From contig OY970192.1 in the NCBI GenBank assembly GCA_963708135.1, positions 3,008,001-3,072,000 of the forward strand: a stretch of DNA of 64,000 nt, read 5' to 3'. Numbering within the stretch: position 1 is the first letter of the stretch; each line of letters opens with the position of its first letter. Below, piece by piece: positions 1 through 64,000 of the stretch. This DNA is from an uncultured Gemmatimonadales bacterium. GTDB lineage: Bacteria > Gemmatimonadota > Gemmatimonadetes > Longimicrobiales > RSA9. Both the position numbers and the translations under genes were made by a program. Under the pieces are notes generated by a model, which saw only the letters and a list, made by a program, of their open reading frames with translations, did not search any database and was not told where the DNA came from.

Positions 1-91
1 CGGCCACCGTGGCGAGCGTCGTCTCGTAATCGAGGGAGCTGGCGAGGAGTCGACTGGCCTCCGCCAGGAAAGCCGCGTCCGACGGCCCCAT
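1..91 (-). CDS. GAF-domain sensor protein (probable histidine kinase), N-terminal part; runs off the window
   Basis: Manual translation MGPSDAAFLAEASRLLASSLDYETTLATVA, the typical helix preceding GAF domains in sensor kinases; start may lie further upstream. Confidence 0.6.
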   Translation of the reverse strand, partial: MGPSDAAFLAEASRLLASSLDYETTLATVA

Positions 92-294
92 TGAACCGGC
101 GGCGCGGAAGCGTAGCGGCCGTTCGGTGCCACCCGGCCCCGGTCTCGGCGGTTTGTCTTCGTCCCCGGCCTCGCCGTCTCGGCCGGAGACGACGGTTTCG
201 ACCTCGGTTTCCGTCGTCCTGTCCAACGCGTCGTCCTCCGCAAATCCGTTCTGCCCGCTCGATTTTGCAAGCTTCGTGCACAAAAATGCCGGGG

Positions 295-1776
295 TCACGC
301 GCCACCCTTCGCCTCCGTCAGCGCACGGTCCGCGAAGGCGTCCACGAGCCGCGGAGCCAGCGCGGCGAACGGGACGGCGGCGGCCGCCGCGTCGCCTTCC
401 GCGAGCAGCCGCGCCAGCGACGTTGCGAGCTCCGGCCGCGCCTCGCCGGCCAGACGCGTGGCGAACGCCCCCGCGTCCACGCCGTAGCGCCCGAGGTCCC
501 GCAGCGCCTGCGTGAGCAGCACGTTGTGCGGCCCCTCCCACGTCTCCATGATCACCGCGTCGCGCCAGAGCCGCGGCAGCGGCGAGAAGCGCTCCTCGAT
601 GCCGTTGCCGCCGAGCAGCATCATCGCGTCGTGGACGAGCATCGTGGCGCGGCGGGTGAGCACCGGCTTGCACAGCGAGAGCAGCACGCGGAAGTCCGCG
701 TCTTCCACCCGCCACAACCGGAGCAGATCGAAGAGCGCCGCGGCCGCCCGGTCCGCCTCCCGGCGCAGCGTGTCGAGCGTCTCGGCCACGAGCGGGAAAT
801 CCGCGATGGGGCGCCCGAAGGCGACGCGGCGGCCCGCATACGTCCGCGCGATCCGCTCGGCGCGGCGCAGCGTGGCCGCCGCCACGCTGACGCAGCCGAA
901 GCGCGAGGGCGTGAGCACGTAGCGGAGCAGGTTGGCGAGCCCGCGGTCGAGCGGCCCGACGGGCGTGGCGCGGGCGCCCTCGAAGGTGACCTCGGCGGTG
1001 GCCAGCTCGCGCGTGCCGAGCTTGTCCTTCAGCCGCTCGATGCGGCAGCCGTTGCGCACAGCCTCGCCGTCGAGGAAGGCGGGGACCAGGAAGAGGCCGA
1101 TGCCGCGGCCGCCGGGAGGCGAGTCCGGCGGGCGCGCCGTCACCAGGAAGTAGTCCGCGTTGATGTTGGAGCAGAACCACTTCGTGCCGAACAGCCGGTA
1201 CGCCTCGGCGTCCGGCTCGGCGCGCGTCTCGTTGGCGGGGACATCCGAGCCGCCCTGCGGCTCCGTCACGAACTGCGCGGCATGCCACACCCGCTCGGGC
1301 GTGGAGCCGCGCACGCGGGACACGGCCTCGCGGTGGTCGGGCCGGTCGCCGAGCGCCTCGAGCGCGCGCACGAACCCGTCCGTACAGGCCATCGAGCAGC
1401 CCACGCCCGCCTCCCCGTTCTGCTGGTACAGATAGCAGGCGGCGTAGAAGTCGAACGGATCGCCGTGCACCGCGCCGAGGTGGGCGCGCCCCTCGACCTC
1501 CGCCAGGGCGCGCCGGGTGGAGGCGGGCAGCACGACCGCGTCGACGCGGCGGCCGTACGCATCGAAAGGCTCGAGCCGCGGCGCGTTCTCCGGGCGCGCC
1601 GACTCCTCGGCCAGCCCGGCCAGCCCGCCGGCACAGGCGCGGCCCCAGGCGCCGTGGGCCGCGTCCGCCGCGGGATCGGGGCCGCGGTGGCGGGCGAGGA
1701 TGCGGCCGAGCAGGGGGTCGTCCGCGTACCAGTCGCGTGGGAGCGCCTCGAGGAATGGCTCGTAGCTGTAGGGCAT
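295..1776 (-). CDS. acyl-CoA dehydrogenase family protein (AidB-like)
   Basis: TEPQGGSD, KWFCS, RLKDKLGTR, LGGNG and ETWEGPHNV motifs. Confidence 0.85.
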   Translation of the reverse strand: MPYSYEPFLEALPRDWYADDPLLGRILARHRGPDPAADAAHGAWGRACAGGLAGLAEESARPENAPRLEPFDAYGRRVDAVVLPASTRRALAEVEGRAHLGAVHGDPFDFYAACYLYQQNGEAGVGCSMACTDGFVRALEALGDRPDHREAVSRVRGSTPERVWHAAQFVTEPQGGSDVPANETRAEPDAEAYRLFGTKWFCSNINADYFLVTARPPDSPPGGRGIGLFLVPAFLDGEAVRNGCRIERLKDKLGTRELATAEVTFEGARATPVGPLDRGLANLLRYVLTPSRFGCVSVAAATLRRAERIARTYAGRRVAFGRPIADFPLVAETLDTLRREADRAAAALFDLLRLWRVEDADFRVLLSLCKPVLTRRATMLVHDAMMLLGGNGIEERFSPLPRLWRDAVIMETWEGPHNVLLTQALRDLGRYGVDAGAFATRLAGEARPELATSLARLLAEGDAAAAAVPFAALAPRLVDAFADRALTEAKGGA

Positions 1777-1834
1777 GGGACCTCCACGGAAAGAAACGCG
1801 GGCCGTGCGGGCGAGGCCGGCTCGCTCCCGCCGT

Positions 1835-3502
1835 TCAGTTCCCGCGCGCCTCTTCCGGCACGAACCTCAGGTCCTGGTAGTCGTAGCTGAAGTCGGCCAG
1901 CGGGGAGACGGCCTTCATGGTGACGTCGCGGATCGAGCCGTCGGGGCGGAGCGCGAAGGTCACGAAGGCGTCCGGGATGCTGGGGCGGCGCCAGCGCGCC
2001 ACGAAGGTGTCGTACTGCCAGTGCTCGAGGTCGGCGACGAAGGCGGGGGAGTGGCTGAAGCGGAGGACGAGCCGGCCGTCCTCCAGGCGGATCGTCGCCT
2101 GGCCGTACATCGCGTCCTCGTAGCGCCCGGCGTAGCGGGCGAGGGGCAGCGACGGGCCGGCCGTCGAGTCGCGGGCGGCGGCCTGGCGGCGCTCGACGGC
2201 CGCGGCGCGGGCGATGGAGGAGTCGCGCGCGGCGGCGAAGGCGGCGATCCAGTCGGTCTTCGGCGCCCGCAGGTACCGGTCGAGCACCCAGAACGCCACC
2301 GCGGTCGAGGCGCTTGACTCCGAGCTCGTGAGCACGACGACGCCGAGCTTCTCCGAGGGGACGAGGACGGTGCGGGAGATCATGCCGGCGAGGCCGCCGG
2401 AGTGGAGCGCGATCTTCCTGCCGCGGTAGTCGCGGACGTTCCAGCCGAGGGCATATTCCTGGAACTGCGGCTGGTACGGCTCCAGTTGCGGGATGGTGGT
2501 GCCGATCGGCTCGGGGGTGCGGCCCGTCCACATCTCGCGCGTCCGCTCGGCGCTCCAGAGGCGGCGGCTCGTGCCCGCGATGCGGCCGGAATCGAGCTGA
2601 ACGAGGAGCCAGCGTGAGAGGTCCGCCACGCTGGCGTTGATGGCGCCGGCGGGCGCGATGTTGTCCACGGTGTCGCGCGCGACCACGACGAGCTTGCCGT
2701 CGCGGAGGGTGTAGGGTGTGGCGACGTCCATGCCGGGCCGGAAGGCCGTGACGCTCGTGTTGGCGTCCGTCATGGCGAGCGGCTCGAAGATCCGCGCCTT
2801 CACGAACGCGTCCCAGATGGTGTCGGTCACGGCGGGGATGATCTGGCCGGCCGCCACGTAGAGGACGTTGTCGTAGGCGTACGCGCTGCGGAAGCTGGTC
2901 TCGGGAGGGATCGCGCGCATGCGGCGGATGATCTCCTCGCGGCCGTAGGTCGAGTTGAGCCAGAGCAGGTCCCCCGCGCCCAGGCCGAGGCCGCTCCTGT
3001 GCGTGAGCAGGTCCTCGACCGTGAACTCGCGCGTGACCCACGGGTCCGAGAGCTGGAACCACGGCAGGAAATCGGTGACGTGGTCGGTCCAGTGGAGCTT
3101 CCGCTCGTCCACCAGCATGGAGAGCGCAGCGGTGGTGAACGCCTTGGTGTTGGAGGCGATCTGGAAGAGGGTGTGCGCGTCCACGGGCGCGGCCTCGCCC
3201 AGCGTGCGCACGCCGTAGCCCTTCGTCAGCACGACGCGGTCATCCTTCACGATGGCGAGGGCGAGGCCCGGCACCTGGAACGTCTTCATGGCGCGGGCGA
3301 CCTCGGCATCGAGGCCCGCGGGCGGCGTTGCGGCGCGCTGTGCCTCGAGCGGCGCGACGCCGAGCGCGGCGAGCGCGGCGACCAGTCCCGCGGCCGGAAG
3401 GGCGCGCCGGGCTCGCGCGCCGGTGCGAGCGGAGCGGCGACGGCCGGAGAGGCCAGGGCCGGACGGACGGACGGCGGACCAGCTTCGGAACGCGGAGCTC
3501 AC
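1835..3502 (-). CDS. secreted serine hydrolase (class C beta-lactamase-like) with C-terminal DUF3471-like domain
   Basis: SxxK (SNTK), LLTHRSGL, YxN (YDN) and HSGG motifs; signal peptide; GTG start preceded by CAGGAGG. Confidence 0.85.
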   Translation of the reverse strand: MSSAFRSWSAVRPSGPGLSGRRRSARTGARARRALPAAGLVAALAALGVAPLEAQRAATPPAGLDAEVARAMKTFQVPGLALAIVKDDRVVLTKGYGVRTLGEAAPVDAHTLFQIASNTKAFTTAALSMLVDERKLHWTDHVTDFLPWFQLSDPWVTREFTVEDLLTHRSGLGLGAGDLLWLNSTYGREEIIRRMRAIPPETSFRSAYAYDNVLYVAAGQIIPAVTDTIWDAFVKARIFEPLAMTDANTSVTAFRPGMDVATPYTLRDGKLVVVARDTVDNIAPAGAINASVADLSRWLLVQLDSGRIAGTSRRLWSAERTREMWTGRTPEPIGTTIPQLEPYQPQFQEYALGWNVRDYRGRKIALHSGGLAGMISRTVLVPSEKLGVVVLTSSESSASTAVAFWVLDRYLRAPKTDWIAAFAAARDSSIARAAAVERRQAAARDSTAGPSLPLARYAGRYEDAMYGQATIRLEDGRLVLRFSHSPAFVADLEHWQYDTFVARWRRPSIPDAFVTFALRPDGSIRDVTMKAVSPLADFSYDYQDLRFVPEEARGN

Positions 3503-3623
3503 GGAGCGCACCTCCTGCGGGGCGGATCTCGGGTGTCGCGCTAAAGGGCGGTGCCGGCCGGTGCGCACGCAAGGGGCGGTGGTGGCGGGGTCGCTTCGCC
3601 GAGGGCCCCTCGGCCGCCGGCCT

Positions 3624-4883
3624 TCAGCCCGCCTCGATCAGCTCGCGCAGCAGGTGCCAGGCGGTGGCCTGCGCCTCCTGGATGCGCGGGATGTGCTGCG
3701 AGGGCGAGAGGATCACGTGGTCCGCGAGGCCGTCGGCGAGGATACGGCCGCCCTCGTACCCGACGAAGGCAACGCTGGCGAGCCCGCGCCGGCGCGCCTC
3801 CTCGAGGGCGGCGATGACGTTGCGCGAGTCGCCGCTCGTGGAGAAGGCGAGGAGCGCGTCCCCCGGGCGGCCCCAGGCGATCACCTGGCGGGCGAACAGA
3901 GCGTCGGGGCCGATGTCGTTGGCGAGCGCGGTGAGGATGGCCGCGTCCTCGGTGAGGTCGAGCGCGGCACGCGCGGGCCAGCCGTGCGGCGGATCGCGCA
4001 GGTCGGCCACGGCGTCCATGGCGTCCGTGGCCGAGCCGCCGTTGCCGATGGCGAGCAGCGTGCCGCCTCCGTCCAGCGCGCGGCGGAGGGTGGCGGCCGC
4101 GTCCACGAGGCCGGCCGCGGACCGGTGCACGGTACGTGCGCGCAGCGCGGCGACCTCATCGGACTTCATGACCACGGAGCGGCGCACGTCATCGAGGACG
4201 GCGTCGAGGTCGTGCTCCTGCTGGGCGAGGAACGGGTAGAGGAAGCTGGCGCCGCCGGCGTCGTGAGACGTGCGCGCGCCGCCTCCCTCGAGCAGGCCGG
4301 GGTGCTCGAAGAACAGGTGCACCAGCTCCCACAGCACGTGGTAGAGCGTCTCGACGATCTCCTGGCGGACGAACGGATCGGCGGCCGGTGGATCGAAGCT
4401 CCACTCCGCCGCGCCGCCCGCGGCGAAGTCGACGGTGAGGCAGCCGCGCGCACGCAGCGCAGCCACGCTCGCGTTCAGCGCGGCTCGCGCCTCGGCCGGC
4501 CCCGCATCGGTCCCGAAGGCGAGCACGATGTCACCGGAGGCGACGAGGGCGTCCGCCTGCGCCGCGATGTCGCCGCCCTCCGGCGCGAGCCCGAGCGCAG
4601 GGAGCGCGCGCTTCCCGACGATGACGGGGTGCACGAACTCGACGGCGACGTGGCGCGCGTCGGAGCGGGCCGCGGGCGTCGCGGCGAGCGCGACCAGCCG
4701 GCCGCCGCGGGCGAAGCGCTCGGCCATGGCGTGGCAGAGCCGGGCCAGCCGCCCGGCCTCCGCGCCGAAGAAGCGGCGCCCCGCGACGGCGCGTTCCTGG
4801 ACGCGCCGGTCGAGCAGCGTCCCGGCTGACTGGAGCTCCGCGGGCGACGCGAGCGCGGTCGGCGGTGCGGCGCCGGCTCTCAC
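3624..4883 (-). CDS. tandem SIS-domain protein (GmhA/phosphoheptose isomerase-like) of the hydrogenase cluster
   Basis: GNGGSATDA, LTALANDIG and STSGDS in the C-half; degenerate SIS in the N-half (DARHVAVEFVHP); GTG start overlaps upstream TGA. Confidence 0.8.
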   Translation of the reverse strand: MRAGAAPPTALASPAELQSAGTLLDRRVQERAVAGRRFFGAEAGRLARLCHAMAERFARGGRLVALAATPAARSDARHVAVEFVHPVIVGKRALPALGLAPEGGDIAAQADALVASGDIVLAFGTDAGPAEARAALNASVAALRARGCLTVDFAAGGAAEWSFDPPAADPFVRQEIVETLYHVLWELVHLFFEHPGLLEGGGARTSHDAGGASFLYPFLAQQEHDLDAVLDDVRRSVVMKSDEVAALRARTVHRSAAGLVDAAATLRRALDGGGTLLAIGNGGSATDAMDAVADLRDPPHGWPARAALDLTEDAAILTALANDIGPDALFARQVIAWGRPGDALLAFSTSGDSRNVIAALEEARRRGLASVAFVGYEGGRILADGLADHVILSPSQHIPRIQEAQATAWHLLRELIEAG

Positions 4884-4993
4884 GTCGTCGCCATGGCCGC
4901 GTTCTTCACGAGCGTGTCGCGGATCGGGATCAGCGATTCCTCCATCGCGTGGGCGTCCCGCAGCCACGCGAGCAGCAGCTCGTTGCGGTCCAT
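4880..4993 (-). pseudogene. N-terminal remnant of a DUF892/YciE ferritin-like protein (37 aa)
   Basis: MDRNELLLAWLRDAHAMEE resembles the YciE N-terminus; GGAGG RBS; stop after 37 codons. Confidence 0.55.
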
Positions 4994-5015
4994 CTCGCCT
5001 CCTCCTCGGTGCAGC

Positions 5016-5168
5016 CTACATCCGCTCCATGTTCCAGTACCGGCGCATCGCCGGCAGCTCCTTGCGCACGCCGCTCGCCAGCAGCACGCCCACGCCGACG
5101 AGCAGCAGCCAGCCGATCCAGCTCCGTCCTCCGTTGCCTTCGTGCTCGGTCTCGTCCTGCCGTCCCAT
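5016..5168 (-). CDS. small membrane protein of group 1h hydrogenase clusters (DUF6893-like)
   Basis: Manual translation MGRQDETEHEGNGGRSWIGWLLLVGVGVLLASGVRKELPAMRRYWNMERM; one TM helix and PxxRRY..xxM tail. Confidence 0.6.
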   Translation of the reverse strand: MGRQDETEHEGNGGRSWIGWLLLVGVGVLLASGVRKELPAMRRYWNMERM

Positions 5169-5171
5169 GGG

Positions 5172-5963
5172 TCACCCTTCCTGTTGGAGAAGATCGCCGA
5201 GGAGCGCCTCGACCTGCGCGGCCGCGGCGTCCACCGCGGCGGAAACGGGCGCGCTGAGCTCGGCCAGGACCTCGTCCGCGTCCGGGTCGGGCACCACCGC
5301 CGGCTCACATCCCACCACCAGCAGGCGGCTGGGGAGCGGGCCGAGCGCGCGGGCAAAGGCCAGCACGCGGACCGGATCCATGCCGTGCGTCTCGATGCCG
5401 ATCGGACCATCCGCGTCCACGCCGGCATCGATCACGTAGAGCGTGCCGGGCGTACGGCCGCGCGGCACCGCATCGACGAGGATCACCGCGTCGTAGTCCT
5501 GCAGCGCGTAGGCCAGGTCCATGCCGCGGATCCCGAAGTCGTGGACCACCACCCCGGCCGGCAACGCGCGGTCGTGGAGCCGGCCGGCGACTGCGCTGCC
5601 GAAGCCATCGTCGCCGAGGAAGATGTTGCCGATTCCGGCCACGAGGATCCGCGCCGGCGGCGGGAGCGGCTCGATCTCCTCCACGCGGAAGAAGAAGCGG
5701 TGCCCCGGCTGGCGCGCCATCCCGAGGTCGCGTCCGGGGTCGTCCTCGACGGTGACGGCCACGTGGAGAAGGCCGCCCTCGTCCTCGTCGATCCCCTCGA
5801 CGATCGCCACCCGCCCGGCCAGGGCGAGGTCCATGATGTCGCCGCCGGGACGCGGCCGCAGCCTCACCCGGCTGCCCCGGCGGAGCTCGACGCCCGCCAC
5901 CTGGACGCTCTCGGGGCCGGGCCGCTCCATGTCCTCCCAGAAGCCCTGCGGATCAGCCCGCAT
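5172..5963 (-). CDS. hupD: hydrogenase maturation protease with N-terminal SH3-like extension
   Basis: AGIGNIFLGDDGFG, DFGIRG, VDA, HGM and VGCEP motifs. Confidence 0.85.
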   Translation of the reverse strand: MRADPQGFWEDMERPGPESVQVAGVELRRGSRVRLRPRPGGDIMDLALAGRVAIVEGIDEDEGGLLHVAVTVEDDPGRDLGMARQPGHRFFFRVEEIEPLPPPARILVAGIGNIFLGDDGFGSAVAGRLHDRALPAGVVVHDFGIRGMDLAYALQDYDAVILVDAVPRGRTPGTLYVIDAGVDADGPIGIETHGMDPVRVLAFARALGPLPSRLLVVGCEPAVVPDPDADEVLAELSAPVSAAVDAAAAQVEALLGDLLQQEG

Positions 5964-7140
5964 CGCGAGCCTCCCGCGCCGGCGCACGCGGCGGCGCCCG
6001 CAGCCCGCCGACATCCCGGAACGTGCCGTGAAGCCCCATCATCTGGCGCTGCGTGAGCGCCTCTGTCCGCTCGAGAATCTCGCGCGTGCGCGGGTCCGCG
6101 CTGCGCATCGCCTCCCGCTCCGCGTCCGTGAGGCCGAGAATGTTCAGCACGAGCAGCTCGTCGATCTCGCCGCCGTCGAAGAGGTCGCCGGGGCTCTCGG
6201 GCGCGACGCGCGGATAGTCGGACAGGATGATCGGCGCGGCGAGCATCTCGCTCCGGCTGCCGGGCTCTCCCACCAGCACGGGCCAGCAGCCGCGGCTCTC
6301 GCAGCGCGCCACCGCCTCTCCGAGCGCCGGCGGCGGGTCGGTCATGGACACGAAGCGGGCGCTGCGGGCGCACAGCGCGATGTGCGTCGAGATGAAGCTG
6401 GACCGGAGCGCGGACTCGCGGTTCTCGCCGTCCCAGGGCGTCACGTTCTCGGCGACGACGCGCACCCGCGCCAACCGCGCGCCGGCCGGCTCTGCGTACG
6501 CCCGCAGGCGCCCCTCGAGCCCCCTCCAGGCCCGGACCAGCACACCCGCGGGGCGGCCTCCCGCGCCCGGGATCGGCTCCCGCTCTTCGCCCGGCGGGAT
6601 CCGGATCTCGCGCTCGAGCGAGGCGGCGCGGCCCACGCGCAGGCCACGCAGCGACACGTCGCGCTCGCGCGCCTCCTCCCAGCGCTCGTAGCGCTCGCCG
6701 CCCACCTCCAGCGCATCGACGAACCGGAGCGTGTCCCCGTCGCGCTCGGCCACGCGCCGCTCGACCACCTGGAGGAAGCGCACCGAGAGGTTGACGGCGG
6801 GGGGCCCGGCGCCCGGGTCGTCCGGCAGCTCGACCAGCAGCTCGGCCTGCATGCAGCAGGCGTCGTCCTCGTGGCCGCGCGCCGTCCAGCCGGGCGGGAA
6901 CACGCCGCCGAACGTCCAGCGCCGCTGGTTCTTGAGCGCGCTCGTGCGATACGGCCAGAGCATGTAGCCCTCGTAGAGCACGGCGCGCGCGATTGCGCGA
7001 ACGGCGTCCGTTGCGCCGTGCGCCGGCTCGCCCTGGTGCCGTCGGCCGCGCGGGTGCGCCCCGGCGGCCTGGCGGCCGCGGCGCGGCGGCCGCGCCGCGG
7101 CGTCCTCCGCGGCGCCACCGCTCCCGCGCGCACCGCTCAT
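5953..7140 (-). CDS. conserved hypothetical protein of group 1h hydrogenase clusters
   Basis: AVLYEGYMLWPYRTSALKNQRRWTFG and PIILSDYPRVAPESPGDLFDGGEIDE; overlaps neighbouring genes. Confidence 0.75.
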   Translation of the reverse strand: MSGARGSGGAAEDAAARPPRRGRQAAGAHPRGRRHQGEPAHGATDAVRAIARAVLYEGYMLWPYRTSALKNQRRWTFGGVFPPGWTARGHEDDACCMQAELLVELPDDPGAGPPAVNLSVRFLQVVERRVAERDGDTLRFVDALEVGGERYERWEEARERDVSLRGLRVGRAASLEREIRIPPGEEREPIPGAGGRPAGVLVRAWRGLEGRLRAYAEPAGARLARVRVVAENVTPWDGENRESALRSSFISTHIALCARSARFVSMTDPPPALGEAVARCESRGCWPVLVGEPGSRSEMLAAPIILSDYPRVAPESPGDLFDGGEIDELLVLNILGLTDAEREAMRSADPRTREILERTEALTQRQMMGLHGTFRDVGGLRAPPRAPAREARDAG

Positions 7141-7856
7141 GTCTCGTCCCGCTCGAGCAGGGCCTCGATGGTCGCATCCCACGTGGGCGGCGAGTGGCCG
7201 GCGCGAAGCGCGTCGAGGCGGTCGAACAGGTCGCGGCGCATGCGGATCCACGCCGCGTTCGGGTAATGGCTCTCCATGAGCTCCTGCCACAGCGCGGCCG
7301 GCATGGCGTAGCGCGCCTCGCGGTCCCACGGCAGCCGGGCGGCGCGCAGGGCGCCGTCCGGGGCGGCGTAGAAGACGGTGCCGCTGAAGAGGAACTCCAG
7401 CGGGATCTCGCCCTCCCGGACGGCGTTCAGGTACTTCGAGGCGGAGACATCGAAGTCGTAGCCGCACGGGACGCGCAGGGCGACAGTCGCGGCGCCGGTG
7501 AAGGCCGGCACGACCCGGCTGGTGTCGACCCAGAAGAGGCTGCGCAGATTGCGGCCCCAGTCCGGGCGCTCGCCGAAGAGCTCGCGCAGGCCGGGCAGGG
7601 ACGGATCCTCGTAGGCGCGCTCGGGGGCGCGGATCCGGATCTGCGCGTCCAGCGCGAGCGAGCGCACCTCGGCGCCGGCCGCGTCCACCAGCAGCGCGAA
7701 CTCGAGCGTGGGCGCGGCCGCGAACTCGACGACGCGCGCGCTCCCGACGCGGAAGCTCAGGTCGGGCGGCCCGGTCCCGCCCGGCACGGGCCGGCCGGCC
7801 GGCGCGGGGGCGAGGATCGGCGGCACGGCCGGGCGCGGCCGCAGCGGCGTGCTCAT
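7137..7856 (-). CDS. DUF6084-like protein of the hydrogenase cluster
   Basis: ELFGERPDWG, PCGYDF..KY, LFSGTVFY and PWDRE motifs. Confidence 0.7.
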   Translation of the reverse strand: MSTPLRPRPAVPPILAPAPAGRPVPGGTGPPDLSFRVGSARVVEFAAAPTLEFALLVDAAGAEVRSLALDAQIRIRAPERAYEDPSLPGLRELFGERPDWGRNLRSLFWVDTSRVVPAFTGAATVALRVPCGYDFDVSASKYLNAVREGEIPLEFLFSGTVFYAAPDGALRAARLPWDREARYAMPAALWQELMESHYPNAAWIRMRRDLFDRLDALRAGHSPPTWDATIEALLERDET

Positions 7857-8077
7857 GCCGGCGAGAGGTTCGGCATCTCGGGCAGGATCGCGTTGCTCGA
7901 GTCGGCGTTGATCCCCGTCGATCGGCGCGCGGTCGAGCGGCCGTCCGGCAGGTGGCCGTCCATGGCCTCGTAGTTGCCAAGCGCGTTCCCCTCCGCGACG
8001 CCGTGCACGTGCGACGGCCGGGTCGGCGTGGTGTCCGCGCGCCCCACCCGCAGGTTGTCCCGTGTGCGTGTACCCAT
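7853..8077 (-). CDS. small conserved hypothetical protein (74 aa) of the hydrogenase cluster
   Basis: PSHVHGVAEGN...RRSTGIN...MPNLSPA; AGGAG RBS; coupled to the downstream gene. Confidence 0.65.
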   Translation of the reverse strand: MGTRTRDNLRVGRADTTPTRPSHVHGVAEGNALGNYEAMDGHLPDGRSTARRSTGINADSSNAILPEMPNLSPA

Positions 8078-8097
8078 GCTCCCGCTCCTTCCCGTGA

Positions 8098-8856
8098 TCA
8101 GCCCGCGGCCTGCTCCACGCTCCGGCGGGTGCCGCCGCGCGCGGGCCGCGCGCGCGCCGAGACGGCGTCGAAGAACGCGGCCAGCCGCTCCCATACCTCG
8201 CTTCCCCCCGCCAGCCCCTTCCAGTGCGCCCGGATCAGCGCGACGAGCTCGTAGCAGACGTCGATCGGCACCAGCCAGTAGCGCTCGCCGCCGCGCGTGC
8301 GGTCCACGAGCAGCGCCTCCACGTCCGGATCCAGCTCGCGCAGGACCGGGTTGCGCTCCGCCAGCTCGTCCCAGCGGTCGAGCCCCAGCTGCGACTCCAC
8401 CGCCCCCGCCGGCCCCGGATAGAACGCCACCACCCGCCCCGCGGCGCTGTCGGGGAAGAAGAAGGCCATGTCCACCGGCACCGCCAGCGCCGCCCACAGC
8501 GGCGCGGGCAGGTCGAACCCCTCCAGCGCCAGCACCCGGTCGGGCACCACCCGGTACTGCCCGCCGGCCGCCTCCCGGCAATCGAACAGCACCGAGCATG
8601 CCCGGCACACGCAGCGCAGCTCGCGCGCCCCGATGTCGGCCAGGTGGCGGTGCCGCTCCGCGATCGGCTGCGCGCACAGCTCGCAGCGCAGCGTGCCGTC
8701 CACCTCCGGCCCGCCCGGGGAGCCCCCGGCCGGCGCGGGGCCGCGCAGCCGGGCGAGCGTGCCGGCCAGCTCGTCGCCTGCGGCGGGCGCAGGCGGGATT
8801 CGCCCCGAGGCCAGCGCGGCAAGACGCGGCGACGCGAGACGCGACGCGGGCGTCAC
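8098..8856 (-). CDS. DUF5947-like protein (CxxC...H...CxCxxC metal-binding)
   Basis: CELC, HRH, CVCRAC, FYPGPAGAVES and PIDVCYEL..HWKG. Confidence 0.75.
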   Translation of the reverse strand: MTPASRLASPRLAALASGRIPPAPAAGDELAGTLARLRGPAPAGGSPGGPEVDGTLRCELCAQPIAERHRHLADIGARELRCVCRACSVLFDCREAAGGQYRVVPDRVLALEGFDLPAPLWAALAVPVDMAFFFPDSAAGRVVAFYPGPAGAVESQLGLDRWDELAERNPVLRELDPDVEALLVDRTRGGERYWLVPIDVCYELVALIRAHWKGLAGGSEVWERLAAFFDAVSARARPARGGTRRSVEQAAG

Positions 8857-9203
8857 CGGTGGGCCCCGTTCCGTCCCGCCTCGAGCTTCACGAGCGGCGG
8901 GCCGCCGGGGCCGCCCGGCACCTCGGCCGGATCGACGAACCCCAGCGGATGCAGGCCGTGGATCATGAGCAGATGTCCGATCAGCTCATCGCGGGCGAGG
9001 TCCGCGGGCCGGACGGTCGAGTCGGGCGCCTCGAGCCGCTCGAGGACCCGCTCGAGGCAGCCGCCGTAGAGCTCGAGCACCGCCTGCAGGGCCTCGAGCG
9101 CGCGCTCCCGCTGCGACGCCGGCATGCCGTCGATCGCCTCGAGCGCGCGCTCGACCCTGCGGACACGGCCCCGCGCCTCCGCCGCCCCCCCGTCCCCGCT
9201 CAT
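8853..9203 (-). CDS. short NifU-associated N-terminal-domain protein directly downstream of the large subunit
   Basis: LELYGGCLER...LLMIHGLHP; no following CxxC NifU domain. Confidence 0.6.
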   Translation of the reverse strand: MSGDGGAAEARGRVRRVERALEAIDGMPASQRERALEALQAVLELYGGCLERVLERLEAPDSTVRPADLARDELIGHLLMIHGLHPLGFVDPAEVPGGPGGPPLVKLEAGRNGAHR

Positions 9204-10993
9204 CCGTGCTGCGCCCCGAACATCGGGGAATGCACGGTCTTCAGCGTCTTCCCGCCGCCGAGGTACATGTGCACGCCACACGGCAGGCAGGGATCGAAGC
9301 TGCGCACCGTGCGCATGATGTCGATGCCCTTGAAGTCGTCCCTGCCGTTCTCCTCGAAGATGTGGAGTCCCTGTACCGCATCCTCGTAGGGCCCGGGCGT
9401 GCCGAAGGAGTCGCGCGGGCTGGCGTTCCAGGGCGTGGGGGGGTAGGGGTGGTAGTTGGCGATCTTGCGATCCCGGATGACCAGGTGGTGCGAGAGCACG
9501 CCGCGCACCGCCTCGTGGAAGCCGCAGCCGATCGCCTCGTCGGGGACCTCGAAGCCCTCGAACGTCTTGGTGCGGCCGGCGCGAATCTCGGCCATGGCCT
9601 TGTCATAGAAGAACAGCGCCATGGCGGCCGCGTAGCCGACGAAGTAGATGCGGGCGCGATCGCGCTCGATCGTGTTCGCCCACTGCGGCACCTTCCACTC
9701 GAAATCCATCTCGCCGAAGGCGGCGCTCCTCGGGAAGTGCATCTGCACGCTGTTGCCCGTGGCCTTCAGGAACGGCGTGTCCACCCGGCCGGCCAGCGCC
9801 GTGGCCCACAGCCTGGCCAGCGCGCCGCCGCCCGTCTCCAGCGGCAGGTGCTCGCCGTCGTGGAACCAGCGCGGGCTCATGACCCAGCTGTAGTTGCCGT
9901 CGAAGTTCCGCTTCTGCGGCTTGGGGATCGTGGTCTGGTTCCACGGGTGCCGCTTGTCCACGGGGTTGCCCAGCGGGTCGCGCTTCACGAACACCTCGCC
10001 CGAGTCCTGCCAGTCGTCGTAGAAGGAGCTGCCGAGCAGGATGCGGATGCCGAGGTTGATGTCGACCAGGCTGGTCGTGACCAGCTCGCCATCCACGACG
10101 ACGCCGGGCGTCACGTACATCTCGCGCCCCCACTCCGCCATGCTCTCGTACCTGTAGTCCGTGGCGTCGGGGTTCATGAAGGAGCCCCAGCAGCCGAGCA
10201 GCGTGCGCCGGCGGCCGACCTCCTCGTATCCCGGCAGGGCGTCGTAGAAGAAGTCGAAGATGTCGTCGTTGAGCGGGACCGCCTTCTTCACGAAGTCGAG
10301 CACGTGGATCAGCCGGGTGAAGTAGTCCGTGAAGACCTGCGGCGTGGCCACGGTCCCGACGCCGCCCGGGTAGAGCGTGGACGGGTGGACGTGGCGGCCC
10401 TCCATGAGGCAGAACATCTCGCGCGTGGTGCGCGAGAGCTGCAGCGCCTCCTTGTAGATGCTGCCCTCGAAGGGGTTGAAGGCGCGCATGATGTCGCCGA
10501 TGGTGCGGAAGCCGTGGATGTCGGCGTGCGGCGCGGCGGTGCTGTTGGCCTTGTCCAGCAGCGACGGATTGGTCTCCTTCACCATCTGCTCGCAGAAGTC
10601 CACGAAGACCAGGTTGTCCTGGAAGATCGTGTGGTCGAACATGTACTCCGCGGCCTCGCCCAGATTCATGATCCACTCGGCCAGCGGCGGCGGCTTCACG
10701 CCATAGGCCATGTTCTGCGCGTAGACCGAGCAGGTCGTGTGGTTGTCCCCGCAGATGCCGCAGATGCGGCTGGTGATGAAGCCCGCGTCGCGCGGGTCCT
10801 TCCCCTTCATGAACACGCTGTAGCCGCGGAACAGCGAGGACGTGCTCCTGCACTCCACGACCTCGTTGTTCGAGAAGTCGATCTTGGTGTAGATGCCGAG
10901 GTTGCCGATGATCCGCGTGATCGGGTCCCAGGCCATGTCCACCAGCTCGCCGCGCTCCGGCTTGATGATCTCGCTGTCCGTCGTCGTCGCCAT
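9200..10993 (-). CDS. hhyL: group 1h [NiFe]-hydrogenase large subunit
   Basis: L1 TSRICGICGDNH and L2 SFDPCLPCGVH signatures; WDPITRI N-terminus; 597 aa. Confidence 0.95.
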   Translation of the reverse strand: MATTTDSEIIKPERGELVDMAWDPITRIIGNLGIYTKIDFSNNEVVECRSTSSLFRGYSVFMKGKDPRDAGFITSRICGICGDNHTTCSVYAQNMAYGVKPPPLAEWIMNLGEAAEYMFDHTIFQDNLVFVDFCEQMVKETNPSLLDKANSTAAPHADIHGFRTIGDIMRAFNPFEGSIYKEALQLSRTTREMFCLMEGRHVHPSTLYPGGVGTVATPQVFTDYFTRLIHVLDFVKKAVPLNDDIFDFFYDALPGYEEVGRRRTLLGCWGSFMNPDATDYRYESMAEWGREMYVTPGVVVDGELVTTSLVDINLGIRILLGSSFYDDWQDSGEVFVKRDPLGNPVDKRHPWNQTTIPKPQKRNFDGNYSWVMSPRWFHDGEHLPLETGGGALARLWATALAGRVDTPFLKATGNSVQMHFPRSAAFGEMDFEWKVPQWANTIERDRARIYFVGYAAAMALFFYDKAMAEIRAGRTKTFEGFEVPDEAIGCGFHEAVRGVLSHHLVIRDRKIANYHPYPPTPWNASPRDSFGTPGPYEDAVQGLHIFEENGRDDFKGIDIMRTVRSFDPCLPCGVHMYLGGGKTLKTVHSPMFGAQHG

Positions 10994-11006
10994 CTCTTCG
11001 TCCTCC

Positions 11007-12059
<1,053 letters not shown>

Positions 12060-12153
12060 GCCGACCTCCCTTCGGTAAAGCAGAATCCCTGCGTGCTGCT
12101 CGCGGCCGCCCACGCCCACCCCACCCACACCCGCCGTTGCGCAGTCTCGCCGT

Positions 12154-12507
12154 TCACATCGGCACCGCCGCCTCCGTCTCCACCTCCAGCCAGTCGATGA
12201 GCAGCTCCTCCCCGCTCACGACCTCCACGTCCAGCGCGCCGCACGCGGCGCAGCGGAGCGGGAACTCCGGCTGCGCGCCCTCCACGCCGCAGGCGCGGCA
12301 GCGGCCCACGGCCTCCACGATCTCGATGCCCAGCGCCGCGCCCTCCGCCGGCGTGCCCTGCGCCACGAGCTCCCAGTTGAACTCCAGCGCGTCGGGGACC
12401 ACCGCGCGCAGCCGGCCGACCTGGAGCTGCACGTGCTTCACCCGCCGGCCCGCCGCGTGCCGCAGCACCGAGTCGATCACGCACTCCGCGAGCGCCAGCT
12501 CGTGCAT
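12154..12507 (-). CDS. hypA: hydrogenase nickel incorporation protein
   Basis: MHE N-terminus, two CxxC motifs, GEEL. Confidence 0.93.
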   Translation of the reverse strand: MHELALAECVIDSVLRHAAGRRVKHVQLQVGRLRAVVPDALEFNWELVAQGTPAEGAALGIEIVEAVGRCRACGVEGAQPEFPLRCAACGALDVEVVSGEELLIDWLEVETEAAVPM

Positions 12508-13601
12508 CAGCAGATCCTCGGCAGCGGGTCCCCGACCAGCAGGTCCATGATCCGCTTGCCGCCGAACCCGCTCTTCACCAGCACCATGCCGGGCGGGTCC
12601 GGGAGCACCTCCGCGATCTCCGCCGCCTCCTCGCACCCCCGCACGGCGCGCAGCGCGGCGACGGCCGCGTCCGCCGCCTCGGGCGCCACCACCACCACCA
12701 TCTTCCCCTCGTTGGCCACGTACATCGGGTCGATGCCGAGCAGCTCGCACGCGCCCGCCACCGCCGGGTGCAGCGGGATGCTGCTCTCGCGCACCTCCAT
12801 GGCCACGCCGGACGCGGTGGCCAGCTCGTTCAGCACGGAGGCCACTCCGCCGCGCGTCGCGTCGCGCATGCAGCGCAGCGAGGGGCCGACCGCCGCGAGG
12901 AGCGCATCCACGGCCGGCCAGAGCGAGCGGGTGTCCGACTCGATCGGCGCCTCCAGCTCGAACTCGCCGCGCGCCAGCATGATGGCCGTGCCGTGGTCGC
13001 CGATGCGGCCGGAGACGAGCACGCGGTCGCCGGCCCGGAGCGAGCCCGGCGAGAGGGTGGCCCGCGCGTCCACCCGGCCGAGCCCCGCGGTGCAGATGTA
13101 CATGCCGTCCGCGTGGCCGCGCTCGACCACCTTCGTGTCCCCGGCCACGATGGCCACGCCCGCTTCCGCGGCGGCGCGCGCCACCGCCTCGACCTCCGCC
13201 TCGAGTGCCTCCGCCTCGAGGCCCTCCTCGAGCACGAGCGAGAGGGTGAGCGCCAGCGGGCGGGCGCCCGCCACCGCCAGGTCGTTCACCGTGCCGTTCA
13301 CCGCCAGCTCGCCGATGGAGCCGCCCGGGAAGCGCAGCGGGCGCACCACGAAGCTGTCCGTGGTGAGCGCCAGGCCGAGCTCCTCGACGGTGAGGAGCCC
13401 GGCGTCGCCCATCTCGGATAGCGCATCGGAGGCGAACGCCGGCAGGAACAGCCCCTGGATCAGCGTCTGCGTCGCCTTGCCGCCCGCGCCGTGCGCCATG
13501 GTGATGCGCCCGTCGCGGAAACGCGGCGGCATCGAGCGCACCCGCGCGATCCTGGCCAGCGCCTCCCGCTCGCGCGCGTCCGCCTGCGCCGGCGCTCTCA
13601 T
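12507..13601 (-). CDS. hypE: carbamoyl dehydratase
   Basis: HGAGG, TDSFVV, GDTKVV, RDATRGG, ANEG and C-terminal PRIC. Confidence 0.95.
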   Translation of the reverse strand: MRAPAQADAREREALARIARVRSMPPRFRDGRITMAHGAGGKATQTLIQGLFLPAFASDALSEMGDAGLLTVEELGLALTTDSFVVRPLRFPGGSIGELAVNGTVNDLAVAGARPLALTLSLVLEEGLEAEALEAEVEAVARAAAEAGVAIVAGDTKVVERGHADGMYICTAGLGRVDARATLSPGSLRAGDRVLVSGRIGDHGTAIMLARGEFELEAPIESDTRSLWPAVDALLAAVGPSLRCMRDATRGGVASVLNELATASGVAMEVRESSIPLHPAVAGACELLGIDPMYVANEGKMVVVVAPEAADAAVAALRAVRGCEEAAEIAEVLPDPPGMVLVKSGFGGKRIMDLLVGDPLPRIC

Positions 13602-14716
13602 ACCACGGCCTCCCGCTGGCGGGCGAAGCGGCCGAAGTTGTAGTAGGCGGCGCACGCCCCCTCGCTCGAAACCATGCACGTGCCGATCGGGTGCTCCGGC
13701 GTGCACGCGGTGCCGAAGACCTTGCACTCCCACGGCTTGATCACGCCCTTCAGCACCTCCCCGCACTGACAGGCCTTCGGGTCGGCTACGCGCACGCCCG
13801 GCACCTCGTAGCGCGCCTCCGCGTCGAAGTCGCGAAACGCTTCCGTCAGCCGGAGCCCGCTCTGCGAGATGAAGCCGAGGCCGCGCCACTCGAAGTGCGG
13901 CCGCAGCTCGAACACCTGCGACATCACCCGCAGCGCCTGCGGGTTGCCGTCGTACGGCACCACCCGCGCGTACTGGTTCTCGACCGTGCAGCGGCCGTCG
14001 GCCAGCTGCCTGAGCACCATCGCCACCCCCTGCAGCAGGTCCAGCGGCTCGAAGCCCGAGACCACCACCGGCTTGCCGTACTCGCGCGGGATGAACTCGA
14101 AGGGACGCGCCCCGACCACCGTCGAGACGTGTCCCGGCCCGATGAAGCCGTCCAGCCGGAGGTCCGGGCTCTCCAGCAGCGCCCGGAGCGGCGGCAGGAT
14201 CGTGACGTGGTTGCAGAAGACGAAGAAGTTGTCGAGCCGCTCGGCGCGGGCCCGCAGCAGCGTGAGCGCCGTGGACGGCGCCGTCGTCTCGAAGCCGATG
14301 GCGAAGAACACCACCTCGCGGTCCGGGTTCTCCCGCGCGATCCGCAGCGCGTCCAGCGGCGAGTAGACCATGCGCACATCCGCCCCCGCGGCCTTGGCGT
14401 CCAGCAGGCTGCCCGAGCCGCCCGGCACGCGCATCATGTCGCCGAAGCAGGTGAAGATCACCTCCGGCCGCCGCGCCACCGCGATGCCGTCGTCCACCCG
14501 CCCCATCGGGATCACGCACACCGGGCAGCCGGGGCCGTGCACCAGCTCCACGTTGGCCGGCAGCAGGTCGTCCACCCCGTAGCGGTAGATCGTGTGCGTG
14601 TGCCCGCCGCACACCTCCATCACCTTGTAGTGGCGTCCCGGCTCCACGGTCGAGAGGATCGCCCGCGCCAGCGCCTGCCCCAACTCCGCGTCCCGGTATT
14701 CCTCCACGAACTTCAA
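13598..14716 (-). CDS. hypD: hydrogenase formation protein
   Basis: CGGH, GPGCPVC, GFETT, PGHVS and CMVSSEGAC; TTG start. Confidence 0.95.
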   Translation of the reverse strand: MKFVEEYRDAELGQALARAILSTVEPGRHYKVMEVCGGHTHTIYRYGVDDLLPANVELVHGPGCPVCVIPMGRVDDGIAVARRPEVIFTCFGDMMRVPGGSGSLLDAKAAGADVRMVYSPLDALRIARENPDREVVFFAIGFETTAPSTALTLLRARAERLDNFFVFCNHVTILPPLRALLESPDLRLDGFIGPGHVSTVVGARPFEFIPREYGKPVVVSGFEPLDLLQGVAMVLRQLADGRCTVENQYARVVPYDGNPQALRVMSQVFELRPHFEWRGLGFISQSGLRLTEAFRDFDAEARYEVPGVRVADPKACQCGEVLKGVIKPWECKVFGTACTPEHPIGTCMVSSEGACAAYYNFGRFARQREAVV

Positions 14717-15063
14717 GCGCCCACCTCCTCGGCCGCCACGAGCCTGAGCAGCGCCGCCCCCGCGTGCACCAGGAGCACGTCTCCCGGCACCACGCAGGCG
14801 ACGATGCCCGTCAGCACCTCGCTCTCCCGACCCTGCTCGTCCACGCAGCGCGCCAGCCCCTCGTCCGCCACCGCCAGCACTCGCATCGCCACACCCTCGT
14901 CCGAGCACGTGACGCAGTGGTCGCCGCAGCAGAGCGCCGGCCCCCGCGGCGCCAGCGGAAGCCACTCGCTCCCGCCCGGCGCGCTGCCGCCACCCCGCGC
15001 CGCGGCGGCACCCGGCCGGTGGCCGCCGAGCCCCGCGCCCCCCGCCCCGAGCCCCGCCATCAC
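14713..15063 (-). CDS. atypical second HypC/HybG/HupF-family protein
   Basis: C-terminal PGDVLLVHAGAAL; CCGDHCVTCSD instead of N-terminal MCLAIP. Confidence 0.65.
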   Translation of the reverse strand: MMAGLGAGGAGLGGHRPGAAAARGGGSAPGGSEWLPLAPRGPALCCGDHCVTCSDEGVAMRVLAVADEGLARCVDEQGRESEVLTGIVACVVPGDVLLVHAGAALLRLVAAEEVGA

Positions 15064-15338
15064 TCGATCACGCTGGCGCGAACCTCCACCACCTCCTGCT
15101 CGTACTCCGGGCCCATGCGCTGGAGCAGCTCCAGCGTGGCCGCCGCCTCCGCCTCATCCACCTTCGAGATCGCGAACCCCACGTGCACGAGCACCCAGTC
15201 GCCCGGGACGATCCCCCCGGACTCGCCGTCCAGCAGCCCCACGTTCACGTTCCGGTGCACCCCCGCGATGTCCACCTGCGCAAGACGACGTTCCTCGTCC
15301 ACGAGCTTCAGGACCCTGGCCGGAATGGCAAGACACAC
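15060..15338 (-). CDS. hypC: hydrogenase chaperone
   Basis: (M)CLAIP N-terminus from a GTG start; GDWVLVHVGFA. Confidence 0.92.
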   Translation of the reverse strand: MCLAIPARVLKLVDEERRLAQVDIAGVHRNVNVGLLDGESGGIVPGDWVLVHVGFAISKVDEAEAAATLELLQRMGPEYEQEVVEVRASVIE

Positions 15339-15671
15339 GAGAGCCCTCCTCGGGCGCGGAAGCACCGGAGGCCGGCGTTGCGCCGGCCGCGCCGCCTCCA
15401 TGAACGACGCGAGGCGGACACGCCCGTGGCGCGTCCGCCTCTTCACTTCCCGCCGGCCCGAAACGGGGGAGCCCCGCCTCTCGATCCGGCGTTCCCCGGC
15501 GACGCACGTTCGGTGCCCGCCCCGGGGAACCGCGCATCATGGGGACAATCCCCGGCAGCGCGGTGTCTACCCTTCAGTTAAGGAACGCTGACCGCGGGCA
15601 GCAAGGCGGCGGAAGGGGCCAGAGAGGTGGGGAAGAAGGCACTGTGCCCCGGCCCCTGCGCGGCGCCCCGC

Positions 15672-16835
15672 TCACGGCGCGAAGCTGCGCAGCTTCTGCA
15701 CGGCCCCCGCGTCCAGCGCCTTCAGCAGGTCCACGACGAGGTCGACCGTCTGGTCGAAGTCCTTCCTGTCCATGACGCCGTTGTGCGCGTGCGTGTAGCG
15801 AACGGGCACGACGATGTTCACGGTGGGCACGCCGCCGTTCGACTTCTGGATCTCGGCGGAGTCGTCGCCGTAGCCCTGGACGAGGTCGAGCTGAAGCGGG
15901 ATGTGGTGCGCGGCCGCGACCTGCTTCACCAGCTCGACGAACGCCTGGTTCGGCATCTGGGACGAGTCGTACAGGAACAGCCCGGGCCCGCCGCCGAGCC
16001 TGGCCTGCGTCTCCTCGGGGTGCGCGCCGGGTACGTCGCCGCTGACGCCGCCCTCGAGCGCGATGCCGACATCCGGCTTGATCACCTCGGATGCCGTGTG
16101 CGCGCCGCGCAGCCCCACCTCCTCCTGCACGGTGGCCGCGTAGAAGATGCGGTTCGGGTGCGCGTCGGCGGCCATGCGCCGCATGGCCTCGAGCAGCACG
16201 CCCATGCCGGCCCGATCATCCCACGCCTTGCCGAGGTAGCGGCCCGTGCCGTTCAGCTCCTGGAACGGCGCGTCCGGCACCACCGCATCGCCCGGCGCGA
16301 TCCCGAGCGCCGCCACGTCGGCGGCGGAGCGCGCGCCGACGTCGAGGAAGAGGCTGCCGCGGGCGAACACCCGCCCGCGCTCCTCGGCCGGCATGACGTG
16401 GATGTCGCGGATCCCCGTCACCGCGTGCACGGCGCCCTTCGAGCCGACGATCGTCCAGCGCTGGTCCACCAGCGCCTGGTCCAGCCAGCCGCCCAGCATC
16501 TGCATGCTCAAGAAACCGTCCGGCCGCACCCGCCGCACCATCCCGCCCAGCTCGTCCATGTGCGCACCCAGCATCACGCGCGGCCCGTCCGTGCCCTGCG
16601 TCGCGATCACCGAGCCGAGGCCGTCGTACTCGATGTGGCCCGCATACGGCTTCATGCGACCCACCACCAGCGCGCGCACCGGCCCCTCCAGCCCGGACGG
16701 GCCGGGCGCCTCCGAGAGCTCCCGGAGCAGCCCCAGCGTGGCGTCCTGCTGCGCCGCGAGCGGGAAGGAAGCGGGCGGGAGCGTCACGAGCAGCGCGAGC
16801 GCGAGGCCGGCGGCCGCGCGGAGCGGGACACGCAT
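15672..16835 (-). CDS. M42 family metallopeptidase with signal peptide
   Basis: AHMDE, GKAWDDR, QEEVG and RYTH motifs. Confidence 0.88.
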   Translation of the reverse strand: MRVPLRAAAGLALALLVTLPPASFPLAAQQDATLGLLRELSEAPGPSGLEGPVRALVVGRMKPYAGHIEYDGLGSVIATQGTDGPRVMLGAHMDELGGMVRRVRPDGFLSMQMLGGWLDQALVDQRWTIVGSKGAVHAVTGIRDIHVMPAEERGRVFARGSLFLDVGARSAADVAALGIAPGDAVVPDAPFQELNGTGRYLGKAWDDRAGMGVLLEAMRRMAADAHPNRIFYAATVQEEVGLRGAHTASEVIKPDVGIALEGGVSGDVPGAHPEETQARLGGGPGLFLYDSSQMPNQAFVELVKQVAAAHHIPLQLDLVQGYGDDSAEIQKSNGGVPTVNIVVPVRYTHAHNGVMDRKDFDQTVDLVVDLLKALDAGAVQKLRSFAP

Positions 16836-17049
16836 GGGTCGTCTCCAGTCGAGCGGGAAAGAAGGGGGAGCGCCGCCAAGCTAGGCCCGCGGCCGCCGCG
16901 CCGGCAAGCGCCGCGGCGGACCCCCGCACGCTGGCGTGCACAGCCGCGCCGTCGCCCGGCCGCAATGCTCTCCGCACGCGCGCGCTGCGTGCACCGCTCC
17001 GGCCCGTCCCCGGAGGCGCGGTTCAGGCACGGAAACTGCCTCTAAACCA

Positions 17050-17673
17050 ATGACTTACACGATCATGGACCTCGACAGGAGATCCGTCATGACACCTCAG
17101 GGCTGGGCGATCTTCATTGCGGTGCTCGTCGCCGCCATCATCATCGTGGCGCTGGTGGCCTGGGCCCTGGTCCGGGCGAGCCGACGCCGTCATCTTCGGG
17201 ACCGCTTCGGGCCGGAGTACGACCGGACCGTCGACGTCGCCGGGAGCCGCACGGACGCGGAGGAGGACCTCGAGCTCCGCGAGGAGCGCGTGAAGCGGCT
17301 CCGCATCCGGGCGCTCACGCCCGACGAGTCCGCGCACTTCCGCGCCGAGTGGCAGCGGGTGCAGGCGCGCTTCGTGGACGATCCGCTCGTCGCGACGGCC
17401 GAGGCCGACGACCTGGTGGGCGAGCTGCTGAGCACGCGCGGTTATCCCGTGGCCGATTTCGACCAGCGCGCCGCGGACGTCTCCGTCGACCACCCGCTCG
17501 TCGTCGAGCACTACCACGCGGCGCACGAGATCGCCGGCCGCAGCCGTCGCGGCGAGACCACGACGGAGGATCTGCGGCAGGCCCTGATCCACTACCGCGC
17601 GCTCTTCGACGAGCTGCTCGAGACCCGCACCGAGCGCCCCGAGTGGGTCGAGTCCCGGCGCCGCGTGTCCTGA
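17050..17673 (+). CDS. conserved membrane-anchored hypothetical protein
   Basis: N-terminal TM; RFGPEYDR, FVDDP and TEDLRQALIHYRALF; alternative start at 17089. Confidence 0.7.
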   Translation: MTYTIMDLDRRSVMTPQGWAIFIAVLVAAIIIVALVAWALVRASRRRHLRDRFGPEYDRTVDVAGSRTDAEEDLELREERVKRLRIRALTPDESAHFRAEWQRVQARFVDDPLVATAEADDLVGELLSTRGYPVADFDQRAADVSVDHPLVVEHYHAAHEIAGRSRRGETTTEDLRQALIHYRALFDELLETRTERPEWVESRRRVS

Positions 17674-17894
17674 CCGCCGACGCCACATCCGCGGACACCC
17701 CCGCCCCCCGCCCCCGCCCGACGCGGGGACGGGGGGCGACGTCCATCCCGTGATCGCGCGCCCGGCCCGCCCGCCACCCGGTCCCCGCCGTGGAACGCGG
17801 CGCCGCCCGTCCCCGCGTGTTCCGCCGGTCCCGCTCGTCGTGTTGCCCCGCGTCCCCGCGTCCGGGAGCCCGACTGCGGCGGCCTCCGGCGTCC

Positions 17895-18075
17895 ACGCAG
17901 CGAGCGATTTCTCGTAACCTCCGCCCTCCCGGCGAGCGCAATCCAGGTTCATCTCGCCAGGCGAGCGAGATCTCGTACGCGACACGCCCCGCACCCGACT
18001 CCTGCGAGATTCGTCCCGCCAGGCGAGCGAAACCTCGATCGCGAGCGTCGGGCCGGCACACACTGCGAGATTTCT
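17895..18075. repeat. degenerate ~61 bp tandem repeats (about 3 units) with internal palindromes
   Basis: GCGAGCGAnnnCTCG at 17900, 17961 and 18023; CGCCAGGCGAGCGA at 17955 and 18017; CTGCGAGATT at 18002 and 18063. Confidence 0.6.
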
Positions 18076-18214
18076 CTCGCCGCTTCTGCGAGAAACGAGC
18101 AACGCGACGCGGCCTGCAATCCGGCGCGTGTCTCACCCACCCGTGCCGATCTGGCATCTCCCGCCCCGCCCATCTATCCTGATCCGACCCTCTGCAACTG
18201 CACCCGGAGCCCGC

Positions 18215-19309
18215 ATGCCCGTGCCCCCGACGCCGGCCCCTCCCCCGCCCCACCAGGTCCGGCGCGCGGCCATCCTCCTCGCCCTTCCGCTCGCCCTGGC
18301 CTGCTCCGGCGGCGGAGCGGCGCGGCGCGCGGGCGGGACGGCGAGCGCCGATTCCGCGCGCAAGGACATCCGCATCATCGTCGTCACCCACGGGCAGTCC
18401 TCCGACCCGTTCTGGTCGGTGGTGGCCAACGGCGTCCGCGATGCCGCGCGCGACCTGGGCGTGCGCGCGGAGTACCAGGCGCCGCCGCGCTTCGACATGG
18501 TGGCCATGAGCCAGCTGATCGATGCGGCCGTTGCCTCGCGGCCGAGCGCGCTCGTGGTGTCGATCCCCGATCCGACCGCCCTCTCGCGCTCGATCCGCGC
18601 CGCGGTGGCCACCGGCATTCCGGTCGTTTCCATCAATTCCGGCGGAGACGTCTACCGGGGGCTCGGCGTCCTGCTGCACGTCGGGCAGAGCGAGCGGCAG
18701 GCGGGCGAGCTCGCGGGGGAGCGGCTCGCGGCGGCCGGGGCGAAGCACGTCCTGTGCGTGAACCACGAGGTCGGCAACGCGGCGCTCGACCGCCGCTGCG
18801 ACGGCCTGAAGCAGGCGCTCGCGGCGGCCGGCGGTACCACGCGCGTGCTGGCCGTTGACCTCGCCGACCCGGCCGACACGCAGCAGCGGATCGCCGGCGC
18901 CCTCGCCGCGGATCCCTCGATCGACGCCATCCTGACGCTCTCCGTCACGGCCGCCGAGCCGTCGCTCGCCGCGCTCCGGAGAGGCGGCGCCGGAACCGCC
19001 CCGGCTGGCTCCGGCGGCGCTGCCCCACAGGCGGGCGCCACTGATTCGGCCGGCGCCGCCGCGAGCGTGCGGCTGGCCACCTTCGACCTCTCGCCGCGCG
19101 TGCTCGAGGCCATCCGCGACGGCCGGATGCTCTTCGCCGTGGACCAGCAGCAGTACCTCCAGGGCTACCTGCCCGTGGTCCTGCTCACGAAATACCTGGA
19201 GACCGGGGCGCTCCCCGGCGCGGGCGGCATCATCCCGACCGGCCCCGGCTTCGTCACCAGGGCCGACGCCGCGCGCGTCATCGACCTGTCCCGGCGCGGG
19301 CTGCGCTAG
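18215..19309 (+). CDS. sugar ABC transporter substrate-binding lipoprotein (ribose/inositol-like)
   Basis: LALAC lipobox, THG..DPFW, INSG and DQQQYLQGY. Confidence 0.85.
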
Positions 19310-19315
19310 GCGACG

Positions 19316-20325
19316 ATGCCCGAGGCCGACCCCCGGCGCGCGCCGCCGCACCGTCGCCTGCTCCGCCATCCCGAGATCGGCGCCGCCGCCGGCGCGCTCC
19401 TCGTCTGGCTCCTGTTCGCCGTGGCGGCCGGCGCGCCGTTCCGCACGCTGCCCGGCACCGCCGCCGTGCTCGACGCCGCCGCGCCGCTCGGCATCCTCTC
19501 CGCCGCCGTGGCGCTGCTCATGGTCGGCGGCGAGTTCGACCTCTCCGTCGGCTCGACGATCGGCGCCGCCGGGATGGCGGTGATGCTGCTCACCACCCGC
19601 TTCGGCTGGGGCGTCTGGCCGGCCATGGCCGCGGCACTCGCGCTCGCCGCGCTGATCGGGCTCGCCAACGGCCTCCTCGTCGTCCGCACCGGACTGCCCT
19701 CCTTCCTCGTCACGCTCGGCACCCTCTTCATCGTGCGCGGGCTGACCATCGCCGGGACGCGGCTGCTCACGGGCCGGACCCAGCTCGGCGGGCTCGAGAG
19801 CGCGCGCGGCTTCGCCTCCGCCCGCCTGCTCCTCGGCAGCGAGCCCGCGCCCGGCTTCGACGTCGCGCTGCTCTGGTGGATCGCCGCCACCCTCGCCGGC
19901 GCCTGGGCGCTCCGCCGCACCCGCTTCGGCAACTGGGTGCTCGCCGCCGGCGGCGCCGAAAAGGCGGCGCGCGCCATGGGCGTTCCGGTGCGCCGCGTCA
20001 AGGTGGCCCTCTTCGTGGCGACGGCGCTCGCAGCCGCCCTCGTCGCCTTCCTCCAGGCCGTCCGCTACGGCGGCGCCGACGCGCTGCGCGGCGAGACGCA
20101 GGAGTTCCGCGCCATCGTCGCCGTGGTCATCGGTGGCACGCTGCTCACCGGCGGCTACGGCTCCGTCCTCGGTGCCGCCCTCGGCGCGCTGATCTACGGC
20201 ATGGTGCAGCAGGGGATCGTGATCACCGGCGTGGACGCCGACTGGTTCCAGGTCTTCCTCGGCGGCGTGCTGGTCGCCGCCGTCCTCTTCAACCGCTGGA
20301 TCCGCTCCCGCGCGCTGGAGGCCGC

Positions 20326-20329
<4 letters not shown>
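19316..20329 (+). CDS. sugar ABC transporter permease
   Basis: [17 protein letters not shown] and [13 protein letters not shown]; hydrophobic. Confidence 0.9.
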
Positions 20330-21132
<803 letters not shown>

Positions 21133-21325
21133 GCGGCTCCGGCCAACCGGCGTCCCACTCGGAGCACCACCCCGATTTTCTGTATACGCGCCCGGATACG
21201 CCCTTGCATCTCGACGCGCCCCGCGCAATCTTGCGCTCCGTACCGCGGCGCCCGCTGGCTCCCCCTCGCCGATCGGTTCCTCGCGCCACGACACGCACAC
21301 ATCCCTACCCGGCCGACGAGAGGTC

Positions 21326-23878
21326 ATGACTGAATCGGCGACGAGCCGGAGCGCGCGCCTGCGCGAGCTCCTCATCTCCCTCGCGGTCCTCGCGGTCCCG
21401 ATGGCCGCGGCGGCGCTGCTCCCGCGTGCGCTGGCGGACTACGAGGCGCTGCTCTGGCTGCTCGCGCTGGTCCCGGGGTTCCTGCTGGCCTATGAGCGCG
21501 GCCTGCGCGGCGTGGCGACGGCGCTGGCGTTCGGGATGGCGGTGCTCTCCCTGACCTATCTGGTGCTTCACCTGACGGGGCATCCGCCACCGCGGACGCT
21601 CTGGGCGGTGGTGCTCGTCTACGTGGCGGCGACGCTCGGGGCGGGGGCGCTCGTGGAGCGCGTGCGCGCGGAGCGGCAGAAGCGCGACCCGGCGGCGCAC
21701 CTGGATCCGCAGACGGGGCTGCCGGACCGGCGCTACGCGGAGCTGCACCTCGAGCGGGAGATCGCGGCGGCGGCGCGTGGGCGGCCGCTGTCGGTGGTGC
21801 TGCTCCGGGTGGAGGTTGCGGCGGAGGGGAGGTCCGCGGAGCGGCTGGCGGCGGCGCTGCGTTCGGCGGCGCGTCGCCTGGGCTCGATTACGCGGCGCAT
21901 GAACGTGACGGCGCGCTACGATGAGCGGACGTTCCTCTGCCTGCTGGGGGGCTGCGACGAGGAGGGCGCGCTCGGCTTCTCGCGGCGGGCGCGCACGGTG
22001 CTGCGGGAGGAGGGGCCGGCGGATCCGCCGCTGCCGGTGAGCGTGGGAGTGGCCTGCTACCGGCCGAGCCAACGGGGCGTGGCGGATCTCCTGGACGCGG
22101 CGGAGCGGGCGCTGGAGGAGGGCGTGCGGGAGGGCGGCGACCGGCTGCGCGTGGCCGCGCGAGCGGTCGAGCCGCCGGCGCCGCCGGAAGCGGGGCCGAC
22201 GGTGTGGGAGGGCGGCGCGCCGCGGTTCGCGCCGCGCCGCGTGGACCCGCCGCCGGTCGGGCTGCTTGGCAGGGGCCGGCGGGCGCTGGTCTTCGTGCGC
22301 GACGCGGCGGCGCGGGAGCGGCTCGCGCGCGAGCTGCGGATGGAAAGCTTCCAGACGGCGGCCACGGGCGATCTGGCCGACGGCATCGGGGAGGTGGACG
22401 TGGACGTGCTGTTCGCGGACCTGGGTGCCGCGGCCGCGGCGGCCTACGTGGCCGATGTTCGGGAGCACAGTCCGATCACGCGCATCGTCGGCGTGGCGCC
22501 GGCGAAGGTTCGCGACCCGCGCGAGCTGTTCACGACGCGGCTGGACGCGTACTACGTGGCGGAGTCGTCGTACCTGACGTTCCGGCCGCAGCTGGCAGAG
22601 CTGCTCGCGGAGCGCGACTGGATCCGCGCGGCGGACAGCCGGGTGCAGCAGCTCCTGGCGGAGGTCCGGGCCACGGCGCGCGAGTCGCGCGAGGCAACGC
22701 GCCACTCGGAAGAGATGCTCCAGCGCTCGCAGAAGATGGACGCGGTCGGGCGGCTGGCGGGGGGGATCGCGCACGACTTCAACAACCTGCTCACCACCGT
22801 GCGGGGCCACGTCGAGCTGCTGATGGAGGACCTGCCCGAGGCCGATCCGATGCGCTCCGACCTCGTCGAGATCCGCGAGGCGACGACACGCGCAACCGGG
22901 CTCACCCGCCAGCTCCTCACCTTCACCAGCAGGCGCGTCGGGCAGCCCCGGATGGTCGACCTCGGCGCGGCGGTGCAGGAGATGGAGCGGATGCTCCGGC
23001 GCGTGATCGGCGAGAACATCGAGCTGGAGACGATCCTCGGGGAGGGCGACCTCCACGTGAAGGCCGACGGCGCCCAGCTCGACCAGATCATTCTCAACCT
23101 CGCCGTAAACGCCCGCGATGCCATGCCCGACGGCGGCCGCCTCCACATCGCCGTGGACGGCCTCTCGCTCCGCGACCCGGCCGCGCACGGCGTCGAGCTC
23201 CCCGCCGGCGAGTACGTCCGGCTGCGCGTCCGCGATACCGGCCCGGGCATGGACGCCGCCCTGCGCGCCCGCATCTTCGAGCCGTTCTTCACCACCAAGG
23301 GACCGAACCGCGGGACCGGCCTCGGCCTCTCCACCGTTCAGGGCATCGTCCGGCAGGGCGGCGGCGAGATCACCGTCGAGAGCGAGCCCGGCGCCGGCAC
23401 CACCTTCATCATCCTGCTTCCCCGCGCCCGCGAGCCGCTCGCCCTGCCGCGCTCCCGCAACGGCACCGGGGCCGCCGCCCCGCCCGCCTCCGGCACGCCG
23501 GCGATCCTGCTCGTCGAGGACGAGGACGCCGTCCGCCGGCTCGTCGGCCGCATCCTCGGCGAGGCGGGCCGGCACGTGATCGTCGCGCCCACGCCCGCGC
23601 TCGGGCTCGAGATCCTCGCCCGCGACGACGCCCGCGACGGCGCCATCGCCCTGCTCATCTCCGATCTCGTGATGCCCGGGATGGACGGCGTGGAGCTCGC
23701 CCGCCGCGCCCGCGCCATGCGGCCCACCCTGCCGATCCTCTTCGTGTCCGGATACGGCGAGGAGGCCGTGGCGCGCCACGATCTGCCCGCGGACGCCGCC
23801 ATCCTCGAGAAGCCCTTCACGCCCCGCGAGCTCGAGGCCCGCGTGCGGGCCCTGCTCGCCGGCTCCGAAACGGCCTGA
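21326..23878 (+). CDS. membrane hybrid sensor histidine kinase/response regulator with degenerate GGDEF domain
   Basis: N-terminal TMs; DPQTGLPDRR...RYDERTF; AHDFNNLL; NARDA, DTGPGM, FTTK and GTGLGL; C-terminal receiver VEDE..SD..MP..KPF. Confidence 0.85.
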   Translation: MTESATSRSARLRELLISLAVLAVPMAAAALLPRALADYEALLWLLALVPGFLLAYERGLRGVATALAFGMAVLSLTYLVLHLTGHPPPRTLWAVVLVYVAATLGAGALVERVRAERQKRDPAAHLDPQTGLPDRRYAELHLEREIAAAARGRPLSVVLLRVEVAAEGRSAERLAAALRSAARRLGSITRRMNVTARYDERTFLCLLGGCDEEGALGFSRRARTVLREEGPADPPLPVSVGVACYRPSQRGVADLLDAAERALEEGVREGGDRLRVAARAVEPPAPPEAGPTVWEGGAPRFAPRRVDPPPVGLLGRGRRALVFVRDAAARERLARELRMESFQTAATGDLADGIGEVDVDVLFADLGAAAAAAYVADVREHSPITRIVGVAPAKVRDPRELFTTRLDAYYVAESSYLTFRPQLAELLAERDWIRAADSRVQQLLAEVRATARESREATRHSEEMLQRSQKMDAVGRLAGGIAHDFNNLLTTVRGHVELLMEDLPEADPMRSDLVEIREATTRATGLTRQLLTFTSRRVGQPRMVDLGAAVQEMERMLRRVIGENIELETILGEGDLHVKADGAQLDQIILNLAVNARDAMPDGGRLHIAVDGLSLRDPAAHGVELPAGEYVRLRVRDTGPGMDAALRARIFEPFFTTKGPNRGTGLGLSTVQGIVRQGGGEITVESEPGAGTTFIILLPRAREPLALPRSRNGTGAAAPPASGTPAILLVEDEDAVRRLVGRILGEAGRHVIVAPTPALGLEILARDDARDGAIALLISDLVMPGMDGVELARRARAMRPTLPILFVSGYGEEAVARHDLPADAAILEKPFTPRELEARVRALLAGSETA

Positions 23879-23893
23879 GGCTCCGGCCGGACC

Positions 23894-24349
23894 CTACTCC
23901 CGCGGGCCTCGGAGCTCCACCGAGCGGCGTCGGATGCGGCGGCTGAGCGCCTCCACGTGGCGCCGGTCGCGACGCCGCTCCCGCCGCTTCTCCGGCGACT
24001 CCAACTCGAGCCGGTCCTCCACCTTCACGACCCCCTTCACCCGCGTCGCCATCGCCAGCGCCAGGCGCCGCTCCTTCTCGTTGCGGACCATCCCCGACAC
24101 GACCACCACGCCCTCGTCCACCTCCTCCACGTCCAGCGGCCGGCGCCCCAGAACCGGATCGCCCCAGAGCGCATCCAGCACGCGGTCCTCGATGCGGGTG
24201 CGTCGCCGGCCCTGCCAGGCTTCCTTCACCAGATGGCGACCCCGCCGCGAGATCAGCAGCCCGCTCACCACCGCGCCCAGCCCGATCGCGCCCGCCACCC
24301 CGATCTTCACCGCCAGGCTGCTCGTCCCCAGATCGCTCTCTCTCGCCAT
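23894..24349 (-). CDS. BON domain-containing membrane protein
   Basis: TM followed by GVVVVSGMV...ATRVKGVVKVEDRL. Confidence 0.75.
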   Translation of the reverse strand: MARESDLGTSSLAVKIGVAGAIGLGAVVSGLLISRRGRHLVKEAWQGRRRTRIEDRVLDALWGDPVLGRRPLDVEEVDEGVVVVSGMVRNEKERRLALAMATRVKGVVKVEDRLELESPEKRRERRRDRRHVEALSRRIRRRSVELRGPRE

Positions 24350-24580
24350 CGGTTCCTTCGCCTCCTCGCTCGACTTCCCCGCCCGCCGCCCACCATTCCC
24401 GGTGCCGTGCTACTTGTGCGGCTTCCGCGCCTGGCGCGCAAGCTCGCCGCCGCCGGATGAGCGGCCCCGCCCCGGGTAGCGGCGCGCTACCAGTCGATGC
24501 CGCGCTGCCCGCGCTGGCCCGTGCCTTCGCCCATATCGGCCCCGGTATGGGCGGCGCGGCCGCTACCTCGATGGCGAGCC

Positions 24581-25413
24581 TCACCCGTCCGAGCGCCGGA
24601 GCACGAAAGCGTCGGCCGCCGTCAGCTCCTCCGCCCGCGCCGCCAGTGCCTCGAGGTCGTCCTCCGCGCCAATGAGCCTCCCGGACAGCCCGTCCGCACG
24701 GCCCGACGCGAGAAAGAGAAGCCCGTCCACGGCGCGCGGGAGAGGGGCGTCGGCGCCGCGCGCCAGCCGGTCGTGGAAGCGCGCGCGGACCTCGGGGTCG
24801 ACATCGTCGCCTTCCGCCAGGTGCTCGGTCATCGCCGTGCGATGGAAGCCCGGGTTGTAGGCGAACGCGACGACGCCCGTGTCCTCCAGCTCGCCCGCCA
24901 GGTCCTCGCTCCAGTGCGTGAGCGCGGCCTTGGACGTGGCGTACGCCGACCAGCCGGGACCCGCCTTCATGGCCGCGCCGCTCGAGACGTTGACGATCCG
25001 CCCGTGGCCCGCCTCCACCATCCCGGGCAGCACCGCACAGGCGCACAGGTAGCAGCCCAGCAGGTTCACCTCCTGCGTGTGCCACCAGAGCGCCGGGTCC
25101 ACCTCCCACGAGCGGCCAGTCGGCCCGACCGTCCCGGCGTTGTTGACCAGCAGCCCGATCGGCCCGTACGCCGCTTCCACCCCGACGACGAGCCGCTCCA
25201 CCGCCCCCTCGTCCGTCACGTCCGCCGGCACCGCCAGCGCCCGCCCGCCTCCTGGATCGCCCGCTCCGCCGCCTCGAGCTCCGCCTCGTCGCGCGCGGCG
25301 AGGGCGACCAGCGCCCCCGCCGCGGCCAGCGCCTCCGCGTACGCGCGCCCCAGCCCCCGCCCGCCCCCCGTCACCAGCGCGACCTGCCCGCCGAGATCCA
25401 CCCGCTCCGTCAT
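24581..25413 (-). pseudogene. SDR family oxidoreductase, frameshifted near 25240-25245
   Basis: TGGGRGLG in one frame; NNAG and YATSK in another. Confidence 0.8.
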
Positions 25414-25586
25414 GCTCCGCCCCCCTGTGGAGGATGCTCACCGCGTTTCCGCCGTCCGCGGCAGTGTGGGCCGTCCCGTCGCCCGGCGCAAACCTCGGAG
25501 TGGCATCAAACGTTTGCCGTTCGCCCGCCGATCCCCCACATTGCCCAGGCACACCCCTTTGCCACCACACGCACCGCGAACCGGCC

Positions 25587-28500
25587 ATGCGCGCACTCCA
25601 GCTCCGCGCGAGCATCCTGCTCGCCGCCTCCGCCTCCGCACTCCCGGCCGCCGGCGCTCTCTCCGCGCAGGGGACGGGCGGCGGGAACGTCGCCTACAGC
25701 CCCGCGCTGTATCGGCAGCTGACCTGGCGGAATGTGGGGCCCGCGCGCGGCGGGCGGGTCACCGCCGTGGCCGGCATCCCGAGCGAGCCGGCGACCTTCT
25801 ACATGGGTTCCACCGGCGGCGGCGTATGGAAGACGGAGGACTACGGCCAGACCTGGCGTAACGTCACGGACGGGCAGATCGAGGTCGGCTCGATCGGGGC
25901 CATCGACGTCTCCCGCTCGAACCCGGACATCGTCTACGTCGGCACCGGCTCCGAGGCGATCCGCAGCAACGTCTCCACCGGTCGCGGCGTCTACAAGTCC
26001 ATGGATGCGGGGAAAACCTGGAAATTCGTCGGTCTGCGCGATGCCGGGCAGATCGGCGCAGTGCGCATCGACCCGAAGAACCCGGACCGCGTATTCCTGG
26101 CCGTGCTCGGCCATGCCTTCGCCGGTAGCGACATCCGCGGCGTCTACCGCACCACGGACGGCGGCGCCAACTGGCAGCGCGTGCTCTTCCTCTCCGACAG
26201 CACGGGCGCAGTGGACCTGGCCCTGGACCCGTCCAACCCCGACGTGCTCTACGCCGCCATGTGGCGCGCGCAGCGGAAGCCGTGGACGATTATCAGCGGC
26301 TCTTCCACGGAGGACGGCATCTACAAGAGCACCGATGGGGGCGACCACTGGACGCACCTGACGAAGGGGCTGCCCACCGGCCTCGTCGGCAAGATCGCCC
26401 TGTCGATCCCGGACGTCATGCCGAATCGCGTCTACGCGCTGGTCGAGGCCGTGGACACCGCGCGCGGCGTCTACCGCTCCGACGACGCCGGCGCCAGCTG
26501 GCGGCACCTGAACCACGACTTCGAGCTGCTCCACCGCCCCTGGTACTACGACCGCATCACCGCGGACCCGAAGAACGCCGACGTGCTCTACGTCAACAAC
26601 GAGCCCTTCTTCGAGTCCACCGACGGCGGGCGCACCTTCCACCGCCTGCGCACACCGCACGGGGACAATCACGCGCTCTGGATCAATCCGGCCGATCCGC
26701 GGATCATGATCCAGTCGAACGACGGCGGCGCGAATGTCACCCTGAACGGCGGCCGCACCTGGTCCACGCAGTACAACCAGCCCACGGCCGAGCTCTACCA
26801 GGTCCACCTGGACGACCGCTTCCCGTACCGCCTGTATGCGGCGCAGCAGGACAACACCACGGTCATGGTCCCCAGCCTGCCGCCCATGGACTACCGCGTC
26901 GATGACCCCGTCCAGCTCTGGGAGGCCGTGGGCGGCTGCGAGACCGGGCCGGCCATCCCCAAGCCCGGCGACCCCGACATCGTCTACGACAACTGCAAGG
27001 GCCGCTTCAGCGTCTACGACCGCCGCACCGGCCAGGAGCGCGAGTACGATGTAGGCGACGTCTCCATGTACGGCACCCCGCCCGAGAATCTGCCGTACCG
27101 CTTCCAGCGCGTCTCGCCGATCGAGGTCAGCCCCTTTGACCCGAACACCGTCTACTACGGCTCGCAGTACCTGCATCGCACGACCGACGAGGGTCGCCAC
27201 TGGGAGACCATCTCGCCCGACCTCACCGCCCACCCGCCCGGCACCCAGGGCGTCTCCGGCGGCCCGATCACCCGCGACATCACGGGCGAAGAGGTCTACA
27301 GCACCATCTACGCGATCGAGGCGAGCCCGCTCGAGAAGGGCGTCATCTGGACCGGCTCCAACGACGGCCTCGTCTACGTCACCCGCGATGACGGGAAGAC
27401 CTGGACGAACGTCACGCCGAAGGACATGCCGCCCGGCGGCCGCGTGCAGAACATCGGCGTCTCGCCGCACCGGCCGGGCAGCGCGTACATCGCCTACTAC
27501 CGCTTCCTGCTCGACGACTTCCGGCCCTTCATCTACCGAACCAACGACTACGGGAGCACCTGGACGCTGCTCACGAACGGCAGGAACGGCATCCCGGAGG
27601 ACCAGCCCACCCGGGTCGTCCGCGAGGACCCCGTCCGCCCCGGCCTCCTCTACGCCGGCACCGAGATGGGGATCTACGCCTCCTTCGACGATGGCGCCCG
27701 CTGGCAGCCGCTCCAGCTCGGCCTGCCGGCCACGCCCGTCACGGACCTCCGAGTGAAGGACGGCGACCTCGTCATCTCCACCATGGGCCGCTCGTTCTGG
27801 ATGCTCCACGACATCGCGCCGCTGCGCGAGCTCACGCCGGAGGTAGCGGACGCCGCCGCGCATCTGTTCGCGCCCGCGCTCGCATACCGGATGCGGTATG
27901 CCCAGCTCGGCAACGGCCCCGCCGACCCGCGGTACCCGCCACCCGGCGCCGCCATCGACTACAGCCTCGGCGGCAGCGCCGCGAACGGTCCCGTGCGCAT
28001 CGACATCCTGGACGACAGCGGGCAGGTGGTCCGCAGCTTCTCGAGCGAGCAGGGTGCCGCCGCGGCGGGCGATGCGGGCGCGGCCGCCCCGTCGCGCGCC
28101 GCCAGCGCCGGCGGCGGCCAGGGGGCGCCCTCCTCGCGCGCGCGCGGCGGCCCGGCGCCTGGGGTTGCGGCACCCGACCCCGCCGCCGGCACCCCCCGCC
28201 TCGAGACCGGCCCCGGCGCGCACCGGGTCTTCTGGGACCTGCGCCTGCCCGTGCCGTGGAAGACCACGCCCGGCCGCTTCGGCCGCCGCGGTCCCATGGC
28301 GCTGCCGGGTAGCTATACGGTCCGGCTCACCGCCGCCGGCACCACGCAGGAGAAGCCGCTCACGGTGAAGCTCGACCCGCGTGTGGCCCGCTCCGGCGTG
28401 AGCCAGGCCGACCTCGTCGCCCAGTACGGCCTGGCCACGAGCGTGCGCGACCTGCTCGGCCGCGCCGAGGCCGACCTGGCGCGCGTGAAGGCCGAGCTGC

Positions 28501-28718
28501 GCACCGCCACCGGCGGCCGCCGCACCCGGCTCGAAGCCGCCCGCGCCCGCCTCGAGACCGCGCCGGGCAGCTACCCGCAGCCGATGCTCGTGGACCAGAT
28601 CGCCTACCTCTACGGCATCCTCGACCGCGCCGACTACCGCCCCGGCCAGGATGCGTACACGCGGTACCAGGAGCTGGCGAAGCAGCTGGGGGCGGTGGAG
28701 GCGGCGGTCGGCTCGTAA
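25587..28718 (+). CDS. secreted VPS10/sortilin-like BNR-repeat beta-propeller protein (putative glycosyl hydrolase)
   Basis: Signal peptide; WRNVGPARGGRV; many SxDxGxTW Asp-box repeats. Confidence 0.85.
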   Translation: MRALQLRASILLAASASALPAAGALSAQGTGGGNVAYSPALYRQLTWRNVGPARGGRVTAVAGIPSEPATFYMGSTGGGVWKTEDYGQTWRNVTDGQIEVGSIGAIDVSRSNPDIVYVGTGSEAIRSNVSTGRGVYKSMDAGKTWKFVGLRDAGQIGAVRIDPKNPDRVFLAVLGHAFAGSDIRGVYRTTDGGANWQRVLFLSDSTGAVDLALDPSNPDVLYAAMWRAQRKPWTIISGSSTEDGIYKSTDGGDHWTHLTKGLPTGLVGKIALSIPDVMPNRVYALVEAVDTARGVYRSDDAGASWRHLNHDFELLHRPWYYDRITADPKNADVLYVNNEPFFESTDGGRTFHRLRTPHGDNHALWINPADPRIMIQSNDGGANVTLNGGRTWSTQYNQPTAELYQVHLDDRFPYRLYAAQQDNTTVMVPSLPPMDYRVDDPVQLWEAVGGCETGPAIPKPGDPDIVYDNCKGRFSVYDRRTGQEREYDVGDVSMYGTPPENLPYRFQRVSPIEVSPFDPNTVYYGSQYLHRTTDEGRHWETISPDLTAHPPGTQGVSGGPITRDITGEEVYSTIYAIEASPLEKGVIWTGSNDGLVYVTRDDGKTWTNVTPKDMPPGGRVQNIGVSPHRPGSAYIAYYRFLLDDFRPFIYRTNDYGSTWTLLTNGRNGIPEDQPTRVVREDPVRPGLLYAGTEMGIYASFDDGARWQPLQLGLPATPVTDLRVKDGDLVISTMGRSFWMLHDIAPLRELTPEVADAAAHLFAPALAYRMRYAQLGNGPADPRYPPPGAAIDYSLGGSAANGPVRIDILDDSGQVVRSFSSEQGAAAAGDAGAAAPSRAASAGGGQGAPSSRARGGPAPGVAAPDPAAGTPRLETGPGAHRVFWDLRLPVPWKTTPGRFGRRGPMALPGSYTVRLTAAGTTQEKPLTVKLDPRVARSGVSQADLVAQYGLATSVRDLLGRAEADLARVKAELRTATGGRRTRLEAARARLETAPGSYPQPMLVDQIAYLYGILDRADYRPGQDAYTRYQELAKQLGAVEAAVGS

Positions 28719-28798
28719 GCGCCACCCTCCGCTCGAGATACGCCGCGCCCGCCGCATCGGTGCGCCGGCAGCAATGAATCAGAACCGGAGAACGCAGA

Positions 28799-29236
28799 GT
28801 GAAGAAGCTCCGCGGGCCGCTGGCCGGCCCTCTCCCCACCGCCGTCCGTCGCGCGGGCGCTCCGCTCGCCGTCTTCCTGCTCGCGGCCGCGCTCGCCGGC
28901 TGCATCGACGGGGTCGCGCCCACGGCGCCGGACCCGCCCGCGACGCCCGCCGCTCCGCCGGAGACGGCCCAGCCCTCGCTCACCGTCAGCCCGCGCGCCG
29001 ACACGGTGATCGCGGGCGGGCGGGACACGCTGGCGGTCACGCTGCTCGGCCTCTCCTCGACGGCCGACGATGCCATCGACTGGGAGAGCCCGGACACGAG
29101 CATCGCCGCCGTGCAGCCGCTCGATTCCACCCACGCGGTGGTGCTCGCCCGGAAGCCCGGCATGACCCTGGTCATCGTGAGCCTCCGGAGCACGCCGGCC
29201 GTGCAGATGGCCATGCACGTGACCGTCAGACCGTGA
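28799..29236 (+). CDS. lipoprotein with Ig-like (Big_2-type) domain
   Basis: LAGC lipobox; LTVSP...WESPDTSIAAV. Confidence 0.6.
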   Translation: MKKLRGPLAGPLPTAVRRAGAPLAVFLLAAALAGCIDGVAPTAPDPPATPAAPPETAQPSLTVSPRADTVIAGGRDTLAVTLLGLSSTADDAIDWESPDTSIAAVQPLDSTHAVVLARKPGMTLVIVSLRSTPAVQMAMHVTVRP

Positions 29237-29321
29237 GCCGCGCCGGCCACGGCGGCCGCGACGCCGCGCCGGTCGCCCGCGCCCGCGGGCGCCGTGACCA
29301 CTCCCACGCCGGAGACGCTCC

Positions 29322-30572
29322 ATGCGACGTAGCCGCCTCGCCCTCGTCGCCTTCCTCCTCGTGCCCGCCGCCGCGAGCGCGCAGGCCGGCACGGCCGCGC
29401 CGCGGCCCGTCACCCTCCACGCCGCGCGACTGATCGACGGCCGCGGCCACCTGGTGCGGGATGCCACGCTCACCGTGGCGGGCGGGAAGATCACGGGCGT
29501 GCGCGCGGGCGCCGCCGGCGCGGCCGACTACGAGCTCGGGGACGCCACGCTCCTGCCCGGGCTCATCGACGTGCACGCCCATATCGCCTGGTACTTCAAC
29601 CGGCAGGGCCGCCTCCACACGCGCCGCGACGGCGATACGCCGCAGGAGGAGCTTCTTTCCGCCGCGGCCAACGCGTATGCCACCCTCATGGCCGGCTTCA
29701 CCACGATCCAGAGCCCCGGCTCGCCGGAGGACGCCGACCTGCGCGACTGGATCGCCACGCAGGGGCTTCCCGGCCCCCGCATTCTGACCTCGCTCCAGCC
29801 GCTCTCGAGCGACACCCTCTCGCCCGACCACCTGCGCGAGATCGTGCGCGAGCGGAAGAAGCAGGGCGCGGACTTCATCAAGATCTTCGCCTCGAAGAGC
29901 ATCCGCGACGGCGGCGCCCGGACCTGGTCCGACGCCCAGCTCTCCGCCGCGTGTGGCGAGGCGAAGGCGCTGGGGCTCAGGACGCTGGTCCACGCCCACA
30001 GCGACGCGGCCGTCCGTGCCGCCACGCTGGCCGGCTGCACCGAGGTCGAGCACGGCATCTTCGTCGCCGACAGCACGCTGGCCCTGATGGCGCGCACCCA
30101 CACGCTCTTCGACCCGCAGTGCTCGCTCGTCTTCACGAACTACCTCGACCACCGCGCCAACTACCAGGGCATCGGCAACTACAACGACGCCGGCTTCGCC
30201 TCGATGGAGAAGGCGATCCCCCTCGCCGTGGACGGCGTGAGACGGGCCCTGGCCACGCCCGGCATCGAGGTCCCTTACGGCACGGACGCCGTGGCCGGCG
30301 CCGACGGCCGCAACGCCGAGGACCTGGTCTGCCGCGTCCAGAAGGCCGGCCAGGCGCCGATGGACGCGCTCACCTCGGCGACCTCGACGAGCGCCCGCTC
30401 CCTCGGCCTCGGCGACGAGATCGGCACGCTCGCGCCCGGCTACGACGCCGACGTGATCGCCGTGGCCGGCGACCCGCTGAAGGACATGACAGCCGTGCGC
30501 CGGGTGGTCTTCGTGATGAAGGGTGGAGTGGTCTACAGGAACGTGGCGGTGGCGCGGACGCAGGCGCGGTGA
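29322..30572 (+). CDS. secreted metal-dependent amidohydrolase
   Basis: PGLIDVHAH, IKIF, HAH, EHG, GTD and GYDADVIAV motifs. Confidence 0.88.
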   Translation: MRRSRLALVAFLLVPAAASAQAGTAAPRPVTLHAARLIDGRGHLVRDATLTVAGGKITGVRAGAAGAADYELGDATLLPGLIDVHAHIAWYFNRQGRLHTRRDGDTPQEELLSAAANAYATLMAGFTTIQSPGSPEDADLRDWIATQGLPGPRILTSLQPLSSDTLSPDHLREIVRERKKQGADFIKIFASKSIRDGGARTWSDAQLSAACGEAKALGLRTLVHAHSDAAVRAATLAGCTEVEHGIFVADSTLALMARTHTLFDPQCSLVFTNYLDHRANYQGIGNYNDAGFASMEKAIPLAVDGVRRALATPGIEVPYGTDAVAGADGRNAEDLVCRVQKAGQAPMDALTSATSTSARSLGLGDEIGTLAPGYDADVIAVAGDPLKDMTAVRRVVFVMKGGVVYRNVAVARTQAR

Positions 30573-30592
30573 GGGGGGCGAGTGTCCGCGCA

Positions 30593-30626
30593 GCCCCGAG
30601 CGGCGGACGAGAACGCCGCTCGGGGC
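30593..30626. terminator. 13-bp GC hairpin between convergent genes
   Basis: GCCCCGAGCGGCG-N8-CGCCGCTCGGGGC; no U-tract. Confidence 0.5.
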
Positions 30627-30641
30627 GCGCTACCGTGTGGC

Positions 30642-31076
30642 CTACTCGAAGAGCAGCCAGGCCGGCTCGCCGCTCGAGCGGGAGAGATCCACGGCCCGCT
30701 TCACGGCCGCCGTCCTGGCGCTCCGGGAGGCGCCGGCCGGGACCTCGACCATGCCCGCGCCGTCGCGCGGCACCATCCCCGTCCGCCCGCCCGCGCACTG
30801 CACCGTGATCGTCATGGGGCTGTAGATGCCGAACGTGATGACCGTGGCGACCTCGTTCAGGAAACTGTGCTGCGTCTCCACCCTGGCCACGCCATTGGGG
30901 CACTTCGAGGCCGTCTCGACGATGGGTGGCGGCACCAGGCCGTCGAGGAAGCTGTTGGCCCACGGCTTCGTCACGACCTGGCCGTTCGGCTGCAGGCCGG
31001 TCTCGATGATGGCGTGGTAGCACCCCGCCATGGCCAGGAAGCTGACCAGCAGGAATGCGTTGCGGATCGACCGCAT
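30642..31076 (-). CDS. Bor/Iss-like lipoprotein
   Basis: MAGC lipobox; C..GVARVETQHSFLN...GIYSP..ITVQC. Confidence 0.7.
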   Translation of the reverse strand: MRSIRNAFLLVSFLAMAGCYHAIIETGLQPNGQVVTKPWANSFLDGLVPPPIVETASKCPNGVARVETQHSFLNEVATVITFGIYSPMTITVQCAGGRTGMVPRDGAGMVEVPAGASRSARTAAVKRAVDLSRSSGEPAWLLFE

Positions 31077-31231
31077 GGATACCTCCGTCGGTAGCAGGGA
31101 CGCGCTCGGCTCGGTAACGCAGCTGAATCGTGCCGACCTCTCGCCGCGCCCGGGGGGGCGCGCGTCGGCGGCCGTATGGATGCCGGCCAGGCTCGGGCAG
31201 GTCAAGGGCGCCATGTCGGCCGCCGAAACCG

Positions 31232-32512
31232 CTACCCCAGTGCCTGCGTCAGGTCGGCGATGACGTCCTCCGGATGCTCGATGCCGACCGAGAGCCGGAT
31301 CAGCGCGGGCGTGATCCCCATCTCGAGCTGCGCCTCCGGGGGCACGTCGGCGTGCGTCATGGTGGCCGGGTGCTCGGCCAGCGACTCGGTGCCGCCCAGC
31401 GAGACGGCGAGCTTGACGAGGTGCAGCCGGTTCAGCACGCCGAACGCCTCCGCCTCGCCGCCGTGCACCTCGAAGGAGAAGGTCGAGCCCGGCGCGTGGC
31501 AGTGGCGCCGGTAGACGTCGAGCCGGTCGCCGTCGCCTTCCTCGAGGAACCCGAGGTAATTCACCTTCTTCACGCGCGGGTGGTCGGCCAGGAACTCGGC
31601 CACGTAGCGGGCGTTCTTCATCTGACTCGTCATGCGCAGCTTCAGCGTCTCGAGCGAGCGCATGAGCAGCCAGCCCGTCCACGGGCTCGCCATGGTGCCG
31701 AGGATCGTGCGCATCCCGCGCACGACCGCGATGTGCTTCTCCGCGCCCAGGCAGCCACCGGCGATCAGGTCGCTGTGCCCGCTCACGTACTTGGTCAGCG
31801 AGTAGAGGACCAGATCCGCGCCGTGCGCCAGCGGCTGCTGCCAGAGCGGCCCGAGGAAGGTGTTGTCCACGGCGACGATCGGCCGCCGCGCGCCTCCCTC
31901 CTCCAGCTCCGCCGCCCGGGCGGCGCACGCCTCGATGTCCACGAGCGCGTTCGTCGGGTTGGCCGGGCTCTCGACGTAGATCATCGCCACCCGCCCCTCC
32001 GCCGCCGCGAGCGCCTCGTCCAGCGCGCCCGGCTCCCCCGCCGCGAAGCCGATCCGCTTCACCCCGAACTGCGGCAGGATGTTGTGCAGCAGGAACTCGG
32101 TCCCGCCGTAGACGGGCTGGCTGTGGAGCACGGTGTCGCCGGGGCGCAGGAAGGAGAAGAGCGTGGTCGCGATCGCGGCCATGCCGCTCGAGAAGACCAG
32201 CGCCGACTCCGCCTCGTCCCACAGCGCCAGCCGATCCTCCAACACCTCGAGGTCCGGGTTGTTGATGCGCGAGTATATGAGCCCCGGCTCCTCCGCCGGC
32301 CCCTTCTCCCTCAGCCCGTACGCCAGCTCGAAGAACGCCTTGCCGTCCTCCGCCGACTTGAAGGCGAAGGTCGAAGTCTGGAAGATCGGCACCTTCACCG
32401 AGCCCTCCGAGAGCTGCGGGTCGTAGCCGTAGCTCATCATGAGCGTCTCGGGCCTCAGCGCGTGCCCGCCGATCGACCGCTTCATGTATTTCTTGCGCTT
32501 AGATTCGTCCAT
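31232..32512 (-). CDS. cystathionine gamma-synthase/methionine gamma-lyase family PLP enzyme
   Basis: YSRINNP, SGMAAI, ESPANP, DNTF, SLTKYVSGHSD and RLSVGIE. Confidence 0.9.
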   Translation of the reverse strand: MDESKRKKYMKRSIGGHALRPETLMMSYGYDPQLSEGSVKVPIFQTSTFAFKSAEDGKAFFELAYGLREKGPAEEPGLIYSRINNPDLEVLEDRLALWDEAESALVFSSGMAAIATTLFSFLRPGDTVLHSQPVYGGTEFLLHNILPQFGVKRIGFAAGEPGALDEALAAAEGRVAMIYVESPANPTNALVDIEACAARAAELEEGGARRPIVAVDNTFLGPLWQQPLAHGADLVLYSLTKYVSGHSDLIAGGCLGAEKHIAVVRGMRTILGTMASPWTGWLLMRSLETLKLRMTSQMKNARYVAEFLADHPRVKKVNYLGFLEEGDGDRLDVYRRHCHAPGSTFSFEVHGGEAEAFGVLNRLHLVKLAVSLGGTESLAEHPATMTHADVPPEAQLEMGITPALIRLSVGIEHPEDVIADLTQALG

Positions 32513-32592
32513 TGCGTGCCCCCTGGGTGCCGGGCCGTTGACTCGGGCCCTCGGCTAAGGGTATGGCGCGGGTGCGCGGGGGGCAAAGAGGC

Positions 32593-32624
32593 AGAGTGGG
32601 AGAGTGGGAGAGTGGGAGAGTGGG
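32593..32624. repeat. (AGAGTGGG)4 tandem repeat, intergenic
   Basis: Read directly from the sequence. Confidence 0.85.
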
Positions 32625-32825
32625 CGAAGATTGCGGGGACCGCGCGTTGCCGGGCCAGGAGCCCGCCGGGCGCCGCCTTCACGGCGGGCGCGGGCGCCGC
32701 GGCGGCGGGAGCCTTCCGGGCCCGCGAAGCGCGCCAGGCCCGGCACCCCGGCCAGGCGCAGCGCCGGCGGCCCGGGGTCCCCCCACTCCGCCACTCCCCC
32801 GTTCGGGGGCGGCGTGGCGGAAGGG

Positions 32826-33368
32826 CTACCGCCAGCCCGCCTCCCGCAGCCCGGCCACCCCAGCGCGTGCGTAGTCGATGACGGCCCACGCGCTCACTGC
32901 CACGACCAGCGGCAGGAACCACGCGAACCAGGCTGGGCGGACGAGGAGCAGCACCAGGGCGGCGAGCTGGAGCGCCGTCGCCCACTTGCCGGGCCGGCGC
33001 GAGCGCAGATGCAGCGGCAGGCGAAGGAGCAGCACGGCCAGGTAGCCGGCGGCGGTGAAGAGGTCGCGCAGCAGCAGGAGCGCGAGCTGCCAGAGCTCGA
33101 GCCGGCCGAGCGCCAGGAAGGTGCCGAGCGCCGTCAGCACGAAGACACGGTCCGCCACCGGGTCGAGCAGTTCGCCGGCACGCGAGGTCTGGCCCCACCG
33201 GCGGGCCAGCCGCCCATCCAGCCACTCCGTCGCCGCCGCCGCCAGCAGCACCCCACCTCGCGACGCATCCCCCGGCGCCAGTGCGAACGCCGGCGCCAGC
33301 GCCAGCCGCACGAACGAGAGGGCGTTCGGCAGCGTGGCCAGCCGGCCCGTCCGATCGGGCTTGCGCAT
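32826..33368 (-). CDS. CDP-alcohol phosphatidyltransferase family protein
   Basis: PNALSFVR; DGRLARRWGQTSRAGELLDPVAD. Confidence 0.85.
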   Translation of the reverse strand: MRKPDRTGRLATLPNALSFVRLALAPAFALAPGDASRGGVLLAAAATEWLDGRLARRWGQTSRAGELLDPVADRVFVLTALGTFLALGRLELWQLALLLLRDLFTAAGYLAVLLLRLPLHLRSRRPGKWATALQLAALVLLLVRPAWFAWFLPLVVAVSAWAVIDYARAGVAGLREAGWR

Positions 33369-33400
33369 GCCTGCCACGCCAACCGTCTCCAACCTCGGCC

Positions 33401-33610
33401 TCAATCCTCCAGGGTGAAGCCTACCTTCACCGTCACCTGCCAGTGAACGATCGAGCCGCCCTCGATGTGACCGCGAGTCTCCGTCACCTCGAACCAGCGC
33501 AGGTTGTGCAGCGTCTTCGACGCCCGCTCCACCGCGTTGCGGATCGCGGCCTCCACCCCCTCGGCCGACGACCCCGTGAGCTCGACGTGCTTGTACACGT
33601 GGTCCGCCAT
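33401..33610 (-). CDS. dodecin (flavin-binding)
   Basis: [12 protein letters not shown]...LRWFEV...WQVTVKVGF; 69 aa. Confidence 0.92.
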
Positions 33611-33649
33611 CGCTCCTCCCATCCACGAGAGAGCCTCTCGCCCTGCAAT

Positions 33650-34030
33650 CCACGCGCCGAAGCAGCCCGTATCCGAATCCAGCCCGCGCGGGACCCGAAT
33701 CCGGCTTCTCCCGGCTGTGGCGGATGAACCGGGGTCGCGACCCGGGGCCTTCACCACCCCCTCCACTGTCGAGCAAGATCGAGAAGTGGACCTCATCTCG
33801 GCGGCCCGGATCCCGCTTTCGATCGGTTTCCGAGAAGAAACGCGCACCGGGCGCGGCGGCACGACCTCGCGAACGCAATCTCGCTCGGTTTCCGGGAAAG
33901 ATCGGCATGACGGGCATCTGGCCCACCTCCGCCTCCCGATCTTTCTCGCAACGACCGGATTGCCGCGCTTCCTGCCAGCACCCGATCCACGAACCGAAGT
34001 CACCGGATGGCGGGTTCCGGGCGCTGCGCC
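33650..34030. repeat. intergenic partly palindromic element, related to 53560-53900
   Basis: 26/30 direct match 33821-33850 vs 53676-53705; 12/12 inverted match 33671-33682 vs 53879-53890. Confidence 0.55.
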
Positions 34031-34160
34031 TCCTGGCTTCTGCGGCGTCGCCCGGGATTCGTGTCCCACGCCGCACCCCCCAAACATCCGGGCCGCTCCA
34101 GATGTATATACTTGGTTCCCGCTGTGCAGTCGTACCCACGCAGCAACCCAGGAGCCACGT

Positions 34161-34568
34161 ATGACCCGCATCCGCACCACCCTCGCCGCCGCGGCCCTCG
34201 CCTTCCTCGCCGCGGCGCCCCTCGCCGCACAGGGCGCCAAGCAGGCCCCGGCCGACGCGTCCGGCGCGTGGACGCTCACGTCCACCACCCCGCGCGGCGA
34301 GCGCACCTCGAAGCTCACGCTCGTGCAGAAGGGCAGCGAGCTGACCGGCAGCCTCGAGGCCCGCATGGGCGAGGTCGCCATCTCCGACGGCTCGATCAAG
34401 GACGGCAAGGTGGCGTTCACCGTCACCATGGGCCGTGGCGAGCGGACCTTCAAGATGGTCTACGAGGGCACGCTGAAGGGCGACGCCATCGAGGGCACCT
34501 ACACCACGCCCCGCGGCGACAAGGTCCCCTTCAAGGCGACGAAGGGCGCACCGCCCGCGTCGAACTAG
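34161..34568 (+). CDS. secreted hypothetical small beta-rich protein
   Basis: Signal peptide; SGAW...LTG..; host-like codon usage; AGGAG RBS. Confidence 0.7.
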
Positions 34569-34685
34569 CGGACTCGCCGGCCCCGACGCTCCCGCGCGCT
34601 GGTAGCGCGGCACGGCGTCGGGGCGTTGTCCGTCTCCGCGGCCCGGAGCTATATAGATAGCCGGCTCTTCTATCGGACGAACGGT

Positions 34686-35777
34686 ATGCCCTCCTCCCGC
34701 CGCTTCCCGCTTCTCGCCGCCGGGGCGCTCTCCGCCGCCGTGGGCCTCCACGGCACCGCCGCGCTGGCGCAGCAGCCGGACTCCGCGGTGCTGCGAGGCC
34801 GTGTGCTGGCGGCCGAATCGGGCCAGCCGCTACCCTTCGCCGTGCTGGAGCTCCCCGGCACCAATCGCCAGGTGCTCACCGACGCGGCCGGGCGGTTCCA
34901 GCTCGCGCAGCCGCCGGGGCCGTTCACCGTGCGGGCGGAATACCTCGGCTACAGCAGCGCCGATACGACGCTGCAGGGCGGCGGGGCGGGCGGCTTCGTC
35001 GAGCTGCGCCTCCAGCGGCAGCCGCTCGAGCTGGCGGCCGTCGAGGCGAAGGGGGAGGCGCGCGAGTGCACGCGGAGCGGATTCACGGATTCGGCCAGCA
35101 GCGCGAGCGTGGCGGCCCTCGCCGATGAGGTGAGGAAGAACGGGACCCGGTTCCACGTTTTCGCGGAGTCGTTCCCATTCAGGGAGCGCTTCTCCCGGGC
35201 CGGTACGTACCTGGACGACAGCGTCGCGGTGGCCACCCGGAGGGACACGGTCGTGCAGGGCTCGCAGAGTGCGTACGAGCCCGGCGGCGCGCTCGTCCGG
35301 AGAGAGGCGCCCGGCGGCCGGACGTCCTACATGCTGTGGGGTCCCTCCGCCTACGCACTGTCGGACCCGACGTTCCAGGCCAGCCACTGCTTCCGCTACG
35401 GCGGCACCGAAACGCTCGAAGGGACACCCGTCTACCGCGTGGATATCGTACCGCTGTCCAGCATCCGGGGCCCGGACGTGCGCGGGTTCCTCCTCCTCGA
35501 CAAGACGACCCTTGTGCTCCGCCGCGCGGTCTTCTACGTCGTCAACCTCCCGCACGGGCTGTTGTTCTCCGACGTCCGGCTGCAGGGCGATTTCCACGAG
35601 ATCGCACCCGGCCTCCTCGTGCCGCAGCGGATCCGGACGACCGAACGGCTGCACCACGTGAAGATCAGCGGCAGGAGCGTGAACGGCTACAGCGAGATCA
35701 AGACACTCGTCGATCTCGAATTCAGCGGTCTCCCACCCGCCACGCTACCGCCGCGGCTGCGCCGTCCCCCCGAATAG
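34686..35777 (+). CDS. secreted protein with carboxypeptidase-regulatory-like domain
   Basis: LRGRVL..ESGQPLPFA...TDAAGRF...LGY. Confidence 0.7.
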   Translation: MPSSRRFPLLAAGALSAAVGLHGTAALAQQPDSAVLRGRVLAAESGQPLPFAVLELPGTNRQVLTDAAGRFQLAQPPGPFTVRAEYLGYSSADTTLQGGGAGGFVELRLQRQPLELAAVEAKGEARECTRSGFTDSASSASVAALADEVRKNGTRFHVFAESFPFRERFSRAGTYLDDSVAVATRRDTVVQGSQSAYEPGGALVRREAPGGRTSYMLWGPSAYALSDPTFQASHCFRYGGTETLEGTPVYRVDIVPLSSIRGPDVRGFLLLDKTTLVLRRAVFYVVNLPHGLLFSDVRLQGDFHEIAPGLLVPQRIRTTERLHHVKISGRSVNGYSEIKTLVDLEFSGLPPATLPPRLRRPPE

Positions 35778-35867
35778 CCCGGCACGCGCCGGCCACGCGT
35801 GCCCGCTGCCCGGCCTTCCTCTTGCACCCCTTCCCTGCGCCCTGCACCACGAGCCCGAGGAACAGCC

Positions 35868-37577
35868 TTGCCCGACCTGCAAGACCTCGCCGCCGCCCTG
35901 CGCCGCCTGGACGGCAAGGGCTACAAGGCCTACAAGGACGTGAAGGGCCGCTACGACGCCGGCCGCTTCACGCTGTCGATCGACCACGTGCAGGGCGACC
36001 CGTTCGCCGAGCCGAGCCGGCTGCGGGCGCTCGTGCCGGCGGACTCCGCGGCGCTGCCCGAGTGGGCGCTGCGCAACGAGGCCCGCCGCACGGCCGCGGC
36101 GGACTTCCTGAACCGGGCGCTGGAGGCGGCGCTCCGGCGGCGCGCGTCGGACCGCGGCTCCGGGAAGAGCGGCGAGCTGTTCGTCCTCCGCCCCGGCCAG
36201 GAGGTGCTCGTCCGGGCCGCCATGGCGGTGAGCCCCGACGGGGCCGTGGAGGCCCGCTTCCGCGCGGGGCTGCCGGCGCGGGGGCGTCGCATCCTCGGGC
36301 GAGAGGCGGCGGAGCTGCTCACCGGAGATGTGCCCGCCGCCGTCGAGGCGGCGCTGCTCTTCGAGTCGCTGGACGCCGATGCGCTGCGGCTGCACGTGGA
36401 GAGCGTGGAGGACGCGCGGGCGCTGCGGGCGGCGCTGGCGGAGCAGGGCCTCGTCGCCTTCGTGGCCGATGGCGCGCACCTGCCGCGCAGGAGCGGCATC
36501 GACGACCGGCCGCTGCCGTTCGAGGATGCCGTCCCCTTTCGCGCGCCCGACTCGCTGCACGTGACGCTCCACGCGCCCAATGCAGGCGACGTCGCCGGCC
36601 TCGGCATCCGCGCGGGCGTCACCCTCATCGTGGGCGGCGGGTTCCACGGCAAGTCCACGCTGCTGCGCGCCATCGAGCGCGGCGTCTACGACCACGTCCC
36701 GGGCGATGGCCGCGAGCGGGTGGTGGCGGTGGCGGACGCGGTGAAGGTGCGGGCGGAGGACGGGCGGGCGGTGGCGGGCACGGACATCTCGAACTTCATC
36801 GGCCGGCTGCCCGGCGGCGGCGACACGCGCGCGTTCCGGACCGCGAACGCGAGCGGCTCGACCTCGCAGGCGGCGGCCATCGCGGAGGCGCTGGAGGTCG
36901 GCTGCGCCTGCCTGCTGCTGGACGAGGACACCTCGGCCACCAACTTCATGATCCGCGACGCGCGCATGCAGGCGCTGATCGCGGACGAGCACGAGCCGAT
37001 CACGCCCTTCATCGACCGCGCCCGCCAGCTGGCCGACGAGCTCGGCGTCTCGACCCTCCTCGTCGTGGGCGGCAGCGGCGACTACTTCGACGTGGCCGAC
37101 ACCGTCATCGCGATGCGCGACTACGTCCCCGCCGAGGTCACGGCGCAGGCACGCCGCATCGCCCGCGAGCAGCCGACCCGCCGCGCGCACGAGGGCGGTC
37201 CCTGGCGGGACGTCGCGGCGCGCGTGCCGCTCCCCGCCTCGCTCGACCCGAGCCGCGGCCGCCACGACGTGCACCTGCGCACGCGCTCCGAGGAGCGGAT
37301 CCTCTTCGGCACGCAGGAGGTCGAGCTCTCGGCGGTCGAGCAGATCGTCGAGACGGGGCAGACGCGCGCCATGGGCGAGGCGATCGCGTGGGCGCGCGGC
37401 CGGGCGCTGGACGGGGAGCGCAACATGGCGGAGGCGCTGCGCGAGATCATGGCCACGCTAGAGCGCGACGGGCTGGACGCCTTCCAGCGCCACGAGGCAG
37501 GCGAGCTCGCCGCGTTCCGCATCTACGAGCTGGCCGCGTTCCTCAACCGGATCCGGGGACTCGAAACCCGCGGCTGA
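35868..37577 (+). CDS. ABC-ATPase domain-containing protein (PF09818-like)
   Basis: VQGDPFAEPS, GGGFHGKST, ASGSTSQAA, DEDTSATNFMIRD and GGSGDY; TTG start. Confidence 0.85.
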   Translation: MPDLQDLAAALRRLDGKGYKAYKDVKGRYDAGRFTLSIDHVQGDPFAEPSRLRALVPADSAALPEWALRNEARRTAAADFLNRALEAALRRRASDRGSGKSGELFVLRPGQEVLVRAAMAVSPDGAVEARFRAGLPARGRRILGREAAELLTGDVPAAVEAALLFESLDADALRLHVESVEDARALRAALAEQGLVAFVADGAHLPRRSGIDDRPLPFEDAVPFRAPDSLHVTLHAPNAGDVAGLGIRAGVTLIVGGGFHGKSTLLRAIERGVYDHVPGDGRERVVAVADAVKVRAEDGRAVAGTDISNFIGRLPGGGDTRAFRTANASGSTSQAAAIAEALEVGCACLLLDEDTSATNFMIRDARMQALIADEHEPITPFIDRARQLADELGVSTLLVVGGSGDYFDVADTVIAMRDYVPAEVTAQARRIAREQPTRRAHEGGPWRDVAARVPLPASLDPSRGRHDVHLRTRSEERILFGTQEVELSAVEQIVETGQTRAMGEAIAWARGRALDGERNMAEALREIMATLERDGLDAFQRHEAGELAAFRIYELAAFLNRIRGLETRG

Positions 37578-37616
37578 CGGAGCCCTCCGCGTCATGCCGC
37601 CCCGCCCCGAACATGA

Positions 37617-38501
37617 TTACGCCGGCGGCGGCGCGGAGACGGGCGTCGCCTGCTCGGGGAAGTAGCCCCTGGCGTGCAGGCCGAGCAGGGCGATCGTCGC
37701 GAGCAGCGCGATGTCGGCGAAGAGGAGCGGCGCGAAGATCGGCGGCCCGTAGAGCACGCGCTCGCGCAGGGTGGCGGGCGATGGCTCGAGCAGCGGCCAC
37801 ACGTGCAGGCCGAAGCCGAGCAGGCCGACGGCGCACTGGAGCGCCATCACGCCAAGCGTCACGCGGTAGAAGAGCGCGGACTGCGGCCGCAGCATCGGCA
37901 GCAACAGGAACGACACCGCGAGCGCGGCGGAACCCACGGCCAGCCACTCCGCGGGGTTGAAGAAGCCGTTCTGCGCGTGGTCCACGAGCGCGAGGCCGAA
38001 GTCGCCGGCGAAGCCGCCCAGGGCGAGGAACAGGACCCACTGTGCCCAGGCCAGGCTGTGGTGTGGCACCATGCGGTTGAGCAGCACGAGGAATCCCAGC
38101 CCGGTGAACGCGAGCGGCGCCAGGAACGGCGCGGAGTAGACGAGGCCGCGCAGCGTGAGCGTGTGGAAGAACATGCCGTTGAGGTGCCAGGCCAGCCCGG
38201 CCACGCCCACGGCGATCGAGGCGCAGCCGACCACCAGTCCGATCCAGCGCCCCGCACCGCGGTGGAACGGGCGCACCATCACGAGGCCGGTGAAGAGGGC
38301 GAGGGCGCCGGCGGGCGCGAAGGCGAGCGGGATCCACTCGGCCGGGTTTCGGAACGCGTTCGCGGAGTGGGCCAGGAAGATGTCGAGGGTCAGGAAGGCG
38401 AGGTTCGCCGCCGCGAAGGCCTCGACGACGAGCGGCAGCGCGCCCGGAAAATGGGCGCGGACGGCCAGGAGCCGGTCCGGGCTAGCGGCCGGCCCCGGCA
38501 C
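37617..38501 (-). CDS. polytopic membrane protein with internal duplication, partner of the multiheme cytochrome
   Basis: About 8 TMs; repeated H..N.F.NPAEW and Y..P..APL motifs; overlaps the cytochrome stop. Confidence 0.7.
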   Translation of the reverse strand: MPGPAASPDRLLAVRAHFPGALPLVVEAFAAANLAFLTLDIFLAHSANAFRNPAEWIPLAFAPAGALALFTGLVMVRPFHRGAGRWIGLVVGCASIAVGVAGLAWHLNGMFFHTLTLRGLVYSAPFLAPLAFTGLGFLVLLNRMVPHHSLAWAQWVLFLALGGFAGDFGLALVDHAQNGFFNPAEWLAVGSAALAVSFLLLPMLRPQSALFYRVTLGVMALQCAVGLLGFGLHVWPLLEPSPATLRERVLYGPPIFAPLLFADIALLATIALLGLHARGYFPEQATPVSAPPPA

Positions 38502-39735
38502 GCTCCGCTCCGTGCCCGGCGCGCAGCGCCGCGGCCTCGGCCCGCAGCTCGACCAGCCCGCGCGTGAGCTCGTAGTTGCCGTGCCACTGCACGAAGTCGG
38601 CGCCGCCCATGAAGGCGCCGTGCTTGGCCGTCCGGCCGGCATAGTGCCAGTAGTCGAAGTAGTCGAAGTCGATCGGGCGCGAGTAGGGCGCCCCCAGCAG
38701 GCCCGCGCCGCGCAGCGAGCTCATCACGCCCTGCGCCTCGCGGACGCGCGCGTTGACGGAGACGAGCACCTGCTCGGCCTGGGCGAAGAAGCGGCGCGTG
38801 TGGGGCTCGGTGTGGCACTGGTCGCACACCGCCATCATCGCCTCGCGGCCGCGCAGGTAGTTCGGCCGCTTCGTCGAGACTTCCGCGAAGAGGTACCAGG
38901 AGAGGCGCTGCCCCACGTCGTGCGTCGAGCCGGTGCCGCCCAGCCCGCTCATGTGGCACGTCGCGCACGTGGGAACCGGCATGTCCTCCGCCGTGAGCCG
39001 GCCGGCCGGCGCCGACAGGTTCATCTGCGGGCGCAGCAGGTTGAACAGCACGCCGTGCTTCGACTCCGTGTAGATCTCGAGCTGCGAGTGGTCCGGCCCC
39101 ATGTGGCATTGCCCGCAGGTCTCCGGCAGCCGGGCCAGCGCGACGGAGGCCTGGTGCCGCCCGTGGCACGCCGTGCAGCTCCCGATCGAGCCGTCGGCGT
39201 TGGGCCTGCCGATCGAGTGACACGAGACGCAGCCCGCGCGCAACGCGACGCCGCCCTCGAGCGCCGCCAGCGCGTTCGGCGGCCGCTTCACCGCCCCCGG
39301 ATTGTGCGCCTCCGCGAGCTGGATCTGCTCCGGCGTGAACGCCGAGTCCCCCAGGATCGCGGCGTAGGCCGGCGCCGCGTGCCGGCTGCGCACGTACTCC
39401 CGGTATTCCCGCGCGTGACAGCTCGAGCAGTTCAGCGACGTCACCGTCCGCGCCAGCACGAAGCCGCGGTGCTCCAGCTTCTCCTGGCCATCCGCCGCGC
39501 CGTGGCAGTCCAGGCAGGTGATGCCCGCGGCCGCGTGCCGGCTCAGCTCGTACTCGTGCACGATCGCCGCCGTCTCCTCCCGGTGGCAGGACGCGCACTT
39601 GCCCGTCGCGCGCACCAGCTCCGGTCGCGGCTGCGCCCGCTCGATCGCCGGCCGCCGACTGTTGATCAGCAGCGCGCCGAGAATGAGCGCCGTCGCCGCC
39701 ACGACCGCGATGAACACGGCCCGGAAGGAGGCCAT
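38482..39735 (-). CDS. octaheme cytochrome c, hydroxylamine oxidoreductase (HAO)-like
   Basis: Eight CxxCH motifs; CGQCHMGPDH..EIYTESKHG; PTCATCHM; N-terminal TM. Confidence 0.85.
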   Translation of the reverse strand: MASFRAVFIAVVAATALILGALLINSRRPAIERAQPRPELVRATGKCASCHREETAAIVHEYELSRHAAAGITCLDCHGAADGQEKLEHRGFVLARTVTSLNCSSCHAREYREYVRSRHAAPAYAAILGDSAFTPEQIQLAEAHNPGAVKRPPNALAALEGGVALRAGCVSCHSIGRPNADGSIGSCTACHGRHQASVALARLPETCGQCHMGPDHSQLEIYTESKHGVLFNLLRPQMNLSAPAGRLTAEDMPVPTCATCHMSGLGGTGSTHDVGQRLSWYLFAEVSTKRPNYLRGREAMMAVCDQCHTEPHTRRFFAQAEQVLVSVNARVREAQGVMSSLRGAGLLGAPYSRPIDFDYFDYWHYAGRTAKHGAFMGGADFVQWHGNYELTRGLVELRAEAAALRAGHGAERAGAGR

Positions 39736-39905
39736 TCGTCTCGCTCCGCATGGGGTCACCGCAGCGGCCGGCGACGCGCACCCGCGCACCGCCTTCGGCC
39801 GCACCGGGACGCAAGGTAAGGGATTCGGGGCCGTGCGTCAGGTCGGGACCCTATCGGGGCCCCGCCCGACAGCGGAGGGATGGGAAGCGAGGCTTTCCGG
39901 CCGGC

Positions 39906-40262
39906 TCAGGCCCGGTCGAAGGCGTCCAGCGCCGCCGGCAACGACTCCACCACCCGCGCACCCGCCGCCGGCAGACCCAGCAGCACCGCGCTGATCAGCT
40001 CCCGCCGGCTGGCCCCGGCCCGCCTGGCCACCACCGCCTTCTCCCCGATCGCGTCCTCCAGCCCCAGCGCCGCCGCCACCGCCGCGCCCGCCAGCGCCGA
40101 CGTCTTCGCGTCCAGCGCCGACGCCTGCTCCAGCCCGCTCGTTGCCTCCAGCCACGCGTACGCATGGGCCGGCGCCTCGTCCATCAGCCGGCGCATCGCC
40201 GCGCTCACCCCATGGAAGCTCCGCCGGCGCTCCGCCGGAGCCGCGCTCAACCGCGTCGCCAT
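39906..40262 (-). CDS. carboxymuconolactone decarboxylase/AhpD-like protein
   Basis: SALDAKTSAL...ARRAGASRRELISAVLLGLPAAG. Confidence 0.65.
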   Translation of the reverse strand: MATRLSAAPAERRRSFHGVSAAMRRLMDEAPAHAYAWLEATSGLEQASALDAKTSALAGAAVAAALGLEDAIGEKAVVARRAGASRRELISAVLLGLPAAGARVVESLPAALDAFDRA

Positions 40263-40639
40263 CCTCCCGCTCCTTCCAATGCGAACGCGCCGGGCTCCGC
40301 CGCTCCCGGCGGGGCCGTCCATTCCCGACGGCCGCCGGCGCCGAGGCCTCCCAGTGCACGCGGCGCGCCCCCGCGGCCGGCGCCTTCGCGCGGCCGGTTT
40401 CTGCGCACCGTGGCGCGGAATTCCGGCCGCGGGGCGTTGCGCCCCGCTCGGCCGCTGTGGGGCAGTTCGCCCCAGGGGCCCTGACCGCGCGTGGCGGTGC
40501 GCGACGGGAGCGGCCGCTACCGGGAGCTCGACCCGAGCCCGATTGGCCGCGAGCAGCATGCGCTTGCACCGCCGCGTGCCCAGCGACCGCTCCGGGCAGG
40601 GCATCCGCCGAGAGAAGTTCCGTAGCGAGGCAAAAGCTC

Positions 40640-40671
40640 TTGTCCGACAACGAGTTGACAACTGGTTGACA
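40640..40671. promoter_or_regulatory. AT-richer operator/promoter-like site between divergent genes
   Basis: Palindrome TTGTCCGACAA followed by TTGACA at 40655 and 40666 (11 bp period). Confidence 0.45.
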
Positions 40672-40809
40672 GGTGATGGCCATCATTGCCGGGCCAGAGT
40701 CGAGACAATCCCGGCTTCCAGGACCGGAGAAATCCTCCGGCCCGTTCGCCCCGGCCGGCGGACGCATGCCGCGACGGGGCGAGATTGCACACAACCAGGA
40801 GGTATCCCG

Positions 40810-41103
40810 ATGACAAGCCGCACGCTCCTGCTGGTCACAGGCTTCAGCACCCTCGTCGTGCTCGGCGCGTGCTCCGATCCGGTGGGTCCGGGCAACGTCC
40901 TCGCCGGCCAGCATCCTTCGGTCAGCTTGGATGTCCAGCCGGGCTCACAAGGCCCGGCCCGGAAGTGCGACGCTTCGGATGCGGCCGCCGCGGGTGCGCT
41001 GAACATGCTGCAGGACCCGACCATGTGGACGATTCCGATGGCACGCGACGCGGCGCAGGGAAACGACGGGATGTTCCACGCCGTGGGCGTCTCCGGCTGC
41101 TGA
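40810..41103 (+). CDS. small hypothetical lipoprotein
   Basis: AGGAGG RBS; LGAC lipobox. Confidence 0.6.
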   Translation: MTSRTLLLVTGFSTLVVLGACSDPVGPGNVLAGQHPSVSLDVQPGSQGPARKCDASDAAAAGALNMLQDPTMWTIPMARDAAQGNDGMFHAVGVSGC

Positions 41104-41118
41104 GCCCTTCCCGCGGGC

Positions 41119-41148
41119 CCGGGCAGGCTGCTCGGGCAGCCTGTCCGG
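41119..41148. terminator. hairpin between convergent genes
   Basis: CCGGGCAGGCTGC-TCGG-GCAGCCTGTCCGG. Confidence 0.5.
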
Positions 41149-41204
41149 CCGGGCCAGCGTCCAATCGGGGAGTGCTCCGCACGTGAGAACGGATTCCGCC
41201 GTTC

Positions 41205-41573
41205 CTAATCCCGCTTCTTCTCCCGGCCGACGAAGAGGGTCAGCACGATGCTCACGATGGTGACGACGAGCGCGCCGACGAAGGCGGGGAGGAACCCGGC
41301 CACGTGGAACTGGAGCCCGAACGCGGTGGAGATCGCGCTCGTGAGCCAGAGCATCAGCGCGTTCAGGATGAGGAGGAAGACGCCGAGGGTGAGGACGACG
41401 AGCGGGCACGTCAGGAGCACGAGCAGCGGCCGCACGACGGCGTTGACGATGCCGAACACGAGGGCCACGCCGAGCAGCCCGGGGCCGTGACCGTAGTACT
41501 CGATGCCCGGGACGATGGCCACGGCCACCCAGAGGGCGGCCGCGTTGATGACCAGGCGGAGCAGAAATCGCAT
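41205..41573 (-). CDS. DUF360/YvlD-type 4-TM membrane protein ('phage holin family' annotation)
   Basis: VNAVVRPLL..LTCPL..LTLG.F..ILNALML. Confidence 0.85.
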   Translation of the reverse strand: MRFLLRLVINAAALWVAVAIVPGIEYYGHGPGLLGVALVFGIVNAVVRPLLVLLTCPLVVLTLGVFLLILNALMLWLTSAISTAFGLQFHVAGFLPAFVGALVVTIVSIVLTLFVGREKKRD

Positions 41574-41795
41574 GAGAGGGTGCGCTCCCGTGGAGGTGGA
41601 CGCTGCGGGGCCGAAGCTCCGCGCGGCGGGCCCGGCGCGCAACCCGCCGTCCCGCCCATCCCTACGGTCCGGTCGAGCGGCCCGTTTCAGGGACGGGGTC
41701 CGCTCCGCCGCCGACCCGGCAGCGGCAAACACCGCGAACGCCGCCGACCTGGAAGGCCGGCGGCGTTCGCGGTGCTGGGTATGGCGGCAATCAGC

Positions 41796-42839
41796 TCACG
41801 AGCTCAACGCGCAGTATCCGCCGCTGGCGTTCACCCAGTTCTGCTGGACCAGGAAATCCTTCGTGCCGAGCCTCATGTTGGCCGTCGCGCCGTTGGACGT
41901 GTAGGTGGTGCCGAACGTCCATGCGCACTTGTCGGCGTTCTCGTAGCCGCGACGGTCGTACCACGCGTTGCCGTTCATGTCCGTCGTGGTCTCCTCCGTC
42001 TCGTGCGCCAGCGTGTTGACCTCGGCATCCGCGCCGTAGTCGTTGTTGGCGGAGCCGGCGCTGCCGAGAACCGAGCAGGAGCTCGGGTAGGCATAGTCGT
42101 ATGGCATGGCCGCGTACAGCACCGTCTTTGACTGCCCGTTCACGCTGACCGTGGCCCAGCCGTGGTAGGCGCAGTACTGCGAGCCGAAGCCGCCGCCGAG
42201 ATTGACCTTCCCCGCCGTGAAGATCGCGTACAGCGTGCTCGCGTCGTAGCTGAGCTTGCCCGAGTCGAAGCCGCTCTGCAGCATGGCGATCATCTGGCCG
42301 TCCGAGACGCTCTGCGAGCCGGACGGCGCGTTGGTGTTGTTCGCCCAGAAGCCGCTGTACGTCACCGAGTTCGCGATGCTCCCGCCGGACCCATCCGTGT
42401 ACGTGCTGTTGATGCCGAAGTACGGCGAGCCGCCCAGGTGGCTCAGGAAGTAGCCGATCAACGAGCCGTCCTGCGAGGCGCTGCCGGTCGCGCCCGGCGC
42501 CGGTCCGCCGTTGTAGATCGTGCTACCCGCCCAGTACACGGCCACGACCTTCGTCCCCGAATGGAGCACCGGGCCGCCGTGGTAGTCGATCCCGTTGCTG
42601 GTGCTGTGGTGGCCCCCGCCGCCCCCACCGCCCGGCCTCGCGCCATGCGCGGCGTTGAAGTCGATCGCCGCCTGCGCCCGGGTCGGCATGACGTGGACGT
42701 GGGCGTTCATCCAGCCGGGCTGGACCTGCACCGCGGCGGAAAGAGGGGGGGTGGGATCGGTCAGCGGCTGGGTCGAGTCCGAGCAGGCGGACAACGCGGC
42801 CAGGCCAACCGACGCTGCGACGAGCGCGGTTACACGCAT
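41796..42839 (-). CDS. secreted lipoprotein resembling the Phi-1/EXORDIUM family
   Basis: LSAC lipobox; YHGGPVL, YCAYH, AHETEETTTD, ENADKC and FLVQQNW..C. Confidence 0.65.
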   Translation of the reverse strand: MRVTALVAASVGLAALSACSDSTQPLTDPTPPLSAAVQVQPGWMNAHVHVMPTRAQAAIDFNAAHGARPGGGGGGGHHSTSNGIDYHGGPVLHSGTKVVAVYWAGSTIYNGGPAPGATGSASQDGSLIGYFLSHLGGSPYFGINSTYTDGSGGSIANSVTYSGFWANNTNAPSGSQSVSDGQMIAMLQSGFDSGKLSYDASTLYAIFTAGKVNLGGGFGSQYCAYHGWATVSVNGQSKTVLYAAMPYDYAYPSSCSVLGSAGSANNDYGADAEVNTLAHETEETTTDMNGNAWYDRRGYENADKCAWTFGTTYTSNGATANMRLGTKDFLVQQNWVNASGGYCALSS

Positions 42840-43098
42840 GTGCGTGGACCTCCATGAGAGGAACGAACGGTGTGGCTGGTTCGGTTTCGTCAGCCGCGAC
42901 GAGGGCCGGGTGAAGCACTTGCGGGGAGGCAAGCGGGATCGTGCAACCGGCCGGGCCGACAGCGAATGATGGCGCCGGTCGCGGCAGCCGTCAAGCGTGG
43001 CGGCGGCCGGCCCTAAACAGACGTTCACGGGCGACCGGGCCGCGACTGCCGCCGCCGCGCGACGGGACCGCGCCGGCGCAGCGGGTCCGGCGAGTCGC

Positions 43099-43959
43099 TC
43101 AGGACCAGACCCGGACGAGCCCCTCCTGCGCGACGGACGCGACCAGCACGCCCTGGCGGGTGAAGATGCTGCCGCGCACGAAGCCGCGGGCGCCGGCGGC
43201 CGCGGGCGAGTCGATGGAGTAGAGCAGCCAGTCGTCCACGCGGAAGGGGCGATGGAACCAGAGGGCGTGGTCGAGAGTGGCCACCTGGACGTTCGGCTGG
43301 CGGAAGGAGAGGCCGTGGGGCAGGAGCGCGGTGCCGAGCAGGCCGTAGTCGGAGGCGTAGGCGAGGATCGCCTGGTGGTGCAGGAGCTCGTCGCCGACCT
43401 CTCCGATGGCGCGGATCCACATGTGGCGGAGCGGCGGGCGCGGCTCGGGGTCGAAGGGATCGACCATGGAGACGGGGCGGAAGTCGATCGGCCGGTCCTG
43501 GGTCAGGACGGGCCGGAGCGCCTCGGGGATGCGGTCGGCCATGGCGCGGATCGCCTCCACCTCGGACTGGAGCGTCTCGGGCGCGGGCACGTCGGGCATC
43601 GGCTGTTGGTGCTCGACGCCGGGCTCGAGCTTCTGGAAGGAGGCGGACATGTTGAAGATGGCGCGGCCGTGCTGGATGGCCGTGACGCGCCGGGTGGTGA
43701 AGCTCTTCCCGTCGCGCAGCCGGTCCACGAAGTAGACGATCGGCAGCGCGAGCTCGCCGGGGAGCAGGAAATAGCCGTGCATCGAGTGCGCCGGCCGGTC
43801 CTCCTCGATCGTGCGGCGGGCCGCCACGAGCGACTGCGCGAGCACCTGGCCGCCGAAAACCCGTCCGGATCCGATGTCGCGGTTCAGGCCGCGGAAGATG
43901 TTGTACTCGATCGGCTCCATGTCGAGCAGCTCGATCAGATCCTCCGCCTGGAATCTCAT
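43099..43959 (-). CDS. tesB: acyl-CoA thioesterase II
   Basis: VFGGQVLAQ, HGYFL, RDGKSF, YASD, LDHALWFH and VAQEG. Confidence 0.92.
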   Translation of the reverse strand: MRFQAEDLIELLDMEPIEYNIFRGLNRDIGSGRVFGGQVLAQSLVAARRTIEEDRPAHSMHGYFLLPGELALPIVYFVDRLRDGKSFTTRRVTAIQHGRAIFNMSASFQKLEPGVEHQQPMPDVPAPETLQSEVEAIRAMADRIPEALRPVLTQDRPIDFRPVSMVDPFDPEPRPPLRHMWIRAIGEVGDELLHHQAILAYASDYGLLGTALLPHGLSFRQPNVQVATLDHALWFHRPFRVDDWLLYSIDSPAAAGARGFVRGSIFTRQGVLVASVAQEGLVRVWS

Positions 43960-43996
43960 GGCTCTCCCCCCTTCAACGCCCCCGGCCCACCAGTAA

Positions 43997-44028
<32 letters not shown>

Positions 44029-44257
44029 CCACCCACACCCTCAGCCATACCCCTACCCGCACCCTGTCGTAACGGAAGTCCCCCCGTCCCCCGCGTCAAG
44101 ATGCCGGCCCCGCCGGCGGCGCCGCGAAGCGGCGCCCGACCGCCCCCGAGCGGGGCCGCGTCAGCCTTGACCCCCGCGCCCAGGCGGCAGCAATTTCGAT
44201 GACGGTTCGGCCCCGATTCCGCTCCCTCCCCCGGGGCCCGCCGCCCGCGGAGGTTTC

Positions 44258-45208
44258 ATGCCCGCCCGTGAACAGCGTTCGATCCTGGCCATCCTCGCCG
44301 GCGTCCTTGCCATGGTCCTCGCGTGGATCGAGGCGCGCGGCGCGCACGCCGCGCTGCCCGCGTTCGCGCTGCGCGCCGCCCTCGTCGTCCTGCTGGTCGG
44401 CCCCGCCGCGGTGCTGCCGCACGCCTTCCGCTCGCGACAGCCGGCGGTGGCGCTGATGTACGCGCTGTTCCTGGGGGGCGCGTTCGCCGCGGCGGGCGGG
44501 TGGCTCGAGCGGGCCGACGAGCTCGTGCTGGCGGGTGCGTACTACGCGGTGCCGGGCGTCTTCCTGGCGCTCGCGATCGGCCTGGTCCCGATCCACTGGC
44601 GCGACCGGAGGCGCGACGCGCGGGCCACGCGCGAGGACGAGGCGCGGGCCCGGGTGGGCCGGATCCAGTGGCGCCTCTGGACGGGCTCCGCGCCCGTGGC
44701 GGATGCGGAGATCAGGGAGGCGATCGAGGCGCTGGCGGCCGCGGCGCCAGCGGACGATGAGGAGGCCGCGGCGCTGCTCTTCTCGGCCGTGGCGCCGATC
44801 GCGGGGCGGCGACCGGCGCTCGCGGAGCCGCTTCTGCGGCCGGCGCTCCGGCCGCTCACGCGGCTGGGGCTGCGGCGTGCCGAGACGGTGCTCCACTGGC
44901 TCGACCCGGCGCTGGGCCCCTGGTCGGCGATCGAGCTGGACGACACGGGCCGCACGTGGATCGGGCAGGAGCTGCCGCGCGAGGCCGAGCTGGTCCAGCG
45001 GCTGCTCGACGAGGCCGCGGCGGCGGAGCCGGGCGCGCGGCGGAGGCCGGCGGAAGCCCGCCTGCGCCTTGCCGAGGCGCTCGCGGCCGCCGAGCGGTGG
45101 GAGGAAGCGGCGAAGCTCTTCGAGGAGCTGATGGAGGAGGCGGACCCGCAGGAGGTTCGGCAGATCGACGCGGCACGCGCCCGGGCGCTCGCCCCGCGCC
45201 GGCGCTGA
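44258..45208 (+). CDS. hypothetical membrane protein with C-terminal TPR-like helices
   Basis: GGAGG RBS; 4 N-terminal TMs; helical C-terminus. Confidence 0.55.
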   Translation: MPAREQRSILAILAGVLAMVLAWIEARGAHAALPAFALRAALVVLLVGPAAVLPHAFRSRQPAVALMYALFLGGAFAAAGGWLERADELVLAGAYYAVPGVFLALAIGLVPIHWRDRRRDARATREDEARARVGRIQWRLWTGSAPVADAEIREAIEALAAAAPADDEEAAALLFSAVAPIAGRRPALAEPLLRPALRPLTRLGLRRAETVLHWLDPALGPWSAIELDDTGRTWIGQELPREAELVQRLLDEAAAAEPGARRRPAEARLRLAEALAAAERWEEAAKLFEELMEEADPQEVRQIDAARARALAPRRR

Positions 45209-45246
45209 CGTGGCCGCCGCGGGGCGTCTTCGGCCCCCCGCCCGCT

Positions 45247-45873
45247 CTAGTGGACGATCCCGGACAGATCGAGGTGGGCGTGGCCGTGGGCACCGGCGCC
45301 GTGGGCGTGCAGCCCGGCCACGGCCTCCGCGCGCAGGTTGGCCAGCGCGGCGGTGCCGTGGGCGAGCGCGGCGTCCACGCGCGCCATCGCCACGTCGGAC
45401 GCGTAGCCGAGCTGAACGAGCGTGCCGAGGGTGGCGGTGGCCAGGGCACGGCGGTCGGCGGGCGCGGTCCGCGCCACGTGCGCCACCGCATCCTCGTGGG
45501 CGCCAGCCTGGAGGGCGTCGGCGGTGACGCTCAGGTCGCCGGCCGTGGCGCCGTGGACGCCCGCCCGCGAGAGCACGGTCTGCGCGTGCTGGAGCCCGTT
45601 CAGCCGGGCCGCGACGGCCGCGGCGATGCGGTCCTCGGAGACGCCCTTGGCCTTACCCTCCGCCACCTTGCTCTCGAGGAGCGACGTCGGGATCCCGGCC
45701 TTGGCCGCGCCCTCGATCATGGCCTGGATCCGGGCCTGCGCCTGGGAGCGGGGTGCCGTGGCGCTGGTGGTGGCCGTCGCGTCCGAGGATGTCTTGGCGC
45801 TCGAGGGCTCCTGGGCCGCGAGCGCGGCCGGAACGGCCAGGCTCGCCACGAGCAGCAGGGTCGTGCGTGTCAT
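45247..45873 (-). CDS. secreted hypothetical helical protein
   Basis: Signal peptide; GIPTSLLESKVAEGKAKGV; GGAGG RBS. Confidence 0.65.
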   Translation of the reverse strand: MTRTTLLLVASLAVPAALAAQEPSSAKTSSDATATTSATAPRSQAQARIQAMIEGAAKAGIPTSLLESKVAEGKAKGVSEDRIAAAVAARLNGLQHAQTVLSRAGVHGATAGDLSVTADALQAGAHEDAVAHVARTAPADRRALATATLGTLVQLGYASDVAMARVDAALAHGTAALANLRAEAVAGLHAHGAGAHGHAHLDLSGIVH

Positions 45874-45940
45874 GGTACCTCCCCTTCCAGATATTCCGTT
45901 CGGTCCTCAACCATCAAGACGATCGAGCGCCCCGCCGGCG

Positions 45941-46528
45941 TCACATCGGCAGCCCATCCTCCTCGAGAAGCCGGGCGCGCAGCGCCTCGCGGGCCCGGTG
46001 GACCCGCATCTTCATGGCGCTCGGCGTGACGCCGGCGATGTCCGCCATCTCGTCGTACGCGTAGCCGGCCAGGTGCTTGAGCAGGAAGGCATCGCGGAGC
46101 AGCGGCGGCAGCGCGTCGAGCGCGCCGGCGAGCGTCTCGCGCAGATCATCCTCCCCGGCCGGTATCACGGCGAGGGCGACGTCGCCTTCCGGCTGCAGGT
46201 CCAGCGGGACGTGGGAGCGGCGGATGTCGCGCAGGTAGTCGAGGCAGCGGTTCCGGACGATGCGCAGGATCCAGGCGCGGAAGCGCGACGGATCGCGGCA
46301 CACCTCGATCGCGGTGTACGCCTTCACCAGCGCGTCCTGCGCGACGTCCAGCGCCGCGTCGTGGTCGAGCCCCATGCCGCGGGCGTGGCGGTACAGCGCA
46401 TCCTGGTGGCGCCGCACGAGCGTGGAGTAGCACTCGCGCTCGCCCGCCCGCACGCGGGCGACGAGCTCGGCGTCCGTGGGCGCGGGACCGCCGCGCTCCG
46501 GGTCGGGATGGCGCCGGGCGAAGCTCAT
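45941..46528 (-). CDS. ECF RNA polymerase sigma factor
   Basis: Region 2 (DVAQD..FRAWILRIVRNRCLD) and region 4 (YDEMA..KMRVHRAR). Confidence 0.92.
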   Translation of the reverse strand: MSFARRHPDPERGGPAPTDAELVARVRAGERECYSTLVRRHQDALYRHARGMGLDHDAALDVAQDALVKAYTAIEVCRDPSRFRAWILRIVRNRCLDYLRDIRRSHVPLDLQPEGDVALAVIPAGEDDLRETLAGALDALPPLLRDAFLLKHLAGYAYDEMADIAGVTPSAMKMRVHRAREALRARLLEEDGLPM

Positions 46529-47682
46529 CCGCGCACCACCAGCACGGCCACCTCGCCGCCCATGCCATCGTCGGTGCGGCCCGGTACCGAAGCGGGCACG
46601 AACCAGGTGCCGTCCGCGTGAACGAAAGCGTAGTGATAGACGCCGGGCGGAATCGGCACGCGGTAGATCCAGCGCCCGCCATCCCGCTGCATCGGCGCGG
46701 GCTTCCAGTGGTTGAAGTCCCCGGCGATACGCGGCCGCTCGGGCGAGTCATCGACCGGCAGCGCGATCAGCGCCGTGCCGTTCCTGTAGGCGGCGGGTAC
46801 CGGCGCCGGTGGGGTGTCGGGAGCGCCCAGTCGGTAGCTCAGCCCGATCCCCCAGGAGGTGTGCGCGGGGATGCCGTAGAGCGGGTCCCAGGTGTCACGG
46901 GCGGCGCTCGCGATGACGCCGGCGCGGTCGCTCAGCGCCAGCTCGGCGCCTACGGACCAGGGGACACCGGACCCGGGCCCTGAGAGCCAGCTCCCGACCG
47001 AGCCGCGCAACGTCAGCCGCGAGAGCGCCACCGCCGCCGCGGCGCCGCCGTACGCGGACACGCCTTCCGCGGCGTCGTAGCGCCGGGCCTCGGCGCGCAG
47101 CAGGACGGTGGGCACGGGCGTGAGCACGAGCGCGGCATCCCCGAGCCGGACGTTGCGGGAGCGGTCGGTCGAGTCGAGCGCGGCGTGAAAGCGGGACAGC
47201 CCGTAGCGCGCCTCGAGGCGGGCCGGCCCGAAGGCGACGCCGGCGACCGGCAGGGCCTCTCCGGCGAGCGCCCACCCGTGCACCGTCCGGTCCGACGTGG
47301 TGGCGCGCCGCGGCCCCGGCAACGGGAAGGGCGTGGTGGTCTCGGTGACGCGCTGCTGCTCGACGAACCCGCTGCCGGCCAGGTCGATGCCGAGGATGAG
47401 CGGGCCGGGCCGCAGCGCCAGGCGGCGGCCCACGCCGCCGCCGCCCCAGAGCGCGTCGCCCTGCGCCAGCGGGATGCCGGCGGAGAGATCCAGCCAGCCG
47501 GCGCGGTCTGTGTAGCCGGCGCCGAGCAGCAGGCCGGCCGAAGCGCCGGTGGCCGCGGCGCCGTCGTAGGTCATGCGGCCGGCTCGCGCCGAGACGCTCC
47601 ACCGCTGCGCGCGCGCGCCGCCGGCGGCGGCGAGCAGCGCGAGCAGGGTGGCGGCGGGCAGGAGCCGGGCGCCCCGGATCAC
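46525..47682 (-). CDS. exported beta-strand-rich protein with C-terminal glycogen-binding (CBM48-like) domain
   Basis: Signal peptide; amphipathic strands; IAGDFNHWKP..PGVYHYAFV..DDGMGG. Confidence 0.7.
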   Translation of the reverse strand: MIRGARLLPAATLLALLAAAGGARAQRWSVSARAGRMTYDGAAATGASAGLLLGAGYTDRAGWLDLSAGIPLAQGDALWGGGGVGRRLALRPGPLILGIDLAGSGFVEQQRVTETTTPFPLPGPRRATTSDRTVHGWALAGEALPVAGVAFGPARLEARYGLSRFHAALDSTDRSRNVRLGDAALVLTPVPTVLLRAEARRYDAAEGVSAYGGAAAAVALSRLTLRGSVGSWLSGPGSGVPWSVGAELALSDRAGVIASAARDTWDPLYGIPAHTSWGIGLSYRLGAPDTPPAPVPAAYRNGTALIALPVDDSPERPRIAGDFNHWKPAPMQRDGGRWIYRVPIPPGVYHYAFVHADGTWFVPASVPGRTDDGMGGEVAVLVVRG

Positions 47683-48383
47683 AGCGCGTCCCCGGCCTGT
47701 GGCGGCAGCACGGCGATGCGGCTGTTGGACCCGCCGAACCCGTCCTCCACGCGCGACGCCACGGGATCGGCCACCCAACGCCGGCCATCCACCACGAAGG
47801 AGTAGTCGTAGAGGCCGGGGTCGAGCGGAATCTCGACCGACCAGATCCCGGGCGCGACCTGGTGCAACGAGATCGAGGGCTTCCAGCCGGTGAAATCGCC
47901 GGCCAGCGCGACATCCTTCGCGCCCGGCGCATCCAGCCGGAAGTGCACGAACACCCGCGCGGCCACGCTCGCGGCCGGCGCCGCGGCGCGCGCAGGGCCG
48001 CGCCGGCCGACCAGCAGCAGGGCCAGGAGCGCGGCCGCGCCCACCAGGGCGTACGCCGGCCGCAGCCGCAACGAGAGCGCGCGCGGCGCCCACAACCAGG
48101 CGAGCGCCTCCCGCCACGCCGACTCCCGGTGCCACCGGTCCTTCTGCCGGTGCACACGGTCCACGCTCATGTGCGCCGCCGCCGCCAGCACCTCGATGCG
48201 CCGCATCACGGCAGGCGCGAGATCGGAAGGCACCTCCCCCGGCACGGCCCGCAAGGCCGCATTGATCGCCTCCTCGTAGCACTCGCGCTCCGCCGCCTCT
48301 TCGGCGCTCAGCTCGTCCGCGTCGAGCTCGCCGTCGAGCACGCGGTGCACCCGCTCCTGCATACGTCCTCCCTCTGCTGCCAT
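47679..48383 (-). CDS. anti-sigma-like TM protein with C-terminal glycogen-binding (CBM48-like) domain
   Basis: VHRVLDGEL N-terminus; single TM; VALAGDFTGW..PGLYDYSFVVDG..ADP..DGFGG. Confidence 0.72.
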   Translation of the reverse strand: MAAEGGRMQERVHRVLDGELDADELSAEEAAERECYEEAINAALRAVPGEVPSDLAPAVMRRIEVLAAAAHMSVDRVHRQKDRWHRESAWREALAWLWAPRALSLRLRPAYALVGAAALLALLLVGRRGPARAAAPAASVAARVFVHFRLDAPGAKDVALAGDFTGWKPSISLHQVAPGIWSVEIPLDPGLYDYSFVVDGRRWVADPVASRVEDGFGGSNSRIAVLPPQAGDAL

Positions 48384-48549
48384 CCGGGGTCCTCGCCACG
48401 CTCCGCGCCGCGTCCCTCCTGAAGGGGCGACGAGCGAGCGCAGCGAATCGTCACATCGGCCACGGGAAGGAGCGTGCCAGCCGCGGGCCGGTCGCGCCCG
48501 CTGGCGCGCGGGAGCCCGGCCGGCCGGGTGGCGGCCGGGCTCGTCTTCG

Positions 48550-49954
48550 CTACGCGTTCAGCAGCAGGTGAACCCAGATGGCGGCGGCATACCCCAGCGC
48601 CACGGCCCAGGTCCAGCGGAGGTGCGAGCGGAACGTGTAGGCGCCGCGGGACTGCCCCATGAGCGCTACCCCCGCCGCGCTGCCGATGGCGAGCATCGAG
48701 CCGCCCACGCCGGCGGTGAGGGTGACGAGCAGCCACTGCGCGAGCGGCATGGCGGGGTGCATCTCGGATGACGGAGAACATGACGGGGATGTTGTCGATC
48801 ACCGCGGAGATGGCGCCCACGACCACGTTGGCAGGGGTGGCGCCGACGCCGGTATAGAGGGCGCGGGAGAGGCCGGCGAGGTAGCCGATCGTGGCCAGTC
48901 CGCCGACGCACATGATGACGCCGTAGAAAAACATGAGCGTGTCCCACTCGGCGCGCTGCAGGATGCGGAAGATGTCGAACACGCGCTCGGGGGAGGCGCC
49001 GCCGGCGCCGGCGGCATCCACCTCGAGGGGTGCGGCGCCCGCGATCGGCGCCGTCTCGAGCAAGGCCCGCCGGCGCAGCCAGAAGCCGTACATGTTCAGC
49101 AGCCCGAGCCCGGTCATCATCCCGAGCACGGGCGGCAGCCCGAGCAGGTTGTAGAAGGTGACCGTGATGACGATGGTCACGGCGAACAGCACCACCGCGG
49201 CCAGGCCACCGGGCCGGATGCGCACGCGCTCGGCGTCCGCCGCCGGCTTCCCGGCAGGCAGCGCGAGCGAGAGGATGACGGCGGGCACCAGCCAGTTGAC
49301 CACGGAGGGGACGAACAGCCGGAAGAACTGCCAGAAGCCCACCAGCCCGGCCTGCCACACCATCAGCGTCGTGATGTCGCCGAAGGGGCAGAAGGCGCCC
49401 CCGGCGTTGGCCGCCACCACAATGTTGATGCACGCGAGTGGCAGGAAGCGGCGGTCACCCTTCCCCACGGTCAGCGCGACGGTCCCGACCACCAGCGCGG
49501 TGGTCATGTTGTCGATCATCGCCGAGATGAAGAACGCGAGCAGCCCCGTGGCCCAGAACACGGCGCGCAGCGAGAAGCCGCGCCGCACCAGCCAGGAGCG
49601 GAACGCATCGAAGACGAGCCGCTCCTCCATCGTATTGACGAACGTCATGGCGACGAGCAGGAACAGGAAGATCTCGCCGAAATCCTCCAGGTTCCGGCGC
49701 GCGAAGGCCGCCGCGGTCAGGGTGTCGCCGCGCAGCGCGTACGCTACGCCGATCAGCCCCCAGATGATGCCCGCCGCCAGCAGCACCGGCTTGGACTTCC
49801 GCAGGTGCAGCTTCTCCTCGTTCATGACCAGGAGATAGGCGACGACGAAGAGCGCCAGCCCGGCAATGCCGGTCCAGTGCCGCGTCAGGTCCAGCGGCCG
49901 CCCCGCCACCGCTTCCGCGGCCGCCGCGGCCTGACCGAATACGACTGATGTCAT
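48550..49954 (-). pseudogene. nhaD: NhaD Na+/H+ antiporter with a +1 frameshift near 48766 (may be a sequencing error)
   Basis: LRKSKP, DNMTT, NAGGAFCPFGDITT and DNIP; C-terminal GVGGSMLAIGSAAG in another frame. Confidence 0.8.
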
Positions 49955-50140
49955 GCCTGAGCGCCCTCCCGATCGGCGGCACCGGCACGCATGGCCGCGG
50001 AATGCGGCACCGCGCCGGTCCCACCACGCTAGGTCTGCGCGCGCCGACACACCAGCGGGAAAACCCCTTCACTCTGTAGGGAGTCGGGGCCGCGTGCGCC
50101 GCGGCCGCCGGGGAGCGCGGGGGCGCCGGCGGGCGGCGCC

Positions 50141-53100
50141 TCAGTCGTCGCCCGGGGCCGGAGCGGGATGAGGCTCCCCGTGCGGCCGGGCGCGGCCGAG
50201 CCGGACGAGCACGCGCTCGCGCCAGTCGTCGAGGATCTCGTAAATGGTGGGGATGACGATCAGGGTAAGCATCGTCGAGGCGATGACGCCGCCGATCACC
50301 GCGCGCCCCAGCGGCGCCCGGAAGTCCGCGCCCTCGCCCGCGCCGAGCGCCACGGGGAGCATGCCGGCAATGAGGGCGAGGGTGGTCATGATGATCGGCC
50401 GCAGCCGGATTCGGCCGGCCTCGATGAGGGCGTCGCGCGTGGTCGCCCCGCCACGCTCGCTCGACCACTTGGCGAAGTCGATGAGCAGGATCGCGTTCTT
50501 CACCACGATGCCCATGAGCAGGATCACGCCGATCAGGCTCATGAGGTTCACGGTGTCGCGCGTGACGATCAGCGCGATCACCACGCCGATCAGCGAGAGC
50601 GGCAGCGAGATCAGGATCGCGATCGGGTCCAGGAAGGAGCCGAACTGCACCACCAGCACGAGGTACATGAGCATGACGGCGATGCCGAGCGCCAGGAAGA
50701 TATCGCGGAAGACCTCCTGCTGGTTCTCGACCTGCCCGCCGTACGAGACGCTGTAGCCCGGCGGCATGGGCACCTGCCGCAGCCGCCCGCTGATCGCCTG
50801 CGTGACCTCCCCCAGCGGCCGGCCCTCCGTGTTCGCGCCCACCGTGACCACCCGCTCGCGCTGGTAGTGATCGATCTGCGCCGGGCCCACGGTGGGCGTG
50901 ATCGTCGCGATCTGCCGCAGCGGGATAGTCTCCGGGCCTCCGGCGACGCCGCCCGCCGCCGCGCCGCCCGCGCCTCCCGCGCCGCCCGCGCCGCCCGCGC
51001 CGCCCGCGCCTGCCGTGCCGCCCGCGCCTGCCGTGCCGCCGCCGCCCACCACGATCGGCAGCTGCGCGATGTCGCCGGCGTTCTCGCGGTAGCGGCGGGC
51101 GAGCCGGACCTCGACGTAGCGGGTCTGCCCGTCGGGATCGACCCAGGTTCCGGCGTTCACGCCGGCGAAGGCGGCGCGCAGGGCCTGCGCGACCTGGGCG
51201 AGGCTGACGTTCATCGTGGAGGCGAGGGCACGGTTCACGTGCACGTCGAACTCCGGCTTCTGCCCCTTGGTGGAGAGGCCAACGTCCACGGCGCCGGGCA
51301 CCTTGCGAACGACCGCGGCGAGCCGCTCGGCGAGGGCGGTGAGGCGGTTCGCGTCGGGTCCCGTGACCTGGAGCTGGACCTGCTTCTGGTTGCCGCCGAA
51401 GCCGCTGGCGTAGGTGTAGGCGGTGACGCCGGCGAGGCTGCGCAGGCGGGCCCGGATGCGGGCGCTGAGGGCGGCCTGGCCGATCGAACGGTCCGCCTTC
51501 GGCACGAGGCGCACGTAGACGTTGCCCTGGTCCCACACGGTGGCGCCGGTCGAGGCGCCGACGGTCGTGTAGGTGTAGGCCACCTGCGGGAAGCCGCGCA
51601 CCAGGCGCGCGACCTCCTCGGCCTTGATGGTGGTGTAGTCCAGGTTGGAGCCGGGCGGCGTCTCGATGGCGATGTTGAGCTCGCTCCGGTCGCTCTGCGG
51701 CACGAACTCGAAGCCGCCGACTACGCGCTGCAGCACGAGCGCGAGGATGAAGGAGCCGACGGCAATGCCGATCATGGCGGCGCGGTGGTCGAGCGCCCAC
51801 GCGATGACACCCTTGTAGCGGTCGGCCTGGTGGTCGAACCAGGCGTTGAAGCGGGCGAGCGTGCGCGCGATCGGGTTGCGGAGCTGGTGCCGCTCGAGCT
51901 GCGGGTCTGCCCAGTAAGCGGACAGCATCGGGTCGAGCGAGAAGGAGACGAACAGCGAGACCAGCACCGCGCACGCGATGGTCAGCGCGAACGGCTTGAA
52001 CCACTGCCCGGCCATCCCCGACATGAACGCGACGGGCACGAAGACGCAGATGATGGAGAAGGTCGTGGCCGCCACGGCGAGGCCGATCTCGTCCGTCCCC
52101 TCGTAGGCCGCGGTGGTGTGGTCCACGCCCATCTCGATGTGGCGCACGATGTTCTCGCGCACGACGATCGCATCGTCGATGAGGATCCCGATGGCCAGCG
52201 AGAGCCCGAGCAGCGACATCGTGTTCAACGTGAAGCCGAACGCCCACACCGCGATGAAGGAGGCCAGCACGCTGACCGGCAGCGCAAGGCCCGTGATGAC
52301 GGTCGAGCGCCACGAGTTCAGGAACATGAAGACGACCAGCACGGTCAGCAGCGCGCCCTCGATCAGCGCGTCCTCCACGTTCCGCACCGACTGGCTCACG
52401 CGCACGCCGGCGTCGCGGACCACCTCGATGGTGGTGCCCACCGGCAGCCGCTTCTCGATCTGCGCGATCCGCACCTTCACGGCATCGCTCACCTCCGTCG
52501 TGCTGTACTCGCGCGCCTTGATGATGTCGAGCCCGATGGCCTCCCGCCCGTTGTAGAGCGCGGAGGAGCGAGGCTCCGCATGCGTCTCCCGCACGTCCGC
52601 CACCTCGCGCAGCCGCACCAGCTGCCCGCCGCGCGTGGCCACCGCGATGTTCAGGAACTCTTCCGGCCTCGACAGCCGCCCCTCCAGCCGGATCGCGCGC
52701 TGCTGCAGCGGCCCGTTCACGCTCCCCACCGGCGCCGCCAGGTTCTGCGTCGCGAGCGCCTGCACCACCTCCTGCACGCTGACACCCGCCGCCTGCAGGC
52801 GCGCCGGCTCCAGCGCCACGTCCATCTCCGCGCTGTCCGCGCCCACCACGTTCACCTGCGCCACGCCCGGGATCGAGCGCAGGTCGCCAGTGATCCCCGG
52901 ATCCGCCAGGGCCGTGAGCTGCGCGGCCGTCAGCGTCTTCGATGTCAGCGTCAGGGAGACGATCGGCATCTGGTTCGGGTCGAAGTGCTGGATGATCGGC
53001 TCCATCGACTCCGCCGGCAGCTGGTTGCGGATCTCGGAGAGCGCGTCGCGTACCTCCTGCGTCGCCTGGTCGATCGGCTTCGAGAACACGAACGTGACCG

Positions 53101-53380
53101 TCACCTGCGCAAAGCCATCCACCGCCGACGAGTTGATCTTGTCCACCCCGCTGATCCCGGCGATCCGGTCCTCCACCCGGTCCACCACCTCCCGCTCCAC
53201 CACGTCCGGCGAGGCGCCCGGATAGGCGATGCCCACGAACACGATCGGCGCCTCGATGTCCGGGAACTCGTCCGTCTGCAGGCTGGCCAGCGCCGCCAGC
53301 CCGAACGCCACCAGCGCGATCATCGTCACGATGGTCACGATCGGGCGCCGGATCGCGAAGTCCGAGATGAGCATCAGCAT
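50141..53380 (-). CDS. RND efflux transporter permease (AcrB/HAE1-like)
   Basis: YPGAS, IDDAIVVRENI, KNAILLIDF and RLRPIIMTT. Confidence 0.92.
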   Translation of the reverse strand: MLMLISDFAIRRPIVTIVTMIALVAFGLAALASLQTDEFPDIEAPIVFVGIAYPGASPDVVEREVVDRVEDRIAGISGVDKINSSAVDGFAQVTVTFVFSKPIDQATQEVRDALSEIRNQLPAESMEPIIQHFDPNQMPIVSLTLTSKTLTAAQLTALADPGITGDLRSIPGVAQVNVVGADSAEMDVALEPARLQAAGVSVQEVVQALATQNLAAPVGSVNGPLQQRAIRLEGRLSRPEEFLNIAVATRGGQLVRLREVADVRETHAEPRSSALYNGREAIGLDIIKAREYSTTEVSDAVKVRIAQIEKRLPVGTTIEVVRDAGVRVSQSVRNVEDALIEGALLTVLVVFMFLNSWRSTVITGLALPVSVLASFIAVWAFGFTLNTMSLLGLSLAIGILIDDAIVVRENIVRHIEMGVDHTTAAYEGTDEIGLAVAATTFSIICVFVPVAFMSGMAGQWFKPFALTIACAVLVSLFVSFSLDPMLSAYWADPQLERHQLRNPIARTLARFNAWFDHQADRYKGVIAWALDHRAAMIGIAVGSFILALVLQRVVGGFEFVPQSDRSELNIAIETPPGSNLDYTTIKAEEVARLVRGFPQVAYTYTTVGASTGATVWDQGNVYVRLVPKADRSIGQAALSARIRARLRSLAGVTAYTYASGFGGNQKQVQLQVTGPDANRLTALAERLAAVVRKVPGAVDVGLSTKGQKPEFDVHVNRALASTMNVSLAQVAQALRAAFAGVNAGTWVDPDGQTRYVEVRLARRYRENAGDIAQLPIVVGGGGTAGAGGTAGAGGAGGAGGAGGAGGAAAGGVAGGPETIPLRQIATITPTVGPAQIDHYQRERVVTVGANTEGRPLGEVTQAISGRLRQVPMPPGYSVSYGGQVENQQEVFRDIFLALGIAVMLMYLVLVVQFGSFLDPIAILISLPLSLIGVVIALIVTRDTVNLMSLIGVILLMGIVVKNAILLIDFAKWSSERGGATTRDALIEAGRIRLRPIIMTTLALIAGMLPVALGAGEGADFRAPLGRAVIGGVIASTMLTLIVIPTIYEILDDWRERVLVRLGRARPHGEPHPAPAPGDD

Positions 53381-53559
53381 GGGCGTTCGTCGCCGCAAAG
53401 CGCGGGCCCCCGGCCGCCTCCTCGACCGCGCTGGACGGGCAGGGGCCAGGGGCACGGGTACGTGGACGGCCAAGATCGGACGGGAGTCCGGCAGCGGCAA
53501 GCCGGGAGCGGGCGAGCTCGCCGGCTGACGCAGGCAGGCGGACGAAAGCCAAACCGGCG

Positions 53560-53900
53560 GATCGGAAGAGTTCTTCGGCGCCGCGGCCTGCAAGTCGCCG
53601 GGAACGGCAGCGGGCATGGCGGCTCGGTAGGAATCGGCGAGTGGAGCTCCCGGCGGCGGACCGGGAGGCAATCTTGATCGGTATCCGGGACGAAAGGCGC
53701 ACCGGTTGGCTCGGCGCGACGGCGCGAGGCCGATGTTGCTCGATTTCCGAGAAAAAGCGGGATCCGGAGCATCAAGGCGGGCTCGGCTTGCCGATTCTGC
53801 TCGGAGGGACAAGCCTCCCGGGCGTTGTTGCCGCCGCCCGGGTCCATGGCGGGAACGACCGGATTCCGGGGGTGCGCCCTGGATTCGGATTCGTCGGAAC
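53560..53900. repeat. intergenic partly palindromic element, related to 33650-34030
   Basis: Direct and inverted block matches to the 33.7-34.0 kb intergenic region. Confidence 0.55.
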
Positions 53901-53932
53901 GGCGGGCGGGGGCGTCAGCGAATGCCGCTCCG

Positions 53933-54445
53933 TCAGCGGACCTCGGCGTCGAGGCGGAGCGTGCGGACGGTGAGCAGGATCTCGGCGAGGAAGGCGACCA
54001 TCCCGACGGTCATGGCGGCGACGGCGGCGGCGAAGAGCGCGCTGGCGAAGCCGGCCAGCACGTGGCCGGCGAGGCTGCCGAGGAAGAGGACGATGATGAG
54101 GAGGGCCACACCGAGGACGCACCCCACGGAGCAGGCGATGGCGACGAGGATGAGGCGGGAGCGGCGGCCGAGCACGCGGAGCTCGGCTGCTGCCTCGGCC
54201 GGAGCGGGCTCGTCGCCGGAGGCCGGGGCGCTTTCGGCTTCGGGGCGGTGGGCGTCCGGGGTGGCGGCACCCGGCGCGGCGCGGCGGTCGGCGAGGGCCC
54301 GCTGCACGACGCGCGCGCGGTCCACGATGCGGCCGAGGCGGTTGGTCAGCACGAGCAGGATGAGGCCCACGCCGGAGACGAGCACGATCGGCGCGACGGA
54401 GAACTGGATCACGCGCGCGAGGTCGAGCCCCGTGGTGTCGGCCAA
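53933..54445 (-). CDS. DUF2721-like membrane protein
   Basis: IQFSVAPIVLVSGVG..TNRLGRIVDRAR; TTG start with GGAGG. Confidence 0.8.
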   Translation of the reverse strand: MADTTGLDLARVIQFSVAPIVLVSGVGLILLVLTNRLGRIVDRARVVQRALADRRAAPGAATPDAHRPEAESAPASGDEPAPAEAAAELRVLGRRSRLILVAIACSVGCVLGVALLIIVLFLGSLAGHVLAGFASALFAAAVAAMTVGMVAFLAEILLTVRTLRLDAEVR

Positions 54446-54481
54446 CGTCGTGCCTCCCGCAGGCCCGCGGCTCGCCGGCGC

Positions 54482-54724
54482 TCAGCCCTCGGGCTCGGCC
54501 TCGAAGCGGCCGGCCACCGGGTCGAGCTCGAGCAGCGCACGGAGTACCCGGCGCACGGCGTGCCACTCGCCGGGCAGGATGTCGAGTGTGCCGTGCAGCA
54601 CCGCGGCGCCGCCCGCGCTCAGGCAGCGCCCCAGGAAGAGACAGCCGCCCGCCAGCATCGTCACGAGCATGCCGAGGGCCGGCAGGGCGAAGACCACGAC
54701 CACCACGATTCCCAGTATGTCCAT
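54482..54724 (-). CDS. small hypothetical membrane protein
   Basis: 80-aa ORF with hydrophobic N-terminus. Confidence 0.4.
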   Translation of the reverse strand: MDILGIVVVVVFALPALGMLVTMLAGGCLFLGRCLSAGGAAVLHGTLDILPGEWHAVRRVLRALLELDPVAGRFEAEPEG

Positions 54725-54832
54725 GAGCAGTATCGCTCCGTTGACGGTTTCCGGAATCCCGCGAGGGGAGGATACCGCCCCGGCCAGCGCCCCGGCGTCG
54801 GGGAGCCCACGCGATGGGTGTGGGGCGCCGCC

Positions 54833-55144
54833 CTACACCGTCTCGTCCGCGCCGGGCGCCGTCGCTCCGCCGCCCTCGTCCGCGCTTTCTTCTCCGTCCA
54901 TGGGCTCCCGCCCGGGCTCCGGCTGGGCCGCATCGCCGGGCGCGGGAGCGGTGCCGGGCGGACGCAGGCGCTCGAGGACCTCGGGAAGGACCGGCTCGAT
55001 GAGCTCGTCGTAGCAGGCGGGGCAGAGATAGAAGTAGCCGGGGTCGGCGGGCAGCTCGAGGAGATGGCCGAAGAAGACCTTCATGAGGGCCGTCATCCGG
55101 CGAGGATCCGTCTCGCCACAGCGCGCGCACGGCTCGAGCGGCAC
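54833..55144 (-). CDS. small zinc-ribbon protein with acidic tail
   Basis: CARC...YLCPACY. Confidence 0.55.
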   Translation of the reverse strand: MPLEPCARCGETDPRRMTALMKVFFGHLLELPADPGYFYLCPACYDELIEPVLPEVLERLRPPGTAPAPGDAAQPEPGREPMDGEESADEGGGATAPGADETV

Positions 55145-55155
55145 GGGACGACCCG

Positions 55156-56427
55156 TCAGTAGAGGATGCGGGTCCGGATCGTCCCGGGCACGCCGCCGAG
55201 CGCGGCAACCATTGCGCGGTCCACCTTCCGCGACACGTCCATTACCAGATAGCCGATGCGGGAGTCGGTCATGAGGTACTGCGCCAGCACGTTGACCTCG
55301 CGCTCGGCGAAGATCTCGTTCACGTGCTGCAGCACGCCCGGCACGTTGCGGTGGAAGTGCAGGATGCGGTGCACGCCGTCGTGGACGGGCAGCTCGACCT
55401 CGGGGAGGTTGACGGCGGAGGTGGTCGAGCCGTTGTTCACGAACTTGACGAGCTTCTCGGAGACCTCGCGTCCGATCGCCTCCTGGGCCTCGAGGGTGGA
55501 GCCGCCGATGTGGGGCGTGAGCAGCGCGCTCGGGATGGACTGGAGCGGCGAGTCGAAGCGCTCCCCCTGCGCCCTCGGCTCGCGCGGGAAGACGTCCACC
55601 GCGGCGCCCGCGAGGTGGCCGGAGCGAAGAGCATCGGCGAGCGCCTCGAGGTCGACCACGTTGCCGCGGCTGTAGTTGATGAGGCAGGCGCCCGGCCTCA
55701 TCCGCGCCAGCCGCTCGCGCGTCACGAGGCCGTGAGTCTGCGGCGTGCCGGGGACGTGCAGCGTCACGACGTCGCTTTGCTCGAGCAGGGCCTCGAGGGT
55801 ACGCATGGGGCGGGCGTTGCCGAGCGCCAGCTTCGCCACGATGTCGTGGTAGAGCACGCGCATCCCGAGCGCCTCGGCCAGCACGGAGACCTGGCTGCCG
55901 ATGTGGCCGTAGCCGACGATGCCCAGCGTTTTCCCGCGCGCCTCCCGCGCCCCCTCCGCGCTCTTCAGCCAGCGCCCCTCGTGCGCGGCGAGGTTCTTCT
56001 CCGGCACACCGCGCAGCAGCGAGATGCAGTGGCTGAGCACCAGCTCGGCCACGGAGCGCGTGTTCGAGAACGGCGCGTTGAAGACGGGCACCGCCGCGGC
56101 CGCGGCGGTCTTCAGGTCGATCTGGTTCGTGCCGATGCAGAAGGCGCCCACGACCAGCAGCCGGTCGGCCGCGGCGAGCGCCCTCTCCGAGAGCTCCGTC
56201 TTCGAGCGGATGCCCAGCACGTGCACGTCCGCCAGCCGCTCCGCCAGCTCCCGCCCCGCGAGCGCGCCCGGCAGCACGGCCACCTGGAAATGCTCCTCGC
56301 GGAACCGCTCAACCGCCGCCGCATGGATTCCCTCCAGCAGCAGCACCCGGATCCGCTCCTTCGGGAACGAGGTCCGCTGCTGCTCCACCGCCGTCCCCCG
56401 CCGCTTCGTTCCCGCCCCTCCAGCCAT
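55156..56427 (-). CDS. serA: D-3-phosphoglycerate dehydrogenase
   Basis: GIRSKT, FCIGTNQ, GYGHIG, TPHIGGST and C-terminal ACT (HRNVPG). Confidence 0.95.
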   Translation of the reverse strand: MAGGAGTKRRGTAVEQQRTSFPKERIRVLLLEGIHAAAVERFREEHFQVAVLPGALAGRELAERLADVHVLGIRSKTELSERALAAADRLLVVGAFCIGTNQIDLKTAAAAAVPVFNAPFSNTRSVAELVLSHCISLLRGVPEKNLAAHEGRWLKSAEGAREARGKTLGIVGYGHIGSQVSVLAEALGMRVLYHDIVAKLALGNARPMRTLEALLEQSDVVTLHVPGTPQTHGLVTRERLARMRPGACLINYSRGNVVDLEALADALRSGHLAGAAVDVFPREPRAQGERFDSPLQSIPSALLTPHIGGSTLEAQEAIGREVSEKLVKFVNNGSTTSAVNLPEVELPVHDGVHRILHFHRNVPGVLQHVNEIFAEREVNVLAQYLMTDSRIGYLVMDVSRKVDRAMVAALGGVPGTIRTRILY

Positions 56428-56637
56428 GGACCGTCCTCCGCGTCTTCGTGTGCGCAGCCGTCCTCCCAACGTATCGCGATTCGAGGTCGGTGGGCAGCCC
56501 CCGGCGGGGAGCCCGGGGAGCGGCGGCGCTGGACCGGGCGCGCCACGGCGGACGGAGGACCAGCGCTGCGGATGACGGATCTTGCGGAGGCGGCCGTGTC
56601 GAACCCAACCCCGACCCCGAGCCGTCCGTTGAACGCC

Positions 56638-58650
56638 TCACTGCGTCGAGATGTCCGGCCGCTTCACCACCGTCAGCGTGATCGTGGACGGGTACTTCTT
56701 CGAGTGGTGGACGGCATTGTGCGCCACGACGCCGTGCGCCTCGTCGTAGTTGTGGCCACCGGTGTTGAGGTTCCGGTCGAAGCGCGGGAAGTTGCTGCTC
56801 GACACCTCGATCCGGATGCGGTGGCCCGGCGCGAAGTAGTTGCTGGTGTTCATCGGGCCGAGGGTCACCGGATAGACCTTGCCGGGCTGCATCCACACCT
56901 GCCTGTCGTAGCCGTCCCGGTAGCGCATGCGCTGGATCGTCTCGTCCAGGTTGTAGGCCGTGCCGTCGGGCGCCACGTCGATCAGCTTGGCGGTGAAATC
57001 GGTGTCCTTTGCGTCCGAGGAGACGAAGAGCTTCACGGTCACCGGACCGGTCACGTCCACGCCCTCCTTGAGCGGATCGGTGGTGTAGACGAGGATGTCC
57101 GGCCGCGCCTCCATCTTCCGCTGGTCGAGCGCGCCGCCCTGCACGGCGTTGCCCGTGCAGCAGACGTTGCCGCCGTGCGAGGGCACCGGGTCCATGGGAT
57201 CGTAGGTGAAGGCGTCCGGGTGGTCCGCGGAGGGCGCGTGAGCGGCGAGGGCGCCGTCGCCTGAAAGGGTGTTGGCCTTGCCGCCGCTCGTGAGGAAGAA
57301 GGTCTGCGGCCGCGCGCCGGCGGGAGGCCAGCTGTCCGCGGAATGCCAGCGGTTCTCGCCCATCGTGTAGTACCGCACGCGTGGCATGGTGTCGAGCACC
57401 GTGTGCTGCTCGCCCTTGAGGAAGCGGTCGAAGAAGCCGTACGTCATGTCGTTGTAGTCGAAGCGGGCGTCGCCGACGCTGCGCTCCCCGACGACGGTGT
57501 TCTCGGTCGCGCGCGTGTAGGAGCAGTGCAGCGTCGGCGCGATGATGAGCCACTGCTCCTTGCCCACCTCCGGGTCGGCCGTCTCGCGCACGTGGTTGTA
57601 CGTGGCCAGGTTCGGGCCGATCGAGACGTCGTACCAGGACGTGAACCACAGCCCGGGCACGTCGATCTTCATCGAGCCGTGGTAGAGGCCGCCGCGCCAC
57701 CAGGCGGAGTCCCCCGGCGTGCGCGCGATCATGTCGCCGCCCGTCGCCACCGGCATCGAGTCCGCGAAGATCCCGTGCGGGCCGTCCACCGCCGCGATGA
57801 TGCTGTCCTCCGGAAGGTGCCGGAGCGCCTCGGACCAGTCCACCGGCGGCAGCTGCTGCGCCATGTCGAACGCCTTGGAGGCCCGGATCAGGTCCTCCTG
57901 CGACGTGTTCGCCGGGAACATCGGCCGCACCTGGTTCTGCTCGCCGTACAGCCACGCGATGAACAGCATCTGCACCGCGCCGCCCCGGTACCAGTTGCCC
58001 TGCTCCCAGTACGGCCCCACCTGCCCCACGCCCGCGCCGAAGCCCTGCGGGTTGATCGCCGCCAGCCCGGGAGGCGACGTCGCCGCGACCCCCATCTGCC
58101 ACTCCGCCGTCGACGAGCAGCCCACGAGCCCCACCTTCCCGTTGGCCCACGGCTGCGTCGACATCCACTTGACGGCGTCGTAGCCGTCCGTGCGCGGCGG
58201 GCCAAGGATGTCGTAGTTGCCCTCGCTGAAGAAGTGCCCGCGCTCGTTCATCTCCACGTAGGCGTAGCCGCGCTTCACCGCCTCGAGCTCCCGGCTCATG
58301 TCGCGCGGCACGCCGTTGCGCACGTCCCAGTAGTTGAAGTTGTACGGCGTGCGCACGAAGATGATCGGCACCGCTCCGGTCGCGTTCTTCGGCCGGTAGA
58401 CGTCCGTCGCCATGCGTTTCCCGTCGCGCATCGGCACCATGACCTTGCGGCCGATCACCGCGACGCTCTCGAGCTCGTGCTCCACCTCCCAGCGGTGCGC
58501 CTTCTGCTCGTCGGTCATGGGACCGCGGCGCTGGGCGGCGAGCGGCCGCGCAGGCGCGAGCGCCGCGCACACCACGGCGAGGGCCGCCGCGGCGAGAGTG
58601 GCCTGGGAGCGTGCGTATCGGCGCATGGCTCGACTCCGGGTTGTGGACAT
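56638..58650 (-). CDS. CocE/NonD family hydrolase, secreted
   Basis: MRDG, RTPY, GCSS nucleophile elbow, SWYD and [10 protein letters not shown]. Confidence 0.88.
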
Positions 58651-58827
58651 CGCAGGCTGCGGCGTGGGACCTGTCAATATGCGCACGGGCGTGGTGGAAG
58701 TGTCAAGGCTCTGAAGGCGACGGGGCGCGGGGGTGGGGGCGGAGGAGGAGTAGCGCAGGGGCACGGGAGCTGACGGACTGACCGATGTCCGGTCTGGCTA
58801 TGTCGCCGCCCCTCGCCGCAGGTTTCC

Positions 58828-59859
58828 GTGTACGGCATGGACGCGGAAATCGTTGCTCTCGGAAAGGGACTGCTGGGTGTCCGGTTCGCGTTCGACCGCG
58901 CCGCCGTCGCGGCGGTGCGGGCGATCCCGGGCCGCCGCTGGAACCCGACTGAGGGTCGCTGGACCGTCCCCAACACCCCCGAGAGCAGAGCCCGGCTGGC
59001 TGAGATCTTTCCCGAAAGCGACGACGACGGTTCTCTCCGCGCGCGTCTCCTCCAGGAGCTCCGCATCCGCCGCTACAGCCCGCGCACCATCAAGGCGTAT
59101 CGAAGCCACCTGACCGGATTCGCCCGCCATCTCGGCGGGCGGCCCGGCGAGGCGACGTCGGAGGACGTGCGTGCGTACCTCCTCGCCCTGCAGGCCCGAG
59201 GCGTGTCCGCGGCGTACCAGAACCAGGCCGTCAGCGCGCTGCGCTTCTTCTTCATCCACGTGCTCCGGCGGGAGCTCGATCCGGAGGCCGTGCCCAGGCC
59301 AAAGCGCGACCGGAAGCTGCCGGCGGTACTGAGCGGCGAGGAGATCCGCCGGCTCATCGCCGCGATTCGAAATCCGAAACATCGGGCACTGCTGCTCGTC
59401 ACCTATTCCGCGGGTCTCCGCGTCAGTGAAGCGGTACGCCTGAAACTCATGGATCTGGACGAAGACCGACGAATGATTTACGTTCGCGGAGGCAAGGGCA
59501 GAAAAGATCGGCAGACTCTACTGTCCGACCGCGCGCTCACGGCAGTGCGGGAGGCCCGTAAGTCCGCCGGCTCGAGCCAGTGGCTCTTTCCGGGAGCCCG
59601 CCCCGGCCGCCACCTGACCGCCCGCTCGTTCCAGAAGGTGATCGAGCGCGCGCGCGTCCGCGCCGGCATCGAGAAGCGGTTCTCCGTCCACGCCCTGCGC
59701 CACAGCTTTGCGACGCACCTGCTCGAGGCGGGCACGGACCTCCGCTACATCCAGGAGCTGCTCGGCCACTCGAGCACGCGGACGACCGAAATCTACACGC
59801 ACGTGAGCAAGCGCCAGATCGCCCGGATCCGTAGCCCGCTGGACACGTTGGGGGAGTGA
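58828..59859 (+). CDS. tyrosine recombinase, integron-integrase-like but lacking the IntI insertion; N-terminal HARP-like domain
   Basis: SAM-like YSPRTIKAY..QNQAVSAL; catalytic GLRVSE, GKG, HALRH, LGH and IYTH intact; adjacent to the cassette array. Confidence 0.9.
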   Translation: MYGMDAEIVALGKGLLGVRFAFDRAAVAAVRAIPGRRWNPTEGRWTVPNTPESRARLAEIFPESDDDGSLRARLLQELRIRRYSPRTIKAYRSHLTGFARHLGGRPGEATSEDVRAYLLALQARGVSAAYQNQAVSALRFFFIHVLRRELDPEAVPRPKRDRKLPAVLSGEEIRRLIAAIRNPKHRALLLVTYSAGLRVSEAVRLKLMDLDEDRRMIYVRGGKGRKDRQTLLSDRALTAVREARKSAGSSQWLFPGARPGRHLTARSFQKVIERARVRAGIEKRFSVHALRHSFATHLLEAGTDLRYIQELLGHSSTRTTEIYTHVSKRQIARIRSPLDTLGE

Positions 59860-59929
59860 GCTGCGGGTGGAGGGGGCGCTTGCGGACGCCCTCGCCCACG
59901 AATGGGCGCACAACGGCGCCGAGGACGCC

Positions 59930-59987
59930 GCTTACCGAAATTCGCCAAGTACGCGCCATCACGAAATTCGTAAACTGAACGTTATCT
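59930..59987 (+). promoter_or_regulatory. attI-like primary recombination site
   Basis: TAAACTGAAC|GTTA at the first junction; CGAAATTCG direct repeats at 59936 and 59962; no attC hairpin upstream. Confidence 0.6.
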
Positions 59988-60356
59988 GGAATGCGCTGGA
60001 GCGCTGAACAGCAATGATGTGCTCCGCCGCCCCGCCCCGGTTCCAGCGGCTTTGCGTTCGCGGTGCGATCGACGTCCCCGGCCGGGACGGGTCGGACCGA
60101 CAGGAGCTGGTGAGTCGCCGTGCTTGCGCCGGCTGCGGTTCGGCAGCGAGAGAGATTAGGGGCGTCGCCGTCGACTTTCGACCGTTCCAGGGTTGCACGG
60201 CTTCGGCCGGACAGGAGAGGCGCACTCCAGATAACAGAGCGGTGACCGCTGCGCCGCCTGGGCGGCTTGCCCGCCGGGGGAGCGGTGGCGGCGTTTAGCA
60301 ACACAACATGGGCCGGCGGGACACGGCGCTGCGCGCCGCGTCGGTAACCGCGAAAC
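59981..60356 (+). repeat. ORF-less cassette type A, copy 1 (376 bp)
   Basis: Starts GTTATCTGGAATGCGC; inverse core GCGCACTCCAGATAAC at 60220-60235. Confidence 0.85.
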
Positions 60357-60732
60357 GTTATCTGGAATGCGCTGGAGCGCTGAACAGCAATGATGTGCTC
60401 CGCCGCCCCGCCCCGGTTCCAGCGGCTTTGCGTTCGCGGTGCGATCGACGTCCCCGGCCGGGACGGGTCGGACCGACAGGAGCTGGTGAGTCGCCGTGCT
60501 TGCGCCGGCTGCGGTTCGGCAGCGAGAGAGATTAGGGGCGTCGCCGTCGACTTTCGACCGTTCCAGGGTTGCACGGCTTCGGCCGGACAGGAGAGGCGCA
60601 CTCCAGATAACAGAGCGGTGACCGCTGCGCCGCCTGGGCGGCTTGCCCGCCGGGGGAGCGGTGGCGGCGTTTAGCAACACAACATGGGCCGGCGGGACAC
60701 GGCGCTGCGCGCCGCGTCGGTAACCGCGAAAC
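60357..60732 (+). repeat. ORF-less cassette type A, copy 2 (376 bp)
   Basis: Appears identical to copy 1; inverse core at 60596-60611. Confidence 0.85.
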
Positions 60733-60750
60733 GTTAGAAGACATGCCGGG

Positions 60751-60782
60751 TTGACGGGCGGTGGTACTGAGTACTATAGTAC
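60751..60782 (+). promoter_or_regulatory. sigma70-type TA promoter with palindromic operator
   Basis: TTGACG-N18-TATAGT; palindrome GTACTATAGTAC (60771-60782) over the -10; GGAGG follows. Confidence 0.7.
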
Positions 60783-60818
60783 GGAGGACGTTGAAGCCGG
60801 GAGGCTCGTATCGAATTC

Positions 60819-61139
60819 GTGGCAACCCGCAGCTTCGAGAGCTCCGCGAAGAAGCTCCTGTCCGAAGAGGACCGGAGGCAGCTTGAGTTGCTCCTGCTGG
60901 GAGATCCACGACATGGCAAGGTGATTGAGCGCACTGGCGGTTTCCGGAAGGTGCGCTTCGCTCGACCCAGCCGGCGTGAAGGGAAGAGCGGCGGTACTCG
61001 GGTGATCTACTATCTCCTCGATCGACGTGACCGGATCTACCTGCTCCTCGTGTACGCGAAGGGGGTGAAGGACACCCTCACCCGCACCGAGGAGAACGAA
61101 CTTCGGAAGCTGGCAAAGGCATTGGAGGAAGAACGGTGA
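60819..61139 (+). CDS. RelE/HigB-type toxin (toxin-first order); true start may be upstream
   Basis: GKVIERTGGFRKVRF...GKSGGTRVIYY...LLLVYAK..KDTLT. Confidence 0.85.
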   Translation: MATRSFESSAKKLLSEEDRRQLELLLLGDPRHGKVIERTGGFRKVRFARPSRREGKSGGTRVIYYLLDRRDRIYLLLVYAKGVKDTLTRTEENELRKLAKALEEER

Positions 61140-61516
61140 CCAAGGCACGGAGGAAGGGTACGTTCGGGCAGGTGCTCATCGAGTCCGCAAGAGAGGCGGT
61201 GCAGATCGAGCGCGGTGAGGCACCCCCGGCTCGTGTCACCAAGCACACGGCTGCGGAAACGAGGGTGGCACCTCCGCCTCAATACGTGCCGGAACGTATC
61301 AAGGGAATCCGGGATGTCATGGCATTGTCCCAGCCTGTCTTCGCTGCGGCCTTGAATGTGAGTCCAGAGACAGTCCGCGCTTGGGAACAGGGGAAGAGGG
61401 AACCCGACGGCCCTACGCTTCGACTCCTCAAGGTAGCGGAGCAGCACCCCGAGGTGCTCCTTACAAAAGTGCGGGCCCGAAGGTCGAGGAAACGGCCCAG
61501 CGCCGAGATCCGGTAA
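61136..61516 (+). CDS. HigA-type XRE HTH antitoxin
   Basis: LSQPVFAAALNVSPETVRAWEQGKREPDGP; GTGA overlap with the toxin. Confidence 0.85.
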   Translation: MTKARRKGTFGQVLIESAREAVQIERGEAPPARVTKHTAAETRVAPPPQYVPERIKGIRDVMALSQPVFAAALNVSPETVRAWEQGKREPDGPTLRLLKVAEQHPEVLLTKVRARRSRKRPSAEIR

Positions 61517-61666
61517 CGTGCCTTGGAATGACGCGGTCAGCGTCATGGCCGGCACGTCTTCTAACACACGGTGAGCGCCTGCGCGGCTTCGCTCCGGCCC
61601 TTCGGGACACCGAATCCTCAGCGCCGCGTTGCGGCGCCACCGGTTCGGCGTCGCTCACCTGGAAAC

Positions 61667-62043
61667 GTTATCCGGAATGCGCTGGTGCGCTGGGGAGTGA
61701 ACCTCTTGTTCCCCTCCCCGCCCCGGATCCAGCGGTTTCGCGGGACCGGTGCAATCGATGATCCTGGCACACCGGGTTCGCGAGGCAGCAGCTGGTGAGG
61801 CGCCGGGCGCATCGTTCCTGTATCCGCGGCGTCGAGAGCCCGGCCGGAGTCGAAGCGTTTGTCGGCGCTGAGTTCCGGGCCGCGCCCGCCTTCCGCTGGA
61901 GGCGGAGGGGCGCACTCCGGATAACAGAGCGGTGGCCGCTGCGCCGCCTTCAGCGGCTTGCCCGCCGGGTGAAGTGAAGTCGTAGGCTGAGAACACGGGC
62001 CGGCGGGACGCGGCGCTGGGGGCCGCGTCGGCAACCGCCAGAC
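61667..62043 (+). repeat. ORF-less cassette, divergent type B (377 bp)
   Basis: Starts GTTATCCGGAATGCGC; inverse core GCGCACTCCGGATAAC at 61910-61925. Confidence 0.8.
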
Positions 62044-62420
62044 GTTATCTGGAATGCGCTGGAGCGCTGAACAGCAATGATGTGCTCCGCCGCCCCGCCC
62101 CGGTTCCAGCGGCTTTGCGCTCGCGGTGCGATGGACGTTGACGGGCCGGGATGCGTCAGAGGAGGCAGGAGCTGGTGAGGCGCCGTGCGTCGGCCCGCCG
62201 GTGCGGTTCGGCAGCGGGGCACGTGCAGGTCGCCGGCGGCGAGTTGCGACCGTTCCAGAGTGCACGGCTGTGGCAGGACGCGAGAGGCGCACTGCAGATA
62301 ACGGAGCGGTGACCGCTGCGCCGCCTTCGGCGGCTCGCCCGCCGGGTGAAGTGAAGTCCAAGCCCGAAAAGATGGGCCGGCGGGACACGGCGCTGCGCGC
62401 CACGTCGGTAACCGAGAGAC
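62044..62420 (+). repeat. ORF-less cassette type C, copy 1 (377 bp)
   Basis: 5' part matches type A, remainder diverges; inverse core at 62287-62302. Confidence 0.8.
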
Positions 62421-62797
62421 GTTATCTGGAATGCGCTGGAGCGCTGAACAGCAATGATGTGCTCCGCCGCCCCGCCCCGGTTCCAGCGGCTTTGCGTTCG
62501 CGGTGCGATCGACGTCCCCGGCCGGGACGGGTCGGACCGACAGGAGCTGGTGAGTCGCCGTGCTTGCGCCGGCTGCGGTTCGGCAGCGAGAGAGATTAGG
62601 GGCGTCGCCGTCGAACTTTCGACCGTTCCAGGGTTGCACGGCTTCGGCCGGACAGGAGAGGCGCACTCCAGATAACAGAGCGGTGACCGCTGCGCCGCCT
62701 GGGCGGCTTGCCCGCCGGGGGAGCGGTGGCGGCGTTTAGCAACACAACATGGGCCGGCGGGACACGGCGCTGCGCGCCGCGTCGGTAACCGCGAAAC
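62421..62797 (+). repeat. ORF-less cassette type A, copy 3 (377 bp)
   Basis: Type A with a 1-nt insertion; inverse core at 62661-62676. Confidence 0.85.
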
Positions 62798-63154
62798 GTT
62801 ATCTGGAATGCGCTGGAGCGCCAAACAGCTGATGTGGTCCCCGCCCCGCCCGGTTCCAGCGGCTTTGCGCTCGCGGTGCGATGGACGTTACGGGCCGGGA
62901 TGCGTCCGAGGGGGCAGGAGCTGGTGAGGCGCCGTGCGTCAGCCCCGCCGGTGCGGTTCGGCGGCGGGGCACCTGCAGGTCGCCGGCGGCGAGTTGCGGC
63001 CATTACAGAGTGCACGGCTGTGGCAGGACGGGAGAGGCGCACTCCAGATAACGGAGCGGTGACCGCTGCGCGCTTGGCGGCTGCGCGGGTGAAGTGAAGT
63101 CAAGCGAAACGAGGGGGCGGGACACGGCGCTGCGCGCCGCGTCGGTAACGAAAC
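62798..63154 (+). repeat. ORF-less cassette type C, copy 2 (357 bp, deletions in the attC part)
   Basis: Inverse core at 63037-63052. Confidence 0.75.
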
Positions 63155-63530
63155 GTTATCTGGAATGCGCTGGAGCGCTGAACAGCAATGATGTGCTCCG
63201 CCGCCCCGCCCCGGTTCCAGCGGCTTTGCGTTCGCGGTGCGATCGACGTCCCCGGCCGGGACGGGTCGGACCGACAGGAGCTGGTGAGTCGCCGTGCTTG
63301 CGCCGGCTGCGGTTCGGCAGCGAGAGAGATTAGGGGCGTCGCCGTTGAACTTTCGACCGTTCCAGGGTTGCACGGCTTCGGCCGGACAGGAGAGGCGCAC
63401 TCCAGATAACAGAGCGGTGACCGCTGCGCCGCCTGGGCGGCTTGCCCGCCGGGGGAGCGGTGGCGGCGTTTAGCAACACAACATGGGCCGGCGGGACACG
63501 GCGCTGCGCGCCGCGTCGGTAACCGCGAAA
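63155..63530 (+). repeat. ORF-less cassette type A, copy 4; 3' crossover missing
   Basis: Inverse core at 63395-63410; ends CGCGAAA without CGTTA. Confidence 0.8.
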
Positions 63531-63595
63531 AAACCGCCATGTTCCGCTCGGCCTTTTGTAGCAGATTTGGGGTGATAACGACAAAGGGAGATTCC

Positions 63596-63807
63596 ATGGC
63601 GAGCGTACGATCGAGGAACTGCTGAAGTTGTGTGGGGAGCGAATCCAGCTGGTCGAAGATCTCTGGGATAGCATGCTGGGACGGAGGGATTTCCGCTCTG
63701 AGGCACAGAAGGCCGAGCTGGATCGCCGGTTAGAGGAGCACAGGGCGGATACGGATAGCGGTGCCTGGGAAGAGGTTCGTGAGCGGCTGTACAAGAAGTA
63801 CGGGTGA
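63596..63807 (+). CDS. addiction-module antitoxin component (TIGR02574-like), apparent early frameshift
   Basis: Manual translation ..IEELLKL..ERIQLVEDLWDS..QKAELDRRLEEH..WEEVRERL; ATG out of frame by an indel. Confidence 0.75.
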
Positions 63808-64000
63808 GTAGCGAGTTCGTTGTCCGCCTCAGGCAGAAGCAGAACTAGATGAGGCTGCGGCTTGGTATTCTGAGCGTTCGAGGGGATTGGGAGCAGAGTT
63901 CGTTCGAATAGTCGATGCCGCGTTCGCGGCGATACAGAGAAATCCGCTACAGTTTACAGTTGTACACAGACAAGTGCGGCGGGCGGTGCTTAGAAGATTT
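63804..64000 (+). CDS. ParE/RelE-family toxin, partial, apparent early frameshift
   Basis: Manual translation ..AEAELDEAAAWYSERSRGLGAEFVRIVDAAFAAIQRNPLQF..VRRAVLRRF. Confidence 0.75.

What the first reader, a model, noticed from the sequence alone, without database searches (positions are those of the whole stretch)
58828..59020. N-terminal HARP-like domain on the recombinase may replace the IntI insertion
Seen: about 65 extra residues before the SAM-like domain (VRFAFDRAAVAAVRAIPGRRWNPTEGRWTVP). This resembles the F-x-Y...IPGR.W.P..K.W pattern of HARP domains. Established: in SMARCAL1, HARP domains support recognition of ss/ds DNA junctions and annealing. Inference: the domain could bind or fold hairpin attC substrates, a convergent route to single-strand recombination.
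Basis: inference. Interest (0 to 1): 0.8.

Follow-up and report, generated by a model that had tools for sequence, protein, structure and literature searches.

The report
HARP-type domain on integron-like recombinase
The recombinase beside this gene-cassette array really does begin with a small domain related to the fork-DNA-binding HARP module of SMARCAL1, but close relatives that lack it sit beside the same kind of array, so it looks like an optional helper and not a stand-in for the missing integron-integrase insertion.

Summary
Observation confirmed. Residues 1-66 of the tyrosine recombinase (window 58828-59859, +) form a conserved, translated domain of the HARP superfamily. Used alone, it finds bacterial SNF2 helicases at their Pfam HARP repeats. 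A profile of it hits one solved sequence only, the SMARCAL1 HARP domain 4o66. Its AlphaFold model is closest to 4o66 (Foldseek) and to the N-terminal domain of T4 UvsW (VIA-align).

The enzyme lacks the IntI insertion: it has 42 fewer residues than VchIntIA at that place. It heads the only attC-like cassette array in a complete 5.45-Mb genome that has no canonical IntI.

Interpretation partly supported. Relatives with the domain are followed by textbook attC hairpins in several phyla, and 0 of 29 canonical IntI loci of the same phylum carry the domain. But relatives with neither the domain nor the insertion also sit next to attC-like sites. The domain's presence or absence needs at least 6 changes on the tree, and the window enzyme's nearest neighbour lacks it. 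So "HARP replaces the insertion" is weak.

An accessory module that binds structured DNA is my preferred but untested reading. I found no paper describing this fusion. Earlier notes of this scan reported the same fusion on other DNA.

The parts
58828..59859 (+). Tyrosine recombinase gene, 343 aa (alternative start ATG 58837). It is integron-like/Xer-like and has no IntI insertion.
   Evidence: The catalytic residues R198, K223, H288, R291, H314 and Y323 are present. The best solved sequence relative is VchIntIA 2a3v. There are 42 fewer residues than in 2a3v at the insertion site.
58843..59007 (+). HARP-like domain proper, residues 6-60, with strand-strand-helix-strand-strand-helix topology.
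   Evidence: AF2 models (pLDDT about 90 and above). Pfam HARP is the only hit. 4o66 is the only PDB profile hit. hhalign against an SNF2-HARP protein gives 96.6%.
59008..59025 (+). Acidic linker of low model confidence between the HARP-like domain and the core-binding domain (residues 61-66).
   Evidence: the pLDDT block for residues 61-70 has a mean of 64. The length of this stretch varies in alignment A1.
59026..59277 (+). Core-binding (SAM-like) domain, residues 67-150.
   Evidence: Pfam PF13495, E 4.9e-19, residues 70-150. Helices 67-145 in the model.
59326..59856 (+). Catalytic domain, residues 167-343, without the IntI-specific insertion.
   Evidence: Pfam PF00589, E 3.9e-43. TIGR02249 model positions 179-234 are unmatched. 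K-box to HxLRH spacing is 66 residues, against 107-108 in canonical IntI of the same phylum.
59860..59980 (+). Non-repeated spacer between the stop codon and the first crossover point. It is a candidate attI-like region.
   Evidence: Read directly from the sequence. The first repeat unit begins at GTT 59981.
59981..64000 (+). Cassette array with junctions at AAAC|GTTA. Cassettes start at 59981, 60357, 60733, 61667, 62044, 62421, 62798 and 63155. The array runs on past the window end to about window-equivalent position 76460.
   Evidence: The attC family occurs only here in the genome, on the + strand only.
60225..60366 (+). Representative attC-like site. It has inverted AGATAAC / GTTATCT cores inside a 13-15-bp stem, then an internal loop and a second stem.
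   Evidence: single-stranded DNA fold, z -3.2 (+ strand) and -3.7 (- strand). 0 of 200 shuffles fold as well on either strand.
60733..61666 (+). Toxin-antitoxin cassette (RelE-like gene 60819-61139, HTH antitoxin gene 61136-61516) with its own attC-like end.
   Evidence: Pfam; junctions. The fold of its site is weak (z -1.2 and -1.8).

Best explanation
The first ~60 residues are a true member of the HARP / substrate-recognition-domain superfamily. That is the fold found twice in SMARCAL1 and once at the N-terminus of T4 UvsW. Here it is fused by a short flexible linker to an otherwise complete tyrosine recombinase with intact catalytic residues. The recombinase belongs to the integron-like branch but lacks the IntI insertion. 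It is the only plausible recombinase for the co-oriented attC-like cassette array that starts 122 bp after its stop codon.

Shown: the domain's identity, its conservation, its fusion to this enzyme, the missing insertion, and the adjacency to the array.

Inferred: the domain is an accessory module that binds structured DNA. I think it helps the enzyme find or hold branched or single-/double-strand junction DNA. Candidates are the base of a folded attC hairpin, the lagging-strand or fork context in which attC folds, or the atypical junction intermediate. It would raise efficiency or targeting and would not be indispensable for attC chemistry.
For: Domain identity:
- Pfam HARP is the only family hit by residues 1-70 (E 0.3, residues 18-47). 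18 of 35 homologues hit it at E<=0.1, best 5.8e-4.
- phmmer of residues 1-70 against 1.84 billion representatives gave 360 hits at E<=1e-3. I chose 40 of the 150 listed. Of these, 27 have Pfam HARP hits (22 SNF2 helicases, 5 short proteins), often on the very stretch matched (P0129, P0130, P0156, P0163, P0167 and others).
- hhalign of A2 against SNF2-HARP protein P0155: 96.6%, E 4.7e-10, 44% identity over 39 columns.
- Profile A2 against 177,635 PDB sequences: the single hit at E<=10 is 4o66 (SMARCAL1 HARP), E 0.0056.
- AF2 model, pLDDT 82. The Foldseek top hit is 4o66_A (E 0.034, prob 0.91). The VIA-align top hits are the T4 UvsW N-terminus (Z 5.8 and 5.5), with 4o66 at Z 4.0 (rmsd 1.9) and the XPB N-terminal domain at Z 4.0.
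- A passage in PMC4666394 states that SMARCAL1 has two HARP domains and UvsW has one at its N-terminus.

Fusion and context:
- 109 of 121 closest homologues carry the domain.
- The genome has one such domain, one array and no IntI over the cut-off.
- I judged attC-like hairpins to lie downstream in 14 of 20 with-domain genome loci inspected.
- Heuristic site density downstream against upstream was 0.237 vs 0.096 per kb and 0.326 vs 0.095 per kb.
- In 301 genomes of the phylum the domain occurs in 10, and 8 of those 10 are recombinase ORFs with the 66-residue spacing.

Accessory nature: relatives with neither the domain nor the insertion also have attC-like sites, and the tree needs at least 6 changes of state.
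Against: - No DNA-binding data exist and none could be computed here.
- This sequence scores 11.1 bits on Pfam HARP, against a gathering score of 25.
- The fold-search scores are modest: Foldseek E 0.034 with rmsd 8.2, and VIA Z values under 6, a range the tool itself calls common.
- My attC finder is crude. It found 0 sites in the window's own GC-rich array, and its background on real DNA (about 0.1-0.13 per kb upstream) is well above the shuffle-calibrated target.
- Calling a site attC-like by eye is subjective.
- HARP-less relatives show a smaller downstream excess (0.203 vs 0.13 per kb; 9 of 22 loci, against 12 of 19 with the domain). A real contribution of the domain to array maintenance is therefore neither shown nor excluded.
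Confidence: 0.55

Rival explanations
1. One reading: the HARP-like domain is the functional substitute for the missing IntI insertion. It recognises or folds single-stranded attC hairpins, which would be a convergent route to single-strand recombination.
For: The two features exclude each other in what I sampled.
- All 113 measurable proteins among the 121 closest homologues, 109 of which carry the HARP-like domain, have a 65-68-residue spacing at the insertion site.
- 0 of 29 canonical IntI loci of the same phylum have the domain at E<=1. The 15 whose spacing could be measured have 107-108 residues.
- Enzymes with the domain head attC-like arrays.
- HARP domains belong to fork-remodelling enzymes (PMC4666394 passage).
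Against: - 34 metagenome relatives lack both the domain and the insertion (spacing 65-68 where measurable).
- Several of them are followed by textbook attC-like hairpins (L112, L115, L120, L138, L144, L159). No canonical-size IntI lies on those loci.
- A 27-row clade without a single HARP-bearing member (23 HARP-less, 4 unclear) includes such array-linked members. The window enzyme's sister L086 is HARP-less (support 97).
- So the insertion-less state does not need the domain.
Confidence: 0.15
2. The domain is an arm-type accessory DNA-binding domain. It would bind duplex sites in the attI-like region next to the gene, as the arm-binding domains of phage integrases do, and so set the direction or site of cassette insertion.
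For: - It is N-terminal, joined by a flexible linker, and varies in copy number (1-4 modules in Bacteroidota relatives). These are typical traits of accessory DNA-binding arms.
- Fold neighbours include the duplex-binding C-terminal domain of T4 MotA (Z 4.7 and 4.2).
- Smyshlyaev 2021 describes N-terminal arm-binding domains as an add-on to simple recombinases (passage).
Against: - I looked for no repeated duplex motif in 59860-59980.
- The sequence relatives of the domain are fork-remodeller modules, not arm-binding domains.
Confidence: 0.2
3. The domain mediates protein contacts, for example multimer assembly or recruitment to replisome or repair proteins, and does not bind DNA.
For: Only indirect: it is an independent lobe on a flexible linker. 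No computed result speaks for DNA contact.
Against: [quoted passage not shown] That they act as DNA-recognition modules is my recollection of Mason 2014, which was not held. The conserved positions include basic residues beside the two invariant tryptophans.
Confidence: 0.08
4. The extension is not translated: the true start lies downstream, and the frame is open by chance in GC-rich DNA.
For: No clear ribosome-binding site is visible before either start codon (read).
Against: Conservation is at the protein level across phyla, with invariant W38 and W45. 109 of 121 homologues carry the domain. The fold is predicted with confidence.
Confidence: 0.02

Closest known systems
HARP domain of SMARCAL1 (Pfam PF07443; PDB 4o66) and the N-terminal domain of T4 UvsW (PDB 1rif, 2oca)
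   Same: It has the same small strand-strand-helix-strand-strand-helix fold in the model. It shares the sequence pattern around a conserved Pro-x-Arg and two aromatic positions. 4o66 is the only PDB profile hit and the Foldseek top hit, and UvsW-N is the VIA-align top hit. Repeats in bacterial SNF2-HARP proteins are up to 44% identical to it.
   Different: It is fused to a tyrosine recombinase and not to an SNF2/SF2 motor. It scores below the Pfam gathering threshold. Its DNA preference is unknown.
Integron integrases (IntI; TIGR02249; VchIntIA, PDB 2a3v)
   Same: 2a3v is the closest solved sequence relative (145.5 bits, above archaeal XerA and XerD). The catalytic residues are intact. The gene is adjacent to an array of cassettes joined at AAC|GTT, with hairpin-forming sites and toxin-antitoxin cassettes.
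   Different: It has 42 fewer residues where IntI has its hallmark insertion. Its TIGR02249 score is 216.9, under the cut-off of 265. It has about 65 extra N-terminal residues. The gene is co-oriented with the cassettes, and the array lies 3' of the gene.
Xer-type simple recombinases (NCBIfam NF040815 'site-specific tyrosine recombinase/integron integrase'; XerA 4a8e, 5hxy)
   Same: The two-domain core has the same length and no insertion. The score is 225.5, just over that model's cut-off of 220.
   Different: It has an extra N-terminal HARP-like domain and sits next to a cassette array. I neither sought nor saw any sign of a dif-type role.
Bacterial and phage SNF2 helicases with tandem HARP repeats
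   Same: They are the nearest sequence relatives of the domain outside recombinases (E down to about 1e-12). Tandem copies also occur in some recombinases (P0139, P0140, P0172).
   Different: They have an ATPase motor partner, where this enzyme has a recombinase.

Membership tests
HARP domain (Pfam PF07443) | Score at or above Pfam's gathering threshold | tested here: not met
   11.1 bits against 25, E 0.3, residues 18-47 on profile positions 3-32 of 55. 18 of 35 homologues hit at E<=0.1, with a best E of 5.8e-4.
HARP domain (Pfam PF07443) | Homology to accepted HARP repeats, shown by profile or transitive search | tested here: met
   phmmer hits overlap the Pfam HARP stretches of SNF2 proteins. 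hhalign gives 96.6%, E 4.7e-10. The single PDB profile hit is 4o66, E 0.0056.
HARP domain (Pfam PF07443) | HARP fold (compact beta-sheet packed against two helices) | tested here: inconclusive
   The model (pLDDT 82) has four strands and two helices. The Foldseek top hit is 4o66_A, but at E 0.034 and rmsd 8.2. VIA-align gives UvsW-N Z 5.8 and 4o66 Z 4.0, and the tool calls Z under 8 common. The passage in PMC4666394 describes a five-stranded sheet.
HARP domain (Pfam PF07443) | Binds fork or junction DNA and directs a motor to it | not testable with these tools
   No protein-DNA tool is available here. The partner is a recombinase, not a motor.
Integron integrase IntI (TIGR02249 / intI_Cterm) | IntI-specific insertion of about 35 residues near patch III | tested here: not met
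   TIGR02249 positions 179-234 are unmatched. There are 24 residues where 2a3v has 66. The spacing is 66, against 107-108 in canonical IntI. The defining role of the insertion is stated in PMC4889954 and PMC9024848 (passages).
Integron integrase IntI (TIGR02249 / intI_Cterm) | Family score over the curated cut-off | tested here: not met
   216.9 bits against 265. No match in the genome is over the cut-off.
Integron integrase IntI (TIGR02249 / intI_Cterm) | Adjacent attC cassette array | tested here: met
   The array starts at 59981 and runs for at least 16.5 kb, with AAC|GTT junctions and hairpin-forming sites. It was not checked with IntegronFinder's attC model, which is not on hand.
Integron integrase IntI (TIGR02249 / intI_Cterm) | Recombines folded single-stranded attC | not testable with these tools
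   This needs a recombination assay.
Xer-type recombinase (NF040815) | Score over the curated cut-off | tested here: met
   225.5 bits against 220. The model's own name covers 'integron integrase' as well.
Xer-type recombinase (NF040815) | Acts at a dif site in chromosome dimer resolution | not tested
   I made no dif search. Other Xer-like genes exist in the genome.

The most novel reading that the evidence does not exclude
A fork-remodeller substrate-recognition module (HARP) has been recruited by an insertion-less branch of integron-type recombinases. It would act as a sensor of folded or branched DNA. That would give a second, independent protein solution for recombining single-stranded hairpin sites, or for coupling cassette shuffling to replication forks. 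It would mark a large class of integrons that standard IntI-based searches miss.
Probability: 0.25. Interest if true: 0.85.

Novelty: new variant of a known kind. Interest (0 to 1): 0.66.

Why it matters
Integron biology rests on the idea that the IntI insertion is what lets a tyrosine recombinase work on folded single-stranded attC sites. Search tools define integrons by that insertion (passages from PMC4889954 and PMC9024848).

Here a complete genome has a large, apparently recently active cassette array. Its only neighbouring recombinase lacks that insertion and instead carries a domain otherwise known from replication-fork remodellers. The same design recurs in Bacteroidota, Spirochaetota, Firmicutes, Gemmatimonadota and an archaeal MAG (record titles).

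If the domain recognises DNA structure, it gives a simple, testable handle on how insertion-less enzymes handle attC. If it does not, the HARP-less relatives next to arrays already show that the insertion is not the only route. Either way, arrays of this kind are probably under-counted.

Tried and rejected
1. The search for homologous proteins restricted to residues 1-66 returned only the query's own entry, from 531 candidates. The word index is too coarse for this short domain, so the search says nothing about its spread.

2. Three attC finders of my own were too insensitive and were dropped:
- anchored 7-mer complementarity plus arm alignment. It fails because in an array the two cores of one site come from different cassettes.
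- the same without the 7-mer rule.
- a full fold of every AAC...GTT pair, which was slow and lost most sites.
The duplex-energy version with shuffle-set thresholds was kept, but it is crude and found none of the window's own sites.

3. blastn self-comparison at word size 11 and word size 7 finds only homogeneous arrays.

4. Rfam has nothing in the window at gathering scores, so the 376-bp units are not a known RNA family.

5. I considered an IS91-type association as an explanation for the contig breaks downstream of the gene. I did not pursue it once attC hairpins were seen there.

6. The papers of Mason 2014, Betous 2012 and Ghosal 2011 are not held. What I say about HARP biochemistry beyond the PMC4666394 passage is recalled.

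7. No protein-DNA modelling tool is on hand. I did not use complex prediction because I claim no protein-protein binding.

Full report
**What is there.** The ORF at 58828-59859 (+) encodes a 343-aa tyrosine recombinase.
- Pfam places a SAM-like core-binding domain at residues 70-150 and the catalytic domain at 167-328.
- The catalytic set R198, K223, H288, R291, H314 and Y323 is present.
- About 65 residues precede the core-binding domain. The finding's coordinates cover residues 1-64, and its quoted peptide is residues 18-48.
- The start may be GTG 58828 or ATG 58837. The identical database entry P0003 uses the ATG. Both include the domain.

**Is the extension real?** Yes.
- I aligned 35 full-length homologues, picked from the 120 listed for high coverage. 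The extension aligns throughout, with W38 and W45 invariant and P48 nearly so.
- An HMM of it hits 109 of the 121 closest homologues.
- AlphaFold models it with confidence both alone (pLDDT 82) and within the whole protein (pLDDT above 90 for residues 11-60).
- The topology is strand-strand-helix-strand-strand-helix, followed by a low-confidence acidic linker at residues 61-66.

**Is it HARP-like? Sequence evidence.**
- Pfam HARP is the only family that residues 1-70 touch. The score is far below threshold (11.1 bits against 25).
- 18 of 35 homologues touch HARP at E<=0.1, and it is the only recurrent family outside the integrase families.
- phmmer with residues 1-70 against 1.84 billion representatives gave 360 hits at E<=1e-3. 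I scanned 40 of the 150 listed, chosen by me for length and number of matched stretches. They comprised:
  - 25 SNF2 helicases, 22 of them with Pfam HARP hits;
  - 5 short proteins with HARP hits;
  - 5 recombinases or recombinase fragments, some with 3-4 tandem copies;
  - 5 giant surface proteins that look like compositional noise.
- In at least a dozen proteins the stretch matched by my query is the same stretch Pfam calls HARP.
- hhalign of the N-terminal alignment A2 against one such helicase gives 96.6% probability, E 4.7e-10 and 44% identity over 39 columns.
- The A2 profile searched against all 177,635 distinct PDB sequences has one hit at E<=10: 4o66, the SMARCAL1 HARP domain, at E 0.0056.

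**Is it HARP-like? Structure evidence.**
- Foldseek's top hit among 350,542 chains is 4o66_A. The hit is weak (E 0.034, prob 0.91, rmsd 8.2).
- VIA-align over 48,161 chains puts the N-terminal domain of T4 UvsW first (Z 5.8 and 5.5). 4o66 scores Z 4.0 (rmsd 1.9 over 46 residues) and the N-terminal domain of archaeal XPB scores Z 4.0.
- These Z values are in the range the tool calls common. But the matched proteins are fork- and repair-helicase N-terminal modules. A passage in PMC4666394 says SMARCAL1 has two HARP domains and UvsW has one at its N-terminus, citing Mason 2014.
- I recall that Mason 2014 also links XPB, but that paper is not held.
- I conclude that the domain belongs to the HARP superfamily as a divergent subfamily.

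**The missing insertion.**
- The best solved sequence relative is the integron integrase VchIntIA, 2a3v (145.5 bits), ahead of archaeal XerA (140.7 and 129.2 bits) and XerD (114.8 bits).
- The alignment is split. Query 77-236 pairs with 2a3v residues 12-173, and query 261-340 pairs with 240-319. So 24 residues stand where IntI has 66.
- TIGR02249 positions 179-234 find no counterpart. The score of 216.9 is under the cut-off of 265.

**The context.**
- The window lies in a one-contig genome of 5.45 Mb.
- An array starts 122 bp after the stop codon. Its units are joined at AAAC|GTTA.
- Four ORF-less 376-bp cassettes are 99.5-100% identical. Diverged versions of the same unit, a RelE/HTH toxin-antitoxin cassette and an antitoxin-like cassette also occur.
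- The repeated site folds as single-stranded DNA into a hairpin. Its basal stem of 13-15 bp holds the inverted AGATAAC/GTTATCT cores (z -3.2 and -3.7; 0 of 200 shuffles as stable).
- The toxin-antitoxin cassette's own site folds only weakly (z -1.2 and -1.8).
- The site family occurs nowhere else in the genome. It runs on the + strand only for at least 16.5 kb, beyond the window end.
- The genome holds one HARP-like recombinase domain and no IntI over the cut-off.

**Do relatives with the domain head arrays?** From 79 genome loci I classed 30 as carrying an N-terminal module, using the HMM or the reading of the upstream frame.
- I inspected 20 of these by eye. In 14 I judged textbook attC-like hairpins (…AAC, paired arms, GTT…) to lie downstream, between co-oriented ORFs. 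These were L005, L007, L011, L012, L014, L015, L017, L018, L023, L027, L031, L045, L055 and L070.
- One more, L002, was plausible but not counted. I saw none in L001, L013, L022, L026 or L043.
- By their record titles these loci include Bacteroidota and Spirochaetota; Firmicutes is represented only by the uncounted L002.
- Contigs of with-domain loci tend to break just downstream of the gene. 15 of 30 have 8 kb upstream but under 4.5 kb downstream, against 4 of 49 for the others. The reverse pattern is 0 of 30 against 12 of 49. Two contigs end exactly at the GTT of a site.
- A crude, shuffle-calibrated duplex-energy finder gave these site densities (downstream vs upstream):
  - with-domain loci: 0.237 vs 0.096 per kb, and 16 of 25 loci with at least 900 nt downstream have a site;
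  - the rest: 0.127 vs 0.129 per kb, and 17 of 42 loci have a site.
- That finder misses the window's own sites. Five loci were dropped as truncated or carrying another N-terminus (L020, L040, L075, L066, L079). The 'rest' class is mixed and includes two canonical-size IntI, L076 and L078.

A metagenome scan with a close HARP-less homologue, P0074, gave 80 loci. I classed them as 30 with the domain, 34 without, 11 unclear and 5 with another N-terminus.
- Both main classes have the 65-68-residue spacing where it could be measured: 29 of 30 with the domain and 21 of 34 without. One HARP-less locus gave an odd value of 45, and 12 could not be measured.
- The finder gave 0.326 vs 0.095 sites per kb for the domain-bearing loci (12 of 19 loci), and 0.203 vs 0.13 for the HARP-less loci (9 of 22 loci).
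- By eye, HARP-less loci L112, L115 (three sites), L120, L138, L144 and L159 have convincing attC-like hairpins. The hits in L152 and L155 do not look convincing, and L114 is doubtful. None of these loci holds a canonical-size IntI.
- I built a FastTree tree of the core-binding and catalytic parts only, with 64 rows. I left out 17 of the 80 loci whose match began after residue 12, was shorter than 255 aa, or held a stop. The domain's presence needs at least 6 changes, 5 of them forced by well-supported branches. Shuffled labels need a mean of 18.4, and 0 of 500 shuffles were as low.
- One clade of 27 rows has no HARP-bearing member (23 HARP-less, 4 unclear). The window enzyme's sister L086 is HARP-less (support 97).
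- So the domain is clustered but has been gained or lost repeatedly. Enzymes without both the domain and the insertion still keep company with attC-like sites.

**The same phylum.**
- Of 301 genomes sampled, 124 have a canonical IntI over the cut-off, mostly in two families (80 of 125 and 48 of 69). This count includes three unpublished genomes: G097, G182 and G157.
- The HARP-like module was found in 10 of 301, in other families (3 of 6 besides the window's own genome, 4 of 47, and 2 of 23).
- 8 of those 10 are recombinase ORFs with 66-residue spacing.
- Four genomes hold both kinds (G179, G289, G267, G086).
- In 29 canonical IntI loci the module was not found at E<=1. The spacing was 107-108 in the 15 that could be measured. 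L166 was left out of this analysis.
- Insertion and HARP module were thus never seen in one protein in what I sampled.

**Mechanism.**
- Shown: a HARP-superfamily module is fused to an intact, insertion-less, integron-type recombinase beside a hairpin-site cassette array.
- Inferred: the module binds structured DNA and assists the reaction without being essential to it. I put this at about 0.55, the confidence of the best explanation.
- Rivals: a strict substitute for the insertion (0.15), an arm-type duplex binder for the attI-like spacer (0.2), a protein-contact module (0.08), and an untranslated extension (0.02).

**Novelty.**
- No held paper contains 'HARP domain' together with 'tyrosine recombinase', or 'HARP', 'integrase' and 'attC' together. 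The broader searches listed nothing relevant.
- Passages read show that Cury 2016 concluded that recombinases lacking the IntI domain near attC 'are not IntI'.
- Passages read show that Smyshlyaev 2021 notes the insertion is 'not fully conserved' in its integron-like subgroup. That paper never mentions HARP.
- I did not read the supplements of these papers, and they may list such proteins.
- Earlier notes of this scan describe the same fusion on other genomes. They agree with what I tested here.
- I class the finding as a new variant of a known kind.

Noticed in passing
window 59981-64000 and beyond (genome 3067981-3084460): The cassette array runs at least 12 kb past the window end. It is on the + strand only and is the only locus of this site family in the genome. 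Four ORF-less 376-bp cassettes (59981, 60357, 62421, 63155) are 99.5-100% identical, which suggests recent duplication or re-insertion.
   Followed up: partly
window 60222-60370: The basal stem of the attC-like site is 13-15 bp, twice the classical 7-bp core. Its outer half comes from the start of the next cassette. A freed cassette would therefore rebuild a long stem from its own two ends.
   Followed up: partly
L001-L079 (genome loci): Assemblies break just downstream of with-domain recombinase genes: 15 of 30 loci against 4 of 49. Contigs L014 and L045 end exactly at the GTT of an attC-like site. Arrays of this type are probably under-assembled.
   Followed up: partly
L003:6448-7590 and L003:7911-9029: An archaeal MAG (Undinarchaeales by its record title) carries two HARP-bearing recombinase genes in tandem. 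Both have the 66-residue spacing.
   Followed up: no
L006, L011, L015, L023, L024, L045; proteins P0139, P0140, P0172: Some relatives, mostly Bacteroidota, carry 2-4 tandem HARP-like modules before the core-binding domain, with up to about 350 residues of N-terminal extension.
   Followed up: partly
L017:7502-7885, L018:7456-7839, L027:7451-7870: A small Cys-rich (zinc-ribbon-like) ORF lies divergently just upstream of several Bacteroidota HARP-bearing recombinase genes. It may be a conserved partner or regulator.
   Followed up: no
genomes of the window's phylum: Canonical IntI and the HARP-type recombinase are split by family: IntI in 80 of 125 and 48 of 69 genomes of two families, the HARP type in 0 of those. 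Even so, four genomes hold both (G179, G289, G267, G086). The counts include three unpublished genomes.
   Followed up: partly
window 60819-61516 and 63598-63807: The cassettes encode a RelE-like toxin with an HTH/MqsA-like antitoxin, and an 'Unstab_antitox' addiction-module component. Such cassettes are usual in sedentary chromosomal integrons.
   Followed up: partly
proteins P0125, P0133, P0160, P0171, P0209: Five giant secreted or surface-repeat proteins (1,716-2,998 aa) match the 70-residue query with 8-16 stretches at E around 1e-8 to 1e-13. They have no Pfam HARP hit. This is probably compositional or a repeat artefact.
   Followed up: no
L008:2593-2676: A Gemmatimonadales contig encodes a relative with only about 13 residues before the core-binding domain. 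It has an attC-like hairpin downstream whose 3' core resembles the window's.
   Followed up: no

Follow-up and report, generated by a model that had tools for sequence, protein, structure and literature searches.

Repeated gene-less cassettes in a chromosomal integron-like array of an uncultured Gemmatimonadales bacterium: candidate selfish or neutral passengers of a recombinase

Next to a tyrosine recombinase gene, positions 59981-63531 of the window (the whole 64,000-nt stretch of DNA that was analysed) hold seven repeated units with no evident gene, which raises the question of what these units are and why they recur. A preliminary description had ordered them as A, A, B, C, A, C, A and had suggested that they represent a structured non-coding RNA, a DNA-level function, or a selfish minimal cassette amplified by the recombinase. 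Mapped individually (Table 1), all seven are real and their A/B/C order is correct, but the title of that description omits a 934-bp toxin-antitoxin cassette between A2 and B1. Their lengths (376, 376, 377, 377, 377, 357, and 377 nt) bear out the claim that 376-377 nt is held in six of seven units, and the measured parts (body, 248-258 nt; attC-like part, 109-128 nt) agree with the proposed split into ~255 and ~120 bp. The three shared sequence blocks named there were all found, the first with a 1-nt deletion in Cs.

Table 1. Features of the array start; coordinates are positions in the window.
Feature	Position	Strand	Remarks
Tyrosine recombinase, IntI/Xer-like	58828..59859	+	Adjoins array, co-directional
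attI-like spacer	59860..59980	+	Recombinase stop codon to first crossover G
Cassette A1	59981..60356	+	Gene-less, 376 nt, array position 1; 100% identical to A2
A1 recombination site as placed in array	60220..60372	.	9-nt tail extension to 9-nt head extension
Cassette A2	60357..60732	+	Gene-less, 376 nt; own-genome BLAST and unit alignment
Toxin-antitoxin cassette	60733..61666	+	Non-family, 934 bp; between A2 and B1
Promoter-like site of toxin-antitoxin cassette	60751-60780		Sigma-70 scan
RelE-like ORF of toxin-antitoxin cassette	60819-61139		Profile searches
HTH antitoxin-like ORF of toxin-antitoxin cassette	61136-61516		Profile searches
Cassette B1	61667..62043	+	Gene-less, 377 nt; 100% identical to B4, 14 kb off
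Cassette C1	62044..62420	+	Gene-less, 377 nt; own-genome BLAST and unit alignment
Cassette A3	62421..62797	+	Gene-less, 377 nt; 1-nt insertion relative to A1
Cassette Cs	62798..63154	+	Gene-less, C-type, 357 nt; deletions, mostly in attC part
Cassette A4	63155..63531	+	Gene-less, 377 nt; degenerate 3' junction, no GTTA
Start of next cassette after A4	63532..64000	+	Antitoxin-like ORF at 63628-63807

The array, at a single chromosomal locus of this soil bacterium, spans ~25 kb and ~31 cassettes and extends past the window to about position 3092865 of the source genome (G000). BLASTn of the family across its own genome, a check that had been proposed, gave 14 matches that correspond to 13 gene-less cassettes, all on the + strand between G000 positions 3067979 and 3084449; no copy lies outside the array in the 5.45-Mb genome. 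The 13 units have ~70% G+C and fall into four subtypes (A, B, C, and D) with inter-subtype identities of 57-82%. Three pairs are 100% identical (A1 and A2, B1 and B4, C3 and C4), the pair of flanking cassettes differs for every one of the 13 copies, and A1 and A2 occupy array positions 1 and 2, beside the recombinase. The toxin-antitoxin cassette has a second copy at G000 position 3079067. We rejected the idea that subtype D is a rearranged copy, as it aligns collinearly with the other subtypes.

Tandem near-identical repeats mis-assemble readily, and an artefact had been named as a possibility, but a collapsed or over-expanded repeat appears extremely improbable here. Logan contigs from the sole DNA run with the region, probably the source sample itself, leave 62562-63900 uncovered and have depths of 18 for the A unit, 20.7 for the B unit, 10.4 for the toxin-antitoxin cassette, and 5.6-7.5 for the flank. 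These read-derived depths fit ~3-4 copies each of A and B and two of the toxin-antitoxin cassette, unitig depths track the assembled copy numbers, and loose contig ends reproduce four other junctions of the assembly. Together, the depths and the matching ends indicate that the repeats are not produced by the assembler; moreover, sequence differences separate the subtypes, and the neighbours are particular to each copy.

The boundaries of the units are precise. Cassette junctions, in which RAAC is followed by GTTA and the cut falls between G and TT, are common to family units and ORF-bearing cassettes, and an exact 7-nt R'' complement of a cassette's own head is present in 24 of 30 junction-defined intervals. 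The 16-nt tail of the family units complements their own head at 13-15 of 16 positions, whereas tail and next head at heterologous junctions are complementary at only 6-12 of 16. Because the tail fits its own head better than the next one, the crossover point and the mobile unit are fixed. At family-family junctions, the chromosomal site retains the full 16-bp outer stem, with 14-15 of 16 positions paired. The 3' junction of A4 is degenerate, so A4 is fused to the next cassette. With their core sites and inverted repeats, the units are attC-bounded gene cassettes of the integron type. A 16-nt inverted repeat bounds the body, but we rejected a MITE-like element, since head/tail pairing also occurs in ORF cassettes and no copy lies outside the array. 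An internal attC duplication in the body was likewise discarded: self-BLAST returns only the site palindrome and the head/tail repeat.

The outer stem of 16 bp, formed by the 16-nt head and the tail, is found on every cassette of the array, ORF cassettes included. Across 35 distinct sites from nine genomes, L'' and L' match at 8-9 of 10 positions, the site is 93-185 nt long, and most spacers measure 2-4 nt on the left and 5-7 nt on the right. The A1 site consists of R'' (AGATAAC, 60229-60235), the L''/L' arms with the loop, and R' (GTTATCT, 60357-60363), and its 9-nt head extension comes from A2. Folded as single-stranded DNA (60222-60370), the A site has z-scores of -3.66 (bottom strand) and -3.16 (top strand), and the fold energies are about equal (-43.5 and -44.8 kcal/mol, respectively), giving no energy-based strand bias. 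Extrahelical bases of the folded attC bottom strand mark the strand in IntI-attC systems; the folds predicted here contain 1x1 mismatches and an asymmetric internal loop, not single bulged bases. An A/C mispair (head A, tail C) occupies outer-stem position 11 in 52 of 54 cases and becomes a G.T wobble in the bottom strand only, which may have a role, to judge by its conservation.

The units are non-coding. As had been noted, no reading frame is conserved: substitutions in whole ungapped blocks are flat by codon phase (9/9/10, 14/13/14, 14/12/14, and 15/14/16), non-synonymous changes greatly outnumber synonymous ones whichever of the six frames is read, and indels between subtypes are mostly of 1 nt; even A1 and A3 differ by a 1-nt indel that shifts the frame. 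The subtypes have no common start codon, and the longest family ORF has no match in Pfam or NCBIfam. Long stop-free frames do occur on both strands, and within one 26-nt block the three A/B differences share a codon phase, which would favour a small protein; such frames, however, are expected at ~70% G+C. On balance, it is highly improbable that the body encodes a small protein on one of the two strands.

A non-coding body that nonetheless has blocks common to its subtypes could contain a structured RNA (an sRNA, ribozyme, or riboswitch-like element), which was the leading idea of the preliminary description. We consider this improbable. Rfam gives 0 matches for 58500-64000 (E<=1) and 0 for the remaining array (E<=0.1), and the inner body folds no better than shuffled sequences (MFE z-scores of -0.93 to +1.70 for five variants on both strands). 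The RNAalifold covariation check on both strands, run on an alignment of A, B, C, Cs, and D, gave an SCI of 0.41 and a consensus structure no better than 200 column shuffles (z = +0.73 on the + strand and -1.32 on the - strand), the fold tests having been made on sequence alignments and the covariation tests being low-powered, with ~5 independent lineages and no homologues elsewhere. Covariation is confined to one pair, at head position 7 (T-A versus C-G), which is part of the recombination site, and no promoter or terminator signal was detected.

The shared blocks are indeed present, but part of this motif conservation is the 16-nt head/tail site stem that every cassette in the array has. Across subtypes A to D, conservation is high only in the site parts (0.93 in the head, 0.89-0.93 in the tail, R'', and L'', and 0.90 in the L' region), drops to 0.39-0.49 at body positions 137-220, and is similar in the attC loop (0.38). 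Body positions 21-80, in the 5' third, are conserved at 0.68-0.72, more than the rest of the body. This stretch could be a functional element rather than a product of gene conversion, which counts against a selfish origin.

One such element would be a promoter or other cis-regulatory module by which the body drives or modulates transcription of the downstream cassettes, an explanation that is doubtful, although it deserves more weight than a structured RNA. The moderate conservation of the 5' third is consistent with it, and most of the Vibrionaceae gene-less cassettes tested by Blanco et al. (2024) were active as promoters on the sense strand, while in-silico prediction proved unreliable for those cassettes (PMC11014356). 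However, a sigma-70 scan of 59800-63700 found a single site, located inside the toxin-antitoxin cassette, and no sigma-70-like promoter in the gene-less units; the family has ~70% G+C; and in 6 of 13 cases the cassette that follows is itself a family member and not one with an ORF, an arrangement hardly expected of promoter modules.

Eleven of the 13 copies have a total length of 376-378 nt, although their parts are less constant: the body ranges over 248-258 nt and the attC part over 118-128 nt, the two shifting by up to 10 nt in opposite directions. Such near-constancy despite variation of the parts counts against selfish or neutral cassettes. The claim of conserved length holds for most copies, but only weakly beyond chance: a random-sign test of inferred indels gives P values of 0.08-0.32 per pair, the pairs being non-independent, and two members deviate, Cs with 357 nt and B2 with 373 nt. 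The opposite variation of the parts, together with the full outer stem at family-family junctions, would be compatible with a body or fixed cassette length that serves recombination itself. Either might set the spacing of neighbouring folded sites or the geometry of the small circle, or offer the recombinase or a host factor a place to bind. We regard such a DNA-level helper as unlikely, since the indel test gives no lower P values than these, Cs and B2 break the length rule, the non-family cassettes of the array range from 660 to 2493 bp, and no recurrent binding-site motif was detected in the body. By our own arithmetic, 376-378 bp corresponds to ~36 helical turns and 357 bp to 34; 373 bp does not fit this series.

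The explanation that we favour, at somewhat better than an even chance, is that the recombinase has amplified these units as gene-less cassettes of an integron-like array on the chromosome, where they are carried as selfish or neutral passengers. It fits best because the boundaries are precise, identical copies occur in unlike surroundings, and the first two array positions belong to A1 and A2; of the alternatives put forward earlier, the selfish minimal cassette is thus retained, and the structured RNA is unsupported. In the mobile unit of ~376 bp, a non-coding inner body (223-233 nt) would be joined to a folded recombination site of ~150 nt, which the first 16 nt of the same cassette complete. 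The adjacent recombinase most likely excises units between G and TT as small circles, which would re-insert at the junction on the attI side or into other attC sites, and one ancestral cassette would have multiplied to 13 copies in four diverged subtypes. The spacer between the recombinase gene and A1 includes two CGAAATTCG repeats (59936-59944 and 59962-59970) and, based on its position, is a candidate attI. Most likely, the body yields no product and does little or nothing for the host; small size and a full stem may favour amplification, and a short cassette with a perfect site would persist as a selfish or neutral passenger because it is copied efficiently.

The recombinase itself is atypical. 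It matches PF00589 (147.6 bits, 3.9e-43), with the HxLRH and terminal Y motifs present, and NF040815 (225.5, cut-off 220), but scores below cut-off against TIGR02249 (216.9 versus 265) and NF011946 (154.5 versus 435), and no match to an IntI model above cut-off occurs anywhere in G000, which has an intI remnant and no intact canonical IntI. The TIGR02249 alignment is in two stretches, skipping profile positions 179-234. Alignment with IntI4 (2A3V) is also in two parts (77-236/12-173 and 261-340/240-319), so the recombinase has 24 aa where IntI4 has 66. The distance from GKGxKxR to HxLRH is 66 aa in the recombinase and 66 or 69 aa in the 11 of 14 examined orthologues in which both motifs were found, and an N-terminal extension of ~70 aa has no family match. 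Messier and Roy reportedly described the IntI-specific additional domain in 2001. This domain of ~35 aa, located near patch III (Cury et al. 2016, PMC4889954), is held to enable use of folded single-stranded attC sites (PMC4792948; PMC4889954). By sequence, the protein thus has the catalytic domain of a tyrosine recombinase but lacks the IntI-specific insertion and falls short of the curated cut-off of the IntI model.

Chromosomal integrons of the "inverted integron-integrase" group have large, sedentary, toxin-antitoxin-rich arrays and a recombinase gene upstream of and co-directional with the array, like the locus described here. Their integrases are defined by the IntI-specific domain, which this recombinase lacks; the group is named by Cury et al. 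(2016, PMC4889954). A two-profile IntI definition would score the array as integrase-less, similar to the CALINs, or attC clusters without an integron integrase, of the same study (PMC4889954). Unlike CALINs, however, G000 and nine related genomes with the same layout of recombinase and extended-stem array have a conserved IntI/Xer-like recombinase 80-260 nt from the first cassette, and the domain-less recombinases reported by Cury et al. lie only next to fewer than three attC sites (PMC4889954). No extended-stem cassettes were detected in 20 kb of sequence near the canonical IntI of genome G027 or in 12 kb near the G000 intI remnant, with a detector that would overlook attC sites of the classical type.

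Gene-less cassettes are already known; unusual here are the recombinase of the array and the unusually long recombination sites. Tansirichaiya et al., in 2019, reportedly described gene-less promoter cassettes that consist of a short non-coding body and attC. Those of Blanco et al. (2024, PMC11014356) are built alike, but the units described here have no predicted sigma-70-like promoter and abut each other instead of fronting ORF cassettes. In Vibrio arrays, non-coding cassettes form paralogous families that can reach 45 copies and that have been proposed to be selfish (Boucher et al. 2006, PMC1382264). As described there, these are also free of ORFs and of a coding signature, repeated many times per array, and have homologues only in very close relatives or none; the suggestion was that they are either selfish or of service to the integron (PMC1382264). 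The present family, with no coding signature, several paralogues, and no homologue found elsewhere, belongs to the same category, but it differs from the Vibrio families in its host, which is probably Gemmatimonadaceae-like, in its ~70% G+C, in having no homologue in the other genomes searched, in a recombinase without the IntI insertion, and in the 16-bp outer stem of its sites.

By itself, the family is another case of gene-less cassettes that have been amplified, and it is further evidence that families of this kind can do without a structured RNA; its setting matters more. It is possible, although we would place this a little below an even chance, that the array and its counterparts in at least nine related genomes form an undescribed integron lineage in which cassettes recombine without the IntI-specific insertion, sites with 16-bp arms compensate, and short gene-less cassettes are the most mobile passengers. 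In such a lineage the 16-bp arm, half of it cassette tail and half own head, carries the head-A/tail-C mispair, and one reason for gene-less mobility could be that same-family runs rebuild the full stem in the chromosome. With a conserved domain-less recombinase, ~30-cassette arrays, no intact canonical IntI, and 100%-identical copies, it would become testable whether cassettes can recombine without the insertion or whether these arrays are more Xer-like in mechanism. These observations also suggest that some arrays now scored as integrase-less are not so.

BLAST searches of 60 relatives returned no homologue of the family, and the family's block pattern had one match with three mismatches (in G063) among 72 family genomes, at the level of the reversed-pattern controls. 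Scans with the head pattern gave 8 loci in genome contigs and 22 loci in metagenome contigs, all 30 of which are unrelated DNA without the tail motif, in contig sets that may omit records of the source genome itself. In line with the favoured explanation, the relative G065 has a separate short gene-less family: three copies are near-identical (two of 317 bp and a truncated one of 273 bp), and a further, diverged copy of 321 bp occupies the first array position.

The preliminary description had listed seven units in the window, and all seven are present (59981-63531), but they do not form an uninterrupted run, as a cassette carrying a toxin-antitoxin module separates the second from the third (see table). 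The window corresponds to G000:C1:3008001-3072000, and the whole source genome (G000) contains 13 cassettes of this family, all on the + strand at 3067979-3084449 and none elsewhere in its 5.45 Mb (BLAST with unit A, 14 matches). Subtype A accounts for four of them (99-100% alike) and subtype B for another four (96-100%). C comprises three copies at 99-100% together with the shorter Cs (85-86%), and D is a single copy, which aligns collinearly with the other subtypes along its full length; identity between A, B, C, and D is 56-82%. Because A and C are identical over their first 77 nt (and ~75% alike thereafter) while C shares its attC loop with B and not with A, the subtypes are mosaics, and the blocks of conservation may in part be explained by gene conversion.

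Coordinates of the cassettes, the adjoining recombinase gene, and canonical IntI genes of two relatives (G027, G065)
Feature	Position	Strand	Length	Basis or remark
Recombinase gene	58828-59859	+		tyrosine recombinase
A1	59981-60356	+	376 nt	
A2	60357-60732	+	376 nt	
Toxin-antitoxin cassette	60733-61666		934 bp	RelE-like ORF and HTH antitoxin-like ORF (ORF/profile matches)
B1	61667-62043	+	377 nt	
C1	62044-62420	+	377 nt	
A3	62421-62797	+	377 nt	
Cs	62798-63154	+	357 nt	
A4	63155-63531	+	377 nt	
Canonical IntI gene	G027:C1:1401601-1402308			over cut-off
Canonical IntI gene	G027:C6:4028-4888			over cut-off
Canonical IntI gene	G065:C2:1322-2267			frameshifted

The copies are not an assembly artefact. 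In one DNA run, probably of the source sample, which holds 71% of sampled words, the family copy numbers are real, because read depths and loose-end junctions agree with the assembly: its contigs cover the recombinase flank at depth 5.6-7.5, an A unitig of 406 nt at 18, a B unitig of 358 nt at 20.7, and the toxin-antitoxin cassette at 10.4 (about twice the flank), and loose contig ends match the junctions to four other assembly cassettes.

The recombinase gene lies upstream of the units on the same strand, its stop 121 nt before the first of them, and the array runs on past the window end to about G000 3092865, where the last junction is followed by a Mutator-family transposase. Over this distance there are 30 junction-to-junction intervals of the form ..RAAC/GTTA.., one of which is A4 fused with its neighbor via a degenerate junction, giving ~31 cassettes, 13 of them from the family. 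Other cassettes encode toxin-antitoxin modules (RelE/HTH twice, HicAB, DUF4258, an HI1420-type antidote, and Unstab_antitox), HTH proteins, DUF3800, a subtilase fragment, and family-less ORFs, a content typical for a sedentary chromosomal integron. The second copy of the RelE-like/HTH cassette is at G000 3079067-3080000, and the downstream neighbors differ between the two copies. The 3' junction of A4 (63525-63545) reads ..GCGAAA/AAACCGCC.. in place of ..GCGAAAC/GTTA.., with the R' core lost; A4 is thereby fused to an antitoxin cassette whose head resembles the cassette head at G000 3073814. Two direct repeats of CGAAATTCG, spaced 26 nt apart (59936-59944 and 59962-59970), closely precede the first crossover and may be where the recombinase binds in an attI-like site.

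All family members terminate in an attC-like element. In it, R'' (AGATAAC) is separated by a short left spacer from L'' (GGTGACCG in A), a variable loop lies between L'' and L' (CGGTAACC), and a longer right spacer leads to R' (GTTATCT), the last six bases of which are contributed by the next cassette. Using simple purpose-made detectors rather than IntegronFinder, and over at most 15 kb of each relative's array, we found the same geometry in 35 distinct sites from G000 and eight relatives; L'' and L' agree at 8-9 positions out of 10, most spacers measure 2-4 nt on the left and 5-7 nt on the right, and site length is 93-185 nt (median 150).

Pairing extends past the 7-bp R box, between the first 16 nt of a cassette (the head) and the 16 nt ending in its own R'' (the tail). 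We compared 54 distinct head/tail pairs from nine genomes (64 found), selected by at least 13/16 matches and an exact 7-nt R box, with the type and place of mismatches unselected. At stem positions 8-10 and 12-16, between 40 and 54 of the 54 have a Watson-Crick pair, a number that falls to 11-27 at positions 17-20. Position 11 pairs head-A with tail-C in 52 of 54, an A.C mispair on the top strand and a G.T wobble on the bottom strand. The tail matches its own head at 13-15/16 positions in 21 of the 24 G000 cassettes with a tail found, versus only 6-12/16 for the next cassette's head at heterologous junctions; therefore, head and tail belong to one mobile unit cut at G/TT. The full stem would form in the excised circle, and also in the chromosome between adjacent family members, where six junctions have 14-15/16 matching stem positions.

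Identity averaged over the pairs of subtypes (A, B, C, and D) follows this site: it is 0.93 in the head, 0.89-0.93 over the tail, R'', and L'', 0.90 in the conserved 3' attC arm just upstream of L', and 0.79 over L', versus 0.68-0.72 at body positions 21-80, 0.39-0.49 at positions 137-220, and 0.38 in the attC loop. The shared "GGAATGCGC" and "GCGCACTCC" ends noted previously are present but represent the site and not the body, because the head/tail stem belongs to the recombination site; once the site ends are taken off, the inner body is 223-233 nt, not ~255 bp. Total length is indeed 376-378 nt in 11 of 13 copies, with varying body and attC parts (A 248+128, B and C 252/253+125, D 258+118), but when the inferred indels are put to a random-sign test, the P values for single pairs are 0.08-0.32, so that length conservation is suggestive only.

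The absence of a conserved reading frame is borne out. Substitutions between subtypes are flat by codon phase in every long ungapped block (e.g., 9/9/10, 14/13/14, 14/12/14, 9/10/12, and 15/14/16), non-synonymous changes exceed synonymous ones several-fold in all six frames, and most indels span 1-4 nt, with lengths not divisible by three; one inserted base separates A1 and A3, and B2 differs from B1 by four 1-nt deletions. The longest ORF of the family has no Pfam or NCBIfam match, and we take the family to be non-coding.

The suggestion that the units encode a structured RNA found no support. Rfam yielded nothing for 58500-64000 (E<=1) or for the other 30 kb of the array (E<=0.1). On both strands, the inner bodies of A1, B1, C1, Cs, and D1 show no folding advantage over dinucleotide shuffles (z -0.93 to +1.70), and RNAalifold on the same five gives an SCI of 0.41 and a consensus energy that does not improve on 200 column shuffles (+ strand, z +0.73; - strand, z -1.32), these alignments being sequence-based and their ~5 lineages affording limited power. 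The single-stranded site fold, in contrast, is significantly structured (z -3.66 and -3.16), and the sole clear compensatory change in the family, T-A (A, C) versus C-G (B, D), is at head position 7, in the R box. A sigma-70 consensus scan of 59800-63700 found no site in the family cassettes and one, TTGACG-18-TATAGT (60751-60780), inside the toxin-antitoxin cassette.

The family was found in G000 alone among the genomes searched, a set without other species of its genus. When 60 relatives were searched by BLAST with unit A, eight genomes (7/59 without the unpublished G019) gave matches, all confined to the attC part (query 215-373), with no body homologs. A 26-nt body pattern (<=3 mismatches) has 12 matches in G000 and one in 72 family genomes, with 3 mismatches, equal to the control level; genome_contigs has eight loci with the head pattern and metagenome_contigs has 22, but no member of the family is among them.

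The best-supported reading is a gene-less cassette that would have multiplied by site-specific recombination, because its boundaries are precise, its copies are confined to the array, 100%-identical copies occur in different contexts, and two identical copies occupy the first two positions beside the recombinase gene. In integrons, new cassettes enter at the first positions beside the recombinase. Of the earlier proposals, that of an amplified selfish minimal cassette fits best; that the neighboring recombinase moves the cassettes, and that their short length and in situ full stem raise turnover, we infer, function and mobility alike being deduced from sequence.

The text of Boucher et al. (2006; PMC1382264) reports that non-coding cassettes form 6-49% of Vibrio arrays, show a tendency toward paralogy (one family has 45 copies in V. 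vulnificus CMCP6), and have close homologs in other vibrios or none, and proposes that they are selfish or integron-serving. The present family, likewise a repeated gene-less cassette family in one array, is one more such case. A relative of another genus (G065) has its own short gene-less family, BLAST-unrelated to that of G000, at positions 232-9075 of G065:C2:531778-546777, in which three copies are near-identical (317 bp, 317 bp, and 273 bp, the last truncated) and a diverged one of 321 bp occupies the first array position.

The recombinase, judged by its sequence, is not a canonical IntI. Against the IntI model TIGR02249 it reaches 216.9 (cut-off 265), matching in two stretches with profile positions 179-234 left out, and it has 24 aa where the IntI4 structure 2A3V has 66; its alignment with archaeal XerA-type proteins is unbroken. 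The spacing from GKGxKxR to HxLRH is 66 aa, and 66 or 69 aa in 11/11 orthologs in which both motifs were found (14 examined), versus ~100 aa in IntI4 as estimated from the alignment. Of the 101 genomes searched, 32, with G000 among them, have an ortholog at E<=1e-40 (29/98 without the unpublished G015, G016, and G038). Among the published orthologous loci, 16 have 1 kb or more of sequence downstream, and in 9 of these, extended-stem cassettes start 80-440 nt after the gene. The text of Smyshlyaev et al. (2021; PMC8138268) describes the insertion as "not fully conserved" in their integron-like subgroup; in the open-access text searched, there was no description of an insertion-less recombinase with large arrays, or of a 16-bp stem.

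No match over the IntI cut-off was found in G000, G012, G081, or G035. The sole trace in G000 is a C-terminal IntI/Xer-like remnant 220 kb away (2844019-2844501, - strand), which is probably a decayed canonical intI, because its TIGR02249 matches (190-228 and 244-310) lie in two different frames; no extended-stem cassettes occur near it within the fetched 12 kb. Canonical IntI genes are present in G027 (two) and G065 (one, frameshifted), all far from these arrays, and since both genomes also carry the insertion-less recombinase with an array elsewhere, two systems may coexist in them. The recombinase itself begins with a ~70-aa N-terminal extension (58828-59040, residues 1-70) containing the motif GRRWNPTEGRWTVP and without a Pfam or NCBIfam match, which is at least partly conserved, because several orthologs match from query residue 9-18 onward.

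Follow-up and report, generated by a model that had tools for sequence, protein, structure and literature searches.

An integron-like cassette array headed by an insert-less tyrosine recombinase, with long own-end pairing and a conserved A·C mismatch at position 11

The stretch of DNA analyzed here (the window, 64,000 nucleotides from the genome of a soil-dwelling member of the Gemmatimonadota) contains a tyrosine recombinase related to Xer and IntI proteins that lacks the IntI-specific insert and heads an array of about 31 co-oriented cassettes. The 5′ ends of these cassettes are complementary to their own inverse cores well beyond the 7 bp of the canonical core, the paired positions covary, and position 11 is occupied by a conserved A·C mismatch. 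Arrays with the same grammar are linked to recombinases of the same clade in other phyla, and the sites of canonical integrons in the same phylum follow a different pattern. We judge it probable that this is an integron-type cassette system with a site grammar of its own, run by an insert-less (I2-less) clade related to both Xer and IntI.

The array has 31 boundaries, begins 122 nt past the recombinase stop codon, covers 25 kb, and extends beyond the end of the window to about genome position 3092865, which corresponds to 84865 on the window scale. As we propose to read it, each cassette would consist of cargo followed by an attC-like site in the order R″, short spacer, L″, variable centre, L′, spacer, and G. 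The features that fall within the window are collected in Table 1. The region between the recombinase and the first GTTA contains two 26-nt direct repeats, at 59917–59942 and 59943–59968 (repeat family D13, 73% identity), and the gene upstream of the recombinase encodes an S15 peptidase.

Table 1. Recombinase, putative attI-like region, cassettes, and cargo open reading frames (ORFs) in the window, with positions on the window scale.
Feature	Position	Strand	Remarks
Tyrosine recombinase, 343 aa	58828..59859	+	Xer/IntI-related, without IntI-specific insert (NF040815 and TIGR02249 scores, 2a3v alignment)
attI-like region	59860..59980	+	From recombinase stop to first GTTA; putative by position
Cassette 1, type A, non-coding, 376 nt	59981..60356	+	R′ 59981-59996, R″ 60220-60235, L″ 60239-60249, L′ 60342-60351
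Cassette 2, type A, identical to cassette 1	60357..60732	+	R′ 60357-60372, R″ 60596-60611
Cassette 3, toxin-antitoxin	60733..61666	+	R′ 60733-60749, R″ 61549-61565, L″ 61570-61577, L′ 61652-61659
RelE-like ORF (cassette 3)	60819-61139	+	Pfam RelE 1.7e-6
HTH/MqsA-like antitoxin ORF (cassette 3)	61136-61516	+	HTH_3, NadS/MqsA matches
Cassette 4, type B, non-coding	61667..62043	+	R′ 61667-61682, R″ 61910-61925; compensatory substitution at position 7
Cassette 5, type A variant	62044..62420	+	R″ 62287-62302, extra mismatch at position 9
Cassette 6, type A	62421..62797	+	R″ 62661-62676
Cassette 7, type A variant, 357 nt	62798..63154	+	R″ 63037-63052
Cassette 8, type A	63155..63534	+	attC ends in degenerate junction ~63527-63534 without GTTA
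Next cassette, toxin-antitoxin type, start only	63535..64000	+	Continues past the window
Antitoxin-like ORF	63628-63807	+	Pfam Unstab_antitox 1.3e-11

The cargo, which includes toxin–antitoxin pairs, DUF3800, and small HTH proteins, is typical of chromosomal integrons. The non-coding type A/B unit has been amplified 13 times, with 10 unique variants among 12 copies, and no copies were found outside the array in the host genome or in the fetched loci. This unit was considered as a gene and rejected, as the indels that distinguish its variants have lengths not divisible by three, and it was likewise rejected as a structured RNA (unconvincing Alifold result, fold z-score −0.9).

Whole-cassette copies stop precisely at the proposed boundaries, and the duplicated units include the downstream L″–L′ hairpin. 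Cassettes 3 and 19 of this array (genome G000) are 99.9% identical along all 934 nt and have different neighbours, and cassette 4 of G012 is 87% identical over its full length to cassette 3 of G027, a genome of a different genus. Cassette 8 is fused to the cassette that follows it through the GTTA-less junction, and a complete G027 cassette, which starts with an intact GTTA, matches the fused part at 72% identity. The contigs of a soil-metagenome run that contains this stretch break at cassette boundaries, with loose ends that match other copies from the same genome; one contig, at a depth of 3.9, skips 210 nt within cassette 4. These contigs, the one read set at hand for the array, contained no excised circle, circular junction, or recombination event.

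Own-end pairing and the mismatch at position 11

We delimited 76 cassettes by hand from their GTTA context in eight arrays from seven genomes; 74 of these carry AAC in the tail and yield 60 unique R′ 18-mers, which are numbered with the G of GTTA as position 1. A sequence-only reading of the window had claimed that each cassette's 5′ end pairs with its own inverse core past the canonical 7 bp, and the core sequences that it quoted were all located where it had placed them. The claim withstands comparison with non-own ends: at least 14 of the 18 positions match in 42 of the 60 unique cassettes (a stem of 14–18 bp), versus 0 of 53 when R″ is set against the 5′ end of the physically adjacent next cassette, and 0.18% of 3394 non-own R′/R″ pairs, for which the mean is 9.3 matches (sd 1.5). 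The own-end score lies below 14 in 18 of the 60, and those of the low scorers that were read by eye display one-base stem indels, decayed junctions, or IS insertions.

Within the window, the type A ends (16 nt) and the ends of the toxin–antitoxin cassette (17 nt) are each 94% complementary, with an A/C at position 11 as the single mismatch, and the compensatory change that had been described for type B is present (T>C / A>G, 61667–61682 versus 61910–61925), with A/C at position 11 again the only mismatch. The proposal of a conserved mismatch at this position is upheld by the larger set, in which 43 of the 44 sites with at least 13 matches have A·C at position 11 and one has A·A; an A·C on the top strand is a T·G on the bottom strand. 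Position 8 is G-C in 43 of the same 44 sites, whereas positions 5–7, 9, and 12–16 are each filled by three or four types of Watson–Crick pair with few non-pairs, as is characteristic of covariation. Position 10 is mismatched as well in 16 of the 44 (A·A in 11, C·A in 3, A·C in 1, C·C in 1). With no pairing filter applied, A11 is found in 59 of 62 R′ ends and G8 in 60 of 62. The elements that are conserved across arrays are G8, M10, and A11 (often with T12) in R′ and C11 in R″, with covariation at positions 12–14; the formula GTTA-N6-ATGC / GCAC-N6-TAAC that had been put forward for the sites describes the three types of cassette seen within the window and does not carry over to the other arrays.

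Position 11 could be a mark in the sequence as opposed to the structure. Under this explanation, an 11-bp R′ arm (GTTA-N3-G-N-M-A) binds the recombinase, the mismatch in the hairpin is a by-product, and the inverse core is not taken as a crossover site because R″ reads G, not A, on the other strand. Each of the two bases is indeed conserved singly, A11 in R′ at the frequency given above and C11 in 43 of 44 R″, and the mark persists in clade members that have no N-terminal domain (see below). The binding arms of Xer recombinases are 11 bp, the same length as the R′ arm, which also counts in favor of this explanation. The six extra covarying pairs past position 11 are nevertheless left unaccounted for, canonical sites having ceased to pair there, as is the tendency of position 10 to be mismatched too, and we regard a pure sequence mark as unlikely, although it deserves to be taken seriously.

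The recombinase and its relatives in other phyla

The recombinase scores 225.5 bits against the NCBIfam model NF040815 (cut-off 220), for which the NCBI product name is 'site-specific tyrosine recombinase/integron integrase', and 216.9 bits against TIGR02249, which is below the cut-off of 265 and is made up of two stretches that skip profile positions 179–234. In the alignment with VchIntIA (2a3v), IntI residues 174–239 (66 aa) are replaced by residues 237–260 of the recombinase (24 aa). By profile and by alignment, then, the IntI-specific additional domain near patch III (the I2 helix) is missing, and with it an insert of ~42 aa. The spacing from GKGxKxR to LRH in the clade is 67–69 aa in 47 of the 51 places matched, in comparison to ~108 in IntI4 (2a3v alignment). 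A fold comparison ranks 2a3v first and XerA next (PDB matches 4a8e and 5hxy). In the tree, which was not widened by a canonical-IntI homologue search that returned close relatives only (75–100% identity), the recombinase forms a separate clade no nearer to canonical IntI than to the Xer proteins of its own genome, in which other Xer-like genes are present.

Most members of the clade, including this recombinase, carry an extra N-terminal domain, here of ~65 aa. The N-terminal 80 aa have no Pfam match at E up to 10, and the top score for residues 1–66 in the protein atlas is 0.80, under the lead level. A fold search with a model of the domain (pLDDT 88) returned the N-terminal domain of T4 UvsW as the best match (Z 5.3), followed by N-terminal domains of XPB (Z 4.7 and 4.6) and the HARP domain of SMARCAL1 (Z 4.0); with every Z under the caution line of 8, this modeled likeness to UvsW, XPB, and HARP is taken as a lead only. 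The members that do without the domain (L096, L104, L112, and L118, with open frames of 295–331 aa) retain the A·C mark, and the domain therefore cannot be the reader of position 11.

The grammar recurs near insert-less homologues, 39–59% identical to the recombinase, in Bacillota, Bacteroidota, Ignavibacteriota, Latescibacterota, and Spirochaetota. A search of homologous-recombinase loci had been suggested as a check on the motif and its mismatch, and the outcome is positive: 32 of the 42 loci with at least 1.5 kb of downstream flank contain one or more A·C pairs, always downstream of the recombinase gene and co-oriented with it. The first cassette starts 55–190 nt after the recombinase stop in most of the loci from other phyla. 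Carriers of the recombinase include Natronincola peptidivorans DSM 18979, Marinisporobacter balticus DSM 102940, and Halanaerobacter jeridensis DSM 23230. The 272 kb downstream of the homologues contain 132 inverted-end pairs, of which 100 have A·C at position 11, versus 21 pairs in 586 kb upstream, none of which has A·C or G·T. The mismatch is not absolute, as position 11 is a Watson–Crick pair in 22 of 113 pairs from other phyla.

These arrays could alternatively be composed of Xer-type core sites (L′, spacer, R′) that recombine as normal duplexes in the manner of dif or pdif, in which case the hairpin would have no role. In support, the recombinase is Xer-like, is without I2, and scores above the cut-off of the XerA model, and its placement in the tree relative to IntI and its own Xer proteins fits as well. 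Duplex sites of this kind do not need R″ and L″, yet in all the arrays and phyla examined the bases of these two arms change in step with those of R′ and L′, and the R″ extension fits its own far end as opposed to that of the neighbour. We consider such duplex sites improbable.

Folding of the sites and a proposed route of exchange

The inner arms noted in the sequence-only reading are real (L″ and L′ of cassettes 1 and 3, Table 1), but the asymmetric unpaired spacer that it had put between them is to be found elsewhere. The unpaired stretches separate the R stem from the L stem; on the bottom strand, their most common lengths are 7 nt (5′ side) and 4 nt (3′ side). The centre between the inner arms is long and predicted to fold. 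The L box has a conserved GAC/GAA in 44 of 46 sites, the A of which is unpaired in 35. Circularised sites are predicted to fold better than in-array sites by 9.7 kcal/mol. When both strands of the circularised sites were folded with DNA parameters, the bottom strand came out as the stabler one in 36 of 44 sites (mean 3.4 kcal/mol, sd 3.4) and the top strand was favoured in 8. Cassette boundaries cannot show which strand was exchanged; the predicted energy bias, the one observation to bear on this point, is a weak indication of bottom-strand use.

A role for the structure in RNA appears very improbable. An antisense transcript would have G·U, a normal RNA pair, at position 11, and the asymmetry is strand-specific, but the halves of the stem would be 200–2500 nt apart in a linear transcript, on either side of the cargo; there is no Rfam match over 58600–64000 at E up to 1, and the type A unit shows no excess stability (z −0.9). 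It is also hardly credible that the array is a CALIN, in which orphan attC sites of the classical kind depend on a canonical IntI acting in trans and have nothing to do with the adjoining recombinase: canonical IntI is common in the phylum (124 of 301 sampled genomes over the cut-off), but a profile search found none over the cut-off in the host genome, which is a single contig and 97.65% complete, the L box with two single-base bulges is seen in 0 of 46 sites here versus 18 of 29 canonical ones, and the pairing of array and recombinase recurs in other phyla in the constant arrangement described above.

A last alternative is a tandem series of insertions in which the inverted ends are the TIRs of MITEs or other small transposons, or in which they come from an IS91-type element that has an integrase of its own. 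Imperfect inverted repeats of 16–18 bp do flank each cargo, and the non-coding unit is amplified. However, the duplicated units take in the downstream L″–L′ hairpin and not merely the stretch between the inverted ends, and the ends vary among cassettes and have one fixed mismatch in common. PF04986 (Y2 transposase) has seven matches over the cut-off, six at 1.82–1.85 Mb and one short match (22 bits) at 3.85 Mb; the recombinase is at 3.067 Mb, the nearest Y2 gene is ~0.78 Mb from the array, and the gene next to the recombinase on its upstream side is the S15 peptidase gene. This reading is scarcely tenable.

The probable explanation, an integron-type system with its own site grammar, can be formulated as follows. 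Exchange would take place at or beside G|TTA, such that ~17 bases after the G move with the 5′ end of the cassette. In the excised circle, these bases would meet their own R″ and close an R stem of 16–18 bp, which in the array would shrink to GTTA/TAAC and a few chance pairs. The long stem can form only between the two ends of the same cassette, as selection on the circularised cassette predicts, and the own-end pairing agrees in this indirect manner with the circular intermediates that the sequence-only reading had postulated. The fixed irregularity at position 11, and often at position 10, would sit one helical turn from the exchange point and would be held inside the helix by the approximately six covarying pairs past position 11. 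Most likely, this irregularity acts with the unequal spacers (7 versus 4 nt) and the one unpaired A (in the conserved GAC, where the 8-bp L stem ends on its inner side) as a strand and polarity cue to the recombinase. We infer that the exchanged substrate is a folded single strand, perhaps the bottom one, and that the enzyme may read position 11. The wobble at this position offers a single-base handle on strand choice.

Several considerations run counter to this explanation: the bottom-strand advantage is small, the mismatch at position 11 is not absolute, and single-strand exchange has a published connection to I2. The I2 helix is credited with allowing safe single-strand exchange (PMC7790495), and the same article states that this helix and the recombination of folded single-strand attC sites are exclusive to integron integrases (PMC7790495). 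A tentative extension of our explanation, which may well prove incorrect, is that the clade represents a second, old, and widespread integron lineage, present in at least six phyla including Gemmatimonadota, that either never had I2 or lost it and that uses a different folded-site code (long R stem, wobble, and single bulged A). If this lineage is genuine, recombination of single-strand hairpins would be independent of I2, and these arrays may show what integrons were like before I2 was acquired.

Comparison with known systems

The large insert-less clade heads long arrays of cassettes across many phyla, among them Bacillota, from which integrons are reported to be nearly absent. If the system is active, it would widen the known reach of cassette-based gene capture, would account for some arrays that are otherwise scored as integrase-less, and would provide a natural experiment on the evolution of structure-specific DNA recognition, since two systems with different site codes coexist in one phylum. 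In the full-text literature outside subscription journals, we found no description of cassette arrays headed by insert-less recombinases or of a lengthened R stem bearing a fixed mismatch. The intI_Cterm profile of IntegronFinder has 59 positions, of which 50% must be covered, and its authors concluded that recombinases beside attC sites that are without the IntI-specific region are not IntI (PMC4889954).

The array has much in common with classical integrons, and especially with sedentary chromosomal integrons with a co-oriented integrase, in that a tyrosine recombinase heads a one-directional array; the canonical integrons in this phylum share that co-orientation, their arrays lying downstream of intI. 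The sites display the features that define attC: inverted R″/L″ and L′/R′ repeats in the order R″-L″...L′-R′, an AAC...GTT core with crossover at G|TT, unpaired spacers between R and L, a variable centre, and the outer remainder of R′ carried at the 5′ end of each cassette. The cargo is rich in toxin–antitoxin genes, and the layout is that of an integron array, with small co-oriented cassettes adjoining an integrase and an attI that is putative here.

The recombinase, in contrast, has no insert of ~42 aa and falls in a separate clade, and the sites differ in their code. The R stem is 16–18 bp here, in comparison to a 7-bp core in the published attC model (47 positions) and ~11 bp in canonical sites of the same phylum; in the canonical-IntI arrays, R pairing fades after about position 11, and the stringently paired sets have no mismatch at position 11, which is a fixed A·C / T·G in the present arrays. 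In classical integrons, two extrahelical bases, which are read by the I2 helix, mark strand and polarity. Canonical sites of the phylum show two such single-base bulges in the L box, on the 3′ arm of the bottom strand, in 18 of 29 cases, and six more have the mirror pattern at loci where the array is on the other strand; the sites studied here have one unpaired A on the 5′ arm of the bottom strand. Together with the missing insert, these contrasts in R pairing and in the L box bear out the earlier proposal that the units have a recognition code of their own.

The recombinase is as close to XerA as to IntI in sequence and fold, and its inter-motif length is Xer-like. It is unlike Xer in the extra N-terminal domain that most members of its clade carry and, with respect to dif, in having dozens of associated hairpin sites and mobile cassettes as opposed to a single site.

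Pairing of cassette ends and the mismatch at position 11

According to the sequence-only reading, the 5′ end of each cassette (R′, opening with GTTA) pairs with the cassette's own inverse core (R″) over 16-17 bp, with A opposite C at position 11, counted from the G of GTTA. The sequences on which it drew are all present where it had placed them. The claim was examined in the window's array and in those that adjoin homologous recombinases of six other genomes from the same family; across these arrays, 76 cassettes were delimited by hand from GTTA context, blind to pairing. Sixty unique cassettes have a tail suitable for the comparison; in 42 of them, at least 14 of 18 positions match the cassette's own R″, whereas non-own pairs average 9.3 (s.d. 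1.5) of 18 and reach 14 in 0.18% of 3394 comparisons; the 5′ end of the adjacent next cassette never does (0 of 53). The long own-end pairing is thus real and highly non-random, and so is the mismatch within it.

Within the 44 best-paired sites, GTTA/TAAC and the G8-C8 pair are fixed (43/44), both sides vary together at positions 5-7, 9, and 12-16, and 16 sites have a mismatch at position 10. At position 11, 43 sites have A.C and the remaining one A.A. Of 62 R′ ends read with no pairing filter, 59 have A11 and 60 have G8. The proposed formula, GTTA-N6-ATGC / GCAC-N6-TAAC, holds in part: the A11/C11 mismatch is conserved across arrays together with M10, G8, and often T12/A12, but nothing else of the ATGC/GCAC portion is general beyond the three cassette types of the window. 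Those low-scoring cassettes that were read by eye have one-base stem indels (cassettes 10, 11, and 12), a decayed junction (cassette 8), or insertions of IS elements encoding DDE_3 and IstB (cassettes 21 and 26).

Once the 5′ end of its own cassette is joined to it, a site is predicted, under DNA parameters, to form a long hairpin: an R stem of ~17 bp and an L stem of ~8 bp (the inner arms L″ and L′), separated by an internal loop, and a branched centre. Predicted stability favours the circular over the in-array form by 9.7 kcal/mol; it favours the bottom strand over the top in 36 of 44 sites, the mean difference being 3.4 kcal/mol. The unpaired spacers of the bottom strand are most commonly 7 nt on the 5′ side and 4 nt on the 3′ side. 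At its inner end the L stem carries GAC or GAA in 44 of 46 sites, and the A of that triplet is unpaired in 35.

The array and its cassettes

The genome is a single 5.45-Mb contig of 72% G+C, of which the window covers 3008001-3072000. In the genome, the two halves of the motif pair occur 16 and 17 times, 15 of each within 3067981-3092865. With motifs read in context, 31 boundaries delimit ~30 cassettes over 25 kb, and the array extends 21 kb beyond the end of the window. Its units, each opened by GTTA, run from position 59981, 3′ of a tyrosine recombinase gene whose upstream neighbour, in divergent orientation, encodes an S15 X-Pro dipeptidyl-peptidase. Immediately upstream of the first crossover point lie two 26-nt direct repeats, 73% identical, which are reminiscent of the integrase-binding direct repeats of attI1. 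Far from the array, four full and two partial matches to IS91-type Y2 transposases fall within 35 kb (1815547-1849070 of the same genome).

Features of the array (positions in the window, or in L152, a fetched locus that holds distal cassettes of the same array)
Feature	Location	Strand	Remark
Tyrosine recombinase gene	58828-59859	+	343 aa
N-terminal domain of this recombinase	58828-59025		~65 aa
Direct repeats	59917-59968		two, 26 nt
IS630-type DDE_3 transposase gene	L152:9473-10561	-	inside over-long cassette 21
IS21 IstB gene	L152:12646-13593	-	inside over-long cassette 26

The units have the character of integron-type cassettes, with plus-strand cargo and then the inverted-repeat site; among the cargo are a RelE/HTH pair, an Unstab_antitox gene, a DUF4258/DUF2283 pair, DUF3800, and HTH proteins. 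Duplicated or shared units start at GTTA and end after the spacer that follows L′, irrespective of what lies beside them: identity is 99.9% between cassettes 3 and 19 across all 934 nt, and 87% over the full length between cassette 4 of one relative (G012) and cassette 3 of another, from a different genus (G027). The non-coding unit of types A and B (357-378 nt) accounts for ~40% of the cassette slots, with 12 cassettes in 10 sequence variants and part of a 13th in a fused copy, spanning 59981-63534 of the window and continuing to genome position 3084454. No copy was found elsewhere in the genome or in the fetched relatives, and the unit displayed neither a conserved reading frame nor excess fold stability.

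Some junctions are altered. After cassette 8, at 63527-63534, GTTA has been lost and a type A unit is thereby fused to a toxin-antitoxin cassette, whose intact homologue in G027 opens with GTTAACC. Cassette 21, with its DDE_3 insertion, has no recognisable R″. At the ends of cassettes 28 and 30 (L152:17900-17995 and, in a second fetched locus of this array, L153:800-865), an R″-like end is followed by AGAC and the next GTTA, and the L″-L′ hairpin is absent; these junctions are minimal or collapsed sites.

The recombinase and its relatives in other phyla

The recombinase scores 225.5 against the NCBIfam XerA model, slightly above the cut-off of 220, and 216.9 against the integron-integrase model, under the cut-off of 265; the latter match is split in two, with profile positions 179-234 missing between the segments. 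Aligned to VchIntIA (2a3v), it has 24 residues in place of 66 in the region of the IntI-specific insert (I2), and thus lacks that insert. The nearest fold to its structural model (pLDDT 86.7) is 2a3v, followed by XerA. A profile search (TIGR02249, cut-off 265) found no canonical IntI in this genome.

Homologues number in the thousands, at least 7973 of 8000 candidates scored having E ≤ 1e-20, and the spacing between two catalytic-domain motifs is fixed at 67-69 aa in 47 of 51 places matched among them. In a quick, unrooted maximum-likelihood tree of 73 rows, the 40 insert-less members form one clade (support 97), and a long branch (support 100) sets apart all 21 canonical IntI rows, including IntI1 of plasmid pKP96. 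Most members carry an extra N-terminal domain with two invariant Trp residues, laid out strand-strand-helix-strand-strand-helix. Its modelled fold shows a weak resemblance (Z 4.0-5.3), a lead only, to the HARP domain and to the N-terminal domains of UvsW and XPB, which sense DNA structure; members without this extra domain retain the site grammar. Three flagged unpublished genomes (G015, G016, and G038) enter no array statistic; their loci contributed to the motif-spacing count (L018 of G015, L008 and L023 of G016, L021 of G038), the tree (L008 and L023 of G016, L021 and L119 of G038), and the N-terminal alignment and fold (L018 of G015).

The pairing and mismatch grammar extends across phyla. 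A scan of one genome per species yielded 80 loci with homologues 39-59% identical, from Bacillota, Chloroflexota, Latescibacterota, Bacteroidota, Ignavibacteriota, Chlorobiaceae, Spirochaetota, Acidobacteriota, Gemmatimonadota, one Undinarchaeales genome, and others. These were searched for inverted 17-nt ends (GTT... against ...AAC, up to 3 mismatches, within 4.5 kb). The 272 kb downstream of the homologue genes contain 132 such pairs, of which 100 carry A.C at position 11 and 10 more carry G.T, the latter all from a single locus that seems to hold units in opposite orientations; in 586 kb of upstream sequence the search gave 21 pairs, and A.C and G.T are absent from all of them. Absence of the motif and mismatch from other arrays of this clade would have told against the sequence-only reading; at least one A.C pair is present in 32 of the 42 loci having at least 1.5 kb downstream, most beginning 55-190 nt past the stop codon. 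In 35 of 77 analysed loci the contig ends less than 1.5 kb from the gene, as expected from the neighbouring repeats. A set of 113 unique array-context pairs, chosen to have no more than 4 mismatches, includes 78 with A.C and 22 with a Watson-Crick pair at position 11.

In the Undinarchaeales MAG (L085), the motif pair of the insert-less recombinase occurs twice in tandem, at ~9189 and ~10643, and the contig stops directly after the second. The recombinase of a record labelled Lutibacter sp. B2 (L064) falls within a tight Thermotaleaceae (Bacillota) cluster with branch lengths of ~0.07, which could reflect recent transfer or a mis-binned contig.

Proposed mechanism and comparison with integrons

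We infer that a cassette would leave as a circle and that only then would its own two ends meet and form the long R stem. As in classical integrons, a recombinase dimer would engage the R and L boxes of the folded single strand, which an unpaired spacer separates; exchange would occur at G|TT. The fixed irregularity at positions 10-11 would lie one helical turn from the crossover, six further pairs keeping it inside the helix; along with the bulged A and the 7/4 asymmetry of the spacers, it may mark strand and polarity for an enzyme that lacks the I2 helix. Alternatively, position 11 may be read as sequence on duplex DNA, the mismatch being a by-product. Recombination through a folded, strand-marked circle is most likely how the system works; the earlier interpretation was largely right in kind. 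The sequences themselves establish the end pairing, its covariation, the conserved positions, and the link to this recombinase clade, whereas the circle, the single-strand reaction, the choice of strand, and the reading of position 11 by the enzyme are proposed.

Canonical integrons of the same phylum served as a control. Integron integrases matching the whole model over its cut-off are very common, occurring in 124 of 301 sampled genomes (G038, G202, and G224 included), and are ~55% identical to class 1 IntI1; their arrays lie downstream of intI, co-oriented, and their cassettes open with GTTAGGCAGC-like ends. In 58 canonical pairs, selected for at most one mismatch in the first 11 positions and including some cross-cassette pairs, own-end pairing is good to about position 11, then drops to 26 at position 12 and 21 at 13, and is at chance from 14; the nine most stringent pair perfectly through position 13. 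In 18 of 29 canonical sites, two bulges of one base each interrupt the 3′ arm of the bottom-strand L helix at a distance of six pairs, and 6 further sites, from loci whose array is on the other strand, show the mirror image; this pattern occurs in 0 of 46 insert-less-family sites. Within the phylum, this contrast supports the proposal that the units have their own recognition code.

I2 and single-strand recombination are described as exclusive to integron integrases (Escudero et al. 2020, PMC7790495), and the additional domain as present in archaeal IntIs (Ghaly et al. 2022, PMC9668308). Cury et al. (PMC4889954) conclude that recombinases without this region beside attC sites are not IntI, and count only four proteins of this kind between IntI and Xer, each adjoining fewer than three sites; Néron et al. 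2022 (PMC9024848) report a single complete integron from Firmicutes. Our full-text literature search found no account of the arrays of the insert-less clade or of the position-11 mismatch; the present analysis adds the rule for position 11 and a direct comparison with canonical sites of the same phylum. The published attC model comprises 47 positions in all and the intI_Cterm profile 59. The system shares with classical integrons a common site plan and, as we infer here, an integron-like way of working, but differs in having neither the IntI insert nor the two extrahelical bases. Because both of these are defining features of integrons, we class the system as a variant of the integron rather than a member.
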